From Candidatus Bathyarchaeota archaeon (GTDB taxonomy: Archaea > Thermoproteota > Bathyarchaeia > Bathyarchaeales > Bathycorpusculaceae), in the NCBI GenBank assembly GCA_963827165.1, contig CAWGZR010000005.1, positions 320,001-384,000 of the forward strand: a stretch of DNA of 64,000 bases, written 5' to 3'. Below the pieces are notes generated by a model. It saw only the letters and a program-made list of their open reading frames with translations. It was not told the DNA's origin and made no database searches. The translations under genes were made by a program, and so were the position numbers. This document shows, piece after piece, positions 1 to 64,000 of the stretch; position 1 is the stretch's first letter; every line of letters begins with the position of its first letter.

Positions 1-573
1 AGTATTTTTTACTTCTACACCAATCTTTAATTTACCAGAGCGGTGTTTCTGCAACAAAATCAAGATTGTGCCCTGTTTGTGCCCATTCTTGGTCGTTGTA
101 TTTGTTTGTATGCACCCCTGCAATTATGAAGCCTTGTGCACGCAATTCTGCCTTAACTAGTCCTTTCGAAGTGTTCTCCATAAGCTTTGCAGACATTAGG
201 ATTAGAGTATTTGTCGATAAGTTTGCAGGTTGATTTCTTGATATGCGCACTGTGATTGAGTGTTGAAAAGGGGGTTTATCTAATTTAGCGTTGAAAAAAG
301 AAAAAACGGCATGACAATATTTTGTTTTTGTCTCACTTTCCCACACCCGCCTCTTCTTCTTTTTTCTCCTCTACGAGTTGTTGAAATCGTTTGGTATGTT
401 ATCCATAGGAAGCCTGGCCAGCTTGTGAATACGTTTTTGTATTTGCGTCATGTAGTAAGGCGTTTTTTTTCTGCAGCGCCTAGTTTATCTGGAAATAGTT
501 TCATGACTTCAGGTTTCGCTTTTAAAATTTCGGGGTCAATTCTTGGTGTCTTTACTTGGTTTTCCGATATCAT
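1..573 (-). pseudogene. Frameshifted PD-(D/E)XK restriction-endonuclease-like gene, running off the window start
   Basis: ATG at 573; joined frames give ...HNLDFVAE / HRSGKLKIGVEVKNT, a D...ExK nuclease motif; several indels. Confidence 0.5.
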
Positions 574-934
574 CTCGATTTCGGTGCAGTACCTAACATA
601 TTTACTTATAAAGGGTATAAAACCAAAACCACTTTACATAAATATCTTTTTATTTCTTTTAAAATGAATAATCATTGCTTCGTTAAATCATATCCATCAA
701 GTTGTCGTTTGTTTGGGTTTTGACTTTTGTTTGAGTTCTTCGAGTACGCTGTCGAACTGGCATTTTGTAGGGTTTACTGCAGGGATTGCCTTATCCTGTT
801 TAGCGTAACCAAATTTGGTTACGGTGTGGTTGCTGGATGGTTAAAAAGAGCTTAAAAGACAAATGACCGTTTTATGGAATCTGTGATGAATAGACAAATA
901 TCCGTTGCATACACAGAGACAAAGCCCGTGAATA

Positions 935-1231
935 GTGCTCGTGGTCACCTCGAAAAAATTAACTTCAAGAATCGAGGAAACTTTTGATTCAGTGAAAAAT
1001 CCTCGAAAAGAGTTTGCTTTGATGTTTAATGACCCTGATATGCTGCGAAAGGTTATAAACGTTATTTATCCTGTTATGGCGGCTGGAGTGTCCACTCAAG
1101 TAATAATGTTAGGGAAACCGTTTAATCTGTGTATTTCAGATGAAAAACTGGATGTTGCGTACAATAGAATTAAATTCATCTTAAGGAGCCTAGAAAATGG
1201 GGTGCTACGATTAAGGAAGTTTCCAACATAA
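935..1231 (+). CDS. Hypothetical protein, possibly a fragment of a longer frameshifted gene continuing to ~1553
   Basis: 98-aa ORF with protein-like composition; no recognisable motif. Confidence 0.35.
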   Translation: MLVVTSKKLTSRIEETFDSVKNPRKEFALMFNDPDMLRKVINVIYPVMAAGVSTQVIMLGKPFNLCISDEKLDVAYNRIKFILRSLENGVLRLRKFPT

Positions 1232-1609
1232 GGCATATAGTTAGAAAAGTGTTAGAGCGTGAGCCCTCTGATGAGTTCGATTTAGCTGTAGAGTTTGAAA
1301 CTTTACGTGATTACGATTTTTGGAGGATTGGTTTGGGCAGTTGGAGTGGGACCGCAAGATTCCTCGTGATTATACTCGATGGGCGTTTAATCATGCGCTT
1401 GAGGAGGTGGAGGAGAAAGCAGATTATTTAGATTTGGCCGTCGTACAGAAGTTTGAATATGATCGGCTCTTGAGACTTGATGAACGTTATGGAAAGTTGG
1501 ATAGAAATGGAGTGAGCGGGAGAAATAAAGAGAGGAAGAAGACGACTCTGTAATATTGAGTCTTTTTATTCGAGTTATGCTTATCCCTTTGTAGTGAGCC
1601 ATTGTCCAA

Positions 1610-3096
1610 TTAGTTAGCTCGGGTTCTATTTTCTTTTAGTTCTTCGATGATGCTGTTGAATTGTTCCAGCGCTGATTGCAGGTTTTCCGCTATTTCTGCT
1701 GCTAAGATTTCGGGCGCTGGCAGGTTTTCTGTGTCTTCTAGGCTTTCGTCTTTGAGCCAGAAAATATCCAAGTTTGCTTTGTCTCGTTGCATAAGCTCAT
1801 TGTAGGTGAAGGCTTTGAAACGTTCTGTTTCTTTCCGGTCATGGCGGTTTTTTGGGTTATAGCATTTTATGAAGTCTTCCAAGTCTTTGTAGGCTAACTG
1901 CTTGTTTTTGAGTGTGAAGTGTTTGTTGGTGCGTAAGTCGTATATCCAGAGTTTTTCGTGTCCAAGGTGTTTCGCTGGCTGGTTTGCGGTCAAAGAAGAG
2001 CACGTTGGCTTTTACTCCTTGAGCATAGAATATGCCAGTTGGCAACCTGAGAAGCGTGTGGACGTCGCATTCATGGAGGATTTTTCGTCTTACGGTTTCG
2101 CCTGCTCCGCCTTCAAAGAGCACATTATCTGGCACAACTATAGCTGCTTTGCCGTTAATTTTCAGAAGTGTTTTGACATGTTGGAGGAAGTTTAGTTGTT
2201 TGTTGCTTGTTGTTGCCCAGAAGTCTTGGCGCTCATAGGTTAAGGCTTCTTTGTCTGCTTTGCCATCGCCATTGGTTAGGGTGACGCTGCTTTTCTTGCC
2301 AAACGGCGGATTAGTCAAAACCATATCGTAGCGTGTGCCGGGGTCAGCTAATCAGCGAATCGCCTGTTTCAATAGGGCATGGCTGGTCAACTTCGCCATC
2401 GATGCCATGAAGAAACAAGATTCATAACACATAAGCGCACAACATTGTCAACTATGTCTTTTCCGGTAAAAGTTTTGAATCTGAGGAATCTTTTCTGTTC
2501 CAAATCAAGTTGAAATTAGCTTGAAATATAGTCGTGGGCTGCAATAATGAAGCCGCCTGTTCCGCATGCTGGGTCGTTAATGGTCATGCCTGGTTTTGGC
2601 TCCATAACCTCAACCATAGCTTTAATAAGTGATCGAGGAGTGAAATATTGTCCAGCACCACTTTTGATGTCTTCAGCGTTTTTTTGAAGCAAGCCCTCGT
2701 AGATTTCGCCTTTAACATCAATATCCATCCCAATCCAAGTTTCATTGTTGATGAGTTCAAGTAGGCGTTTGAGTTTGGCTGGGTCTTGGATTTTGTTTTG
2801 TGCCTTGCGGAAGATAACGCCTAACATGCCTTTCTCTTTGCCCAAAGACTTCAAGCAAGTGGCGATAATGGATTTCGAGTTCTGTTCCGTCTTTAGATGT
2901 TAGGCTTTGCCAATCCAAATCCTTGCGGAATAGTTGAATGTTTATTGAATGGTGGCTTAGTTTGCTCATCAGCCATCTTCAAGAAAAGCAAATAAGTCAA
3001 CTGCTCAACGTAATCGCCATAACTAACCCCATCATCCTTAAGAACATTGCAGTAATTCCAAACTCTCTGAACTATCGATGCTGATTCATTTGACAT
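1610..3096 (-). pseudogene. hsdM: Type I R-M methyltransferase subunit (N6-adenine), split by frameshifts
   Basis: Fragments MSNESASIVQRVWNYCNVLKDDGVSYGDY, GAGQYFTPR, DPACGTGG, NPPF and LWIYDLRTN across several frames. Confidence 0.9.
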
Positions 3097-4547
3097 AATG
3101 AGACAACTCCACTTGATTATTATTTTTAGATTTCTATTGTTGAAACGTTCAGCTTTTATGCGTTCTAACAACTTCTCAGCAGGCTCATCAGCAGGGTCTT
3201 GAGGAACAAGTTTCCCTGCAAAAGCGTCTTTTAAAATACTTTGACGAAATTCTCACTAATGACAATTTGTCTTACAGTTTCTTCAGTTTCATCTAATGAC
3301 GAAAAATACGTTTCAACATTTTCACTATTTCCTTTTGTTCAACAAGTGGTGGAAGGGATCGGTATTGATTTCAAGTATTGTCAGGTTTACATATGATTTG
3401 ACCAGTGCCTAGTTACTTCTTTCAGTCTAATATTTGTAGACCAATTGAGAACATAAAAATAATTCAAATAGTTTGGCAATTTTTCACTGCAAATGGATCC
3501 AAACTAATTAATATGTGCTAAACACAAAGTCTTCTTTGAATTCACCAGTTACAGCGGTCTTGACCAACGATATTTAAAGTTCCATTCTGTTCGAAAACAG
3601 AAATCGTCACTTGGCTAACAGATTAGACTGTTTAATTGATTCTCTTCATTTTGGCATGTTACATAGAATCTACTTCAAGACGAGCCTTAACTATGTTGTA
3701 TTCGTAAAACAGGAAATCCTTCGGTGCTATGGAAAAGTTCCTTTAGGATATTCCATCCTCCTGAATATTAGAAGTTTCACCATATTTGTCCAAACCCATG
3801 TTTCAGGCAACTTGGGAAAATCATGAATCTCGTTATTTAACCATATTTTCGGCTATCTTTTTCTGATCTTTTATGCTTTGGTTACCTATTCTAGCAGTTT
3901 TTGATGCTGATTCTATCTGTTCTTTGTGTGTTTTTCGCCATTTTCTGTTAGTTTCCCTTCAAAGGCGTATTTTAGAACTGCTTGGCGGTAACGCTTAAGT
4001 TGCGCTTGCACTGCAGAGCGATTCTACGCCTGCATCGAGAAAAGAAAACAACTCCTCAACTTGCGAACAATACGAACTTGCTCATTAAATGGGAGCAAAA
4101 GGGATTGATAATTTGCGAATTACTTTTATTTCGATAGGTACGTTCCGTTGTCCGAAGCTTTATTCAATTATGCTTTTTTGAAATATTGATAAATGCACAT
4201 AAAATATATGAATTCAGAAAGATTATGGTTCTACAACGACGCATTTATTTCTGGTCACTGACCTCAGCAGCGAACAGTTTTCCTCGATTGATGCCTAGAA
4301 GGAAACCATGACTGTCTTTTTTGGCACAAGCCTTCTGTTCTAGCCCAAGTATTTGAGAGCTTGTTTCGATCTTTAACAATAAATTTCCCAGAATTGTAGG
4401 TCAGTTGGTTTGAGAATGGATAATATTTCCATAATTTCTGAGCAAGCTTGGAGGTGTTGTTCCCGTTACAACATTACCAATTGTTGAGACAGTTTACCGA
4501 CGCCCATCCGTTAGGCAACTGAGGAGATTAGCTATTTTCCTACTCAC
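3086..4547 (-). pseudogene. hsdS: Type I R-M specificity subunit, heavily frameshifted
   Basis: Lies between hsdR and hsdM; fragments LPNGW, LKRYRQAVLKYAFEGKLT, LPETWVWT, LPPLVEQKEI, SILKDAFAGKLVPQDPADEPA. Confidence 0.85.
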
Positions 4548-7301
4548 TTTGTTAGCACCATGTTTAGTTCTTCTAGTGTTTTGTTTAGTTCTTTTCCGAA
4601 TAGTTGGTAGGCTTTGACTGCTCCGCCTTTCTGGTTAAAGGGTGATAGTTCGAAGGCGTCTATTCCAACGTTTAGGCTGGTGGTTATGTGTTGTTTTATC
4701 ATGTTTAGCCATTCAGTCTGTTCAGGCGTGAATTGTTTGCCATGGCTTTTTTGGTTGTTTAGCCATGCATTAAAGTTGCGGTCTACTTCGTCTGGGAAGG
4801 GCTCTAAAACGTTAGCTGAGCCGACTGCGAAGCGGACAAGAGAAACAATGTTGGTTAAGAGTTTCTGTGGACCGGCACCCAACACTTTTGATTTTTCCAA
4901 CTGTTCATAGGCAAGCCAAACGAGTTCAGGCGTCAAGTTATACGGTGGCTTCTTGATTGCATCAGCGAACTCTTTAATGGCGCCATAGGTTAATTGCCTT
5001 CTTCCAAAGGGTTGGCTGTAAATAATTTGAAGCGCCGTTAACTCATCTTTGTTCTTCTCGATAAAGTCTTTGAAAGATTTAACCGTTAATTTGAGCTTTC
5101 TCAGACGACTGCCTGGATCATGACCCTGCGGAAACCACTTCGTCTTTACTGACGTTGTCGATGGTTTGCTCATTTGCTCTGTTTAATCTCTATGACTTTG
5201 TTTCTGAACTCGGGCATATCAAAAACAGCACACGCAACCTTAGCCAATTCGTCAGCGCCCTTTTTAAATTGTAGGGGGTTGGGTTATCGGTTTTGAAGAG
5301 TTGTTTTGCTTTTTCAAGTTGCTTATCTGGGTCAACAGCATCTAATAATTCATTGATAACTTCTTTGAGCGTTTTCCTCCACCGCTTCGTTTTCAATCTC
5401 TTTGTGGAGCCTCATCCAATTCACGGTCAAAACGGGCAAGCGTCCAGCCAAAGAAGTCAAAGTATCAGTATCCCTAACACCCATAGCAACTGAATCCAAC
5501 AACTTATCAAAAGGAACTACTTCGCTTACGCTCTAACGGGCGGGAATCAGTTTTGTCGCTCTCACAAACACCCACCGCATCAACTATAACAAAATGGGTC
5601 TTGCTTCAGCATCCCCCGTAACCGACTTCAAATCAGTATCGGAAATAGTTCTTGTGCCCCGACCTTTCATCTGCTCAAAATAGACGCTTGAATGAATATC
5701 ACGCATAAACAACAAACACTCAAAAGGGCGAATGTCTGTGCCTGTAGAAATCATATCCACTGTAACCGCAACCCGTGGATTATACGAGTTTCTAAAGCTG
5801 GCAATCAAAACCTCAGTGGGTTCTCGCTATTGGTGCGGTAAGTAATTTTCTTGCAGAAATCATTTCCTTTGCCAAATTCTTCACGAATAATCTCAACAAT
5901 GTCCTCAGCATGGCTGTCATCCTTAGCAAAAACCAAGGTTTTAGGAACTTCTTTCGCCCAGGAAAAATCTCCGTAAACAGTTTGTCTCTGAAAGTGCGGA
6001 TAACCGTTCTTATCTGATCCTTAGCTACAACACTGCGGTCAAGCGCCCTAGCCTCATACTCTAAATCATCAGCTAACTGCTCCCAACGTACTTTGCGGCT
6101 TAGCTTATCACGTTTGTCAACATAAAAGCCAGCCTCAACCTTGCTGCCGCCACCAGTAATCTTTGTGTTAATGCGGTAAACATCATAGCCAACATTTACC
6201 CCGTCAGCTACGGCTCGGTCATGTCCATACTCCATAACAAATTCTGGTTAAAGAAACCCAAAGTTTGCTTAGAAGGCGTCGCCGTTAACCCAATGATGAA
6301 TGCGTCAAAATACTCAAGCACTTGACGCCACAAGATGGTAAATCGAGCGGTGGCACTCATCAGTAATTATCACATCAAACATTTCAAGAGGAATCTCAGG
6401 GTTATACACTACGTCAACGGGTTTAGTGTCTTTTTGGGGTAACTCAAAAGAGGAGGCTTCCTCGTTTTCCTCCAAAAAATCCTCACCGCGAAGCATAGCA
6501 TAGAGCCGTTGAATAGTTGTAATGCAAACTCTGCTTACTGAATCAATATTACGGGAAGTTAACCGTTGAACATTATACAACTCGGTGAACTTGCGGCCAT
6601 CATCAGGCGTTCCTATATTGCTGGAACTCCTGCAAAGTCTGTTTGGCTAAAGTATTGCGGTCAACTAAAAACAAAACCCGCCGAGCACCACCAAACTTTA
6701 TCAAACGGTAAACTTCGGTAACTGAGGTAAACGTTTTGCCACTGCCAGAAGCCATTTGAATTAACGCTCTGGGACGCGAATTAGCTAACGACAACTCCAA
6801 GTTCTCTAAGGCTTCAACTTGGCAATCACGCAACCCCTCCTTGATCAAAGGCGACATAGACCGCAAACGCTGCCTAAGCGTGCTCTCCTCATGCACCCAC
6901 TCATGCAACGTCTCAGGCTTATGAAAAGCAAAAACATGCCTCGAACGGCAATCGGGGTCACGCAAATCCCTAAAAAACGTCTCTACTCCCGTGCTTTCAT
7001 AAGCAAAGGGTAAAACATCGCCAACATGGGGGATATTCTGGGGCAAACTATGCAGATACTTCTCTGTCTGCTCCGAAACCCCACTTAAAGTCGTGCCTTC
7101 AGACTTAGCCTCCACAACACCTATGGCATGACGCTCAACAAATAACAAATAATCTGCAAACCCAGCTCCACTCAAAGGAAACTCGCGAACCGCAACGCCA
7201 ACACCGGCACCAAGGTTCAAATCCTTGTAATCCTGCACTAACCATCCTGCAGCTTCAAGCAACGCATCAATTTTTTTGCGAGCGGATTCCTCTGGTTTCA
7301 T
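4544..7301 (-). pseudogene. hsdR: Type I R-M restriction/translocase subunit (EcoEI-like), split by frameshifts
   Basis: ADYLLF..VVEAK nuclease motif, MASGSGKT Walker A, DECHRS, TVDMISTGTD, QMKGRGTR and an EcoEI-R-like C-terminus. Confidence 0.9.
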
Positions 7302-7422
7302 GTTAGGGCAACACCATTTTTGGCTTGATTTAGTTATAGATGAATGCTTTAACTTTTAACACTTCTTAATTTGCTATCAAAAAATAAACCCCCAACTAAG
7401 AAATTAATACCTAAAAACAACA

Positions 7423-7449
7423 GGTCACAGCAGTCACACTGGTCACGGT
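7423..7449 (+). repeat. Three GTCAC repeats with a 9-bp period (iteron/operator-like) upstream of hsdR
   Basis: GGTCACAGC AGTCACACT GGTCACGGT; GTCAC starts at 7424, 7433, 7442. Confidence 0.5.
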
Positions 7450-7538
7450 ATTTTCTTGCAGGAGTTTACTGCCGATATTGAAGGGATATACAGTCTTTTA
7501 CGGCTGGAGCTACCGTGGATTCCATTGTTAATTTTTCT

Positions 7539-7754
7539 ATCGCCTTTTACGATGCTTTAGCCGACGACGAAAGCGCTAAGCAGGTTCTTGGCGATAAAAC
7601 TTTGCAGGTTATCGCAAGAGAACTTGTAGACATGGTTAGAAAAAACGTGACCATCGACTGGACTCTGCGAGATAGTGTATAAGCGAAATTGCGAGTGATG
7701 GTTAAGCAAATACTCAAAAAATATGGTTACCCACCCGACAAACAAGAAAAAGCC
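7539..7754 (+). pseudogene. Remnant of the C-terminal DUF3387 domain of a second type I HsdR
   Basis: Translates [71 protein letters not shown]; in-frame stop, no start. Confidence 0.8.
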
Positions 7755-7850
7755 CTTATTCTTGGAAAAATGGGGTGGTGCATTAAACTAGAGTAATTTT
7801 TGATAGTTCAAGATTAAACAAAAAATAAGGGAGGGGTTGGGTATTATGAG

Positions 7851-8066
7851 TCAAGTGAAGCTTTCAAACATTGCCCAAAACATTGCGGTATCTCCAGAAA
7901 CCGCAACTCCGCTACTGATTACTTTGTATCCTTCTGATGCTTTTTTGTTAAGTGCTTTGTTCCAGTCCTCTAACTCTTTTGTTTCTTGCCAAGTTCCTTT
8001 TTCGCCTTTTGCTAACCCTACAATCGTGGGAATATGATATGGTCGGTACATAGTCGTATATTTCAT
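7851..8066 (-). CDS. Small hypothetical protein (DUF4177-like)
   Basis: 71 aa; ALNKKASEGYKVISS resembles the LN..G.EGWELV pattern; SD-like GAGGGA upstream. Confidence 0.5.
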   Translation of the reverse strand: MKYTTMYRPYHIPTIVGLAKGEKGTWQETKELEDWNKALNKKASEGYKVISSGVAVSGDTAMFWAMFESFT

Positions 8067-8120
8067 TCTAATCCCTCACATGATAACCTATATTATCCAT
8101 TTCTCTTGTTTTAAATTGAT

Positions 8121-8564
8121 TTATTCTACCCAGTAAGTTCTGTAATCGTAGCCATCTTCAGTTTCGGTGCCTGTTTTGATAAGCCCTTTTTTAGCTAGTT
8201 TGGTCCCAGAAAATGCATTGCCTCTACTTACATCCCCCTTGTTCCTTCCATCAAAAAGCGTTGGGAACCGTTTCATCATCTCTTCAGCTAGTTGTTCTGA
8301 CCAAGCCGCATTAGCTTTGCCATGGTGTTTTTCATAGAGAACTGTTAACATAGCTGCACTATGTTGGTTATCCTCATGGTCAGGGTAGAGTTTTTTTATT
8401 TCTTCGGAGAACTCTTGTTTGATTTCTGATTGTTGTTGGGCGAGCTGAACTCCTTTGTATTCACCTAGGACTTTGTTTAATTTCGCTATCAGCTCAGGAA
8501 TATTCTTGGCTTTTACGGTTACAACTATTTCGTTATTTTCTACTTCCATTTCACTTCGCCTCAA
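8121..8564 (-). CDS. Hypothetical protein, possible C-terminal winged-helix
   Basis: 147-aa ORF; C-terminal LAKKGLIK...YRTYWV wing-like pattern. Confidence 0.55.
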   Translation of the reverse strand: MRRSEMEVENNEIVVTVKAKNIPELIAKLNKVLGEYKGVQLAQQQSEIKQEFSEEIKKLYPDHEDNQHSAAMLTVLYEKHHGKANAAWSEQLAEEMMKRFPTLFDGRNKGDVSRGNAFSGTKLAKKGLIKTGTETEDGYDYRTYWVE

Positions 8565-8695
8565 TTTTTACCATTGTAAGTGAAATCACCACATCAATAG
8601 TAACTTCACCTTAACAATAATGTTATATTATAGTTACTTAGTATTTAACTATACTGATACCTAAAAATTAAAATGAAGTGAGGAAAGGCTGAAAA

Positions 8696-9642
8696 ATGAG
8701 CATACAAACAGATATTGACTCTTTAAAAGTCGAATTAAAACGGGTTAATGACAAATTAACTCAAATATCTACAACATTAGATTTGCAACAAAGGCGTTTT
8801 GAAACCTTTTTTGAAATCCAAGATACATCAATTGAGGCTATGTCAATCATTCGCTATTATGCTTCTAGGGCTGAAAATATGACCGCCCATGAATTAAAGG
8901 AAGGAATTATGAGTTGTCTTGAGCGATTAGAAGAAATTCGCTGCTCGACTCAAGAAGCAAACTTGCAGGAAATGGTTCAAGAAAAACAACAATTCATTTT
9001 TGGCGCACTTCTAGATTTTGGCAAAACGAAAAAAAATTCCTCCAGGAGAAGTATTCACTTTAATCAACGAAACGCTTGGTCCTCAAGGAACAGAAGCAAC
9101 AGTGAACATTAATGAAGTTGCCAGAGTCTTCGGGGTAGCAGAAGCATCAAGCTGGAAAACATTAGTTGGTTCATAAAGTTCACAAAATCGACGATGTAGA
9201 AAGTGTGAATTATGAGTGTAACGGGAAAGCTATCCGAGCAATATGTAAGTTACTGGTATGGAAAACAAAACCCGCCTGTTACCTTTAACAAAAAGCATTC
9301 GAAGGGGTGTGACCTAAGTCCACTAGCTATGAATTACATGTGGAAGTCAAAGGCACATCAGAAATAGAATTCAGTAAATTTCGACCATATTTTACGCTCG
9401 CACAGCTAGATTTAGCCATTGCAAAAGGTCGAAATTACAAAATTCACATCTTGCTAGGAGTCGATGATTTTGGAAACCCAAATGAACATTGGATTGCAGA
9501 TGGCACCGTTTTTAGCGGTTATGCTAATTTTGTAATAGCCACAAAGAAATTCTTAGAAAACTGGAAGACAACAAGTAAAGAACAACTAAAACCTGATGTC
9601 ACGGTATTTTTGAGAAATTTGGAAGGATTTAAAAAGATTTAA
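8696..9642 (+). pseudogene. Coiled-coil protein with a C-terminal DUF3883-like (PD-(D/E)XK) domain, frameshifted
   Basis: ORFs 8696-9112 and 9340-9642; GCDL...EVKGT motif. Confidence 0.55.
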
Positions 9643-9645
9643 CCC

Positions 9646-9970
9646 TTTTCTGGAAAATCGCTCTTTCAGATACACAAGCAAATGAACAAATGAGCGCCCT
9701 TCCCGCAACCATAATTTCGGTTCACCCAGAAACAGGAATGACAATGGTTATTCCCTTTACTAAAAACCCAGATTGTATTCGCTTTTCATAATCATATCTA
9801 GTTTAAGAAGCCAAATACAAACGGAATCATCTTGATTCAGTAGCCTTAATTTTTCAAATGCGGTGCTTAAGCAATTCCACGGCGAGATTCCTATACAAAA
9901 TGGGAACTATTGAAGATACACACCTTTATCAAATCAAAACGCTCATAAAAAACTACTTGGCTATCGGAAG
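9646..9970 (+). pseudogene. PemK/MazF-family toxin remnant
   Basis: FWKIALSDTQANEQ...PATIIS...MVIPFT...DSVALIFQMRCLS...RFLYKMGTIE, with in-frame stops and an indel. Confidence 0.7.
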
Positions 9971-10050
9971 CAACAATTACCCTAACTTGGCTTTTTCACT
10001 CTTAAACTAAACTGTACTAAACAGAATTTTGTTTAGTTCAGCGATAAAAG

Positions 10051-10542
10051 TTAAACGTTTTTTGTTATACTAGCCGCTCGAAGATATCGCATTGAAACGG
10101 TCAATCGATTTCTGCTTAAGCTGTTTTTTATACCGTTGTTTATTTTTGTATCTCCTTTTCCTCTGCTTGCATGGCCAAAGCGGGCAATTTTCCAATTCTT
10201 GAGGTTTCCACGTATAATCTGGGGGTTGCTTGTGACTATGTAGAAAGGCATTTTTGTCTGCGAAGTGTAGAGCTCAGCTATGAAGCTTAAAAGCAGCTTT
10301 CCAACGCCGATACCTTGGTAATCAGGTAAAACAACTAATCTGCTTACTCTATAATAATTTGACTTCATACGAGTGTGAACTACAGCGATGAATGCTATTG
10401 GCTTATCCTGATAGACTGCTATGTAGCACCGCGCAGTTGAAGCCAATGAGCCGTTTAGATAGTGATAGTGTCGAAACATCTTCCAAAGAGAAGCGCCGCA
10501 CCGATAAACCTTGAGTTCAACGGGCGGCCGACTTCTTTTTTT
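10051..10542 (-). CDS. GNAT acetyltransferase (Mom-like); probably the C-terminal half of an ABC-ATPase-GNAT fusion made by -1 frameshift
   Basis: RPPVELKVYRCGASLWKMFRHYHYL...RVSRLVVLPDYQGIGVG acetyl-CoA motif; frame is open back to the A7 run at 10536-10542. Confidence 0.8.
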   Translation of the reverse strand, partial: KKRSRPPVELKVYRCGASLWKMFRHYHYLNGSLASTARCYIAVYQDKPIAFIAVVHTRMKSNYYRVSRLVVLPDYQGIGVGKLLLSFIAELYTSQTKMPFYIVTSNPQIIRGNLKNWKIARFGHASRGKGDTKINNGIKNSLSRNRLTVSMRYLRAASITKNV

Positions 10543-11135
10543 CGGCTAAACTCCATTGTGTCAGTGCAGAAAACCCAGTCTGGCTCTAACCAATCAACCA
10601 CATCGTAATGGCAAGTAACAGCTATGAACTTCATCTTTGATCGTCTGACAGCCTTGCTGATTGCATATGCGCTTACTTTAGCTATTTCCCTATCAACAAC
10701 GCTCGTAAACTCATCAAAAACAATCAAAGGTTTATCAAAGCATAGGGCATGGGCTATGTCTACTCGCATCTTTTCCCCTTGGCTAAGACACTCATAGCTT
10801 TTAAGCCAGTCAGGTGGAGAAGCAAAACCCACACTGCAAAGAGCTCTCGTAATCTCACCGGTCTCAAGCTGCTCGGGAAAATCATCCAAGACGCATTTAT
10901 GTGTGTATTCAAAGCCTCTTATGTACGCATCAGGGAAAAGCTGCTTAGCAATGCTTGTTTTACCCGAACCACTACGACCAACAATGATGCCAACTTGCCA
11001 CTCATCATCTTCAATAGGAAGAGAGCCTTTGAACTGCTTCTCCAACTTAACATCTGACAACGTATAGCTGCCTACAACACTTAGCGCTCTAAAAGTGTCG
11101 GCTTGATCCCAATGTTTTACAACGTCAAAATCCGT
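10455..11135 (-). CDS. Soluble ABC-type ATPase (virus-associated, GNAT-linked)
   Basis: GRSGSGKTS Walker A, LSQGEK signature, IVFDEFTS Walker B, VTCH H-loop; frame open from 11138 without an ATG. Confidence 0.85.
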   Translation of the reverse strand, partial: TDFDVVKHWDQADTFRALSVVGSYTLSDVKLEKQFKGSLPIEDDEWQVGIIVGRSGSGKTSIAKQLFPDAYIRGFEYTHKCVLDDFPEQLETGEITRALCSVGFASPPDWLKSYECLSQGEKMRVDIAHALCFDKPLIVFDEFTSVVDREIAKVSAYAISKAVRRSKMKFIAVTCHYDVVDWLEPDWVFCTDTMEFSRKKEVGRPLNSRFIGAALLFGRCFDTITI

Positions 11136-11674
11136 AGCTTATACCCCTCCAACTTTAGCTTCTCAAAAATACTTTTCTGATTAACTTCATCCTTGCACTC
11201 TACGATTATTTCATAAGTCTCAGGAATAGAGAGCGAGACGTCACGTTCGCCTAACTCCTCAGGCAATTTCTCACCTATTGATTCAAGGAGCGCCTTTAAA
11301 TCATCTTTTTCACCCATCTGCAGTATGCGTATGTACTCGACGTTGTCCAACTCTTTGTTGTGTTTGCCTTTTAGCTTGTTGAGGATTTGCCTAAGCATCC
11401 TTCTATCCACATCACTGACTGGTAAGCGCAGAACGGGCGCGTAGAACTCGCTATGCTGCTTGCACACTTCAGCTCGTTGCTCGCCATCAGCATACACGCC
11501 GTCCTTGTTAGTTATTATTGGGTAAGCCCAACCGTACTTTTGCAGACTATGCCAAATCTGCTCTTGCTGCTTAACTGTGGTTCGGTTAGGATTGTTCTGG
11601 TCTGCAGTTAAAAGACGAATATCTTCACAAAGGGGCATAGGCTTCTGGAATTCTAAGGGTAGTCTTATTTTCAT
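11117..11674 (-). CDS. ParB/Srx-like N-terminal domain protein
   Basis: NNPNR...SLQKYGWAYPIITNKDGVYADGEQR matches the ParB-N pattern; C-terminal YEIIVEC...EGYKLRILTL. Confidence 0.8.
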   Translation of the reverse strand: MKIRLPLEFQKPMPLCEDIRLLTADQNNPNRTTVKQQEQIWHSLQKYGWAYPIITNKDGVYADGEQRAEVCKQHSEFYAPVLRLPVSDVDRRMLRQILNKLKGKHNKELDNVEYIRILQMGEKDDLKALLESIGEKLPEELGERDVSLSIPETYEIIVECKDEVNQKSIFEKLKLEGYKLRILTL

Positions 11675-11702
11675 TCATGAAACATTCGGTTTAAAACTAA
11701 GA

Positions 11703-12131
11703 TTATTGGTGCTTCTTTGCTTCCATTAACGCTTTAAGCTCAGCAATCTCGTTTGCTGCATTGGCTGATTTTATCTTGTGATCCTGTTTTTCCTTTAGCG
11801 TCTCTAACCCAAGCAAAGCTAAGAGACGTTCAGTTATGTCCACCATTTTAGAAAGGTAAACGGGTTTCTGAGCTTCGCTTGCCGTTTGGAAGTGAAGGCT
11901 TGCCATCCGGTAGAAGTAGTCATAGCGGTTAATCACCATGAGGCGAGCTTTATCCAAGTTGAAGACTTGGGTTAAGACAGGTTGCCAAGTATCGCGGGTT
12001 TCTGCGTCATAGTAGATATTTCTCTCTGAAGTTTGGTATTTTTCGCTCAGTAACTTCACAATTTCGCAGAGCGAGAAGCCTTTAGCTTCAAGCTTTAGAA
12101 ATTCTAAGCGTCTTTCTAAGACTTCATTCAA
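11703..12131 (-). CDS. HTH protein, terminase-small-subunit-like
   Basis: RRLEFLKLEAKGFSLCEIVKLLSEKYQTSERNIYYD HTH followed by a helical region; directly upstream of the ParB-like gene as in viral packaging modules. Confidence 0.55.
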   Translation of the reverse strand: MNEVLERRLEFLKLEAKGFSLCEIVKLLSEKYQTSERNIYYDAETRDTWQPVLTQVFNLDKARLMVINRYDYFYRMASLHFQTASEAQKPVYLSKMVDITERLLALLGLETLKEKQDHKIKSANAANEIAELKALMEAKKHQ

Positions 12132-12853
12132 GCGAAAGCCTCCAAAATTGAAATATGGATTTCATTGTCACTATAGTCTGTAGTTCGCCTTAGCATGTCG
12201 CCTTCTAACTTTACATTTCGCTTTTGCTCTTCAGATAGGAATTGGTATGGTTCCTCGAGGGTTGGAACATGGTATTTTCTGCAGATTTTAAAGTAGGCTT
12301 CCACTATCTCAAATATGTCACTGTCAGGTAAGCATTTTCTAAAGCTGTCAACGTTCGGTGCATAAGTCCAGTTTAAGGTTACATGGTGATAGAGGCGCAA
12401 ACAGATTTTCTCATATTCTAAAGATTGTGCCTTCAAGACATCCAACTTTTCATAAATAACTTTCATCTGTACTAGTGTTGTGAAGAAAAATTGGCTTCTT
12501 GGGTCTTTTTGCGCTTTACCCACGTCAATCTGCAGTGGTTCTTCTGGGGGTTCGTCCCAAACTATTCCAAGATGTTTTGATTCTTGCTGTGTCTGAGGAT
12601 ATTTTTCGATTAGGTATTTGCGCATCTTCGCATAATTGACAAAGACTGCCCACTCTGCTCCAGAAATCAAGGATAAATCGTTGCCTTCATTATCCACTTC
12701 TTCTGGAAACAATTGTTGCAGCGTACAATTTTTTGGATCTATACCCTCGTGCTTCAGCTTCTCGGCGACTTGAGGCGAAAACGCCTTAGCCTCATGGAGT
12801 TCCTTGTTTTTTTGAACCTCTTCGCATGTTTTTTCTTTGAAGTCGTCAAACAT
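12128..12853 (-). CDS. Hypothetical protein
   Basis: 241-aa ORF whose stop overlaps the next ATG (ATGA). Confidence 0.65.
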   Translation of the reverse strand: MFDDFKEKTCEEVQKNKELHEAKAFSPQVAEKLKHEGIDPKNCTLQQLFPEEVDNEGNDLSLISGAEWAVFVNYAKMRKYLIEKYPQTQQESKHLGIVWDEPPEEPLQIDVGKAQKDPRSQFFFTTLVQMKVIYEKLDVLKAQSLEYEKICLRLYHHVTLNWTYAPNVDSFRKCLPDSDIFEIVEAYFKICRKYHVPTLEEPYQFLSEEQKRNVKLEGDMLRRTTDYSDNEIHISILEAFA

Positions 12854-13120
12854 AATTTAGATCCTAAATGTTACCATATCTTTTCTCGATTTATTCGGAT
12901 TATAACCTGAAAGTGACTTAGCTACACGAGCCATTTGTTTTGCTTATTCTCTTTACTTCCGTTTCTCAATGCCGAACGCTAATGCTCAAGGATTGAAGTG
13001 ACAAAAGCCTTAACCCTCGATCTTTAACAATTCAAGTTTATATGCCTGATTTTTTTAAGGAAAAAAAGAGAAAGAGGCTGCGAAGAAAGGGTAAAATTGG
13101 CGATATCACCTGCTTCTTGG

Positions 13121-13146
13121 GGGTTCAAATCCCACCCCCTGCACCA
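13121..13146 (+). repeat. att site: duplicated 3' end of tRNA-Leu (T-arm, acceptor strand, CCA)
   Basis: GGGTTCAAATCCCACCCCCTGCACCA with no tRNA 5' half upstream. Confidence 0.8.
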
Positions 13147-13331
13147 ATATAATTAAAACTGTAAACACGCGTATTTCCGCAAAATCAGACCTATCCTTAT
13201 CGGCTCTAATTATTTTTGTAAACGAAAATTTATGGCGAATATTAACAGCTCAATTTGAGACACGAATTTCTTCTCAATAGTTTTTTAAGGCGATATGCCA
13301 ATAACTTTCCATTCGCTGTAGGCATTTACCT

Positions 13332-14483
13332 ATGGGTCGGGAGTTAACCAGTATTCACTTCACGGGATGCAAAATCATGAATAAAAAATTGTCAGTAGCC
13401 ATTTTTGTAACGTGTTTTCTTTTTTCACTTATACTTTTTTCACAAATATCCTATTGTCAAACATCAACACCAACCTCTACAACACAGCCAACCCCAACGA
13501 AAGGATCAATATTTGGAGGTTCCAATGCCTTATTGCTTATTGTCGGAATCGTAGCAGTTATTGCAGTAGTTGTTGGACTTACGTTTGTATTTGTTTTAAA
13601 AAAGGGGCCGAATGAAAAGCGCCTCAGTGGTTTTTCACCCCGTGACTTCGAAGCCTGGGTAATAAAGAAATTCAATGGTAAACCAGGCGACCCGTCTTGG
13701 GGAGTAAATGGGTTTACTGAGGGAGGTCAACCTCTTTTGATTAAACAGTCCGGCCCAGTCAGCTTGGCCGAGGTTGAAGCTTTCGTGAAAGTGTTAGTTG
13801 ACGGAAGGGCACAAATGGGCACAATTGTAGCGTTCGATTTTGACAACGATGCCTCTGAAGGAAAAATAATAGCGATGGATAATGGGGTTGAACTTCAGCT
13901 AATGTCCATAAATGAGCTTGTGAATAAGCGCTATGCTGATAGGATTAAAAACCTTGCGCGTTCACAGGTTACCTTTGAGGTGCCGCCTGCATATATGGCG
14001 AATGACCAAATGACTCGAGAAGCGCCCATTAATGAAAGAGCGCCAATTGAGCCCCAAAAAGAGGATCTGAAACCTCGGGTCTTCATATCTAATAGCAAAA
14101 CTCAGGTCTCCAATCAAGTGATGAAAATGCTAGATTTTCTGCATTTCGACTATGTAATGGGAGATAAAGAAGAAACAACCGTGCCAATTCCTAACAATAA
14201 ATTTGGAATGATGAAAGATTGTGATTGTGCAATAATAAATATCGCTGCCGCTGAACAGGAGAGGAGGTACAGTGGACTTTACGTCTTAAATACTAATGTC
14301 ACCTCTGAAATCAACGCAGCCTATCTGAACTACAGTAGGCAAGTTATTTTGTTGGTTGAGAGAAAAGTTGACTTGCCTGCAAATCTTAAGGGTCTGATAA
14401 GAATTGAGTATGATAGTGATGATTTATCTTTCAACGTTGCAATGGATCTCAAGGACGCATTGGAAGGCTTTAAAAAACTGTAG
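13332..14483 (+). CDS. Membrane-anchored protein with a degenerate Mrr-like endonuclease domain and a C-terminal TIR-like domain (likely start 13377)
   Basis: Signal peptide, Thr/Pro linker, TM helix; FSPRDFEAWV...GVNG...LLIKQS...GTIVAFDF; KPRVFIS...CDCAII...NVTSEINAA...VILLVE...LPANLKG. Confidence 0.75.
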   Translation: MGRELTSIHFTGCKIMNKKLSVAIFVTCFLFSLILFSQISYCQTSTPTSTTQPTPTKGSIFGGSNALLLIVGIVAVIAVVVGLTFVFVLKKGPNEKRLSGFSPRDFEAWVIKKFNGKPGDPSWGVNGFTEGGQPLLIKQSGPVSLAEVEAFVKVLVDGRAQMGTIVAFDFDNDASEGKIIAMDNGVELQLMSINELVNKRYADRIKNLARSQVTFEVPPAYMANDQMTREAPINERAPIEPQKEDLKPRVFISNSKTQVSNQVMKMLDFLHFDYVMGDKEETTVPIPNNKFGMMKDCDCAIINIAAAEQERRYSGLYVLNTNVTSEINAAYLNYSRQVILLVERKVDLPANLKGLIRIEYDSDDLSFNVAMDLKDALEGFKKL

Positions 14484-14531
14484 CATTCTCATCTCTCAAA
14501 TCAAGTTTGGACCAAGCTCTGTAGTCTTATT

Positions 14532-14556
14532 GAGGTTCAAATCTCGCCCTGCACCA
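14532..14556 (+). repeat. Second, degenerate tRNA-Leu 3'-end copy (older att)
   Basis: GAGGTTCAAATCTCGCCCTGCACCA shares GGTTCAAATC and CCCTGCACCA with 13121-13146. Confidence 0.65.
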
Positions 14557-14662
14557 AATCAAATACTTCCGCATAAAAAGCAAATGGATAGGCAAATGGG
14601 GAATAAGTTGCGCAAGACTTAAGCGCCCAATTCTATTTACTCAAATAAGATAAGGTTTCTTT

Positions 14663-14902
14663 ATGGTTCACAGAAGGGTGCGAGGGGGAAAATTCAAGAT
14701 TAAACATGTTGATAGGCAACCCCCGGTCGCGGTGGGTGACGAATTAGAAGTGAACATTACCGACCTGTGCCCAAGCGGGGATGGGATGTCGAAAATTCAA
14801 GGCTATATCATAACGGTGCCGAAAGCCAAGCCCAGAGACCGCGTAAAAGTAAAGGTCACACAGGTCGGCGAAAAAACGGCAGTCGGCGAAATAATCAAGT
14901 GA
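14663..14902 (+). CDS. TRAM-domain RNA-binding protein
   Basis: PPVAVGDELEVNITD...GDGMSKIQGYIITVP...VKVKVT. Confidence 0.9.
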   Translation: MVHRRVRGGKFKIKHVDRQPPVAVGDELEVNITDLCPSGDGMSKIQGYIITVPKAKPRDRVKVKVTQVGEKTAVGEIIK

Positions 14903-15027
14903 CTCTCACCAGACTCAAAAGAGATTTATCAATCAGCGATTAGATTGTGAGAAACCTTAAAACGGGGGTGGCGAAACCACTGCTAGCCAGTTGACGGGTC
15001 ATCTAAGTGTTTGGCGTCTACAGAGGA

Positions 15028-16227
15028 ATGTCGACACAGGCAAAATACCTAATCTATTCCTCGGTGCTGCCTTCAGTAGCATATGGGATGTTCTACACCG
15101 ACATAGCCTATTTTCTCACGACAGTTCAGGGTCTAAGCTTCAACCTTATGGGGCTCATCGTCACAATCATGGGAGTATCCACATTTGCCACGAGCATTCC
15201 CATGGGCATCGCAGCCGACAAATACGGCAGAAAACGAATCCTCATATTAAGCAACGTAATAGCCAGCCTCATAATAGCGGTTTTTGCTCTGACCACAAAT
15301 ACAGCGTTGTTGGTAACGGCGGCTGTTTTTGAAGGCGTTTCAGAAGCGGCTTCTTCAGCGTCCGTCAGCGCGTTACTTGCAGCGAAAGCAGAGGACACGA
15401 AAAGAAATAGTGTTTTCTCCATGTTCGGTTTCGCCAACAGCACCGCTTTCGGCATAGGCGCGGTTGCAATCTTGGCGACATCCTCGATGGCAGCGTTCAC
15501 AAATAAAGAAAGCCATGTTCTTCTTTACGTCGTACTTGCAGCGCTGAGCCTCTCCTCAACATTAATAATGTTGAAAATCACCGAGTCAAAATCCTCCAAA
15601 GCCAAAGCGTCGCTAAGCGAACTGCTTCCGAGAAAATCCAAAAACGTTTTAATCAAATATGTCTTAACTGGCGCCATTATCGCTGTGGGAGCGGGCATGA
15701 TTATTCCCTTGATGACGGCTTGGATGAAAGCCCAGTACGGCATACCTGACTCTTTGAGCGGCCCAATACTAGGCGTGTCAAGCATTATAGTAGGAGTATC
15801 CACGCTTGCAGCTCCTTCACTTGCGAAAAAATTTGGAGCTATAAAAGCCATAGTAATAACCGAGGGGGTCTCAACCATCTTTATGTTTGCAACGCCGTTA
15901 TCTCCGAATTACATTGCCGCCAGCGTAGTTTACACTTCAAGAGCTTTTCTGATGAACATGTCAAGTCCGTTGGCGCAATCGATGATAATGGGGTTGGTTC
16001 CCGAAGACGAACGCGGCGCAGCTTCGGGCATAAGCGCTGCACTTTGGAGATTGCCCAACGCGTTAAGTTCATTCGTCGGCGCATACCTTATAGGCATAGG
16101 ATTCTTAGCTGCGCCATTTTTCTTAGCGGCGCTATTATACCTGATCTCTATAGGTTTATTCTGGTATTTTTTCCGAAAAACGAAAATGCCTGAAGAAAAA
16201 GATAATCCTCAGAGTGAACTAAAATGA
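15028..16227 (+). CDS. MFS transporter
   Basis: About 12 TM helices; GIAADKYGRK motif A; ATG at 15028. Confidence 0.9.
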   Translation: MSTQAKYLIYSSVLPSVAYGMFYTDIAYFLTTVQGLSFNLMGLIVTIMGVSTFATSIPMGIAADKYGRKRILILSNVIASLIIAVFALTTNTALLVTAAVFEGVSEAASSASVSALLAAKAEDTKRNSVFSMFGFANSTAFGIGAVAILATSSMAAFTNKESHVLLYVVLAALSLSSTLIMLKITESKSSKAKASLSELLPRKSKNVLIKYVLTGAIIAVGAGMIIPLMTAWMKAQYGIPDSLSGPILGVSSIIVGVSTLAAPSLAKKFGAIKAIVITEGVSTIFMFATPLSPNYIAASVVYTSRAFLMNMSSPLAQSMIMGLVPEDERGAASGISAALWRLPNALSSFVGAYLIGIGFLAAPFFLAALLYLISIGLFWYFFRKTKMPEEKDNPQSELK

Positions 16228-16688
16228 ATGAGTTCAAAATCTTCATTGCAAAAACCGAAGACTCCGAGCTTCTAGTGAGGCACAGGCTAGGCATGTGGAA
16301 AGATATACGTCCCGAATTGAGTGAAAACGCTAAGAATATGGAGGAGACAACTCGCACATGGATTAAAGCCAAGCTGTCGGAAGGAGAACTAATGGGGTTC
16401 ATAGCCAAAACACAAGAAGGGACAGTCGCTGGAAGCGGATGCATTTGGCTTAGAGAAGACGCCCCCCGACCGTTCAACGTGCGCCTTGAGTCACCCTATT
16501 TTATGTCCATGTACACGGAGGAAGATTTCAGGCGGACCGGGGTTGCAAGCATGATTGTCCAGTGCGCCATCGACTGGTCCAGAGTACACGGCTACAAGAC
16601 CATTAGCCTCCATGCTTCGGAAGCCGGAATCCCGCTGTACGAGCGGTTCGGGTTCAAACAGACAACCGAAATGCGGCTCATGCTCTGA
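16224..16688 (+). CDS. GNAT N-acetyltransferase
   Basis: MYTEEDFRRTGVAS...LHASEAGIPLYERFGF. Confidence 0.9.
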   Translation: MNEFKIFIAKTEDSELLVRHRLGMWKDIRPELSENAKNMEETTRTWIKAKLSEGELMGFIAKTQEGTVAGSGCIWLREDAPRPFNVRLESPYFMSMYTEEDFRRTGVASMIVQCAIDWSRVHGYKTISLHASEAGIPLYERFGFKQTTEMRLML

Positions 16689-16764
16689 CATATTTCTGTT
16701 TAGCATTAGCTTTACCGTCTGCGCGATAATTTTTTATCCCTGACCGAACGTCTAATGGGTAGAC

Positions 16765-17010
16765 ATGATGTTTATGAGAGAGTCAAGCTGGAGATTGTTT
16801 GGAGCTGCGTTAGCGGTTTTAGGGGTTGTCTTCCTGCTCGGGGGATTAGCGGCTTATTTGGGCGATCATCCGCAGTATGAGGCAGTTTTGACTGTCTTCG
16901 GCGGGATTTTCCTTGTTTTTGGCGCAGGCTTGGTTGTAATCACTTTCTTTGAGAAGGACAAAGGTGATGCAACAAACATTAAAGCACCAATGAAAAAGAA
17001 AAAATCGTAA
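16765..17010 (+). CDS. Small two-TM membrane protein
   Basis: Two hydrophobic helices and a basic tail. Confidence 0.65.
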   Translation: MMFMRESSWRLFGAALAVLGVVFLLGGLAAYLGDHPQYEAVLTVFGGIFLVFGAGLVVITFFEKDKGDATNIKAPMKKKKS

Positions 17011-17140
17011 TTGACAACTTACCAAAAAAAGGACAGGTATTTAGCTTGCTCTACAAAGCTAAATGGAATCTGCATTTTTCTCTTTCTGGAAATATTCTTG
17101 AGTGCCTTCGCTTTGCGGTCTGTTGAAAATCTTCTTTGTT

Positions 17141-17210
17141 TGTCAAGTATTGTCAATTTGTGTCAAATCAGGTCATTTTATGTCAATTCAGGTCAAATTG
17201 TGTCAAAAAA
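17141..17210 (+). repeat. 10-bp-period array A (7 units, KGTCAWnnnn)
   Basis: tgtcaagtat tgtcaatttg tgtcaaatca ggtcatttta tgtcaattca ggtcaaattg tgtcaaaaaa. Confidence 0.9.
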
Positions 17211-17219
17211 AGTATCAAC

Positions 17220-17276
17220 CTGCAAATGATTCGAGCTTCCAAACAAAAAAACAACCCAAAACACAAATGGAAAATC
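17220..17276 (+). promoter_or_regulatory. Conserved anchor motif, copy A
   Basis: CTGC AAATGATTCG AGCTTCCAAA CAAAAAA ACAA CCCAAAA CACAA; aligns without gaps to copies B-E. Confidence 0.75.
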
Positions 17277-17300
17277 ACAGCAAAATACTTCCGTCAGAAT

Positions 17301-17410
17301 CGAAGACTGTGAAGAACGGTAATGGACTTCTGTAGACGTTAAAGGACTTTGGGAGACGGTAAAGGACGGTGAAGGACGGCAAGGGACGGTAATGGACTTT
17401 TAGGGACGGA
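17301..17410 (+). repeat. 10-bp-period array B (11 units, nnnRGACKKn)
   Basis: cgaagactgt gaagaacggt aatggacttc tgtagacgtt aaaggacttt gggagacggt aaaggacggt gaaggacggc aagggacggt aatggacttt tagggacgga. Confidence 0.9.
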
Positions 17411-17412
17411 TG

Positions 17413-17470
17413 CTGCAGATAATCTAAGCCCCCATGCAAAAAAGCAATGCATTACACAAACAAAAAATTT
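17413..17470 (+). promoter_or_regulatory. Conserved anchor motif, copy B
   Basis: CTGC AGATAATCTA AGCCCCCATG CAAAAAA GCAA TGCATTA CACAA ACAAAAAAT. Confidence 0.8.
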
Positions 17471-17530
17471 CTCTACCAAAAAACGCGGACCCAACGCTAA
17501 CAAATCTGCGGTCCTATCTTATGATCTATT

Positions 17531-17600
17531 TTTGACTTTTTGAGATGTTTTGGGAGAATAGTTGCAACCGATCCAAGCCCCAAACCAGAAAAGCAACCAA
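17531..17600 (+). repeat. Short degenerate array C (3 units, GA every 10 bp) plus anchor motif copy C
   Basis: tttGActttt tgaGAtgttt tggGAgaata, then TTGC AACCGATCCA AGCCCCAAAC CAGAAAA GCAA from 17562. Confidence 0.65.
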
Positions 17601-17693
17601 AACGACTTGTTCAATGACGCCGACACAAAAACTTTTGCGCCAAAAAGACGCCAGCAAAATATCAAAGCTTAACAGACCCAAAAAAGGTTTGGG

Positions 17694-19634
17694 CTACTTT
17701 ATTATCCGAGTGTTGTAGGTTTTCAGGTACGTTTGGTGTTGTGAATCTTGCGGGTAGGTTTCGCTTGATGGGTATGGAAAGCTTGTCATGGTTTGGAACG
17801 GAAGCGGGTTAACAGTAAAGGGCACGTAGGGTAACCCGTTGCCTTTAAACCAGCAGTTGGCAACCACGAAGTAGTCTCTTACCCAGCCTTTTGGAACAGG
17901 AGGCAAATCCGCTAGAAACTGGATTGAAACTACGTCTCCTTGTCGCCCGATCACGAATTGGTTGTCAGTAGACTGCTCCAGCGACGTGACATCGCCGTAC
18001 TTTGTGAAAGCGCCGCTGGAAGTTGAGTTGGAACCGTATGCCTGAGACAAGACAGCTGATGAAGGCGTTAGGGTGTATACATTCATATCCTGCTGAGGCG
18101 ACGTGCTTACACCGATGTAATCGAATTGGAACAGTTGGTAATAGTTTATTCTGAGCATGAAATTGTTAGTTGGGAACAGCCCGGTCAAGTTCACGTCGAA
18201 GGTCTGGTCAGTAGTTGCGGGAATAGGAAATTCTCTATTCTCTGGAACGTTTACCCAGCTTCCGTTCGCAGCCATCACCTGCATGTACGGCGGCGGCGAA
18301 GGCATCACACCCGGCTTGTTGGCGTAACTCATAAAATTCTCGCCTCCTGCGCTGGTGCTTGGCCATTCAGTACGCGCCGCAACCACCAAGTCGATATTCG
18401 TTGCACCCGACAAATTACCGAGATTAAGCGTTAAGTTATTCCATGTCCACCTGTTGGCCGTGGTGAAAACTCCATCCAGCTTAGAGACTTGCGGAAGAAC
18501 GTTTTGTCCCTCCCCGTTGATCGCTGAAACCGGCGTCGAAAAGTGGTTGTTTAAAGAATAGATTGTTCCCTGACCAGAAAGGTCATTAACGAATGTGCTT
18601 TTGGTCGAGAAAACATCCGTACCAGCGGGGTGGTCCACAGCCAGCAGTTTAACCGAGTCCAAATAGAAGATTTCGTTTGTGTCTTCAGCGATTTGCATGT
18701 TATAAAACCCGTTGAGAGGCTGCAGCTGAGTTGAATCGAGCTTTATGTAATCATAGGGGTAATTGTAGGAGAAAACCATTGAGCCGTCAGGATTGAAGTA
18801 CTCGAGAAAACCTAACCAGCCCGTACCATCATTAACGTCTGCCGCGTAACTGTAACCGGTTCCGTTCCACGCGTAAAGTTCAGGGCACGAAGTCGGCGCT
18901 GTCCTCGCATAATTTCCGACTTCATAAGTTAAGCCTTCAACATCGAACGCTTGGGTAAGGCTAGTAGACCCACCGTTCCATCCTGAAAAGCCATAGGTAA
19001 CCAATCCCCATTCACTGCTTTCAACTTGCTGTGAAGCTGGAACGGTAATAGTATGGGTGCCAACAGGCACCAGACCTGAGAATCCAGCGGTATACGAGAC
19101 GCCATCCAAACTAAATTTGATCCCTGGTATGTTCATGATAACATTTAAAGTATGCATGCCAGTCGGAACTACGTTAAACGTGTTAGCTTGCCCTCCCCCA
19201 TTCAAATTGTAGCTTCCAACGGCGCTCTCGTTCAACAAGGCAGTTACATTCAAAATAGTGCCTCCTGCCATCTGAATGGGAACGCTTTGCACTATGGCAC
19301 CATTTACCGAGAAAGGAAACAGATAGCTGATGTTTCCGCTCCCTCGATTCCTTACTTCAACTGAAACGGTGATGGTTTGGTTAGGCCACGCTTCAATCGG
19401 GTTAATGAATAAATTTGAAACAGTAACCGAGCTGGGTAACGCGGTTGGCGGAGGGGCAGCCGTAGGTTTAGGAGGCGCAGAAGGAACAGCAGGCGTAGGC
19501 GAAGGCGCATGCGGTTGGGAACCAAAATAGTTGTTTTCGTAGAAATATGCAATGGCATCTCCTGCCGCGATCAAAATCAACACGACAATAATGGCCGCTT
19601 GAATCTTGTTAATTGCTAAACGTGAAGTATGAAT
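17694..19634 (-). CDS. Surface/secreted protein with a class III (pilin-like) signal peptide, Pro-rich linker, CARDB-like Ig domain and a large C-terminal beta domain
   Basis: RLA|INKIQAAIIVVLILIAAG; PSPTPAVP linker; ITVSVEVRNRG; TSCPELYAWNG; first canonical start is GTG 19583, with an in-frame ATT at 19634 after GGAGG. Confidence 0.8.
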   Translation of the reverse strand: MHTSRLAINKIQAAIIVVLILIAAGDAIAYFYENNYFGSQPHAPSPTPAVPSAPPKPTAAPPPTALPSSVTVSNLFINPIEAWPNQTITVSVEVRNRGSGNISYLFPFSVNGAIVQSVPIQMAGGTILNVTALLNESAVGSYNLNGGGQANTFNVVPTGMHTLNVIMNIPGIKFSLDGVSYTAGFSGLVPVGTHTITVPASQQVESSEWGLVTYGFSGWNGGSTSLTQAFDVEGLTYEVGNYARTAPTSCPELYAWNGTGYSYAADVNDGTGWLGFLEYFNPDGSMVFSYNYPYDYIKLDSTQLQPLNGFYNMQIAEDTNEIFYLDSVKLLAVDHPAGTDVFSTKSTFVNDLSGQGTIYSLNNHFSTPVSAINGEGQNVLPQVSKLDGVFTTANRWTWNNLTLNLGNLSGATNIDLVVAARTEWPSTSAGGENFMSYANKPGVMPSPPPYMQVMAANGSWVNVPENREFPIPATTDQTFDVNLTGLFPTNNFMLRINYYQLFQFDYIGVSTSPQQDMNVYTLTPSSAVLSQAYGSNSTSSGAFTKYGDVTSLEQSTDNQFVIGRQGDVVSIQFLADLPPVPKGWVRDYFVVANCWFKGNGLPYVPFTVNPLPFQTMTSFPYPSSETYPQDSQHQTYLKTYNTRIIK

Positions 19635-19837
19635 GAAATCGCCTCCAATAAATCCTCAACACAATGATTCAAAACTCCTCATTTTTGCTAAAATCAGTCC
19701 AAATCTGGGTTGTCGCAAAGTGCAATATCTTTTAAAGGAACAAGTACGATTTGTAGTTTACTATTTTACCCGGTAGCCAAATAAAACATAAAGGGTTACG
19801 AGTAGTTAAAAACGAGAATTCGGTTGAAAGTAAACGA

Positions 19838-20497
19838 ATGAAGAAGTTGAAGCTTTTGGCAATCTTAATTTCAATAGTTATTTTGTTTGCTTTGATCGTC
19901 AGATTTCAACCGTGGAGTCCACTAAGCGCAAACGAAGTAACACCAATTCGAGTGGCATGCGTCGGTGACAGCATAACCGCAATAACGGGATACCCCTCCG
20001 ACCTCCAATCATTGCTTGGCTCGGGATACACTGTCGGTAACTTCGGCGTCAACGGAACCACTGTTTTGCTTGATTCTTGGAATCCTTACATGAACCAGTC
20101 TGAATTCCAAAAAGCCTTAGATTTCAAGCCAAACATTGTCGTTATAATGCTGGGAACAAACGATGATCTACAGATGCTTCGTCCATCGAACACAAGCTTC
20201 GAAGAAGACTACACAAAACTCATCTGCGCGTTCCAGCAACTTGAAAGCAAGCCGAAAATCTGGATTGTTACGCCTCCGCCGATTTTCAGCAACAGCTCGG
20301 ACTTAAGCAACGCCTATTTCAAAGGGACGATAATTCCTAAAATCGAGGACTTAGCGCATAAGACGAATTTGCCGTTAATTGACGTATACGCGGCTTTCGG
20401 GAATCATTCGGATTATTTCGTGGATGGTGTCCATCCTAATAGTGAAGGGGCAGCTCTTATTGCATCGGAGGTTTATAAAGCTATAAACCAAAAATGA
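19838..20497 (+). CDS. Secreted SGNH/GDSL hydrolase
   Basis: GDSIT, GVNG, GTND and DGVHP blocks; N-terminal signal/TM. Confidence 0.92.
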   Translation: MKKLKLLAILISIVILFALIVRFQPWSPLSANEVTPIRVACVGDSITAITGYPSDLQSLLGSGYTVGNFGVNGTTVLLDSWNPYMNQSEFQKALDFKPNIVVIMLGTNDDLQMLRPSNTSFEEDYTKLICAFQQLESKPKIWIVTPPPIFSNSSDLSNAYFKGTIIPKIEDLAHKTNLPLIDVYAAFGNHSDYFVDGVHPNSEGAALIASEVYKAINQK

Positions 20498-20578
20498 CTC
20501 GGGGAGCCTGAGACTCTGCTTTGATAATCGCCAAGTTTTTACCTCTCCTCAGCGTATTATTACTTGAGGGTGTTGACC

Positions 20579-20788
20579 ATGGCTGTTCTTGAATGCCCTT
20601 TTTGTTACAAACCTTTTGAAGTTGAATCACCTGATAAATTTCATATGGCGTTTTCATCAGCAAAGCCGATCCGAAGTAGTTTTCATGGTGATGTCGTGAA
20701 AATTAAGGTTAAGTGCCCAAACTCAGAATGCAAGAGGACATTTACTGTTTTCTGGTATGCACCACTAGAATACTTTAACAGGGTATAA
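20579..20788 (+). CDS. Small Zn-ribbon protein
   Basis: CPFC ... CPNSEC; ATG at 20579 after GAGGGTG. Confidence 0.7.
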   Translation: MAVLECPFCYKPFEVESPDKFHMAFSSAKPIRSSFHGDVVKIKVKCPNSECKRTFTVFWYAPLEYFNRV

Positions 20789-21448
20789 CTGATGTAAATT
20801 TTCAAGCGAGAAAATCTTTGAGTGAAAAAAATATTATTGAATTTTGCTGCAGTAAAAATTAAGCAGGTTGGGTCTAAGCCTTAAGATGTTTCACGGCCCA
20901 TTGAAGCCATGTCCTTGTCGCTTCATGGTCTTTCACCGTTTTGACCACGTCACTCATAGCTCCACTGCTACATTGCTACGCCCAGCCCATTAAAGCAAAG
21001 TCTTTAGCGCATGCCAATTTTCCGCTGTTTTTATTGGCACACTCCTTGCTTCAATGCATTCGCATTTAAAGCGTGCTTCCCAACCTGCAAGATTACAATA
21101 GGCGTAGGTTTTATAAAACATATTTTTAACAGTCTTAAAGCAATAAACCATTGTTTAAGCATGTAAAAAAGTTCTTTTCTATCCAAACGATCGCTTATCA
21201 CTTGTAACTAATTCCAGTGTTCAGAAGAAGGAGGCTATCTGCTTTGACACAAACTGCGCAATTTAACATGAATAATGCAATTATTTCTAAAATTGAACGA
21301 AACGAGCGCCAGCCTGACGGGCTGTTCGCACGCGATCACGCCCAATACTGCAGGTTCCAAAACTTTTTATGCGACCACCAGATAAATGCAAAGTTTAAAA
21401 ATGCTCCTCTTCACTATTTGGTTCATTAAAACTTGCTGAGCGCTCTTC

Positions 21449-22141
21449 ATGTCTTTGATTCCAGAAGTATCTAACCCATTTCTGGCGGCGTTTGCTGGCG
21501 GATTACTCTATGGATTGGCTGTTTGCACTGCCTCATGCCTGCCCTATTTGGCAAGTTACATCGCGGGAGTTGGCGCGGGATTCCGCAGAAGCATAAAGAT
21601 AACGGCGATTTTTAATAGCGGCAGAATATTGGCTTACGCTTTGATCGGATCATTAGTCGGTTTGTTTAGTGGATTATTCAGGCTTGCCCTTTCTGGCTCA
21701 GCTACTTCGCCTTTCCAAACTTACTCAGCCATCGGATTCGGCGTTTTGTCCATAGCCATAGGTACAAGCATCATCATCAAATCAAGAGCCCCATGCGAAT
21801 GTACCCCCAAAGACACCAAAAAATTGGCGGAGCCAACCAAAATGGGCAGGTTCGGATTTGATTATAAAGCTTTCACGTTAGGCTTGGGCAGAGGGTTAAT
21901 TCTATGCCCGCCACTTGTGGCGCTTCTGGTTTATTCTCTGCCTTTTTCTACTCCACTGGGAAGCGTTGGGTTGGCAGTTTTGTTCGGCTTAGGAACCGCC
22001 CTCTCGCCTATGCTTTTGTTGGGAGGCGTTACGGGATGGCTTCTTAACAAGGCGCCATTGCTAAGAATGTGGATATCAATCGGCGGCGCAGCCGTACTAA
22101 TTCTGCTGGGGATAGTAGCGTTGGTTAATGCTTTAATTTGA
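21449..22141 (+). CDS. DsbD_2 / TauE-like membrane protein (cytochrome c biogenesis / thiol transfer family)
   Basis: CTASC, FNSGRILAY, LILCPP, FGLGT motifs; multiple TM helices. Confidence 0.8.
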   Translation: MSLIPEVSNPFLAAFAGGLLYGLAVCTASCLPYLASYIAGVGAGFRRSIKITAIFNSGRILAYALIGSLVGLFSGLFRLALSGSATSPFQTYSAIGFGVLSIAIGTSIIIKSRAPCECTPKDTKKLAEPTKMGRFGFDYKAFTLGLGRGLILCPPLVALLVYSLPFSTPLGSVGLAVLFGLGTALSPMLLLGGVTGWLLNKAPLLRMWISIGGAAVLILLGIVALVNALI

Positions 22142-22430
22142 TCCAAGAAGGCTGATCTGGAAATCGGTCGAAAGACAACAGCCGCTTAACGCTAGTTTTC
22201 GCAGTTGAAATAACTTTATTTTTATGTTGAAAGAGAAAATCAACAAACAATAGTTTGCAGGCTTCGATGTTGTTCTACCATATTTGAAGCCTCTGGTGTG
22301 TCTAGTCGGCTGGAAGGATAGATGAGATAAACGAACATGACCAAAGAAAGTTTTAGTATTTGTATCCAAAACTAACACAAGAATTGGTGCATAAAACAGC
22401 AAGAGGAAGCTAAGCAACTAAAAATGAGGT

Positions 22431-22661
22431 TTAGTAGAAGTTGCGTGCTTCTTTTCTTTTCTCTGCTTCCTCATAGAACCGCAGAACTTCATCGATTATT
22501 TCAACGTTTGATAGCAGCATGCGTCTGCAACAGTATCGTTTGATGCCGAGGCTGTCAAGGATGTCGCTGGCGTTTTCGCCTGTTTTGATTCGGCGCGTGA
22601 ACTCGTCCCATTGATCGCCGACCAGTTTGCCGCAGGTGAAACATCTAACGGGAATAATCAT
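22431..22661 (-). CDS. rpoN: RNA polymerase subunit N (Rpo10)
   Basis: [12 protein letters not shown]...RYCCRRML. Confidence 0.98.
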
Positions 22662-22670
22662 ATTTTTTCC

Positions 22671-23081
22671 TTACCTGTAACTCTTCTGTTCCTTGGACCG
22701 TGCGCCCGCTCCACCGACCTTTTTGGTTTCTTTAGCCCTGCTGTCACCGACAATCATTGTGCGATCGTATTCGCTAAAGACGGTTCGTAGATGAGTGCTT
22801 TTTGTCCACTTCAAAAGCGCGTTTGCAATGGATACTCTGGCTGCTTCTGCCTGACCCATGTAGCCTCCGCCGCTGGTTTGCACATCCATGTCTAGCTGTT
22901 CCCAGACTTCTTTGCCTGCCTGAAGCAGCGGCTCCATTATTTTTGCTTTCGCAACGTCGGGTTCGAAAATTTCAACAGGTGTCCTGTTTATCCGCACTTT
23001 CCCTATGCCTTGCTTAACTACGGCTCGGGCGACTGCGGTCTTTCTTTTTCCACTGACAACTAAAACTTTTTTCGCTGGCAT
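22671..23081 (-). CDS. rps9: 30S ribosomal protein S9
   Basis: GKRKTAVARA, GGGYMGQAEA, QKSYR. Confidence 0.98.
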   Translation of the reverse strand: MPAKKVLVVSGKRKTAVARAVVKQGIGKVRINRTPVEIFEPDVAKAKIMEPLLQAGKEVWEQLDMDVQTSGGGYMGQAEAARVSIANALLKWTKSTHLRTVFSEYDRTMIVGDSRAKETKKVGGAGARSKEQKSYR

Positions 23082-23083
23082 AA

Positions 23084-23536
23084 TTATTCACCTTTGCTCC
23101 AGCCTATTTCTTTCGCCATTTCTGCAAGGGTAAAATGTGGCCCTTTCAGGTTGGCAGATGAGGCTTCTTCAAATGTAATCATTTCTTTGCCTTTCAGTTC
23201 CAGTGGTACGCCCATGAAAACTTTGAGTCGTTTAAAAGCGGTTTTACCTCTAGGCTGCTTGAACGGAACCATGCCTCGCACGGTTTTACGCAGATATTTA
23301 TCTGGTCTACGATAATGAAATGGACCACGTTCAGGTGCGCCTACTTCAAGAAACTGTTTGGCTTCTGCAACTTTGCTTTTCTTTTTGCCTGAGAAAACGG
23401 CTTTCTCGGCGTTAAGAATGATAACCTCTTCTCCATTTAGGAGTCGTTTGGCAACTTTACTGCAAAGTCTGCCAACTATTAATCCTTCAGCGTTAACGAG
23501 AGTAACTGGAGTTTTTGTTGTTTGCATATTTCTCAC
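23084..23536 (-). CDS. rpl13: 50S ribosomal protein L13
   Basis: GLIVGRL, GPFHYRRP, TVRGM. Confidence 0.97.
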   Translation of the reverse strand: MRNMQTTKTPVTLVNAEGLIVGRLCSKVAKRLLNGEEVIILNAEKAVFSGKKKSKVAEAKQFLEVGAPERGPFHYRRPDKYLRKTVRGMVPFKQPRGKTAFKRLKVFMGVPLELKGKEMITFEEASSANLKGPHFTLAEMAKEIGWSKGE

Positions 23537-23895
23537 CGAATGATTTTGATGTTTGCACCCTTGGGATTTTTTTCTAAGAGTTCAGGAATGGAAAGGTATT
23601 TTCCTTTAGCGGCAACAAGTTTTGCTTTGGCTTTCTCAGAAACACCAAATGAAGCGATCGTTAACGAGTGGTTTATGCTGCCGGATCCCAAGATTTTGCC
23701 TGGAACAACCACTGTTTCAGCGCGTTTTGTGTTCCTGTTTATCGTGCTCAAATTAACTGAGATGCGGTGACTGCGTGTTTTGGAAAGGTATTCTGCAATA
23801 TCTAGCCAGATAGCTGCTTGTTTTTCTTTGCTTTCTTTCTTGAGCAAATCGATAAGTTGGATTAATTCGGGATTTGTTGATTTTGACTCTTTCAT
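23533..23895 (-). CDS. rpl18e: 50S ribosomal protein L18e
   Basis: STNPEL, VNLSTINR, VVVPGKILGSG. Confidence 0.97.
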   Translation of the reverse strand: MKESKSTNPELIQLIDLLKKESKEKQAAIWLDIAEYLSKTRSHRISVNLSTINRNTKRAETVVVPGKILGSGSINHSLTIASFGVSEKAKAKLVAAKGKYLSIPELLEKNPKGANIKIIR

Positions 23896-24719
23896 TGCGA
23901 TTCAGCCTTTAACAATTCTTCAATTTCATTTAGTTCTTTACCTAACGTTTTTGTGGCTTCTTGGAGGATTCGTTCTGGAGGAAGCGCACCTGTTGACTCG
24001 ATAGTCATTATGAACGCGTTCTTTTCCCATTCAATCTTAAGTGGTGAAGGCTTCTTGGGGCAAGCTTCAACGCAATCCATGCAGAGGTTACAGGCCAAAA
24101 GATCCCTGACATCAACTTTGTCATCTTTAACCGCCAGCACCTTTTTGGGGCAGACGTCGGCGCATTTCGCGCAGTCTTCGCATTTTTCTGCGGGGGCAGT
24201 TATCTTTGGATAGTACTTGTATACGCACATTGAAACGGGCTGCCACTTTGCATGGACTTTGCCTCTTCCCAAACGTGCATAAGCTTCAAGCTTGAGTTTC
24301 TGGTTTTTGGCAAGCTTGATTATCGGTATTTTATCTGACACTGGAATAATTTCTGGGTTTTCAGATACGATTTCACCTGAGTAAACCGTTCTGGTTCCTT
24401 CTTTGGCTTCTGCGTCAATCGTGAGTGTCACTCGACATTGGGGGCAGCCAAATTCACTTTGGCATTCACATTCTTCAGGAAGGTTATAAGCATCTAAATC
24501 GGTTTTTAGGGGTGTGAGACCTAACCTGTGAGCGATTATTTCATCCTGCAAAATAGAGCTGTTCTCAATCATAACGACTTCTTCGATCGCCATTGTTGGT
24601 ACTTCAGCAAGCGCTATGCGACGCAGAGCGTTCATTAGCGGAACATCCGCATCTCTTATGATTATGCGGAGGTTGATATCGTTTTTTTCAAGGATTTCCA
24701 TTTTCACTTGCTGAGACAC
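23892..24719 (-). CDS. rpoD: RNA polymerase subunit D (Rpo3) with a ferredoxin-like Fe-S domain
   Basis: NALRRIALAEVP, AHRLGLTPL, HAKWQP; two CxxCxxCxxxCP motifs. Confidence 0.97.
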   Translation of the reverse strand: MSQQVKMEILEKNDINLRIIIRDADVPLMNALRRIALAEVPTMAIEEVVMIENSSILQDEIIAHRLGLTPLKTDLDAYNLPEECECQSEFGCPQCRVTLTIDAEAKEGTRTVYSGEIVSENPEIIPVSDKIPIIKLAKNQKLKLEAYARLGRGKVHAKWQPVSMCVYKYYPKITAPAEKCEDCAKCADVCPKKVLAVKDDKVDVRDLLACNLCMDCVEACPKKPSPLKIEWEKNAFIMTIESTGALPPERILQEATKTLGKELNEIEELLKAESQ

Positions 24720-24810
24720 TCCAATAAAGTTACCGTAATATGTGTTGCGTTCAATAGAGATATGGGTGCATTATTTCAATTTTTCTGTCAATAAAGAAGG
24801 GAAACTGAGT

Positions 24811-25215
24811 TTAGACTCTTCTTCCTCTTCTGCCGCCGGGTCTTCTTGTGCCGTCATGGGGTATTGGTGTGACTTCTTCGATGCGTTCAATACGGAACCC
24901 AAACCTTGCCAATGCACGAATGGCTGCTTGGGCGCCTGGACCAGGGGTTCTTGGTCCGCTGCCTCCAGGGGCTCGGACTTTGATGTGAATAGCGGTTATG
25001 CCTTTGTCTCGGGCTACTTCAGCTGCGCCAGTTGCCGCTCGCATCGCAGCGTATGGTGATGATTCCATGCGATCTGCTTTGACGAACATGCCGCCACTTG
25101 TTCGGGCGATTGTTTCGGCACCTGAAATGTCAGTGATGTGTATTAGCGTGTTGTTGTATGAGCTGAATATGTGCACGATTGCCCATTTGTCGTTTCTTTT
25201 GCTGTTGGCGCTCAG
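24811..25215 (-). CDS. rps11: 30S ribosomal protein S11 (probable CTG start overlapping the rps4 stop)
   Basis: [40 protein letters not shown]. Confidence 0.97.
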
Positions 25216-25802
25216 AATCTGCCGCCTCCTCTTCCGCCTCTTCTGCCGCGTTGTGGCTGCCTAATTTCAACCTGCTTGGCGACGACTGTTAAGCCCGCGC
25301 GTAATGGGTGTGCTTGGTTTGCTACGGCGCTTTCAGGTGAATAAATAATTTTGGGTTCATCGAGTTTTGCAACCATGTAACCGGGTATTGTTACTCGGCG
25401 GTTGTCAATGGTTACGTGTCCATGCGTGATTAATTGGCGTGATTGGAAGACGGTTCTAGCTAAGCCTTTTCGGAAAACTATGGTTTGAAGTCTACGCTCC
25501 AAAATGTCTTCTATAGTTAAGTCTAAAACGTTGTCTAAAACTGCGGTTTCTTGCAGGATTCCGATTTTCTTTAGTTTTGTTAGCAATTCATTTTCCATTT
25601 TTGCTCGTTCTTCGGGAGTTTTGCTGATAAGTGATCGGGCGATGCCTCTGGTTTTAGATAAGGTTGTTTTGTGACGCCAAAGTTCATGCTTGTTGCGCAG
25701 ACCGTACTGACCCAGGAGTTTAAGTTCTTCCTGGAGGATGTCTTTGCGCCAGCGGAACCTTGGCGTATCGAACTTTTTACGTTGCTTCTTTGGATCACCC
25801 AT
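25212..25802 (-). CDS. rps4: 30S ribosomal protein S4
   Basis: [35 protein letters not shown]. Confidence 0.98.
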
Positions 25803-25804
25803 AA

Positions 25805-26296
25805 TTATTTGCCTCCTTCGGCAGGTGCAGCTCCGCCGGGTTTCTGCAAGAGTGTCTTCTTCTTGACGCCTAAAGCTTTGCCTGCTCTTCCAGTGGTTTT
25901 CGTGTGTTGACCACGGACTTTAAGGCTGTATGCATGGCGGTATCCACGCCAAGACCTGATGTTTTTAGCGTCATCAATATCTTGTTTTGTCCTTAAAACC
26001 AAATCAGCGCTTAAAAGATGCATGTCTTTTCCTGACTCAGAATCTTTTCGCCTGTTAAAAAGCCAAATCGGAATGCTGTACTTTGCCGGCTCCTTAATAA
26101 CATTCTCAATCTTTGATATGTCCGACTCTGTAAGGAAACCCACTCGCAGATCAGGATTCACTTCTGCCTTCTTCAAAATTGCGTTTGAAAGGCTCATGCT
26201 AACGCCTTTTATCTGTGCGATAGCGTAAGAAGTCTTAAGGGTACCTGGAACGTCTGTACCCATAATGCGAAGTATATAACGATATTCCTGTGACAT
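25805..26296 (-). CDS. rps13: 30S ribosomal protein S13
   Basis: IPIWLFNRRKD, SWRGYRH, KVRGQHTKTTGR. Confidence 0.98.
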   Translation of the reverse strand: MSQEYRYILRIMGTDVPGTLKTSYAIAQIKGVSMSLSNAILKKAEVNPDLRVGFLTESDISKIENVIKEPAKYSIPIWLFNRRKDSESGKDMHLLSADLVLRTKQDIDDAKNIRSWRGYRHAYSLKVRGQHTKTTGRAGKALGVKKKTLLQKPGGAAPAEGGK

Positions 26297-26412
26297 GCTA
26301 AATTTTCATCCGTTTTTTACATTGAAAGCATATACGAAATGAGACAGTGTTTATTTAAACCTTTTTGACTCGAAAAACTTAACTGAGGTTTAGGCACGGA
26401 AATCCTGTGAAA

Positions 26413-28723
26413 TCAATATTGGTCTTTTTCATCTGCCACTTCCTCCAGCCGAGTTGTCTTTGGATCAGTTAACCGAGCTGATTGGTCACCGGTTTGGTCG
26501 CTTGCAAGTTTTTTCTTTCGCCTGCTCTGATAATAAATCGCTGCCGACAAAACGGCAGCGCCTGTGACTGCTGAGCCGACCGCTATGGGAAGAGCATCTG
26601 AAGCGGGAGTCGTCACTTTGTAGGGACGCATCATCTCGTTATCCTCGTGCTCCAGGAGATGGCAATGCCAAACGTATCCTGGTCCCGCAGTTGCGTCGAA
26701 TGGAAAGCCTGTCCCGTCTTGCTGTGCAAATCGCACTCGGAGGGTTACAACTTCACCCGAGTTTACTATAATCGTGTCTTTCCAGCATTGCTCTTCCGGC
26801 TGAGGTTGACTTATGGTTGTGTTTAGGAAGGATGAGAGTGATTGAACGTTTTTTGTCGGGTGATTAAAAGGCGGCAGCCCGTTGATTCTTAGCCATTCGT
26901 CTGTATATGATCCCGCCGCACCCAATGTTTGTCGCTGGACAAGTTGAAACTGCACTAGATGAATGTGAATAGGGTGAGCGTCCATAGTTGGGTTAACTAT
27001 TACCCAATCCTCGGTTGCTCCTAACTCAGGCATTTCTGAGGTTGATGCATCCCAAGTTTGCCCGTCTAAGAAGGGCTTCAACAGTCGTTCCGTTTGAATC
27101 GGCAATCTCATAAAGCGTCAAAGTTCGATGCTTTATCGGTTTGGGTAACGTAGGAAAAGCGGATCCTGCAAGCGTGGGATTGAATGGATTTGGTGCTGAA
27201 CCGATACTAAAGGGCGCGATTCCTAGTGCGTCGTTGGCTGTGAACTGCATTACCTCGCCCTCGGTTGTGGATGGTGAAAGCAATGCGGTGTTTTGAAGGA
27301 TGACCTTTTCGCCTGGAGCGAGATTGGAGAAGTCAACTATTACATCCGCGCGTTCAGCAGGTGCTAGGGATAATGAGGTCACGGAGACCGGCGCCCTCAT
27401 GTAACCGCCGTCACTTCCAATCTGGATGAAGGTCATAGCGTTTGAGAAAGCGAGGGCATAGAATCGTGTGTTTGACCCATTTAAGAATCTAAGGCGATAT
27501 TGTCCTCTATCAACATTCATATTGGGCCATGCTTTGCCGTTTACCATTATCACGTTACCTATGAAATTGTTAACCCAGTACGGATGCGTGTCAGTTGCTG
27601 AACCGACCGATGGGTAGCTTAAAGAGCCGTCGCTGTTGAAGGTTCTGTCTTGAATCACTAAAGGCATCTCGTATTTTCCAGCGGGCAACTTGGCAGCAAC
27701 CTGGTCGGCGCCGACGGGTTCTCTTATCAGGTAGAAACCTGCAAGCCCAGACAGCACATTTAGTCTGGTGACACCTAAGGCGTGATCGTGGTACCACAAG
27801 GTCGTTGGCTGCTGCGAATTAGGATAATAGTATACAGCGGCGTTTGAAGAGGTCTTTTCAGCCGTGTAATATGTTTGGCCATGCTTTCCGTCTGATGTGA
27901 ACCATTGGTTTGGTCCTCCATCAGAGTAGGATTGGTTTTCTCCTCCATGGAGATGAGTTACAAGCGGAACCAGAGATTGTGCGTTTGGATAACCGGGAGG
28001 ATATGCGGGAAAAGGCGCAGCGGGCATCGAGTTGTTGCTGGGGTTGGCCCAGTGGATGGTGGGGTCGACTGAAAACATATACGAGGATGTGATGTTGTTT
28101 TGCCACTGAACTTGAATTGGGATACCTCTCACGGCTTCAAAAGTGGGTCCAGGCGTGGTTTGAATGGAGCCTAATGATGCCCCAGTTATTGCATCAGTGG
28201 CTGAACCCGCATAACCCCAAACCGGAGTAAGCAGGTTCATGGAGGGGGGAAGGATTTGTTGATTAAAGCTTTCCATGCTTACTGCGTAGTCATGTCGAAT
28301 AACTTTACCTTGATTTGTTACGATGTTAGGTTGGTAAACAGGCGGTGGACCGACCAGCTGATTCTCGAATTGTGGAATCATAAGAGGATCAAGAGAAGAC
28401 AAGCCAGCGCGGGCTGCACCAGGGGATTCCATTTGTGCGATTAGCCGTTTTGAAGGATTAAGAAGTTGATTTGTCGTCGATGCAAAAGCCAAAGGTTTCA
28501 GAGAATCTGATAAGAAAATCGCAGTTAACCCAGCGCCTGCTGTTAGAGCGGTCAATTTCAAGAATTCCCTCCGATTCAACCCTTGATGGCCCACCGCCGC
28601 AATCCCAGCCTCTTTGGCCGTTGAAGAAGATACAGGTCTACCATTAGAATCTGAATCCGCTGACTCAATTGCTGATCGTTTTTTGAATTGGAAACTTCGA
28701 TAACTCAATCGTCGATTCACCAT
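26413..28723 (-). CDS. Multicopper oxidase (CotA/bilirubin-oxidase-like) with Tat signal and C-terminal TM anchor; one indel near 27070
   Basis: NRREFLK Tat motif; HLHGG, WYHDH, HPIHIH and WHCHLLEHEDNEMM copper motifs across two frames. Confidence 0.9.
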
Positions 28724-28900
28724 TTTAGCACGAAAAAATGTTTGAATCAGGTTGTGCTCTCAAGGTTGAGAGAACCGAGTTGTTTTAAGAACGTTTGTGA
28801 CTGTATAGTAACATCAACAACTTTTCGTAGAGTTGGATAAATTTGTTTTTTGGGGCGAAACCTAAATACTTTCATTGCAAGCTTTAAACTGAAGAGAATA

Positions 28901-29155
28901 ATGGACCTCATAACAGTCATCGGTTTGGTCGCCGCGGCGTTCACTACGATTGCTCTTGTTCCGCAGTTGATGAAAGTATGGAAAACCAAGTCAACCAAAG
29001 ACATTTCGACAGGGATGTTTACGCTTTATTGCGGTGGCGTATTTTTGTGGTTTGTATACGGGACTTACATAGGCGACTTGCCCATCATACTCGCTAATTC
29101 TTTAGCATTTGTCCAAGCGCTTGCAATCCTGATTTTCAAGGCAAAATACAAGTAG
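28901..29155 (+). CDS. SemiSWEET / PQ-loop transporter
   Basis: TTIALVPQLMKVWKTKSTKDIS; three TM helices. Confidence 0.9.
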   Translation: MDLITVIGLVAAAFTTIALVPQLMKVWKTKSTKDISTGMFTLYCGGVFLWFVYGTYIGDLPIILANSLAFVQALAILIFKAKYK

Positions 29156-29164
29156 CAACATAGT

Positions 29165-29431
29165 TTAAGCTTCGCTAACCACGTCAATAACGTTCAGTGC
29201 TGTGCTTATCCACCTTAAATAAGCGTTCAAAGTCGCCCGCAACGCAACGGTGTCCTCAGCATCAACCGCCAAAACAATAGACAAGCCATTAGCCTCAAGT
29301 GTCACCGAAGCGCGTCTAGACACATTACCTTTGGCTTCAGGGTCAAGTGCCTTTAGAAGCGTTGCCAATTGCTCTTGAGATCGGAGTTTTAACCGGATGA
29401 TGGCTTTGGCTCTCGCTGACAGGAGGAACAC
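29165..29431 (-). CDS. pcc1: KEOPS complex subunit Pcc1
   Basis: ALDPE...AEDTVALRATLNAYLRWI. Confidence 0.9.
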   Translation of the reverse strand: MFLLSARAKAIIRLKLRSQEQLATLLKALDPEAKGNVSRRASVTLEANGLSIVLAVDAEDTVALRATLNAYLRWISTALNVIDVVSEA

Positions 29432-29789
29432 CTATATCTAAATTGCAGCTTCAAAGTTATAAACGAGCCCAAACCAAAATTACTTAGGTTACATCCAGGA
29501 TTAATTTTTGGCGTAAAAATTCGCTACAGCTCTAAACGACCTTTTTTGGTTCTCAAGCATATCGGGGAAGGACTTCTGTGTTTCTCAGCATCATAATATT
29601 TACGAGGCTGACTTTCCCATGTCAAGATCAAATCGCGGGTCATCGCTTTAAGAAGTAATTTGTTAAAAGAAGTGGAATGCGAAGGCGCCTTTAAGGTTCA
29701 TTATGAATTTGCTTCGAGTTATTAAATTCTGTTAGCACCCTTCTACATTTATTCGTGATGGGAAATACTGAAGTTTCTGTTTCTAAAGA

Positions 29790-30554
29790 GTGCCCGTTTG
29801 GGAAAGCCAAAAATTATGGATTCTGAAAAGCCTTATAGCCAAAAGAAATTATTATTATGGATTTGTGGGAGGGCCAAGCGGCATTTATAGAAAAAGCTTT
29901 GCATGTGGAATTTCCATAGCTGCATTAATTCTCACTTTGATGTGGGTTTGCCCAAACACGTCGGCACAGACCAACTCAGTATTTGGGCCCGCCACCAAAT
30001 TCAGAGTTCCGGCCTACAATGGTGTCATCAGCTTTGCAACAAACGGAAGCTACATGTCAGCCACATTTGCGGATAATACTTGGACCTTTAAGAACCTCCG
30101 CCTTAACGGGTCACAACCGCTAGATAACCTTGAAATTTCAACTGAAAATTCTAGCGTCACGATAAACTCTTACCAGACTGTAACCTTTGGTTTTCCAAGT
30201 GAATTCCTGAACATTTCAGTTCAAGGCAAAGGGCAGCAAGTCATTAACATGGGCGTGGGCGCCTTTTCGGGAACCAATGTGGATTGGGTTGTTGCCTCCA
30301 ATGTCACCTTTCTGAACAGCGGTTGGAGCGTATCGCATAACGGAACGGTAACTTTAACGGGGTTAACTGGAAACCTAAACATTATTTACTTCAATTTCAC
30401 GAGCCAAATAGGATCTTCCAACCTACCATTCTATAAGGCCCATTCAGTCGCGATCGCGGTAACGATCGGGGTAATTGCAACTTTTGGTGCTGCCGTGGTT
30501 GTTCGGGTTGCAGTCAGAAAGCGTACAGGAACGGTGCGGGGTGGGCAAGCATGA
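29790..30554 (+). CDS. Secreted beta-rich protein with a C-terminal TM anchor (true start probably downstream of 29790)
   Basis: Signal-like segment, Asn/Thr/Ser-rich body, TM plus RKR; stop overlaps the next gene. Confidence 0.65.
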   Translation: MPVWESQKLWILKSLIAKRNYYYGFVGGPSGIYRKSFACGISIAALILTLMWVCPNTSAQTNSVFGPATKFRVPAYNGVISFATNGSYMSATFADNTWTFKNLRLNGSQPLDNLEISTENSSVTINSYQTVTFGFPSEFLNISVQGKGQQVINMGVGAFSGTNVDWVVASNVTFLNSGWSVSHNGTVTLTGLTGNLNIIYFNFTSQIGSSNLPFYKAHSVAIAVTIGVIATFGAAVVVRVAVRKRTGTVRGGQA

Positions 30555-31774
30555 CATGGACGACCCCAAGCTACATAGTGCTTCCGATCTACGTTGCAAT
30601 AGTGGTCATCGGAATCTTGCTTATCTACAAGTTGACCAAAGACAAAACCAAGAACATAAGCTCTCTTAGGCTCTTCGTTCAAATCGCAGCCGTCTTCGCG
30701 CTTTTCATGGGCCTAATCTTAGGTCCCTTCGATGTCCCCCTTTACTCACCCCTGGGAATTGCGCCCAGGAGCTTATTGCTAGGTGGCAATCTGCTGGGAA
30801 ATCAGTTCCCCGACGGCATTTCCTTCCCAGTCTTAGCTTGTTACTACCCCAACGGACGAACTGTCACATGTCCAATCTGGCAGATTCAAGCATATATTTT
30901 CCCATTTTGGAATTACGCAAGAGGCTACGATGTAGTTTACTCAACGTCTGGTCTTGAGAAAATTGGCATAGTCATCGGCCTAGTCGCGATTGCTGCCATA
31001 ATTGCAGGCAGATTTTTCTGCGGTTGGCTTTGTCCCTTCGGCCTCTATCAGGACGTGTTGACACGTGTACGTAAGGCAACTAGGCTCAAGCACCTGACTT
31101 TTTCTGAGAAAACAAACAGAGCGCTAGCGCAATCAAGATGGATCATAATCGCTGTTTTCCTCATCCTCAGCGTCATGTTTGCGTCATACGAGATTTTCGG
31201 TCACCAGTTGATTCCAGGCACGACGCCTGGCGGACCCGAAGGAACGGAGGCAGGCAACGTCGGCTTCCTTAACGAGCCATTCTGCCTGGTTTGCCCCATG
31301 CGCCCGCTCTGCGTTTTGATTGAATGCGCTGTAGGCTCCATGAAGCTCTCTTACGTGTCCCAGATCATATATGGACCGCTAGCGATTCGCGGAGGCTACA
31401 TTTCATCCATAAACATCGCAGTTCTAATCGCAATAACAGCTTTAGCTTTAGCATACAGACGGTTTTTCTGCAGAATCTGTCCTTTGGGCGCCCTAACAGC
31501 AGCGTTCAGTGCTTACACCCCGTTCAGGCAAATCGCAATTACCAAGTTGGAGAAGAACGAGGAGAAATGCACCAAATGCGGTGTCTGTAAACGAGTCTGC
31601 CCAACCCAAGCCACAGACGTTTACGAGAAGAAAGGCGGCGACGTAACAGAATCCAGATGCATCCTATGTGCACGGTGTGTTGAAGCATGCCCATATGAGG
31701 ATGCGTTGGCTTTGAAAGTAGCGGGGCAAACTGTGATGCACTCAAGAAACTGGCTGGAAAAAGAATCTTCTTGA
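30551..31774 (+). CDS. NapH/MauN-like membrane polyferredoxin (4Fe-4S binding)
   Basis: GRFFCGWLCPFG, RRFFCRICPLG and two CxxCxxCxxxCP motifs. Confidence 0.88.
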   Translation: MTWTTPSYIVLPIYVAIVVIGILLIYKLTKDKTKNISSLRLFVQIAAVFALFMGLILGPFDVPLYSPLGIAPRSLLLGGNLLGNQFPDGISFPVLACYYPNGRTVTCPIWQIQAYIFPFWNYARGYDVVYSTSGLEKIGIVIGLVAIAAIIAGRFFCGWLCPFGLYQDVLTRVRKATRLKHLTFSEKTNRALAQSRWIIIAVFLILSVMFASYEIFGHQLIPGTTPGGPEGTEAGNVGFLNEPFCLVCPMRPLCVLIECAVGSMKLSYVSQIIYGPLAIRGGYISSINIAVLIAITALALAYRRFFCRICPLGALTAAFSAYTPFRQIAITKLEKNEEKCTKCGVCKRVCPTQATDVYEKKGGDVTESRCILCARCVEACPYEDALALKVAGQTVMHSRNWLEKESS

Positions 31775-31850
31775 GAGGGAATTAGCGTTTTTCTCACCCT
31801 TGTTGGCCAATGGGATCTTTGACTTTAATGTTAAATGACGGTGGTCGCTT

Positions 31851-31950
31851 GTTGACTTTTGTTGACGTTAGTTGACTTTAGTAGACTTTTATTGACTTTA
31901 GTTGACTTTTGTTGACTATTGTTGACTTTGGTAGACTTTAGTTGACGCAA
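31851..31950 (+). repeat. 10-bp-period array D (10 units, GTWGACTTTW)
   Basis: gttgactttt gttgacgtta gttgacttta gtagactttt attgacttta gttgactttt gttgactatt gttgactttg gtagacttta gttgacgcaa. Confidence 0.95.
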
Positions 31951-31951
31951 C

Positions 31952-32010
31952 CTGCAGACAATTCAAGCCCTAAACCAAAAAAGCAATCCAAAACACAAAC
32001 GAAAAAAATC
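31952..32010 (+). promoter_or_regulatory. Conserved anchor motif, copy D
   Basis: CTGC AGACAATTCA AGCCCTAAAC CAAAAAA GCAA TCCAAAA CACAA ACGAAAAAAAT. Confidence 0.8.
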
Positions 32011-32070
32011 TGCGAAAATCCCGAAACCGCCACGACCCACATCTCTTCTTTACACTGTTAAACCTACATT

Positions 32071-32152
32071 GTCTTTTCTACCCTTTTATAGCGTCTTCTA
32101 GCGTTTTTTAGCGTTTTCTAGCTGAAAATAGCGTTTTATAGCATATTCTAGC
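32071..32152 (+). repeat. 10-bp-period array E (about 8 units, GCGTTTTMTA; TAGC every 10 bp)
   Basis: gtcttttcta cccttttata gcgtcttcta gcgtttttta gcgttttcta gctgaaaata gcgttttata gcatattcta gc. Confidence 0.9.
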
Positions 32153-32158
32153 TTCCAG

Positions 32159-32217
32159 TTGCAAGAGATACTAACCCCAAACTAAGAAAGCAATCTGTTT
32201 CACAACCAAAAAATTTG
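32159..32217 (+). promoter_or_regulatory. Conserved anchor motif, copy E
   Basis: TTGC AAGAGATACT AACCCCAAAC TAAGAAA GCAA TCTGTTT CACAA CCAAAAAAT. Confidence 0.75.
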
Positions 32218-32251
32218 TTCCGCAATCACGACGGCATGTGTCCACAGGTGC

Positions 32252-32512
32252 TCAAGCATCTTCGGGTTGATTAATCCAAACTTTGACTTTATCCTGCACC
32301 CTGACTCTCGCCTCTGTCTGCATCAACCGAACCTGCCCCTGAACTATCCTGTCATCAGTAGTGCAGAATTCCTTTCTTACGGCGTCCTCAAGCTTGGGCA
32401 CGTTGATGTGTTCAGCAGAGCCGACTTGGTTCCAGAATTTCATCTGTATCTTTATTCTTTTCTTTCGCGCTTCAGAATCCGAGTCTTTAGTCATCAAAGT
32501 TACCTTGCGCAA
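32252..32512 (-). CDS. Small basic protein, putative winged-helix DNA-binding protein (ATG at 32494 is an alternative start)
   Basis: Three predicted helices then a beta-hairpin (VRLMQTEARVRVQDKVKVWI); Arg/Lys-rich; TATA-like TTAATATA upstream at 32648-32641. Confidence 0.6.
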   Translation of the reverse strand: MRKVTLMTKDSDSEARKKRIKIQMKFWNQVGSAEHINVPKLEDAVRKEFCTTDDRIVQGQVRLMQTEARVRVQDKVKVWINQPEDA

Positions 32513-32820
32513 AATGGAAGTTCATTTTTCGCCTTGTGATGATCCACACATTCTTGGCAATTAGCGTGCCGAAGGCAATCTTTCTTTGGGCAGGGGCAAT
32601 TCGGAGCTGACATGAAATAAAGTAAAGTCAACAAAGGCAATATATTAATTGCTGAAGTAATTCAAACGGAATTGATTTAGGCGCAGCATAAGAGGATTAT
32701 TTGCTCGCCAGCTCTTTCCTGTGTCCCTGTTTGTTTAAAGTCGGATACATGCAAGGAAACTGGAAGTTAATTAAGAAAACTATAGAAATATGCTGATGGA
32801 TATGGCTATGAAGGATCGTC

Positions 32821-33609
32821 ATGGCTAAAGTTGCTTCGTCTTTGCGTAGACTCTTCATCTACTTGATAATAATGTTAATCGTAACTATAGGCGCTCTCTT
32901 CGTTTTTCACCAGTTCATCGCTGGACCCATAAGCTTGTCAAAACTGCTTGAGCAGGCTGTCGATATAATTATCAGCGTGGTTTTTTGGGTAACTGCGATA
33001 ATAATTATCCAGCGTTTCAAGCCGCTAATGGTCCAGAGACTTGGAGTTCAAGCTGGAACGTTAGTGCAGTACATCCTTCTCGCAATCGCGGTTGCGGTAA
33101 TGATTTTCGGAGTTTTGAACATCCTGAAAGTTTCCGCAACCGATCTTTTAGCAAGCGCAGGAATAATATCCGTTACCGTAGGCTTAGTCATATCCACGTT
33201 TGTAGGCAGCATATTATCAGGCTTCTTGGTTTTTACAACTTACAAATTCAAAGAAGGCGACGACGTTATAGTCAACAATATCCCTGGGAAAATCGAAGAA
33301 ATGACTGCCCTAGTCATGAGAATCAGAACCGACGTCGGCCAGGTTACTATTCCAAACAGCGCAATCGCTGCAGGCGGAGTAATCATAACCGATGTTCATG
33401 AATATCAACCGTCGAAAGAAAGCCGGTTGCACTACCAAGTAGGCGACCGTGTTGTAACTTCATTCATGAATGAGCAGGGTAAAATCAAGGCTATCACCTC
33501 GTTATATACGGTCATTCTCTTAGATTCGGGAAAGGAGGTAACGTTCCTGAACAATAGCATCCTTTCTGGCGGAGTGGTCATCGCAAAATTGACCCAGACG
33601 CCAAGCTAA
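32821..33609 (+). CDS. MscS-family mechanosensitive channel
   Basis: TM helices then FKEGDDVIVNNIPGKIEEM...VTIPNS; duplicated beta domain at the C-terminus. Confidence 0.85.
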   Translation: MAKVASSLRRLFIYLIIMLIVTIGALFVFHQFIAGPISLSKLLEQAVDIIISVVFWVTAIIIIQRFKPLMVQRLGVQAGTLVQYILLAIAVAVMIFGVLNILKVSATDLLASAGIISVTVGLVISTFVGSILSGFLVFTTYKFKEGDDVIVNNIPGKIEEMTALVMRIRTDVGQVTIPNSAIAAGGVIITDVHEYQPSKESRLHYQVGDRVVTSFMNEQGKIKAITSLYTVILLDSGKEVTFLNNSILSGGVVIAKLTQTPS

Positions 33610-33679
33610 AAAGAAAACAGCCTGCCATATTCTTAATTAGTAAGCGCATGCTACCCAGTGAAAACATCAGGGATACAAT

Positions 33680-34108
33680 ATGACCGCTGTCCCGTTTGCA
33701 AGCACATTTGTGGCTGTCGTCTTGATTCCAGTGGCTTTTCTTTTTGTTCACGCCTTCTTGAGCGGTAAGAGCAAAAAGCGTTTTCACCCCGTCTCAGGAT
33801 TCGCCGCCGTCGTCTGGGATCTTTCGGTTTCAATCGGTTATATGCTTTACAGAACTTTTGGTGGGGCAGTAAACGGGTCGACTCTTCAAATGAGCGGGCT
33901 TGTGAACGTCTATTTCATGGTTGTACACGTCCCCGTTGCAATCGTTGTCATGACTCTGGAGATACTTGTGCTCATCACTGGCTTTTGGGCGCTTAAAACA
34001 AGGAAAACCAACCGTTTTCACAGCAAACTAACAACACCACTTTTCTACATCTGGTGGTTTGCATTCCTCTCGGGAGAAATATTTTATATAATAATGTATC
34101 TGGTGTAG
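33680..34108 (+). CDS. Four-TM membrane protein (DUF420-like)
   Basis: Four hydrophobic helices with His residues (RFHP, VVHVP, RFHSK). Confidence 0.65.
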   Translation: MTAVPFASTFVAVVLIPVAFLFVHAFLSGKSKKRFHPVSGFAAVVWDLSVSIGYMLYRTFGGAVNGSTLQMSGLVNVYFMVVHVPVAIVVMTLEILVLITGFWALKTRKTNRFHSKLTTPLFYIWWFAFLSGEIFYIIMYLV

Positions 34109-34124
34109 AGGAATTAAGCAGATT

Positions 34125-34590
34125 TTAGGCGGTTTGGTTCCAGTAGACATCATTTTTGTACTGGTTTGCAACCGCCAGTGACTGGTCATCGTAGATTACA
34201 TCAAAGTTTTGAACCGTACTTATGAAGAGTTGACTGCAGTGTGCTCCAAACTTGACGCGAAGTGCCGTTAGCTTGCCAGATTCCCCATTTGCCGTCGCTT
34301 TGACTTCGTAAACCGCCACCAAAGTTCTGGGGCAAAACCAAGACGTTTTGAACCTTCACGTTGTTGGTTTCTTGGGGGTTCTCAACGACGAGTGTCCAAA
34401 ACTTTTGCATCGCCGCGAACTGGGAAGCCTGCAATAAGCCACTACCAGTGGGAACGCTACTGTTGGTGCTTTGCACTTGCTGGTCGCCCTGATAGTTGAA
34501 GACGACGACGTATTCTGCGCCGCTCTCTTAGAACTGCCGCATTGCTTTATGCATCTGATCTTCGGTTTGCAGAACCGACGGGTTTTGGCT
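34125..34590 (-). pseudogene. 5'-truncated remnant of a secreted hypothetical protein
   Basis: DQMHKAMRQF*ESGAEYVVVFNY...WGIW...KYGSKL / DVIYDD...YWNQT; in-frame stop plus a frameshift. Confidence 0.6.
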
Positions 34591-34697
34591 AAGGCCTCAG
34601 CGGGTTAGATAAGAATATATGCAGATGATTCCAGTAACGGCTAAATACTGCAAAGCGTAATTGCGTTGATTATTCAAGCACGTGGGAAGAACATAAA

Positions 34698-36035
34698 ATG
34701 GACAACTTCTCAAACTTATTCGAAAACTTGATTGAGGCAAGCCGCAAACACGAGCAGTACCGCGAAAAAGAATGCATAAACATGATTGCCAGCGAGGGGT
34801 TAAAGTCTCCAGCAGTCAATCAGATGCTGTGCTTCTCGCATGACCTCGCACAGAGATACGCCGAAGGAGACAACGACAGGGAAGGCCACGTCAAAAAACG
34901 TTACTATCAGGGACAGAAGTATATGTCCCAAATTGAGGATTACTCAACAGACCTGATGAAGAGCCTCTTTAAAGCCGACTGGGCAGACGTACGCTTGGTT
35001 TCAGGAACCCACGCGAACCTAGCCACTTTCAAAGGCTTGTCATTAGCATCAAAAAACAACAAAATGGTTGTCACGCCTCTAAGCTGCGGAGCCCACATCT
35101 CACACGACTACACAGGCTTAGCAGGCAACATACTGGGCTTAGACAACATAAATCACGTTTACAACGTAGACGAATTCAACATTGACCCAGAAAAATCAGC
35201 TTACGTCATCCGCGCAGCCAAACCCGGCATCGTCACATTCGGCGGCAGCCTCTTCCTGTTCCCGCACCCTATTAAAGAGTTAAGAGCCGTATGCGACGAA
35301 GTCGGCGCCTACATAGCCTACGATGCATCACACGTTCTAGGCTTAATAGCAGGCAACCAATTCCAAGACCCACTACGGGAAGGAGCAGACTTCATCACTT
35401 CTTCAACCCACAAAACCTTCCCAGGTCCACAAGGCGGCGTCATAATGGGAAACCAAAACAACCCAGCGCAAGAGAAAGCCGTCAAAAAAATCCAGTTCGC
35501 AATTTTCCCACTTACCGCCTCAAACACACATTTAGGAAGGTTACCGGCACTCGGAATAGCATCTTTAGAAATGAAGCTTTTCGGCTCAGATCTTGCAAAG
35601 CAGATAGTGAAGAACGCTCAGACCGCTGGGCAATACCTGTTTGAGAACGGAGTGGCAGTTCTCGCTGAGAAGAAAGGATTCACCAAAAGTCACCAAATCG
35701 CCGTTGACATCCGCGGTTTCGGGGGTGGCAACAAGATAGCGCAAGACCTCGAAGACGCAAACATAATCCTCAACAAAAACCTCTTGCCCTATGATGACCA
35801 GAGCAGCAAAGGGGATCCTTCAGGGTTAAGAATTGGCTTTCAAGATGTAACCCGAAGAGGCTTCAGAGAAAATGACATTAAACACCTATGTGACCTAATG
35901 CTCGACGTCATAAAGGGCAAGCGCCAACCCGCCGAGGTTAAACAAGATGTCACGTCATTGAGAAAGGAGTTTGGCGGAGTCAAATACGGCTTCCAAAACA
36001 TCGAAGAAGCCCTAAGCTACATAAAAAAGCCGTAG
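34698..36035 (+). CDS. glyA: Serine hydroxymethyltransferase (archaeal type)
   Basis: INMIASEG, YAEG, YDASHVLGLIAG, SSTHKTFPGPQGG, SGLRIG. Confidence 0.96.
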   Translation: MDNFSNLFENLIEASRKHEQYREKECINMIASEGLKSPAVNQMLCFSHDLAQRYAEGDNDREGHVKKRYYQGQKYMSQIEDYSTDLMKSLFKADWADVRLVSGTHANLATFKGLSLASKNNKMVVTPLSCGAHISHDYTGLAGNILGLDNINHVYNVDEFNIDPEKSAYVIRAAKPGIVTFGGSLFLFPHPIKELRAVCDEVGAYIAYDASHVLGLIAGNQFQDPLREGADFITSSTHKTFPGPQGGVIMGNQNNPAQEKAVKKIQFAIFPLTASNTHLGRLPALGIASLEMKLFGSDLAKQIVKNAQTAGQYLFENGVAVLAEKKGFTKSHQIAVDIRGFGGGNKIAQDLEDANIILNKNLLPYDDQSSKGDPSGLRIGFQDVTRRGFRENDIKHLCDLMLDVIKGKRQPAEVKQDVTSLRKEFGGVKYGFQNIEEALSYIKKP

Positions 36036-36146
36036 CATCCGATTTCTTTCATCAAGCTAAGAAACCATACGGATTTTAATGTGAAAGCCCACAAGCAAGG
36101 CTAAATATTAATAAGCGAAGCAAACGCATTTTGAAAACTGAAAACC

Positions 36147-36443
36147 ATGGTAGACCTTTTAATAATCTACGTCATAATTACCGCGATTGTTTTCATAGTG
36201 GTTTTCATGTTGCTTCCAAGGTACGGTCCACACACCGTTTCAAGGCTAACATGCCCAAAATGCAAAAAACAGTTCAATTATCATTGGGTTCCAGGAGCCA
36301 GTTTCATCTCGCTTTACCGTGGAAACACACGTCGGCTAAAATGTCCTTACTGCCACGAAGTATCAAAATACAATATCGCGATGACACGGTTGAGCAAGGA
36401 ACAAGTCGCCGCCTTGAAAAACAAAGCACCAAGCAAAAGATGA
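36147..36443 (+). CDS. Membrane-anchored Zn-ribbon protein
   Basis: N-terminal TM, CPKC, CPYC. Confidence 0.75.
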   Translation: MVDLLIIYVIITAIVFIVVFMLLPRYGPHTVSRLTCPKCKKQFNYHWVPGASFISLYRGNTRRLKCPYCHEVSKYNIAMTRLSKEQVAALKNKAPSKR

Positions 36444-36537
36444 GTACAAACTGTTTACTTTTGAGAATATTTAATATTGCGGGTTGCCAATCAGCTTAAA
36501 TCACCAATTTATAAAACATAGGATGAGTTGGCTCAAA

Positions 36538-37725
36538 ATGAAAGTGTTGTTAAACGATGGTTTGGAAAAGGAAGGCCTGCAGCTGCTTCAAAATGCTGGT
36601 GTAGAGACTGACACTCACAAAAGAGACACAGAAAAACTGGTTACCGACATAGGTGCCTTTGACGCCTTGATTGTGCGTAGCGCTACTAAGGTCACGAGGC
36701 AAGTCATTGAGGCAGGGGCAAAAGGCAAACTTAAAATCATCGGAAGGGCAGGCGTTGGGTTCGATAACATCGACGTGGCAGCTGCTTCAGAATACGGGAT
36801 AGTCGTCAAATCTGCACCCTACGGCAGCACAAATGCGGTGGCAGAGTTAACAATCGGCTTAATGCTTGCCATTTCAAGAAAAACTCCCCAAGCTCACCTT
36901 TCGCTGAAAGGCGGTGTTTGGAAAAAAGCGAAGCTCAAAGGCAACGAAATGTCGTACAAAACTTTGGGTATTTTGGGCTGCGGAAGAATCGGGCAGAAGC
37001 TGGCAGAAATTGCGCACCGTGGCTTTGAAATGGAAGTCATAGGTTTCGACATCAAGCCATGTTTTGAATCGGGCATAAAATTCATGACTAAAGAAGAGGT
37101 TCTCTCAAAGGCAGATTACGTGAGCGTCCACACTCCGGGTGGAAAGGAAGCGGTTATCGGCGAAAAAGAACTGGCCATAATGAAGCCTACAGCCTACTTG
37201 GTTAACACTTCTAGGGGCAACAACATAGACGAAGAGGCACTGTACAATGCGTTGAAAGAGGGAAAAATAGCTGGTGCAGCACTTGACGTCTACGTTGACG
37301 AACCCAAAGTGGAAGACGCCCAATTCAGCACCAAACTAACTGAATTGGAAAACGTGGTTCTAAGCAGCCACCTAGGAGCCTCAACCATTGAAGCTCAAAG
37401 GGAAACTTCAACGGAAATTGCCCGGGTAGTTTCAGGGTTCCTGCTGGGCGGCGACTTCTTAAACGCAGTTAACGCTGGCGAAAGCATTGAGCTTGAGGAA
37501 AAACCAGTTTACACCTTATTCATTCACCATCGCGATGTTCCGGGGGTCTTCGCAAACATCGACAAGGTCCTTGCTGAAAACGACATAAACATAAGAGCCA
37601 ACTATTCGAGGCAAATAGGAAACAGCGGATACGCAATCTCCGTGTATGTGCTCCACCAAAATGTCAGCCTCGAAATAATAAAGAAGCTCAAAGCAATCCC
37701 AAACATCTGCAACGTAAAAATCTAA
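36538..37725 (+). CDS. serA: D-3-phosphoglycerate dehydrogenase with a C-terminal ACT domain
   Basis: RAGVGFDNID, GCGRIG, NTSRG, ALDV...EP, HLGAST; HRDVPGV ACT; close to glyA. Confidence 0.9.
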   Translation: MKVLLNDGLEKEGLQLLQNAGVETDTHKRDTEKLVTDIGAFDALIVRSATKVTRQVIEAGAKGKLKIIGRAGVGFDNIDVAAASEYGIVVKSAPYGSTNAVAELTIGLMLAISRKTPQAHLSLKGGVWKKAKLKGNEMSYKTLGILGCGRIGQKLAEIAHRGFEMEVIGFDIKPCFESGIKFMTKEEVLSKADYVSVHTPGGKEAVIGEKELAIMKPTAYLVNTSRGNNIDEEALYNALKEGKIAGAALDVYVDEPKVEDAQFSTKLTELENVVLSSHLGASTIEAQRETSTEIARVVSGFLLGGDFLNAVNAGESIELEEKPVYTLFIHHRDVPGVFANIDKVLAENDINIRANYSRQIGNSGYAISVYVLHQNVSLEIIKKLKAIPNICNVKI

Positions 37726-37833
37726 GCGAATTTCGCCATATTTGCTTCACCGAGACTCCACCTTATGACCTCTGCGAGGAACCTTTGCCTGCCTTAATCA
37801 GGCATATTAACCCGTTTTATTTCTGTTGTAGCT

Positions 37834-38515
37834 ATGCGATTAGGAGTTCTGTTTTCAGGCGGCAAAGACTCCACCCTTGCCCTTCACTACGCTCAAGAGA
37901 AGGAAGAAGTGGCCTGCCTCATCACGTTGCTTTCTGAGAATAAGGAAAGCTACATGTTCCACACGCCAAACATTGACATCACTGCCCTCCAAGCCCATGC
38001 CTTAGCCTTACCCCAAATCGCGAAAACAACTCAAGGCGAAAAAGAGAAAGAGCTCTCAGACCTAGAAGAAGCCATCGCCGAAGCTGCGAGAAAATTCCGG
38101 ATTGAAGGGGTAGTTACGGGTGCGGTCGAGTCGGTCTATCAGGCGGAGCGGGTTCAACGCATTTGCAACAAGCAGGGTCTTTGGTGTTTTAATCCGCTTT
38201 GGAAGCATGACCAGAAAGCCCTGTTAGAGGAGCTTTTGGAAAAGCGTTTCAAGGTGGTTATTTCAGGGGTTTTCGCTTACCCTCTTGACGAAAAATGGCT
38301 TGGCAAAGAAATCGATGCACAGCTGATAGGCGCGGTTAGTTGATCTCCAGCTTAAGTACAGCATCAGTCCTTCGGGGGAAGGTGGGGAAATCGAAACCAC
38401 GGTTTTGGATTCGCCCCTGTTCAAGAAGAAAATCGAAATCCTCGACTATTCCGTTGACGCAAGGGGAAATTCGGGGGTTTTCAAAATCAATAAGGCCCGG
38501 CTGATTGAGAAATGA
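37834..38515 (+). CDS. Diphthine--ammonia ligase family PP-loop ATPase (Dph6-like); one indel near 38330
   Basis: FSGGKDS, SYMFH, PLWK, then SPSGEGGEIETTVLDSPLF in the shifted frame ending at TGA 38515. Confidence 0.88.
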
Positions 38516-39102
38516 TTTTGATTGTTGATCTGAACTACAAAAGGAATTCTTTGGGTTTTTACGAGTTCGTACTGCCGATAGCCGCCGCCGTTAAAACCCC
38601 CGACGATTGGACCGCCAAACATTATTTGGATGTCAACGACGAAGTCCTAAGCCAATGCGACGTAATCATCCTTTCAGGAACCCCACTTAAAGACACAGCT
38701 ACTTTAAGCCAGCCAGAAAGATTCCAATGGCTCAAAAAAACAGAGAAACCGGTGCTGGGCATCTGCGCGGGTATGCAGACAATCGGAGTAGTTTACGGCA
38801 TGAAGTTAACTCGTTGTTTGGAAATTGGGATGACACCGGTGAAAGCTCTTAAAAAAAACCCGCTTTTTTCAACTGACTTCAAGGCGTATTCACTTCACAG
38901 CTTCTGTGTCGAACCCACCGCCGATTTTGAAGTTTGGGGTAAATCCGATCTATGCGTTCAAGTAATAAAACACAAAGAAAAAAAAATCTACGGTACGCTT
39001 TTTCATCCCGAAGTCAGAAATCAAGAAATCATAAAGAAGTTCCTTGAAAATCAAAACAACCAAAAACAAAAAAAGTTTGCCGTCGACCAGTTACTTTCAT
39101 AG
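38512..39102 (+). CDS. Class I glutamine amidotransferase
   Basis: ILSG, PVLGICAGMQ, FHPE (Cys-His-Glu triad). Confidence 0.88.
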   Translation: MILIVDLNYKRNSLGFYEFVLPIAAAVKTPDDWTAKHYLDVNDEVLSQCDVIILSGTPLKDTATLSQPERFQWLKKTEKPVLGICAGMQTIGVVYGMKLTRCLEIGMTPVKALKKNPLFSTDFKAYSLHSFCVEPTADFEVWGKSDLCVQVIKHKEKKIYGTLFHPEVRNQEIIKKFLENQNNQKQKKFAVDQLLS

Positions 39103-39505
39103 CAGGCAAGGCACGAAATTTGTGGATAGTAGATCATCAATTGGTTTGATAAGAGTAAATTGAACCTGGATGTTCAAAATTTCTATTTATTCGCTCTTTG
39201 ATTGGGCTTCAATCGGGGTTGAATTTGCAAAATATTGTCAAACTGCGCCTTTATCTTACGAAAAAGTGAACTTGTGCACCATGGTTTTGTGGTGACTTTG
39301 AACTTGGGTGACGTTGATTTGCAGTGAAAACGCGGTAATTTGACTAGGTTCGTAAAAGTGGTCTGAGTTGAGACCTCGCGCCGTCTTAAAATCGTTTTCA
39401 ACAGCCACTCAGCGAGGAACTAATGATTGAGACAGAAACTTAATTACCGACCAAACCTCACATAGAATACAACTGGTTTTTACTGATTAATGAAGTGACT
39501 ATTAT

Positions 39506-41927
39506 ATGGCAAACAAGTTACCGCTTGAAAAAATCAGAAACATATGTCCCCCAGACCTGATGCAATGTGAATCAACAAAAGAGCTTGCTCCGCTAGTTGA
39601 GATCATCGGACAAGAAAGAGCCGTACGAGCCTTAAAATTTGGCCTAGGAATAAAAAATCACGGCTTCAACATGTACGTTGCAGGTTATCCCGGAACAGGA
39701 AGAAAAACAACCGTTAAAAACTTCGTTGAAGCCCAAGCCAAAACCCAGGCTGTCCCACCCGACTGGTGCTACGTTAACAACTTCGAAAATCAATACGAGC
39801 CTAAAGCCATTCAGTTATCTGCGGGAAAAGGCAAAGAATTTCGGGATGACATGAAGAATTTTATTGAAAACGTCAAGACTGCGCTTCCGAAAGCTTTTGA
39901 AAGTGACGATTACGCAGCAAAAAGAGAAGCAACTATCCGTGGACTGGAAGAAAAACGTAAAGAACTGATTGAAGAACTCAGCGTGAAGGCTCAACAAGAA
40001 GGCTTCGTTATCCAAACTACACCGATCGGCTTGCTGCTTATCCCGGTTTTAGACGGCAAACCTCTAAGCGAAGAAGAGATGCTTGCGTTGCCACAGAAAA
40101 CAAAAGATAAACTTCAAGAGAAAAGGGAAAAGCTGGAAACGGAATTCCGAAACACGATGCGTCAACTCATCGATATGGAAAGACAAATTCACGATGCCCT
40201 AAAGAAGCTCAACAAGGAGGTTGCGCTTTACTCCATCGGCAATCTCGTGGAAAGAATTACAGAGAAATACCACGGTTTAGCAGCAGTGACAGATTACCTT
40301 AAAGGCCGTGGAGAATGACATGCTTCGAAAACCTGCAACAATTTATCAGAAGAAGCCAGGGCGGCGAACAGCAGGAACAGCTTCCATTTCAGATGCCATG
40401 GATGAGGGAAGACCCATATAAGAAATATGAAGTGAACGTTGTAATCGACAACTCTGAAACCAAAGGTGCCCCAGTTATTATGGAGTCAAACCCTACATAC
40501 CCCAATCTTTTAGGAAAAACAGAGAAAGAAGCGCAATTCGGCGCATTAACAACCGACTTCAGCATGATCCGCGCGGGTTCAATTCACAAGGCCAACGGAG
40601 GATACCTAATCATCCCAGTCGAAGACTTGCTACAAAACCCGTTATCGTATGACGGACTCAAAAGAGACCTCAAAGACGGAAAAATGACCATAGCTGAACC
40701 AGAAGAACGCTACGGCTTTCTAAGCATCAAAACACTCAAGCCCCAGCCCATTCCGCTGACCGCCAAAGTTATCCTAATTGGAAACCCTTACCTCTACCAA
40801 ATGATGTTCGAGTTAGACCCTGACTTTAAAGAGCTTTTCAAAATTAAAGCTGAATTTGACACAGTGATGGATAGGACAGAAGACAAAGTCATGCAGTACG
40901 CCACTTGGGTATGCACGCTTTGCGAAAAAGAAAACCTCAAGCACCTTGACGGAGCCGGCGTCGCAAAACTCGTTGAGTCAGCTCAAGAATCGCAGACGAC
41001 CAATACAAACTTTCAACGCAGTTTTCCTATGTTGCTGACATAATTCGCGAAGCAAACTACTACGCTACTCAAGATAACTCCGACTTCATAACTGGAGAAT
41101 ACATCAAAAAAGCAATAGAAGAAAAAATTTACCGCTCAAAACTCATCCAAGAAAAAATCCAGGAAATGATAAAACGCGGATTCTTCCTAATTGACACTGT
41201 TAAGGAAAGGGTTGGGCAAGTCAACGGCTTATCCGTTATGGGACTGGGTGACTTCGCCTTCGGAAACCCTTCACGAGTAACAGCAAGCATCGGTATTGGC
41301 AGAGAAGGAGTAATTGACATTGAAAGAGAAGCCAAAATGGGCGGACCTATACATACCAAAGGCGTCTTAATTCTCAGCGGATACTTAAATGATAAATACG
41401 CAAGAGACAAACCGCTGAGCCTTTCAGCAAGACTTGTTTTTGAACAAAGTTATGGAGGCGTCGAAGGTGACAGCGCTTCAAGCACCGAATTATACTCGAT
41501 TCTGTCAGCGCTCTCTGGGCTTCCGATAAAACAGAACATAGCTGTCACAGGCTCAGTAAACCAGAAAGGTGAAGTTCAAGCCATCGGTGGAGTAAACGAA
41601 AAAATCGAAGGCTTCTTTGAAGTCTGCAAGTTGCAGGGACTCTCGGGGCAGCAGGGTGTCATGATACCGGAAAGCAACGTTCAGAATCTGATGCTAAAAG
41701 AAGAAGTCGTTGAAGCAGTCAAAGCAGGTCAATTCAATATTTACTCAGTCAAAACGATCGATGAAGGCATAGAGTTTCTAACAGGAACAAAAGCCGGGGA
41801 AACACGCGCGGACGGAACTTTTGAAGAGGGAACAGTCAACTACATGGTTAATAAGCAACTCACAGAAATGGCTGTCAAACTCAAAGAGTATCCATCCTTC
41901 GAAGCACACAAAAAACCCGAAAGTTAG
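39506..41927 (+). CDS. Lon-like (LonC-type) protease; indels near 40303 and 40980
   Basis: IIGQERA, GYPGTGRKT, HKANGGYL, VGQVNGL, FEQSYGGVEGDSAS, IGGVNEKIEGFF (Ser-Lys dyad). Confidence 0.9.
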
Positions 41928-42143
41928 ACCACAAGCTCGGCAGCCTTAAGCTCTTCTTTTTTTCGATCTCCACAAATAAATAAGCCCGAACTGCCATCCG
42001 TAAATTTTGATTAATAATTCCTCAGTTCGCTGCAATCTATCTCTACAAAGGAATGAATTTTGAATCTTGATTGCAAGTTATCAAAGCTTATCTTGCCAAT
42101 TGCACAACGAAATAGCGGGACGAACTTGGCAACTAAGAAACTC

Positions 42144-42341
42144 ATGCGCAAACGCAAAAACACTTTGGCAATTCTTCTTCTGCCAGCTCTAATTTTTGTT
42201 TTCTTCATGGGCTGGTGTATGTACTGGGCAGGCGACAAAAAAGACCAAAAACACCTAAACCGTAGAGAACCGAAAAAAGACAACGTAACGCTTTTGCCAG
42301 CTGTTTTCGAAGAAACAGAACGAACGATAGTTGAACAATGA
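42144..42341 (+). CDS. Small single-TM protein
   Basis: MRKRKNTLAILLLPALIFVFFMGWCMYWAG...; start uncertain. Confidence 0.55.
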   Translation: MRKRKNTLAILLLPALIFVFFMGWCMYWAGDKKDQKHLNRREPKKDNVTLLPAVFEETERTIVEQ

Positions 42342-42473
42342 AACAAGCGATCGATAATTTTCTAATCATTTGCAACTTGAAAAACAAGTTATGATAACGA
42401 TGCTTGCACGCTTGTTACATCAATTGTACAACCACAACTCCATTTATACCGCGCAAGGGATTGATTATCTTGC

Positions 42474-42615
42474 GAGAAATAGCCATCCAAGAGGTACACC
42501 CATGCTTGGCGGGTCACGGTCGAACGAGACGCGGATTGCCAAAGCCTGACAAACAGGTGCTTCTTCTAATTCGCGTCTTGAACTGACAGGAGCGATCCGT
42601 CAAGCCTGCTTTTAG
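42474..42615 (+). ncRNA. Candidate structured non-coding RNA (long interrupted hairpin)
   Basis: Stems 42504-15/42594-605 (12 bp), 42525-37/42568-80 (13 bp) and 42544-48/42554-58, with G-U pairs on the + strand; TTTATA at 42443; T-run after 42609. Confidence 0.55.
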
Positions 42616-42698
42616 TAACCAACAGCACAAAAAATAACCGTTTTACTGTATATTATTTATTAAGGGTAACATATAATCCTACTTTTCGGGAAACAACT

Positions 42699-43052
42699 TT
42701 GAGCTATAAAGCTAACATGCATCCAACAGTAAGCCAAGCAGAAATGGCCCTATTCAACGAGTTAAGTAAAGCAGGGTTAACCACAGGCATGGTAACTCAG
42801 AAACCAATCATCCTCAAATCAACCATCCCCGATTTCTGCTGGATGAACAAACGCAAGATCGTTTACTTAGACGGAATACAAGTACATTCAAGCGACAAAC
42901 AACAGAAGCGGGACAGCGAAATCGACGAGTTGCTAGAAGCTCAAGGTTGGGAAGTTTTGCGAATACCCTATCAACCGCCTATAACAGCGAAGGGACTAGC
43001 TGAGATGATGAAAAGGATCAAACTGTTCCTAAACGTGGATGAAGAAACATAG
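42699..43052 (+). CDS. DUF559/Vsr-like endonuclease domain protein
   Basis: SQAE...PDFCW...IVYLDGIQVH...RD..IDELLEAQGWEVLRI. Confidence 0.8.
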   Translation: MSYKANMHPTVSQAEMALFNELSKAGLTTGMVTQKPIILKSTIPDFCWMNKRKIVYLDGIQVHSSDKQQKRDSEIDELLEAQGWEVLRIPYQPPITAKGLAEMMKRIKLFLNVDEET

Positions 43053-43133
43053 CGCACAAAAAAACCGGACTGTTTGCAAAGGAAAGCCACAAAAACCTAT
43101 TTATTTCTTAAAGAACACCCTTTCCGTTCGAAT

Positions 43134-43242
43134 GCTCCGGTAGTATAGTCCGGTCAAACCTTACTAAGACTTCTTATTAAGGGACTAAGTATAGCGGCCT
43201 CTCGAGTCGCGGACCCGGGTCCAAATCCCGGCCGGAGCACCA
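43134..43242 (+). tRNA. tRNA-Glu(CTC) with a 31-nt intron at 21/22 (43158-43188) and encoded CCA
   Basis: Acceptor GCTCCGG/CCGGAGC; anticodon stem GCGGC/GTCGC with CTC at 43201-03; BHB helix GGTC/GACT with AAA and AAG bulges. Confidence 0.95.
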
Positions 43243-43289
43243 CATTTTCCTGAAAGTTATCATTTTTGTTCGTGAGGATTTCTAATTGC

Positions 43290-44441
43290 TCACGGTTGCG
43301 CCTTGTTTGTTACCAACGACGAACACTGCTCCTCAACTGTACGATTTAGCGTTAGTTCCGCCATGTTTCGACTATAATCCATTATTCGTCTTGAACTGTC
43401 AAAGATTAGGCGCAGCACCGACGCGACGCTTGGATCCAACTTCTTGCTTGACATAAGCATGACCAATTCATTTTCAAGAGGGGCAAAAGAATCACATTTC
43501 GAAATTAGTTTTTCCGCGTCCTTGTAATCTCTCTTGAAAAGCGCTTTGATCGTGTCATCGTATGACTGCTGAGCTAACGAACTGAAATTAACCAGTTGGT
43601 TGTATACTTCTTCGTCTATTGGATCTTTTACGAAAAGTGTTTCGTCGTCAATCAATTTTTGAAGTGAACCCAAGTTATTTATAATGTTTAAGGCATTTTG
43701 GGCAATGCTTTCAATATCATTTACAGCTATGCGGTATAGAAGGAACTCTTTGGGTGTTCTGAAACCGAGTTCTCGGTAAAGGTTTCGTTCTATGCCATAC
43801 TTGAGTTGGCGGACAACATACAACCCCAGCCTATTCACGTCGTTGTGAGCGTTGATGACCCCGTCAAACAATGCGGTGTTTCGGTCTTTGAGGGCGGCGA
43901 TGGCATCTCTGTTTGCGGAAAGCGCCACAATCGCCATTCTCCTAACGGCTTTTTCAATCGGGAACTCTGAATGTTTTATTAGGATTTGAAGGGTGATTTC
44001 ATCTGACGATTCATCGATGATTTCTGAACCTAGAAAGCTATCTCTGGCTAAAGCTTTTATTTCATTTTTGTATTTGACTGTGTCCTGCGGGTTTTTGATG
44101 TGGACTCTTATTATGTCGGCGCCAATAGCGTACAGAGCTTTTATCATTCTCAGCGTGGACTGTATGGTTTCTCTCGGGTCAATGCTTATGTAGTATTCTT
44201 TGGGTTTAGCTGCGTTGCCTCGGCCCTCTTTTTCCTGGATTTTTCTTGGAACCAGCATCAGTGTTGAATCTGGTTCTATATTGAATGCTATTTCGCTGCC
44301 TCGTTTTAGTTCGAGGTCTTGAACCCATTCTTTAGGTAGGGATATTATGTATGACCCTCGCCCTGTGCATTGGACTCTTCTGTAGCCTAAGTCTTTTTCA
44401 GCCATAAACGTCGCCAGATATATGTTTCGTATATGTATCAT
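43290..44441 (-). CDS. PhoU-family regulator with an N-terminal AbrB domain
   Basis: RRVQCTGRGSYIISLPKEWV followed by PhoU helical repeats. Confidence 0.9.
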   Translation of the reverse strand: MIHIRNIYLATFMAEKDLGYRRVQCTGRGSYIISLPKEWVQDLELKRGSEIAFNIEPDSTLMLVPRKIQEKEGRGNAAKPKEYYISIDPRETIQSTLRMIKALYAIGADIIRVHIKNPQDTVKYKNEIKALARDSFLGSEIIDESSDEITLQILIKHSEFPIEKAVRRMAIVALSANRDAIAALKDRNTALFDGVINAHNDVNRLGLYVVRQLKYGIERNLYRELGFRTPKEFLLYRIAVNDIESIAQNALNIINNLGSLQKLIDDETLFVKDPIDEEVYNQLVNFSSLAQQSYDDTIKALFKRDYKDAEKLISKCDSFAPLENELVMLMSSKKLDPSVASVLRLIFDSSRRIMDYSRNMAELTLNRTVEEQCSSLVTNKAQP

Positions 44442-44679
44442 AGTTCATGAAGTGTCATATAAATGATTAGCATTAAAGTTATATAGAATACATGTTATTT
44501 TAGTGGCTAACCCTTCACACAAGAGTGACAAAAATGGCAGTAAACACCTGCAAAATAATCAACGAACGCAGAAAACAACTTAACATGGTAAACGATGTCC
44601 TATGCACGAACGACGTGGAACTGCACATTTTAATGCTCACTTGTCCACGCTAATAACAAAAGAATTTGAGGTTTAAGTT

Positions 44680-45126
44680 ATGGTCAAAAGAATAATTGCA
44701 AAACAAGAAAACTGCATCGGCTGCGGACTTTGCGAAGTATACTGCACAACCCAACATTCAAAATCAAAAGACATAGTAAAAGCCTACAACAGCGAACGCC
44801 CAAAACCAATAAGCAGAGTAAGAGTAGAACGAAACAAACCAGTCTCATTCGCAATCCAGTGCCGACACTGCGAAGACGCACCATGCGTAATCGCATGCTT
44901 GTCAGGTGCAATGCGCAAAGACCAGAAAACAGGCGAAGTCACCCATGACCAGCAGAAATGCATTGGCTGTTGGACTTGCGTAATGGTTTGCCCATACGGC
45001 GCCATAATAATGGATAAAGAAGGTCACGTAGTCGCTAAATGCGATCTATGCCAAGGATTCGAGCAACCCGCATGCGTAGCCAACTGCCCCAACGAAGCAT
45101 TAATTTTCAAAGAGGCGAAACCCTAA
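44680..45126 (+). CDS. 4Fe-4S dicluster protein (CooF/HydN-like)
   Basis: CIGCGLCEVYC, CRHCEDAPC, CIGCWTCVMVCP, KCDLC. Confidence 0.92.
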   Translation: MVKRIIAKQENCIGCGLCEVYCTTQHSKSKDIVKAYNSERPKPISRVRVERNKPVSFAIQCRHCEDAPCVIACLSGAMRKDQKTGEVTHDQQKCIGCWTCVMVCPYGAIIMDKEGHVVAKCDLCQGFEQPACVANCPNEALIFKEAKP

Positions 45127-46407
45127 ATGGTAAAATACGTGATAATAGGCGCCTCTGCGGCAGGCATAGGCGCAGTTGAAGCCATACGAGAAGTAGACCC
45201 CACGGGAACCCTTACAGTGATAACCGATGAGTCATGCTCCCACTACAGTCGCCCCATGATAAGCGACTTCGTTAGCGGCAAAGCGGACCTAAAAAAAGTT
45301 GATTGCCGAAACGAGGATTTTTGGAAAGAAAATAAAGTGGACGTAATCTTAGGAAAAAAAGTTGCCGAGATAAAGTTCGACGAAAAAGCTGTCACGCTTG
45401 AAAGCGGCGAAAAAGTTCAGTTTGAAAAGCTGCTTCTTGCGACAGGCGGCAAACCTTTCGTTCCAAAGACTGAAGGCTCAGAGAAAGACGGCGTTTTCAC
45501 GTTCACAACCATAGGGGACGCCCAGCGGATTGCAACCAAAATTGAGGCGATTAACGCAAAGACGGCAGTAGTAATCGGCGGAGGGCTCATCGGCATAAGC
45601 GTAACGGAAGCCCTTCTTAAACGCGGCTTAAAGGTTACGATGGTTGAGTTACAAGACAAGATCCTCAGCTTACTCTTGGACCCTAAGGGCTCAGATATTA
45701 TGGAAGCTGCTGTTCGGAAAGCAGGCGTCAACGTTGTCACTGGTCAATCGGTTCAGAAAATCCTAGGGAAATCAGGCAATGACGGCGCAGTTGGAGGAGT
45801 TCTCTTAACTAAAGGCGAGCAGGTACAATGCGACCTCGTCATAATGGCCATCGGCGTTATTCCACGCACAGAACTTGTTGCCGGAACCGCTGTAAAGACA
45901 AACAGGGGAATCGTGGTGGACAACATGATGCAGACAAATGTTCCCGACGTGTTTGCCAGTGGCGACGTCGCGGAGGCTTATGACTTCATCATTAACCAGA
46001 ACCGAACTTTGCCTCTTTGGCCTCTAGCGGTTTTGGAAGGAAAGGTAGCAGGCTACAATATGGCAGGCAAAAAAGCCACTTATGCAGGTGGCACAAACAT
46101 GAGTAGCCTCAAGTACTTCGGAGTTCCCGTCGTTTCCGTAGGCTTAGCTAACCCAAAAGAAGACCCAACACTGGAAATTCTTGTCAAAATCGATCTTGAG
46201 CGCAACGTATACAAAAAGTTAGTTCTCAGAAACGACTTTATCGTCGGTATGACTCTTGTGAACTCGATTGAACGGGCAGGAATTCTTTTCTACTTAATGA
46301 AGAACGCGATAAACGTAAAGAAATTCAAGCAGCAGCTTCTTGTAGACAACTTCAGCTGGGCAGCCCTCCCAACTAATCTGCAGAAAAAAATGAAGGTCGT
46401 GCAGTAA
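45127..46407 (+). CDS. FAD/NAD(P)H-dependent oxidoreductase (NirB/Nox-like)
   Basis: GASAAG, LLLATGG, GGGLIG, VFASGDVAE. Confidence 0.9.
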   Translation: MVKYVIIGASAAGIGAVEAIREVDPTGTLTVITDESCSHYSRPMISDFVSGKADLKKVDCRNEDFWKENKVDVILGKKVAEIKFDEKAVTLESGEKVQFEKLLLATGGKPFVPKTEGSEKDGVFTFTTIGDAQRIATKIEAINAKTAVVIGGGLIGISVTEALLKRGLKVTMVELQDKILSLLLDPKGSDIMEAAVRKAGVNVVTGQSVQKILGKSGNDGAVGGVLLTKGEQVQCDLVIMAIGVIPRTELVAGTAVKTNRGIVVDNMMQTNVPDVFASGDVAEAYDFIINQNRTLPLWPLAVLEGKVAGYNMAGKKATYAGGTNMSSLKYFGVPVVSVGLANPKEDPTLEILVKIDLERNVYKKLVLRNDFIVGMTLVNSIERAGILFYLMKNAINVKKFKQQLLVDNFSWAALPTNLQKKMKVVQ

Positions 46408-46408
46408 A

Positions 46409-47551
46409 ATGAACTTTCAAGACCAAAAAATAATCAATCCCTTTGGCGACGACAAAGACTTCTCAGGATGCGCCATCTTCGCTATGATGAACACAGAACG
46501 CAAACGTTTCAGTTCAAAGGACCCCGTGCGGGCGATAAAGAATATGCATGACCGCGGCAACGGCTTAGGCGGCGGCTTCGCGGTATACGGCGTATACCCA
46601 GACTTCAGAGACTACTACGCATTTCACATAATGTACTTAGCCAGAGACGCAAAAGAACAAACCGAGCGCATCCTCGCATCGAAATTTGACATGATATATG
46701 ACGAGGAAATGCAGACAAAGCCAGCTGACGTTCATAACCCACCTCTGGTTTGGCGATACTTCGTTCAACCCAAGAAAATCAGACCTGAAAACCAATCTGA
46801 AGCAGACTACGTCATTGAAACCGTTATGCGTATTAACTCAGAAACAGGGAAGGCGTTCGTTTTCTCAAGCGGCAAAGATATGGGAGTATTCAAAGGCGTC
46901 GGCTTCCCAGAAGACGTAGCAGAATTCTTCTGCCTTGAGGATTACCAGGGGTACCTTTGGTCATGCCACAGTCGGTTCCCAACAAACACCCCCGGCTGGT
47001 GGGGAGGAGCACATCCATTCAACATACTGGACTGGACAGTTATCCATAACGGTGAGCTCTCATCGTACGGCATAAACCGACGATACCTGGAAATGTACGG
47101 TTACAAATGCACCATGCAAACAGACACCGAAGTGCTCGCCTACGCGGTGGATTTGCTTATGCGTAGACAAAACATGCCGATTGAACTTGTAGCCCAAATC
47201 TTAGCCGCACCACTCTGGGATGAAATCGATCAGATGAAACCCAAAGAAGCAGAGCTCCTAAGAAGTCTGCGTCAAACCTACGGCAGCCTACTGATGAATG
47301 GGCCATTTAGTATAGTTGTGGCGCACCATGGCGAAATGATCGGGTTAACAGACAGAATCAAGCTTCGACCTTTGGTCGCGGGCACAAACGGAGACTATAC
47401 CTATCTGTCATCGGAGGAATCAGCTATGCGGTTGGTTTCCCCACAGCTTGACAAGTTCTGGGCGCCAAGAGGCGGAGAACCAGTCGTTTGCAGACTCAAA
47501 AACAGTAATGCCCAAACAGTTCAAGTTTTAGAAGGAGGACAAACAAAATGA
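46409..47551 (+). CDS. Glutamate synthase amidotransferase subunit (class II GATase, GltB1-like)
   Basis: SGCAIF, RGNGLGGG, HSRFPTNT, AHPF, HNGE, TDTE, DRIKLRP. Confidence 0.9.
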   Translation: MNFQDQKIINPFGDDKDFSGCAIFAMMNTERKRFSSKDPVRAIKNMHDRGNGLGGGFAVYGVYPDFRDYYAFHIMYLARDAKEQTERILASKFDMIYDEEMQTKPADVHNPPLVWRYFVQPKKIRPENQSEADYVIETVMRINSETGKAFVFSSGKDMGVFKGVGFPEDVAEFFCLEDYQGYLWSCHSRFPTNTPGWWGGAHPFNILDWTVIHNGELSSYGINRRYLEMYGYKCTMQTDTEVLAYAVDLLMRRQNMPIELVAQILAAPLWDEIDQMKPKEAELLRSLRQTYGSLLMNGPFSIVVAHHGEMIGLTDRIKLRPLVAGTNGDYTYLSSEESAMRLVSPQLDKFWAPRGGEPVVCRLKNSNAQTVQVLEGGQTK

Positions 47552-49059
47552 AAACTTACGTGATTCCCGAGTATATTGTTGAACGGGACCAAAACCGTTG
47601 CATTCGCTGCAAGGTATGCGTTAACCAATGCACTTACGATACCCACTCTTACGATGAAGAAACAGATTCAATCTGTAGCAAAGAAGAAAACTGCGTTAAC
47701 TGCCAACGCTGCGTAACCTTCTGCCCCACACATGCAATTACAATTAGAAAGAACCCTAACGTTAACCGAGAAAACGCTAACTGGACCTTTGAGGCCATAC
47801 GGGACGTGAAAAAGCAAGCTGAAAATGGAGCGGTAATCCTAACAGGCATGGGCAATGATAAACCATACTACACATACTGGGATCGACTGCTACTAAACGC
47901 CAGCCAAGTTACTAACCCTTCTATTGACCCTCTGCGTGAACCCATGGAGATCAGAACATACCTTGGCGCCAAACCAGACAAACTCGAGTTAGAGATGGAA
48001 AACGGCGAACCAGTCCTCAAAACAAAGCTTACCCCGCAACTCTGCCTCGACACCCCAATAATGTTCTCAGCTATGTCTTACGGTGCCATCAGCCTAAATG
48101 TCCATGAATCCTTAGCGCGGGCAGCTACCGAATGCGGCACATACTTTAACACTGGAGAAGGTGGCTTAGACCAAAGCCTCTACAAATACGGAGCCCACGC
48201 CATCGTGCAAGTTGCGTCGGGCCGATTCGGAGTTCACCCCAAATACCTTAACGCAGGCGCAGCCGTGGAAATTAAGATTGGCCAAGGCGCAAAACCAGGC
48301 ATAGGCGGACATTTACCGGGAGAAAAAGTAACTGAACATGTTGCAAGAACACGCATGATTCCAACCGGAACAGATGCACTTTCACCCTATCCTCAACACG
48401 ATATATACTCAATCGAAGACCTACGCCAACTAATCTACGCTCTGAAAGAAGCTACAAATTACACCAAACCCATCTCAGTCAAAATCGCTGCAGTTCACAA
48501 CGCAGCAGCAATCGCAAGCGGCATGGTTCGCGCAGGAGCCGACATCATCGCCCTCGACGGTGTGAGAGGTGCAACTGGCGCAGCGCCCAAAATCATCCGA
48601 GACAACGTAGGCATACCAATTGAATTAGCTATTGCACAGGTAGATCAGCGACTTCGCGAAGAAGGCATCCGTAACCGTGCATCCGTAGTTGCGGCAGGCG
48701 GCTTCAGAAGCAGTGCTGACGTTTTCAAAGCCATAGCGCTAGGAGCAGACGCCGTATACATTGCAACTGCAGCTTTGATAGCTATGGGCTGCACCGTTTG
48801 TCAACGCTGCCACACAGGCAAATGCCCGTGGGGTATCGCGACAAGTGACCCATGGATCAGCAAACGAATAAACCCAGACATCGCGTCAAAACGACTCGTG
48901 AACCTGCTTAACAGTTGGAGCGTTGAGATCAAAGACATGATGGGCGGCATGGGAATAAACGCGATTGAAAGTCTTCGAGGGAACCGACTTGCACTCAGAG
49001 GCGTCGGGTTAAGCCGAACGGAACTGAAAATTTTAGGCGTGAAAATGGCCGGAGAGTAG
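47548..49059 (+). CDS. Glutamate synthase FMN-binding subunit with an N-terminal ferredoxin (GltB2-like)
   Basis: AMSYGAIS, NTGEGG, QVASGRFGV, EIKIGQGAKPGIGGHLPGEKV, CTVCQRCHTGKCPWGI. Confidence 0.93.
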   Translation: MKTYVIPEYIVERDQNRCIRCKVCVNQCTYDTHSYDEETDSICSKEENCVNCQRCVTFCPTHAITIRKNPNVNRENANWTFEAIRDVKKQAENGAVILTGMGNDKPYYTYWDRLLLNASQVTNPSIDPLREPMEIRTYLGAKPDKLELEMENGEPVLKTKLTPQLCLDTPIMFSAMSYGAISLNVHESLARAATECGTYFNTGEGGLDQSLYKYGAHAIVQVASGRFGVHPKYLNAGAAVEIKIGQGAKPGIGGHLPGEKVTEHVARTRMIPTGTDALSPYPQHDIYSIEDLRQLIYALKEATNYTKPISVKIAAVHNAAAIASGMVRAGADIIALDGVRGATGAAPKIIRDNVGIPIELAIAQVDQRLREEGIRNRASVVAAGGFRSSADVFKAIALGADAVYIATAALIAMGCTVCQRCHTGKCPWGIATSDPWISKRINPDIASKRLVNLLNSWSVEIKDMMGGMGINAIESLRGNRLALRGVGLSRTELKILGVKMAGE

Positions 49060-49067
49060 AAAAAAAT

Positions 49068-49868
49068 ATGCTTGAACAAAAAGAAAAAGTGGAAATCGAC
49101 ACAAAATACCTTGACTGCATAAAGCAAGAGGGCAATATGTTGCAAATCAACGCTGAAGGAATGCACTATAGGGACTTAAACGCGCTGCTCAGACAGGCAA
49201 TCCACTTGAGTGTAGAGCGAATCGAAGTACACAATGTCTGCGGCCAACGGTATATTGGCACCGACCTTGATACAAACATGCAAATCGACATTTACGGAAC
49301 CCCAGGAAACGATCTCGGAGCCTTCATGAACGGACCCAAACTCGTGATCCACGGCAACGGACAAGACGGTTCAGGCAACACAATGAACGATGGACAAATC
49401 ATCATTCATGGACACGCCGGAGACGTAACAGGAAACTCGATGAGAGGCGGAAAAATCTTTGTTCGAGACTACGTCGGTTATAGAGTCGGCATCCACATGA
49501 AAGAATACAAAACCAAAATTCCACAAATAGTCATCGGGCAAACTGCAGGCGACTTCCTAGCAGAGTACATGGCGGGCGGAGTAATGGTTATCCTAGGCTT
49601 GAACCTTAAAGAAGGCGAAAAATGCAAAGCCAGATTCGTCGGAACAGGAATGCATGGCGGAGTCATCTATGAACGTGGAGAAATCTTAGAACCAGTCAAC
49701 GGAACTAAAACGCTGGACGCTGGAAAACGCGACCTCAAAACGATCGAAGCCCTCGTCAAAGAATACTGCGGCCACTTCGGCGCCGACCCCAACCAAATCA
49801 TGGCGCATAAATTCAAAAAGATAATGCCGGTTTCAAAGAGACCATACGAGAAATTATTCTCGCATTAA
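49068..49868 (+). CDS. Glutamate synthase GXGXG domain subunit (GltB3-like)
   Basis: GQRYIG, GNDLGAFM, AEYMAGG, GTGMHGG. Confidence 0.9.
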   Translation: MLEQKEKVEIDTKYLDCIKQEGNMLQINAEGMHYRDLNALLRQAIHLSVERIEVHNVCGQRYIGTDLDTNMQIDIYGTPGNDLGAFMNGPKLVIHGNGQDGSGNTMNDGQIIIHGHAGDVTGNSMRGGKIFVRDYVGYRVGIHMKEYKTKIPQIVIGQTAGDFLAEYMAGGVMVILGLNLKEGEKCKARFVGTGMHGGVIYERGEILEPVNGTKTLDAGKRDLKTIEALVKEYCGHFGADPNQIMAHKFKKIMPVSKRPYEKLFSH

Positions 49869-49914
49869 CCCTTTTCCAAAATATTGGAAGAAACATTTTT
49901 TCTTTTCTAGTTCA

Positions 49915-50454
49915 CTATTTTTCGCTGTAAAGGTCAATTCCAATGTTTTTGACTAGTTGCTTTACATCTTCTTTGCTCATCCATTCGATCTGCAAATAAC
50001 CAAGGATTCGCTCGTTGCTCAAACCCAGCCTTTTGGCCTCTTGCACTGTGTACCGATAAGCTTCGACTTCGGTCGGTCTATCCACATAATCGTATCCAAG
50101 CTTGAACAACTCTTGCCCCGCTAGATGCTGCTTAACATGGCAAAGTTCATGAACGACGTCGAGGTAGATGTCGGTTTTGTTGCCGTTGTTTAGGTAGGAT
50201 TTGTTGACCATTAAGTGTCCGTCGTTGTCGTTGACCCCCATGTAACCGAACCAGGTGAATTCGACCCGTAAATTCTTCAGTACCTCGTCGGTCTTATCAC
50301 CGAAGATACCTCTCACTGCCTGAGATTTTTCAAATCCCTTAAAATAATTCAGAAACATGCCGCTTGAAGTGCCTAAGCGAAGTATCCCTGTTAGCCGCAG
50401 CTTCCTCGTTAGCCTGAACATGGTCCAAGCGAAGTATTCCATCCATGAAGCCAT
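49915..50454 (-). CDS. Zincin-like HExxH hypothetical protein
   Basis: VVHELCHVKQH...EVEAY; ATG at 50454 after GGCGAGGA. Confidence 0.65.
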   Translation of the reverse strand: MASWMEYFAWTMFRLTRKLRLTGILRLGTSSGMFLNYFKGFEKSQAVRGIFGDKTDEVLKNLRVEFTWFGYMGVNDNDGHLMVNKSYLNNGNKTDIYLDVVHELCHVKQHLAGQELFKLGYDYVDRPTEVEAYRYTVQEAKRLGLSNERILGYLQIEWMSKEDVKQLVKNIGIDLYSEK

Positions 50455-50763
50455 TTCCTCGCCTCCTTTCCCAATATGCAGAAGCAGTATTTGAACGCTG
50501 ACAAACTTGAGCAAAGCGCTGAATGTGACGATGATGGAAACGATATAGTCCTGAGGATAAAATTATTAAACTCAACACCAGAGAAGAAAAAGGCGTGAAA
50601 CGATGCGACCCGAAGACGCAAGAACCAGAATTGAATACTGTAGTTTTCTGTCCTCTCAAATCGTAAAGTTAGAACTCAAGCTGCCAGAGTGGCCTGCACA
50701 AAACATGTTCAATAGCCTCAACAGCAACATGCGGTTTGAACTTTGTTTTGAATTGGTCCCCTG

Positions 50764-51483
50764 TCAAGCGCCCATGAAGTCGGTTAAAGTCAAGTTTTCA
50801 GACGGAAGTTCAGCAGTGCCTAACATAAAGGACGGATGCTTCTCCAACGTTACTTCCCGCGTATACAGGGTTTTGCTGAAAGATAAAACGGTACTCGCCT
50901 TGGCACAGGTCATTTCTTGAAGTAAAATGTTTCTTTGGCTTTCAGAGTGGGGGAGGTAAGTTGCGACGACAACAATTTGGTGCTTCCGTGCGAAGCTTGA
51001 AAGGTAACTGACGATTTGACTGTAAACCCTCTGCGCCTCTTCATTTGCGACATCGTTGTCTAAGAAGAACCCAGCGATGTCGGAAATCACAAGGAGTTTA
51101 GCATTGTATTGTTTTACGGTTTCTTCAAGCTTGTCAAGTATAAGGGAGGTCAACTGGTAAGCGGTGAATGCTCTTGATATAAATATGCGTTCGAGAACTC
51201 CCCGCGGGTCAAGCTGGTGAAGCTGAGCTAAACGGGCAATCTTGTAGAGGCTAAACGTGTTTCCGCCGTCGATGAAAACAACGTTGCTTCCTAAGCCGCC
51301 AAGCTGCGTTGGCAACTGCGCGCGAATGCAAAGTAGAGAAGTCATCGAAATAACTGATGGTGACCCGTAAAGGACCGCGAAGTCGCCTGGAGCAAATCCG
51401 GGGAAAAGCTCATCTACACTGGGCATATCCAGAGAAAACAGCGGCTGCGCCATCACAGGCCTAGCCATTAAATTTTGAGTCAT
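50764..51483 (-). CDS. RadA/Rad51-like paralog with a degenerate Walker A
   Basis: VVFIDGGN, IFISRAFTAYQL, LLVISD; P-loop reads GSPSVISMT. Confidence 0.8.
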   Translation of the reverse strand: MTQNLMARPVMAQPLFSLDMPSVDELFPGFAPGDFAVLYGSPSVISMTSLLCIRAQLPTQLGGLGSNVVFIDGGNTFSLYKIARLAQLHQLDPRGVLERIFISRAFTAYQLTSLILDKLEETVKQYNAKLLVISDIAGFFLDNDVANEEAQRVYSQIVSYLSSFARKHQIVVVATYLPHSESQRNILLQEMTCAKASTVLSFSKTLYTREVTLEKHPSFMLGTAELPSENLTLTDFMGA

Positions 51484-51606
51484 TTCACTTTTGCACTCCT
51501 ATCCATGGAAGGCACTACGAAGTTTAACCCTTTTTAAAGCATCGTTCAAACGACAGCGTGGCACAGAGGAGGGTGCACTGAAAATGAAAAGCGAAAAACG
51601 GGGGGT

Positions 51607-51822
51607 TTATGCTTGCTGCTGTTTGCGTGTTTCTTTTTGTTCCCGCAGAATTTGAGAGGCAATAGTCATCAAGAAAATCATTGTAAACACGATTGCTACA
51701 ACGCCCACCTTATACATGATAGCCATGTTAATGTATAGAACCGCGAAGACAGAAACAAGCATCAGAGCTAAGATGAAGGCTTCCGTGACGGTGCCGAATA
51801 CTTTAGAAGTACCAAAACTCAT
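51607..51822 (-). CDS. Small two-TM membrane protein
   Basis: Two hydrophobic helices and a basic tail. Confidence 0.6.
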   Translation of the reverse strand: MSFGTSKVFGTVTEAFILALMLVSVFAVLYINMAIMYKVGVVAIVFTMIFLMTIASQILREQKETRKQQQA

Positions 51823-52120
51823 GATTCTACACCAACTTTTTCCAAGGTCCATGCACAAGCGTACAATATTAATTTTCTGCCTAAGTCCCCAATAATCTGA
51901 CCCTTGACTCGAACACCAGCGCGTGCCGATGCAGGAGTACTACTCGTTGCCGGAATTCTTTATAAACGGCTGAATAAAGCAGGAAGTTCTGAAGTTAAAA
52001 CTGACCAGATTAAATATCAATAAAATAAAGCCTAAGCCAAGTTTCCCATCCGAACATGCTTGAACCGACAAAACATTAATCTTTAATCCGCGTATCCTTC
52101 AGACGTGAGGAAACATCAAC

Positions 52121-53455
52121 TTGCCAATCTTACCTATCGATACTGGCCGCTACGGCACGCCAGAAATGCTCAGAATCTTCCAGGAAGAAACCCGTGTCCA
52201 GAAGTTACTTGACGTTGAGGCTGCACTGGCTTTAGCACATGCCGAAGTTGGCAACATCCCAAAAAAAGACGCCGAAAAAATCGCGTCAATGGCTTCCACA
52301 AAATACGTCAGAATTGAACGGGTAAAGGCTATTGAAAAAGAAATAAAGCATGATATCGCCTCGTTGGTACGGGCGCTGGCAGAGGTTTGTGGATCAAGCG
52401 GCGCATACGTGCATCTGGGAGCTACAAGCTACGACATTGTGGATACGGCTAACGCGTTACAACTAAAAGATGCAATAGACCTCATCGAAAGAAAGCTCGA
52501 AGATTTCAGAACCGTACTTCAATCACAGGCGGGCGAATATAAAGTAACAGTGATGATTGGCAGAACCCACGGGCAGCACGCCTTACCGATTACGCTCGGG
52601 TTTAAGTTTGCGGTTTGGGGCTACGAAGTCAATAGACACCTTGAACGGTTACTCGAATGCAAAAAAAGGGTTTTAGTCGGAAAAATAAGCGGCGCAGTAG
52701 GCACCCAAGCGGGTTTAGGCGAATATGCCGAGCAGATTCAGGAACTCGTCATGAGACGTCTGGGTCTTCGTCCGGCTGAGATTTCAACCCAAATTGTCCA
52801 AAGAGACCGCTACGCCGAACTGATTTGTATTTACGGGATGGTTGCTTCTTCGCTCGAGAATTTTGCTACTGAAATCCGCGAATTGCAGAGACCCGAAATC
52901 GGCGAACTTGCAGAGACGTTTGAAGCCAACAAACAGGTCGGCAGCTCAACCATGCCGCACAAACAAAATCCAGAAACATGCGAACGAATCTGCGGCTTAT
53001 CGCGGATCGTACGAAGCCTCACTACACCATCGTTGGAAGACATGGTAACTTGGCATGAGCGTGACCTAACCCAATCCTCGGCTGAACGTTTCATCTTTCC
53101 AGAATCAAACATTCTACTCGACTACATGCTCAGCTTAATGTGTAATGTCATTGCGAATTTGCGAGTTGACCAGCAAAGAATGCTGCAGAATCTTAGCCTT
53201 ACACAGGGACGAGCGATGTCGGAAGCCGTAATGATGGCGTTGGCAAGAAAAAGCGTGGACAGACAAGAAGCCCATGAGTTACTACGTAAACTAACGATTC
53301 AAAGCGTAGCTGAGAAAAGAGATTTCAAGCGGGTTCTACTGCAGGATAAATTCATTTGCGGTAAACTCTCAGAAGCAGAAATCGACGCGGCTCTGAACCC
53401 CAAGAACTATCTTGGTACGGCAGTTAAGCAGGCAGAGAAATTCGCGAAAAGCTAA
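52121..53455 (+). CDS. purB: Adenylosuccinate lyase
   Basis: KHDIAS, HLGATSYD, GRTHGQHA, GSSTMPHKQNP, WHERDLT. Confidence 0.96.
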   Translation: MPILPIDTGRYGTPEMLRIFQEETRVQKLLDVEAALALAHAEVGNIPKKDAEKIASMASTKYVRIERVKAIEKEIKHDIASLVRALAEVCGSSGAYVHLGATSYDIVDTANALQLKDAIDLIERKLEDFRTVLQSQAGEYKVTVMIGRTHGQHALPITLGFKFAVWGYEVNRHLERLLECKKRVLVGKISGAVGTQAGLGEYAEQIQELVMRRLGLRPAEISTQIVQRDRYAELICIYGMVASSLENFATEIRELQRPEIGELAETFEANKQVGSSTMPHKQNPETCERICGLSRIVRSLTTPSLEDMVTWHERDLTQSSAERFIFPESNILLDYMLSLMCNVIANLRVDQQRMLQNLSLTQGRAMSEAVMMALARKSVDRQEAHELLRKLTIQSVAEKRDFKRVLLQDKFICGKLSEAEIDAALNPKNYLGTAVKQAEKFAKS

Positions 53456-53457
53456 GT

Positions 53458-55707
53458 CTAAAAGTCGCCAAGCGCTTTCTGCTTAAACTCCTGAGCGTTC
53501 CCCAGACTTTCCCATTCGTCTTTTTTCACGTAGCCACCGACTTGCTCCTTAACTTTTTTGGCCAGCTTGGGACCCATAAGCGGGAGATTGCTTAATTCCT
53601 CGATAGGGGCACGTTTTACGTCGTCGATGGTTTGATAGCCAGCATCGAACATAATGCGCCCACGAACCCTGCCGATGCCTTCGATCTGAACAAGGGGCAA
53701 AAGTTCTTTCTTAATGCCTTTAGAAACCCGCTCAACCAGTTCACTTGTTAAGGGACGCAACTCTTTGCAGCCGAACAGCCTCGCCAACTCATCAGTCGCA
53801 TGAAGAAGCCATTTCGCATTCTCAATCGTTCTGTAAAGGTCCCCTGGCTGCACGTTAAATTGCCGAATCAGATTTTCCTCGCTAATCTCTTCAATCCAAC
53901 TCTTCATAACTAAAGCCGTTTTAATTTCGCCTAAGAATTCTTCGAAAGCGAAATGGTCGTCCCATTGATTAGGTACATCCGTGAAAAGTTCGTCGCGATG
54001 CTTCTCAAGCTCGAGCGCCAGCGGGTCAATTTCCCGTGCGTAAGGACGCATGACAGGTCCCATGTCAGGCATGTGGGAAATCAAGTGTAGCAGGCTGAAA
54101 TCTGTTGCTTCTTTGGGTTTTTTGTGAAGTGCTTCACGAATGACTACGCCTGAGACAGGGTCAATGTAGAGTTCGCTTACTCGTTTGCCGAACATTGTGG
54201 CGTAGATTTCGTCTCCGTTTACACCGATCATTTCCACTTCGTAGAGGTACTTGAGGATTTTTCCGATGATGCTTTTGATGGATTTTACGTCGTACTGATA
54301 AGCATAGAAGGTTTTGCCGAAAAACTCGTAAATCCCGTTCTCCGAATGAGCAAAATCAGACGCGACGGTCGACAGCACGTGTCCCCTCATGATTTTTTCA
54401 ACCGCCAACCGACTCCAAATCCGCTCAGTTTTAGCCAGAACGTAGCCTTCCATTAGGTAGTCTGCTTCATCCGAGGTTTTGGCGATAAGGACCGATTCGC
54501 CTACCTTGTCATATTTAGGTCTCCCAGCCCTGCCCGCCATCTGCTTGTACTCCAAAACACTAATGGGATAGTTGCCGTAACCTGCCTCAAAACGCCGATA
54601 ATCCTGAATGATAACGGTACGTGCGGGAAGGTTAACGCCGAAAGCCAAAGTCGGCGTTGCTGTCAGAACTTTGATTTTTCCTTCCTTAAACGAATTCTCA
54701 ACTATCTTACGATGAGCCCCTGCCAAGCCGGCATGGTGAAAAGCGGTTCCGCATCGAACAAGCTCAGCTAAGGTGTCGCTGATTTGGGTCCGCTCACCCG
54801 TCGAGAGGATTTTTTCGGCTTCATGCTCCAGCGACCGCTTCAGGGGTTTAGATAAAACATCGCCCGTGTGCTGAGCAATGGTTTTGGCGGCTGAAACCGC
54901 GTTTTTACGTGTTGAAGCAAAAACCAAAGCTTGGCCACCAGTCTTCAATGTGTTTAAGACGAGATTTACGGTGGGGACATGGGTTTTGCGCTCGACTTTT
55001 TTTGCGTCGCCGTCTTTGAATTGGATTTCATCGTGTAGGAGCACTCCCTCTTTTAGGCTGACGGGGCGCCATTCCGTGACAATGTACTTGGCGCTTAGCC
55101 AACCGGCTATTTCGTCAACGTTGTTTATGGTGGCGCTAAGCGCTAGAATTTGAATATCAGGGTTAACTTGCAGCAGCCTTGCTAAAACGATTTCAAGTGT
55201 TGGACCGCGCCCTGCATCGTTAAGGAGGTGAACTTCGTCGGCTACGACAAGTGAGATTTCATTCATCCATTTGGTCCGGTGCCTTAAAAGTGAATCTGCC
55301 TTCTCGTTTGTGGTGACGATTATGTCGTAGCGTTCGAGCCAGTTGTCGGTGGTGTCGAAATCGCCTGTGCTTATGCCGACCGATACTTTTTTGCCGTTGG
55401 CCTTTTTTATTGATGAGTACTTTCCGAATTCTTCGAATTTTTCGCTTGCCAGGGCCCTTAGCGGCGAGAGATAAATTACTTTGCCGTTCTTTTCCAGCAC
55501 ATGTTTGAGCGCGCAGAGTTCAGCAATTAAAGTTTTGCCCGAAGCGGTGGGGCTGGCTAAAACGATGTTTTGGCCGTCAAGTACTCCTGCCCGTATGGTA
55601 TCTTCCTGAGGCGGGAAAAGCTCAGCGATGCCCATGTTCTGCAGAATTTCTTTCACTTCTTCCGGAACCGACAACTCGGCAATCTTCAACTTGAACTCGC
55701 CATTCAA
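53458..55707 (-). CDS. hel308: Ski2-like helicase Hel308/Hjm
   Basis: SPTASGKT, DEVH, LSAT, FHHAGL, TLAFGVNLPA, QMAGRAGRP; C-terminal HhH. Confidence 0.95.
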   Translation of the reverse strand: MNGEFKLKIAELSVPEEVKEILQNMGIAELFPPQEDTIRAGVLDGQNIVLASPTASGKTLIAELCALKHVLEKNGKVIYLSPLRALASEKFEEFGKYSSIKKANGKKVSVGISTGDFDTTDNWLERYDIIVTTNEKADSLLRHRTKWMNEISLVVADEVHLLNDAGRGPTLEIVLARLLQVNPDIQILALSATINNVDEIAGWLSAKYIVTEWRPVSLKEGVLLHDEIQFKDGDAKKVERKTHVPTVNLVLNTLKTGGQALVFASTRKNAVSAAKTIAQHTGDVLSKPLKRSLEHEAEKILSTGERTQISDTLAELVRCGTAFHHAGLAGAHRKIVENSFKEGKIKVLTATPTLAFGVNLPARTVIIQDYRRFEAGYGNYPISVLEYKQMAGRAGRPKYDKVGESVLIAKTSDEADYLMEGYVLAKTERIWSRLAVEKIMRGHVLSTVASDFAHSENGIYEFFGKTFYAYQYDVKSIKSIIGKILKYLYEVEMIGVNGDEIYATMFGKRVSELYIDPVSGVVIREALHKKPKEATDFSLLHLISHMPDMGPVMRPYAREIDPLALELEKHRDELFTDVPNQWDDHFAFEEFLGEIKTALVMKSWIEEISEENLIRQFNVQPGDLYRTIENAKWLLHATDELARLFGCKELRPLTSELVERVSKGIKKELLPLVQIEGIGRVRGRIMFDAGYQTIDDVKRAPIEELSNLPLMGPKLAKKVKEQVGGYVKKDEWESLGNAQEFKQKALGDF

Positions 55708-55839
55708 ACTGTTTATTGAATACGCTAGTTTAATAGTGTTAGCTGGACACCTGATATTTTTTCAGCTACATTTTTCTATTTGAACTAGATACTAGCAAGT
55801 GACGAGTTATCTAATCCCTTTAGACAGGTAGGAAACTGT

Positions 55840-57063
55840 ATGGTTGAAAACGTTAAGGAACTTCTCAAACTTCATGAAGGCATAACACACGAAGTCTACT
55901 TAGACAACGAGAACTCAAGTATTGTACCCCAAGAAATCGTAGATGAGATGCTGCCTTATTTTAACAAGAAAGCCTACGGCAACCCGACACTTACCCACAA
56001 GCCAGGCTGGGAAGCCTTTGAAGCCATAATGAACTGCTTCCAGAAAGTCAGCAAAACCGTGGGCGCAAAAAACCTCGAAGAAATCACCTTCACACCAGGA
56101 GAAACAGAAGCCAACAACCTAGCTATCATGGGCACGTGCTTCGCACAAAAAGCCAAAGGCAAAAAAATCATCATATCCGAAATCGAACCCATCAACGTGC
56201 TGCAGGTTGCTGAGATGATGCAGAAATTCGGTTTCAGCACAACCAAAGTCCACGTCAACCACGAAGGCTTCATTAACCTTGAAGAACTCAAAGAAGCAGT
56301 CGACAACGAAACCATACTTGTCAGCATTTCGGCTGTGAATAACGAAATTGGAACAGTCCAGCCCATTAAGGAAGCCGTTGACATAGTCAAAGCCAAAAAT
56401 CCCCACACACTCTTTCATACTGACGCCTCGGACGCTTATGGCAGGATACCCTTTGATGTGCAGCATCTCAATGTGGACATGGCTACAGTTAGCAGCTACA
56501 AGATTCAGGGTCCAAGAGGCATGGGCGCAATGTACCTTCGAGAAGGCATAAACATGGAACGTATACTTGAGGGGCAAATTGGAACACAGAAGCTTTGGCC
56601 AGGCGTAGAAAACACCCCCTTAATCGTAGGCTTCACAAAGGCTGCGGAGCTGGCATTCGAAAACTTTGAAGCAACAACAACAAAAATGCGGATGCTACGT
56701 GATAAGCTGGTTGATGGCATATTCGCCGAGCTTAATGACCTGCGCTTTAATGGTCCAAAAGGAGACAAACGCTCTCCCGACAACGCCAACGTAAGCATTC
56801 TGCGGGCTGAAGGCGAAGCATTAACCATCGAACTCAGCCTCAAAGGGGTCTACGTTTCAAGCGGCAGCGCATGCAGCCGAAGACTTCTCCAGCCAAGTCA
56901 CGTTCTAATCGCCATCGGTCGAATATTTGAGGAAGCACACGGTAGCATCCTTATGAAAGTGACGCGCAGCCATACAGAAGAGGATATAGCTTACGTTTTA
57001 GAAGTCTTACCAACAGCGGTTAATCGTATTAGAGGGATAGTTGGCTCAACAGGAGTGCATTAG
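55840..57063 (+). CDS. Divergent IscS/NifS-type (group I) cysteine-desulfurase-like protein
   Basis: YLDN, YGNP, TEANN, NNEIGT, SSYKIQGPRG, VSSGSACS. Confidence 0.85.
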   Translation: MVENVKELLKLHEGITHEVYLDNENSSIVPQEIVDEMLPYFNKKAYGNPTLTHKPGWEAFEAIMNCFQKVSKTVGAKNLEEITFTPGETEANNLAIMGTCFAQKAKGKKIIISEIEPINVLQVAEMMQKFGFSTTKVHVNHEGFINLEELKEAVDNETILVSISAVNNEIGTVQPIKEAVDIVKAKNPHTLFHTDASDAYGRIPFDVQHLNVDMATVSSYKIQGPRGMGAMYLREGINMERILEGQIGTQKLWPGVENTPLIVGFTKAAELAFENFEATTTKMRMLRDKLVDGIFAELNDLRFNGPKGDKRSPDNANVSILRAEGEALTIELSLKGVYVSSGSACSRRLLQPSHVLIAIGRIFEEAHGSILMKVTRSHTEEDIAYVLEVLPTAVNRIRGIVGSTGVH

Positions 57064-57064
57064 T

Positions 57065-57586
57065 ATGTCACGTATACCATTACCTTACAACCCAAAAGTT
57101 ATGGATTTATTCAGAAACCCCAAGAACTTGGGAAAAATGGAAGACGCAACAGTTGTAGCTGTTGCAGGAAACCCAGCTTGCGGAGACATGATAACCTTCT
57201 ACCTAAAAATCGACGAAGCAAAGCAAGTTATTGAGAAAGCGCAGTTTGAGAGTTACGGCTGTGCAGCAAATATCGCTACCTCTAGCATTGTGACTGAAAT
57301 GGTAAAGTGTTTAACGTTGGAGAAGGCTTGGGAAGATATCACTTGGAAGAGGGTCACTGATGAAATCGGCGGCTTGCCCAGCGTCAAATTCCACTGCGGA
57401 GTCCTTGCAGTCGGCGCCTTGAAACGTGCTATAAGGCAATACTTCAAAGAAAAAGGCATTACAGCTCCAACTTGGTTGCCTGCAGACCACACTTTTGAAG
57501 AAAAACAGGCGCTTGAAGAAGAAGAACTTGCCAAAACACTATCTAAGAGGATGAAGGTAGAGGAAGAGAAAAAGGCAGAGAAGTGA
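57065..57586 (+). CDS. iscU: Fe-S cluster scaffold IscU/NifU
   Basis: FRNPKN, GNPACGD, YGCAANIA, KFHC. Confidence 0.92.
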   Translation: MSRIPLPYNPKVMDLFRNPKNLGKMEDATVVAVAGNPACGDMITFYLKIDEAKQVIEKAQFESYGCAANIATSSIVTEMVKCLTLEKAWEDITWKRVTDEIGGLPSVKFHCGVLAVGALKRAIRQYFKEKGITAPTWLPADHTFEEKQALEEEELAKTLSKRMKVEEEKKAEK

Positions 57587-58818
57587 ACGTGGATACACAA
57601 GCGATTCGACAGGATTTCCCGATACTGAAACGCAAGATCAACAATTATCCCCTAATTTATTTTGACAACGCCGCGACCACCCAGAAACCCCGCCAAGTAA
57701 TAGCGGCGGAAAGCGACTTTTACGAAAACCACAACGCCAACATACACCGCTCAGTCCACACGTTATCCTTGGAAGCCACGGACCTCTACGAAAAGTCACG
57801 TGAAACAATCACAAAATTCATAAATTCAAAAGAAGCCTCCGAGGTTGTTTTTGTGAGAGGCACAACAGAAGCCATCAATCTAGTCGCGTACTCATGGGGG
57901 TTAAGTAACCTTGGCGAAGGCGACGAGGTTCTGGTTTCCCTAATGGAGCATCATAGCAACATTGTGCCTTGGGAAATCACCGCTAAACTCAAGGGTTTCA
58001 TAATCAAATACGCAAACGTTAAGCCCGACGGTACCTTGGATTACGAAGATTTCGAGGCCAAATTCTGCAAAAAAACAAAAATCGCCTGTTTAAGCCACGT
58101 TTCAAACGTCACAGGCATAATTAACGATGTAAAACGCATAACGAAGGCTGCCCACGACAACGGCTCGTTAATGCTTGTTGACGGCGCACAGTCTGTGCCG
58201 CATTTGCGTCTTGACGTTCAGGATTTGGATGTTGATTTTCTGGCTTTTTCAGGGCACAAAATGCTGGGTCCCACGGGAATAGGCGTGTTTTACGGCAAGA
58301 AACACTTGCTTGAAGCAATGCCGCCTTTCCAAGGCGGGGGCGAAATGATCAAGGAAGTTGAGTTCAGCAATGGCGGCTGCAGCATAACTTTGAATGAGTT
58401 ACCGTGGAAGTTTGAAGCAGGCACCCCCAACATCTGCGGCGCCATTGGCTTAAGGGAAGCTGTGAAGTACCTTGAAGGCTTAGGCATGGATAACGTCCAG
58501 AGCCACGAGAGAGATCTAACAAAGTACGCGTTTGAACGTATGAGGGAATGCAAAAAAGTCACGATCCACGGCTCTTGCGACCTCACGAAGAGATGCGGCA
58601 TCATATCGTTTAGTGTTGAAGGCTTATCCTCACATGACGTGGCTCTTATCTACGACAACTACGGCATAATGATAAGAAGCGGCTACCACTGCGCGCAACC
58701 ACTGCATCAAGAGGTCCTCAAACTTCACTCGTCCGCAAGAGCGAGCTTTTACATTTACAACACACGCGAAGAAATCGACCGCTTCGTTGAGGTCCTGAAG
58801 GAGATTGAGGGGCTCTAA
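57583..58818 (+). CDS. sufS: SufS-type (group II) cysteine desulfurase
   Basis: YFDNAATTQKP, MEHHSN, FSGHKMLGPTG, FEAGTP, RSGYHCAQP. Confidence 0.93.
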   Translation: MNVDTQAIRQDFPILKRKINNYPLIYFDNAATTQKPRQVIAAESDFYENHNANIHRSVHTLSLEATDLYEKSRETITKFINSKEASEVVFVRGTTEAINLVAYSWGLSNLGEGDEVLVSLMEHHSNIVPWEITAKLKGFIIKYANVKPDGTLDYEDFEAKFCKKTKIACLSHVSNVTGIINDVKRITKAAHDNGSLMLVDGAQSVPHLRLDVQDLDVDFLAFSGHKMLGPTGIGVFYGKKHLLEAMPPFQGGGEMIKEVEFSNGGCSITLNELPWKFEAGTPNICGAIGLREAVKYLEGLGMDNVQSHERDLTKYAFERMRECKKVTIHGSCDLTKRCGIISFSVEGLSSHDVALIYDNYGIMIRSGYHCAQPLHQEVLKLHSSARASFYIYNTREEIDRFVEVLKEIEGL

Positions 58819-59087
58819 TGCCGGCTCTTGAAGACTACGTGGCGCGTGTGGAAGGAACATGCGGCGCGGAAAAAGATGTCATCGTTTTTTTCAAATACGA
58901 AAAAAAAGATGAAGCGATCGCCAATATTCTAAAAAAAGCCACCGTAAACAACAAGATCGCCGGGATAATTTTTGAGTTGACGTTCGAAGGCTTTTCCTTT
59001 CGGCTCTACACAAGCGGGAAAGCCATCTTCCGAGGAGTCAAAAACAGGGAAGAGCTAAATCGAGTTCTCGCGGCAATGTTGCTTTAA
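58818..59087 (+). CDS. Small hypothetical protein (TBP-like / MoeB C-terminal-like fold)
   Basis: FRLYTSGKAIFRGVK pattern; start overlaps the sufS stop. Confidence 0.6.
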   Translation: MPALEDYVARVEGTCGAEKDVIVFFKYEKKDEAIANILKKATVNNKIAGIIFELTFEGFSFRLYTSGKAIFRGVKNREELNRVLAAMLL

Positions 59088-60322
59088 GCTGTCTCGGTCG
59101 GATTCTTGAATTTGGCAAACACTTTGTTGTAGGCTTCAACTTCTGCGGCAGCGGCGTTTTCCCATGAATACTGAGAGGTGAAAGCGGTCGCTTTCTGAGA
59201 AAGCACCTGCCTAAGGTCCGAATTGTTAATGATTTCTGTTGCTTCAGCAGCCATTTGTTTGAAGTCCCCGACTGATATTTGTTTCACTATGTCGGCTGGA
59301 AAATTGGATTTTACCGCAGGGATGCCGTATGCAACTACTGGTGTGCCGCAAGCTAGCGTTTCCAATACAACCAAAGGGAACGCATCATGTCTGCTAGGGT
59401 ACACCAGTACCTTGGCAGCCTTCACGAGTCCATACAGTTCTTTTTGTCCAAGAAACCCCTTATACACCAAGCATTTATCAAGCTGATTTTTAGCAATCAT
59501 ATTTTCAAAATTTCGTTGGAATGAAGAGGCACCGAAACGGCCACCGACCAGAAATTTCAAGTCAGGCTTAACTTTCGCCATTTCTGCAACTATTGGGGGT
59601 AAATCGTAAATTCCCTTCTCGGGAGCGAGCCTTGAAAAGAAGAAAGCGTCTACCGTTTCATTTGCTGCTGCAACTTTCTGTATCTTTTCGTTATCCACGC
59701 CTACGCCTGGACGCAGAACATGCATGTTGATTTTCGTGCCAAGGTAACTTTGCGTTTCAAGCTCTATTGATGGGCTGACAGCCAACGGCAGAGTCGACCT
59801 CAATGCTTGAGCGACGAGAGCATATAGCCGAGAATAAAGGGCAAACATGTAAAATTTGCGTGCTCCTCCAACTGGTCGCCAAACGCTGGATACGTACGGT
59901 GGAAAAAGAGGAAGCTGAAAGACGCAGGTCCATGGAACATGAAGTTTTTTTGCCGCGAAAAATGCTTCAAGCAGGAAATCTGTTTTTTCATGGTGAGAAA
60001 CGATGAGTTCAACCTTTTCTTTCTGTGCTATCCTTGCGATTATGTTGGCGGTTTCAAATATTGAAAAGTAATCAAGAGCGGCTCGGCTGGCGCTACGAAA
60101 ATAACGGTCATAAATAACGTTTGGACGTTTAATGCTGTAGATTTTGTGGTGTTTAGAAAACGGGTTTTCTTCGCGTTTCATCTTTTCCAGAACGAATTCA
60201 TCTACGGCAACGACAGGGTCTGTGCCGTGCTGCTCAACTCGCTGGAGAACTTCAAAGCTTCTTCTGTCCCCGCCTGTTCCGCTCATCAGAGGATTCGCCA
60301 AATACAGCACTTTCATATTCAA
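59084..60322 (-). CDS. GT4 family glycosyltransferase
   Basis: GGDRR, FSRLAPEKG, DAFPLVVLETLACGTPVV. Confidence 0.92.
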   Translation of the reverse strand: MNMKVLYLANPLMSGTGGDRRSFEVLQRVEQHGTDPVVAVDEFVLEKMKREENPFSKHHKIYSIKRPNVIYDRYFRSASRAALDYFSIFETANIIARIAQKEKVELIVSHHEKTDFLLEAFFAAKKLHVPWTCVFQLPLFPPYVSSVWRPVGGARKFYMFALYSRLYALVAQALRSTLPLAVSPSIELETQSYLGTKINMHVLRPGVGVDNEKIQKVAAANETVDAFFFSRLAPEKGIYDLPPIVAEMAKVKPDLKFLVGGRFGASSFQRNFENMIAKNQLDKCLVYKGFLGQKELYGLVKAAKVLVYPSRHDAFPLVVLETLACGTPVVAYGIPAVKSNFPADIVKQISVGDFKQMAAEATEIINNSDLRQVLSQKATAFTSQYSWENAAAAEVEAYNKVFAKFKNPTETA

Positions 60323-60367
60323 CCCTCAGATTTTTCGGCTTTTCGAGCCTGCAAGCCAACAGTTGCC

Positions 60368-61561
60368 TTAAACGGTTGGTGAGTCAGCATTAGCCCTACT
60401 GTTATGCTCTGGCAAGATATTACTTTCTGTCTGCATCAGCCAATGCACATGGGCCCATATTTTCTCTTGAAAAACTTTTGGTTGAAGAATCGAGATTTTA
60501 CCCCATAGCTCTTCACGTAGTTTGTCCCAAGTGTCGCCGTCAGACTGCGTGGGCTGGACCCACCGGGTAACTTTTTCCTTGAGTTCATCGTATGTTTGCC
60601 ATCGGAACTCATCTGGAATAAACTCGCCTGTTCCGCCGCTTTTATGAACTAAGGTTGCGCATCCGCTTGCTAGGGCTTCCATCGGTGTAATCCCGAAGTG
60701 TTCGCCTTCCATCAAGTGGCAGTAAACTCTTGATTGCTGGTAAAGTTTCACCAACTCGTCGTTTGGCACGTTTGGCTTAAGCGTGTAGTTTGTCGGAAGG
60801 TCTTTTGAGAATGATTCAAACCAGTGCTGCTCCGTTTCTCTTAAGCCGCCCACGCTAAGAAACTGAAGTTGGGGCAGGTCAACCGCCAGTTTTTTCATCA
60901 ACTCGTGCCGTTTCTGGGGGATAAAGCGCCCAACGTATATTACCTGTTTAACGCGGTCTTTTAAGGGGGTTTTGCTCCAGTAAGGGTCCAAGTTGACGGG
61001 TGGATAGGCGACGATGGGTTCGGGGATTCCATCTTTGCACCAATATTTTTCGATCATTCCTTTAGTGTAGTTACTGTTGCAGAAAATCATATCGAGTTTG
61101 CTGATGTCCTTATCAAGCCACTGCTGGTATGGCCAATAGTAAATTTTCCTTATTCGCCCCGAATTCATGTAGCGGTGATGTATTTCTGGAAAATGAACGT
61201 AGGCAACGTTCCATTTTTCCTCGTTGAAGAGCGCCGCTTCAAAAGCGGTCATGGTTTGAGTGGAAAACGCGCAGTCGTATTCTAAATCTTTAATTTTCTT
61301 TGTTAGTTTGATTATTCTACTGCGTCTTTTATAGACGGTGAATGGCGGCTTAACATCTACTCTTCTTCCGAGGCTGTGAACAACTGTGCCTTCTGGCAAT
61401 TTTTCACCCATTATTTGTGCGTAACGCACTGGGTCAAAGTCGAAAGTCAACAATTCGACGTGTTCGCCGTGTTCCAGCAAAGATTTTATGACGTGGTGGC
61501 AGACTCGCTCGCCTCCGCCGTAAATGTCCAAGTTCGGATGAATCACCAGGAATTTTGCCAG
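60368..61561 (-). CDS. GT4 glycosyltransferase (ALG11-like); probable CTG start
   Basis: GGGERV, AYVHFP, NSNYT, YPPV, GRFIPQK, EHFGITPMEALASG. Confidence 0.92.
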   Translation of the reverse strand: MAKFLVIHPNLDIYGGGERVCHHVIKSLLEHGEHVELLTFDFDPVRYAQIMGEKLPEGTVVHSLGRRVDVKPPFTVYKRRSRIIKLTKKIKDLEYDCAFSTQTMTAFEAALFNEEKWNVAYVHFPEIHHRYMNSGRIRKIYYWPYQQWLDKDISKLDMIFCNSNYTKGMIEKYWCKDGIPEPIVAYPPVNLDPYWSKTPLKDRVKQVIYVGRFIPQKRHELMKKLAVDLPQLQFLSVGGLRETEQHWFESFSKDLPTNYTLKPNVPNDELVKLYQQSRVYCHLMEGEHFGITPMEALASGCATLVHKSGGTGEFIPDEFRWQTYDELKEKVTRWVQPTQSDGDTWDKLREELWGKISILQPKVFQEKIWAHVHWLMQTESNILPEHNSRANADSPTV

Positions 61562-61612
61562 TTGCGTGTCCCTCTCAGTCTACAAATCGGTTTTTGTCTA
61601 ATCAAGATTTCT

Positions 61613-63178
61613 CTAATCAACACTTTTTCCGGCCGATTCCGATTCGGATTCCTGGTTAATAGGTGCAGGATTCTTTACTGAGCCATACTTTAGTCGGCTT
61701 CTGGTTCTGCTAACCCAGTTCATGGCAGGAATAAGCCTATCCTTAACGCTCTGCGGCAAGGCATCTTTAAGTTCCCTATGCAAGCCCAATCGAACCGCAA
61801 ATCTGCCATTCCGAGTCAAAGGAATGTAGTAACGTGTTATCGAATACTTGACGAACCCGTTACTTTCTTTGAATCTGTCAAGTGACGGATGGTTTCCTAT
61901 TCGTCCGTACATGAGCCATCGCTGCCCTCTTGATGCGCAGACTTCAACCGCCTTGGCGAGGAGCGCGTTGTTAACTGCCTTGTCCCAGCGCTTCTGCATT
62001 GAGAGTATCTGTGAAATTATGGCTATGTTGTCGCCATATACTATTTGGATGATGCCCACGAGTTCTTGGTTTAGGTAGGCTCCTACAAAACTGGAGTTTT
62101 TGGCGCCTGCATACATGTTGCCAGCAACGGTTTCCATGGGTTCGAGATAGTGCGGGAAAGCTCTCCCTTGCCGTATGGGAGTTTCGTTATTAATTTTCGA
62201 TATGCCCTCTGCGAGATGCGCGCTTGGTTCCGTGACTGATGCTTTTATGCCGCTTTTCTCAGCCTTCTTAACCATGTTACGAGTTTTCTTTCCGACGTCG
62301 GCTAACCAGCTTTCGTATTCTTTTATTTCAAGCAAGGCAACGTTGTCTTCATCTTTTATCCAGTTGCTCGGAGGATTGGGAATTGTGTAGGTCCATTTTC
62401 GCTCAAGAAAAGTGAAGACATCAACACCCAGCGCATACAGCTTTTCAATTAAATCTTCGTTAGGGTTAATGTCTTTTTCATATTCCTTTACTGAACGCGC
62501 TACCTTCACGAAAGAGTTCTTCCTCACTTGCAAGGCATCAAATTCATTTTCTGGTTCCAATATAGCTTTCAAAACGTCGTAGAAAGGACCTCTGTCTGAA
62601 CCCTTCTTGAACAACCACTCAGGATGCATCGACACTATGAAACCTTGCCGCATCCAAGCCTCAACTTCCACTTTGGATTTGTCAAAACCAACCTGAAATC
62701 GTATTCTGTCCAAGCTAAACGTCTTGAAGTCCTTGTCGTCCTGAAAACACTTCAATGGGAAATCTGAAGGTATTTTGGCTTGTTTTTCACCAATTTTGCG
62801 TCCCCACAGTAGTTGAGCAAACACTCGTGAAGTTCCATGTATAGTGTAGTACTGCACGTTTCTGTCGGTTTCGTTTTCGAGGATTTTCCATTCGCGAAAT
62901 GGATCGGTTGCTACGTGCAAGGCAACTTCGTGGCGTTCGGGTTTGAGCAGTTCCAGCAGTTTCTTGTCAGGGATTGTGTATGGGGTGAAGAACCAGTAAG
63001 CCTTAACACCTTTAGGCGACCTGTTGATCATTTTGGCGATGATGCGAGCATTTCTCAGGTAATCTTTGCTTTTCCTGTTTTTGATTCCAAAAGCTAAGTA
63101 AAAGAAGCTTTTTGACCTTGACGGAAAAGGGTAATCCACATCCAACCTTAATTTTACTTGCGTTGTTTTCTCCGTCAA
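61613..63178 (-). CDS. Polysaccharide-deacetylase-like domain fused to a FemAB/GNAT-like domain
   Basis: RLDVD, EVALH, MHPEW; then KKTRNMVKKAEKSG ... SLDRFKESNGF. Confidence 0.7.
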   Translation of the reverse strand: MTEKTTQVKLRLDVDYPFPSRSKSFFYLAFGIKNRKSKDYLRNARIIAKMINRSPKGVKAYWFFTPYTIPDKKLLELLKPERHEVALHVATDPFREWKILENETDRNVQYYTIHGTSRVFAQLLWGRKIGEKQAKIPSDFPLKCFQDDKDFKTFSLDRIRFQVGFDKSKVEVEAWMRQGFIVSMHPEWLFKKGSDRGPFYDVLKAILEPENEFDALQVRKNSFVKVARSVKEYEKDINPNEDLIEKLYALGVDVFTFLERKWTYTIPNPPSNWIKDEDNVALLEIKEYESWLADVGKKTRNMVKKAEKSGIKASVTEPSAHLAEGISKINNETPIRQGRAFPHYLEPMETVAGNMYAGAKNSSFVGAYLNQELVGIIQIVYGDNIAIISQILSMQKRWDKAVNNALLAKAVEVCASRGQRWLMYGRIGNHPSLDRFKESNGFVKYSITRYYIPLTRNGRFAVRLGLHRELKDALPQSVKDRLIPAMNWVSRTRSRLKYGSVKNPAPINQESESESAGKSVD

Positions 63179-64000
63179 GTGCTTTTGAACTTCTCCTTCA
63201 CGTAGTTCATCACGTTTTCAACGCAAGCATCCATATTCAGATACTTGAACTCTGAAAACCTGCCCAAAAGGTCAATTCCCGCCTCATTAAGGTATGTTTT
63301 GACGATTTTGAGATTTGCCTCATAATAAGTATCGTTTAACACGTAAGCATACGTTGAACGCTTAGCTTTGGCAAAGCAAATGGTTTTTTTGTCGATTATT
63401 CCCAAACGGTGCAGGTCGTCTATTGCCTGATTAATGATTTCTTCGTCCTTCATTTTCCAAGTTGCATCGCCTTCTTTGCAGGTTATCTCGGCAAGAACGG
63501 AAGATTTCCCATGAGGCGAAACGAAGGGACTGTAGTTTGAAGGAAAGCTTACACGGTGAGAGAGCGAAGTTTCTTCAGGAATGTAGAGCCAAGATAAATC
63601 GTTGATTTTCGCCACATTCAAGCCTAACATTACGCTAACCAATGAGGTATACTTCAAATCTTCAACCGCTATCCTCACGGCTTTTGGAGCATCCATTGAT
63701 TTGACTATGGCTTGAATAGGCATCGTAGAAATGATTTTGCCGTAAACTTTTTCTTGTTTCCCGTTGGACACAACCCAGCAGTCACCTTCCTTGCGAACTT
63801 TCTTAACTTCAAAACCGGCTACCGCGTTTCCAGCCTGCTTCGCCAGAGAATCGATTACTGATTGGATGCCGCCCAGAAGGGGATAATAAAAGAGTGCCTG
63901 GTGAGTGTAACCCTCTGTTTCTATTCCGAGAGAAGATCTCACGATGTCGGCAACAGGAGGGTTGGGAACGCGTTCCACCCAATCCAAAGTTAGGTCCTCA
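63175..64000 (-). CDS. FAD-dependent oxidoreductase (UDP-galactopyranose mutase / HemY-like), 5' part outside the window
   Basis: WVERVP, FYYPLLGG, GRFSEFKYLNMD; sits in a glycosylation cluster. Confidence 0.8.
   Translation of the reverse strand, partial: EDLTLDWVERVPNPPVADIVRSSLGIETEGYTHQALFYYPLLGGIQSVIDSLAKQAGNAVAGFEVKKVRKEGDCWVVSNGKQEKVYGKIISTMPIQAIVKSMDAPKAVRIAVEDLKYTSLVSVMLGLNVAKINDLSWLYIPEETSLSHRVSFPSNYSPFVSPHGKSSVLAEITCKEGDATWKMKDEEIINQAIDDLHRLGIIDKKTICFAKAKRSTYAYVLNDTYYEANLKIVKTYLNEAGIDLLGRFSEFKYLNMDACVENVMNYVKEKFKST

Follow-up and report, generated by a model that had tools for sequence, protein, structure and literature searches.

Anatomy of the Modules

Five repeat modules are found at two loci of the window (the whole 64,000-nt stretch of DNA analysed), each made of an array of 10-bp units, a junction unit and a conserved anchor (Table 1). 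The initial annotation had placed the anchor starts at 17220, 17413, 17562, 31952 and 32159, and had aligned the five anchors without gaps over YTGC-N27-RCAA; the window sequence confirms these positions, and the gapless alignment could be reproduced. Each in-phase unit is counted here from its phased G. Array 3 is a weak example, its class having 4–5 units in its other copies. Array 4 belongs to the same class as the array fronting a gene of the protein family described below (G000:C7:3043-3333). A period of 10 was detected by Tandem Repeats Finder at four of the five arrays.

Table 1. Position and composition of the module features in the window.
Feature	Position	Strand	Description
Array 1	17142..17211	+	7 in-phase 10-bp units GTCAAnnnnn, core GTCAA
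Junction unit (GTATCAACC) and anchor 1	17212..17285	+	TGCA at 17221
Array 2	17305..17404	+	10 in-phase units GACGGTAAAG or GACTTTnnnG, core GACGG/GACTT
Junction unit (GACGGATGC) and anchor 2	17405..17478	+	TGCA at 17414
Inter-module leader	17479..17523	+	AAAAACGCGGACCCA..CTGCGGTC..; recurs elsewhere in the genome before arrays of the same class (by eye)
Array 3	17524..17553	+	Short and weak, only 2-3 units (GACTTTTTGA, GATGTTTTGG)
Junction unit (GAGAATAGT) and anchor 3	17554..17622	+	TGCA at 17563
Array 4	31854..31943	+	9 in-phase units GACTTTAGTT/GACGTTAGTT
Junction unit (GACGCAACC) and anchor 4	31944..32018	+	TGCA at 31953
Inter-module CT-rich leader	32019..32070	+	..CTCTTCTTTACACTGTT..; akin to a CT-rich motif 3' of anchors in other modules and species (by eye)
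Array 5	32071..32150	+	8 in-phase GCGTTTTCTA-like units, core GCGTT/GCATA (TAGCG in the register of the initial annotation)
Junction unit (GCTTCCAGT) and anchor 5	32151..32225	+	TGCA at 32160

An assembly artefact can be excluded, since contigs from two independent studies reproduce the window arrays. A contig of one study spans positions 31843-32491 with 0 differences to the window, and three contigs of the other span 16891-17225, 17309-17898 and 31859-32500. CRISPR arrays are composed of repeats of about 24–48 nt split by unique spacers of similar size; a CRISPR identity was thus rejected, the units being 10 nt long with variable parts of 5–7 nt.

Genome-Wide Distribution and Helical Phase

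The association of phased 10-bp arrays with a shared anchor extends far past the window. An iterated nhmmer profile derived from the five anchors detects 93 anchors at E<1e-3 in the 3.1-Mb genome, while the same profile gives 0 matches at E<1 in a reversed-genome decoy. Module statistics were obtained on 92 of these 93 anchors. The matches outside the window do carry phased arrays: at least three consecutive in-phase units lie directly upstream of the anchor in 74/92 modules, compared with 181/5000 random positions, and at least five in 58/92, compared with 5/5000. The mean lag-10 identity over the 80 nt upstream reaches 0.58, versus 0.26 in 3000 random 80-mers. The G phase seen in the window also holds, with G at -9, -19 and so on to -69 from the T of TGCA in 93, 87, 78, 80, 75, 72 and 60% of the modules. 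About 12 unit classes can be distinguished in this genome, with period and phase common to all of them.

Period 10 is the commonest tandem-repeat period in the genome (80/350 loci). The possibility that such arrays occur independently of the anchor was raised in the initial annotation; they rarely do, as 61 of the 70 tandem-repeat loci of period 10, 20 or 30 have an anchor at most 40 nt away. At three more the anchor is degenerate; of the six others, most seem to be intragenic repeats.

The modules form 64 clusters scattered over the genome, and their regional clustering is non-significant (P 0.12). Four of the 64 clusters are close to tRNA genes against 1.0 expected, with a P of about 0.03 that is uncorrected for intergenic placement. 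On the array side, 34 neighbouring genes are co-oriented with the cluster and 30 are opposed to it; the corresponding counts for the anchor side are 31 and 33. This random orientation to the neighbours indicates that the gene-less copies are not, as a rule, promoters of the adjacent genes.

At position -14, 88% of the modules have a T, as do 79% at -13; the earlier units follow the same pattern, which results in T-tracts phased at 10 bp. Such tracts would be expected if the arrays were architectural DNA acting mainly by its shape, as intrinsically bent segments, histone-positioning segments (the genome has one histone gene) or pairing sites of the parC type. The parC of plasmid R1 is also a set of direct repeats around a promoter, and in parC-type centromeres a small autoregulating protein binds cooperatively to numerous direct repeats in helical phase. 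However, shape alone does not need the class-specific cores of 3–5 nt, which are conserved within arrays and across species. No partition NTPase was found among 65 neighbours of 29 module loci, nor beside the small genes at 10 loci; the clusters are dispersed on the chromosome, and the protein fold differs from the ribbon-helix-helix of ParR. An architectural role thus seems very improbable, and the earlier suggestion of a centromere or chromatin organiser finds no specific support.

A Linked Family of AbrB-Fold Proteins

In its conserved form, the module lies next to a gene. Across the genus, the array and anchor are located divergently upstream of a gene coding for a 92-aa protein in 73 of 85 gene-upstream pairs, the anchor matching at E<=0.01 in these 73/85 and at E<10 in 83/85. 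At least three in-phase units are present in 61 of the 71 distinct pairs, with more than 20 different cores. This genome has seven such genes, six of them preceded by a module (E<1e-3) and the seventh with only a weak anchor-like match (E 0.19).

The family is present in 36/61 genomes of the genus, and anchors follow its distribution. They occur in all 35 other genomes with a family gene; among the 25 genomes lacking the gene, 19 are also devoid of anchors and six have 1–6. Anchor copy number within the genus varies from 0 to at least 49 per genome. This survey relied on a covariance model, which finds 73 of 101; a stricter sequence pattern gave only 4 other genomes.

Profile and fold comparisons designate the same best match, PhS018 (2GLW), which is also archaeal and of 92 aa. 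The family profile matches it with an E of 6.2e-5 over residues 8-73 of 92, and the AbrB regulators 5ITM and 2L66 only with E of about 0.6-0.7. An AlphaFold model of the family protein (pLDDT 85.7, pTM 0.75) has 2GLW/PhS018 as its best Foldseek match (TM 0.74, E 8.8e-5, probability 1.00), at 23% sequence identity; the next fold matches include PG0164 and DNA-bound MraZ (TMq 0.45-0.47 and probability 0.97-1.00 for MraZ). Among 24 family members, no match to Pfam PF04014 (MazE_antitoxin / SpoVT-AbrB) was obtained at E<=1, and the cut-off of the MraZ domain (PF02381) was not reached, the best E being 0.084, in 2 of the 24. The protein models as a PhS018-like single-chain AbrB barrel of the AbrB/MazE/PhS018 swapped-hairpin superfamily. 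AbrB, MazE, VapB and Sso7c4 belong to the same fold superfamily, are small and autoregulate their own promoter. AbrB-type factors and antitoxins bind as half-barrel dimers to loosely defined or palindromic sites; in contrast to them, all seven family genes are missed by PF04014, whose 26 matches in this genome all lie elsewhere.

The unit cores are not distributed at random among these proteins. When core labels are placed on the protein tree, 32 changes are needed, compared with 43.4 after shuffling, and none of 200 shuffles is as low. A single core is kept over 4–6 genomes in some protein clades; sister proteins also differ in core. Core identity climbs from 0.46 to 0.82 with protein identity, and spacer identity rises only above 70% protein identity. 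This association with the tree is no proof of recognition, because gene and array adjoin and are inherited together. The gene linkage and the clustering of cores on the tree nevertheless lend support to one part of the initial annotation, namely that proteins may line up along one helix face with the unit as a specificity code.

The Anchor as a Putative Control Element

The initial annotation took the anchor for a site that a common factor binds, nucleating a filament. A putative control element of a promoter/terminator-like kind, shared among the modules, seems a closer description. In the set of 72 genus anchors, a site matching the promoter matrix of this genome is found at +4..+19 on the reverse strand, and 50% of them score there above the 99th percentile of random 16-mers. 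This site is weak in the genome studied here, with a mean score below 2 and 23% of the anchors above the 99th percentile. The first T5 run downstream of the anchor occurs at a median of 186 nt, compared with 303 nt from random positions, and T6/T7 runs bound each unit in tandem clusters (by eye).

These T-runs, together with the orientation of the promoter-like site, which points into the array, would suit a small non-coding RNA gene, with its promoter in the anchor, a transcribed array, an end at the next T-run and repeats acting as RNA, e.g., in the manner of a protein sponge. The strand asymmetry is strong, the anchor being C/A-rich and the array G/T/A-rich. Such an RNA appears quite improbable to us, since the partner protein has a DNA-binding fold and an exact 10-bp phasing reflects the geometry of B-DNA rather than a property of RNA. 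Neither strand has a consensus structure (alifold energy 0; MFE z-scores about -0.6), the pre-array region of class 4 has no consistent fold, and the window contains 0 Rfam 15 matches at the gathering score, the sole match at E<=1 being a chance one (E 0.94).

Two other features of the anchor were considered by eye and rejected. A GCTTTT..AAAAGC hairpin is present in some anchors; it is lost in the commoner GCCCC type, without two-sided covariation. The reverse strand has an open frame, which is due to the A-poor composition of the anchor, and variants swap GLG for AEK and the like, which does not look like coding. No conserved ORF was found 3' of the anchor.

The arrays themselves have been compared with promoters. 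Several units resemble the tRNA promoters of this genome (e.g., AGCTTAAAATA, GGACTTTAAAG), A/T content is higher in the spacer that adjoins the anchor than in the one preceding it (0.83 versus 0.74, P 0.005, in the gene-linked set), and the genome has 2 TBP and 5 TFB genes. The arrays could thus be read as tandem BRE/TATA boxes recruiting or titrating TBP/TFB, the unit selecting a TFB paralog. We regard this as highly improbable: scored with the promoter matrix of this genome, the arrays stay below a mean of 2 at every position, many unit classes of other species are G/C-rich (e.g., GTCGCAGAAA, AACGGGAAAA), and the link to an AbrB-fold gene is left unexplained.

Gene-Less Copies

All five window modules lack a directly adjoining family gene, as do 86/92 modules genome-wide. 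In a sample of 20 top anchors from six other genomes, the same applies to 17. For the GTCAA and GCGTT/GCATA arrays, and arguably for GACGG, no family gene with a like array is present in this assembly, which is 94.5% complete. A tblastn search of the genome found no small-gene remnants beside gene-less modules beyond the seven genes, and blastn of the C7 unit matched nothing past the array.

The gene-less copies may serve as additional landing pads, act as short transcription units or be selfish; in the last case they would be a non-autonomous dispersed repeat that spread from the gene-linked cassettes and does nothing for the host itself. Pneumococcal BOX elements, REP/BIME and MITEs are likewise intergenic and modular, with a variable number of internal subunits, tens of copies and a copy number varying among relatives, as seen here within the genus. 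Position and orientation look random (18 clusters in convergent settings, 15 divergent, 16 tandem co-oriented and 15 tandem anti-oriented), and the adjoining genes are unrelated, housekeeping ones. In copies of the same class, the unit variants follow one another in a common order and some 110 nt of flank are shared; their anchors are also more alike than those of different classes (0.733 versus 0.650, which 0/500 shuffles reach), so that anchors co-vary with array class. Orthologues of a 629-aa neighbour gene have no anchor within 1.5 kb in 9 congeners, an empty-site comparison involving distant species with no shared flanking genes or synteny.

In contrast to BOX, REP/BIME and MITEs, the modules have no inverted repeats or hairpins, but a strict 10-bp phasing, class-specific cores and a link to the gene of a DNA-binding protein. 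No terminal inverted repeats were found, no target-site duplications are visible in the class-4 alignment, no transposase is encoded among the 65 neighbours of the 29 module loci, and no match was obtained in phages, plasmids or viral contigs. The cores are intact in 74/92 arrays, and the anchor is kept between species whose orthologous proteins are 55-66% identical, which argues for constraint. A purely selfish nature is thus unlikely, and would in any case be compatible with protein binding.

Proposed Mechanism and Related Systems

The closest described layout is that of MraZ in the bacterial dcw cluster. Upstream of its own promoter, MraZ binds cooperatively to four boxes separated by 6 nt (PMC12957436). 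These boxes are likewise in direct orientation, and with a core of 4 nt and a spacer of 6 nt they repeat at exactly one helical turn. Like the protein described here, MraZ belongs to the AbrB/MazE/MraZ superfamily and has two half-domains per chain. Its binding is oligomer-assisted with one protomer per box, as would also be the case in our proposal. The differences are substantial. The 92-aa protein lacks the helical oligomerisation part of MraZ; the arrays have 4–11 boxes instead of 4, more than 20 paralog-matched box cores replace one conserved box, the arrays come with a conserved anchor of roughly 60 nt, copies without the gene number dozens per genome, and the host is archaeal, with no dcw context. 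The position upstream of the own gene holds for the gene-linked cassettes and not for the five window modules. The initial annotation recognised no described family; this does not stand for the layout, which matches MraZ with its boxes spaced by 10 bp (PMC12957436). It does stand for the rest, as no paper was found that describes this archaeal family, its operator arrays or its gene-less copies. PhS018 of Pyrococcus horikoshii is presented as a single-chain relative of the swapped-hairpin AbrB barrel, termed uncharacterised and with no DNA target named in the available part of PMC4333400.

The reading that we favour, with slightly better than even confidence, is that the arrays are MraZ-like multi-box operators with a paralog-specific core code and the anchor a shared promoter/terminator-like control element. 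The module would then be a small control cassette without coding sequence, conserved as a unit divergent from the gene of the AbrB-fold protein. This protein would occupy the array as its multi-box operator, with one protomer per helical turn on one face of the DNA. The phased T- or A-tracts should bend the array DNA, with the protomers bound as those of MraZ on four GTG(G/T) boxes. The 3–5-nt unit core would be the recognition code of one paralog; each array would consequently have its own unit, yet share period and phase with all the others. The anchor, common to all paralogs, would be held at a fixed helical phase. On its strand facing the array, it would present terminator-like T6/T7 runs and then a BRE/TATA-like GCTTAAAT site, such that the first boxes would overlie the region where RNA polymerase is recruited. 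Gene-less modules would have arisen by duplication of the whole cassette, in keeping with the greater likeness of anchors within a class, and would most likely still be bound by paralogs encoded at other loci, acting as decoys or as additional promoters under regulation.

Significance

A more far-reaching possibility, which we put forward only tentatively and hold to be rather doubtful, is that DNA addresses are encoded in this genus over many parallel channels. Single-chain AbrB-fold proteins would read more than 20 arrays of 10-bp boxes, each specific to a paralog, and the tens of gene-less cassettes in a genome would be programmable landing pads, connecting these tiny regulators to unrelated loci or to short non-coding transcripts; alternatively, the cassettes would spread as a mobile promoter-operator of a new, protein-assisted kind.

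If the proposed operator model is true, these modules provide a natural set of orthogonal repressor-operator pairs generated from one simple rule, one short core per helical turn, and illustrate the joint diversification of a minimal DNA-binding fold, in its specificity, and of the operator that it binds. A function would be assigned to PhS018-like proteins, and the gene-less copies may represent a regulon, serve for titration, form a family of short transcription units or constitute a dispersed repeat of a new class. No regulatory circuit would have been proposed earlier for this archaeal lineage, which is uncultured.

Five phased modules in the window

Five modules, each a 10-bp-period array followed by an anchor of about 55-60 nt, occupy two loci of the window, and both loci proved to be as the initial annotation had described them. 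The five anchors align without gaps across YTGC-N27-RCAA, and Tandem Repeats Finder detects a period of 10 in all of the arrays but one. Units in register, counted backward from TGCA in steps of ten, are listed in the table. The window arrays are reproduced in contigs of two independent studies, and are thus not an assembly artefact.

Positions of the five modules and of other features in the window (TGCA starts from the window sequence)
Feature	Position	Strand	Anchor TGCA start	Description
Array 1	17142-17211		17221	7 in-register units, core GTCAA
Array 2	17305-17404		17414	10 in-register units, GACGG/GACTT
Array 3	17524-17553		17563	2-3 in-register units, GACTT/GATGT; weak
Array 4	31854-31943		31953	9 in-register units, GACTTTAGTT
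Array 5	32071-32150		32160	8 in-register units, GCGTT/GCATA
383-aa protein	13332-14483	+		Possible defence gene
629-aa protein	17694-19583	-		No Pfam family
Variable segment (putative)	22670-24224			Small minus-strand ORFs

Contigs of two sequencing runs (X1 and X3) have loose ends at both limits of the last segment and join 22690 to 24202, omitting 1511 nt; this segment may be absent or replaced in some strains. The 629-aa protein is kept in 27 of 31 genus genomes, many of which hold more than one match. The 383-aa protein shows a weak C-terminal match to the TIR domain of the CAP12/Pycsar effector (E 1.7e-4; 22.1 bits, under the 24.7-bit cut-off).

Modules across the host genome

The window is C5:320001-384000 of the host assembly (3.13 Mb, 14 contigs), which carries an archaeal SSU rRNA (RF01959, 1483 bits) and encodes TBP, TFB and a histone. 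A profile of the five window anchors finds 82 sites in it at E<0.05; iterated once, the scan gives 93 sites at E<1e-3, and the reversed genome yields no site at E<1. An exact TGCA is present in 63 of the 92 modules analysed. The shared phase of the G holds genome-wide, this base standing at -9, -19 ... -69 in 93, 87, 78, 80, 75, 72 and 60% of the 92. T-tracts follow the core (T at -14 in 88%, at -13 in 79%). Lag-10 identity upstream of the anchors is 0.58 vs 0.26 in controls. At least three consecutive in-phase units are present in 74 of the 92 modules, compared with 3.6% of random positions, and at least five in 58 (0.1% of random positions). The arrays are likewise tied to the anchor, which lies within 40 nt of 61 of the 70 tandem-repeat loci of period 10, 20 or 30; a further three have decayed anchors. 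About 12 unit classes can be distinguished, all fitted by one meta-unit, in which a core of 3-5 nt begins with the phased G and a T-rich spacer comes next. That such units are simply TATA elements in tandem is highly improbable in our view.

The modules fall into 64 clusters, of which 44 are single, 13 double, 6 triple and 1 quadruple, located between genes of all kinds, such as those for FKBP, glutamate dehydrogenase, Trm1, thioredoxin, FEN1, PyrI and GcvH. Their orientation relative to the neighbouring genes is random: array-side neighbours have the same orientation in 34 cases and the opposite one in 30, anchor-side neighbours in 31 and 33, and 18 clusters lie in a convergent setting, 15 in a divergent, 16 in a tandem co-oriented and 15 in a tandem anti-oriented one. 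A role as architectural DNA, scattered over the chromosome in this way, is considered very unlikely.

Link to a family of putative DNA-binding proteins

Only seven genes of the host genome encode the 92-aa, PhS018-like protein family discussed here; among them are those at C7:3043-3333, C1:49642-49920, C10:65800-66078, C10:79782-80192 and C10:89725-90003. For six of the seven, a module (E<1e-3) lies 5' of the gene on the other strand, its array adjoining the start codon; the seventh has a weak anchor-like match (E 0.19). Hence 86 of the 92 modules, all five window modules among them, have no family gene as direct neighbour, and tblastn detected no decayed gene copies next to these gene-less modules in the host genome.

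The gene–module link is strong across the genus. Of 61 genus genomes, 36 encode the protein, with 1-11 copies each. In 85 gene-upstream pairs drawn from fetched loci, an anchor match is seen at E<10 for 83 pairs and at E<=0.01 for 73, and at least three in-phase units are found in 61 of 71 distinct pairs. More than 20 different cores are used by the gene-linked arrays, among them GACTA, GACTT, GACGA, GTCGC, AACGC, GGCGC, CACAA, CACAT, TGCA, ATCTT, ACCTT, CCCT, TACTT, GTCTA, GCTTA and GAGAA. A sequence-only covariance model built on 63 anchors matches 73 of 101 genus genomes; outside the genus, in the order, it matches one genome out of 138, with two partial matches (E<=1e-5, stricter filters). 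Anchors are present in all 35 other genomes having the family gene, while among 25 genomes lacking it 19 have no anchors and six have 1-6, a pattern of co-occurrence rather than a test, since the compared genomes are kin.

Anchors far outnumber genes, as in the congeners G314 (at least 49 vs 11) and G332 (at least 49 vs 9); counts per genome end at 49 scored candidates, and many genomes reach or approach that figure. Moreover, for 17 of the 20 top-scoring anchors from six other genomes, no family gene lies within 550 nt, and 17 of the 20 show, by eye, at least three in-phase units. Cassettes without a gene are thus usual in the genus and no peculiarity of the host genome. In another congener, three tandem family genes spaced by about 1.5 kb (G311:C1:7626-10973) have anchors that match the model weakly (E about 1); these genes may belong to a divergent subfamily whose upstream element differs.

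Origin of the gene-less copies and constraint on the core

Anchors are more similar between modules sharing a unit core than between classes (0.733 vs 0.650, reached in 0 of 500 shuffles), and same-class copies agree in how their unit variants are ordered and share about 110 nt of flanking sequence. It follows that whole cassettes were duplicated. The gene-less copies could be viewed as a selfish dispersed repeat, an explanation we regard as unlikely: the modules have no detectable terminal inverted repeats, no transposase was met among 65 scanned neighbours in the host genome, and phages, plasmids and viral contigs contained no match to the modules. Gene-less modules also show no similarity to the gene body.

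When the array cores are mapped as labels onto a tree of 61 family proteins, 32 changes are required; shuffled labels require 43.4, and none of 200 shuffles gave so low a number. One core is kept across a clade for ATCT (four genomes) and for (G/A)ACTT (eight rows, six genomes), and an xxCG clade comprises eight rows; core switches between sister proteins are seen too. Core identity between arrays rises from 0.46 at 20-35% protein identity to 0.82 above 70%, and spacer identity increases only above 70%. Because the gene adjoins the array, this association reflects co-inheritance and core constraint and is not proof of recognition by the protein.

Compared by eye with the gene-linked arrays, array 4 matches the one at the family gene on contig C7 of the host genome, array 3 resembles that of the C10:65800 gene, and array 2 that of a C7-like protein in the congener G340. 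Array 5 matches another G340 array, whose gene subfamily was not found beside any host array. Array 1 has no clear cognate among the gene-linked arrays.

The anchor

The anchor is C/A-rich on the array-to-anchor strand. No conserved RNA structure was found in it, and the possibility that the modules are ncRNA genes appears quite unlikely. A promoter matrix trained on 591 of the host genome's upstream regions (consensus AAARSYTTWWAT) places a CAAAGCTTAAATTGTT-like site on the reverse strand of genus-set anchors, at +4..+19, a segment that includes the AT at +9/10 and ARC at +14-16 pointed out earlier. At this site, 50% of 72 genus-set anchors and just 23% of host anchors score above the 99th percentile of random 16-mers. 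The site is directed into the array, and T6 and T7 runs precede this GCTTAAAT site on the same strand. A gene-proximal promoter-like site, about 46 nt before the ATG, exceeds the same percentile in 49%. As the anchor site faces the array behind these T runs, the anchor may be read as a shared terminator-plus-promoter-like element, and the first boxes of the array would cover the polymerase entry region.

Several variants were observed in other species. In G187 (L042, L045, L050) and G283 (L032), around locus position 1330-1600, the anchor core lies within a C/A-rich dispersed repeat of ~300 nt, with several AAAGTCGCAAC boxes at about 11/22-nt spacing in place of the 10-bp array; G187 has 44 anchor-model matches. 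The cassette and this repeat may be sister forms. Many other-species anchors show CTGAACA or CTGTTCA after CCCAAAACA (alignment A3, columns about 55-62); the hexamers TGAACA and TGTTCA are mutual reverse complements, and this alternation resembles a half-site that has been flipped. Many gene-less arrays have a conserved TTTTAGGGACAAAC-like motif at their far end (L172, L176, L177, L180-L182), which also occurs near some host modules as TTTAAGGACACAAAC.

Comparison with MraZ

No published description of the arrays or of the protein family was found in the literature searched, and Pfam gives no significant match for the protein. A profile of 24 members matches PDB 2GLW over residues 8-73 (E 6.2e-5). 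This entry is PhS018 of Pyrococcus horikoshii, described in PMC4333400 as a single-chain protein related to the swapped-hairpin AbrB barrel. The AlphaFold model (pLDDT 85.7, pTM 0.75) retrieves, in order, 2GLW (TM 0.74), PG0164 and MraZ, including DNA-bound forms (TMq 0.45-0.47, probability 0.97-1.00). According to PMC12957436, MraZ binds cooperatively, through an opened oligomer ring, to four GTG(G/T) boxes having spacers of six nt, upstream of its own promoter. The box geometry is the same as in the arrays studied here.

The initial annotation had proposed a protein filament along one helix face with the unit as specificity code, nucleated at the anchor and possibly centromere-like. Of these proposals, a protein array on one face and a code for specificity are supported; the anchor nucleation factor and the centromere role find no support. 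The explanation we lean towards, with modest confidence, is that the modules are multi-box operators of the MraZ kind, belonging to a family of PhS018-like paralogs and joined to a control anchor that all share, and that those of the window would be gene-less copies of such operators.
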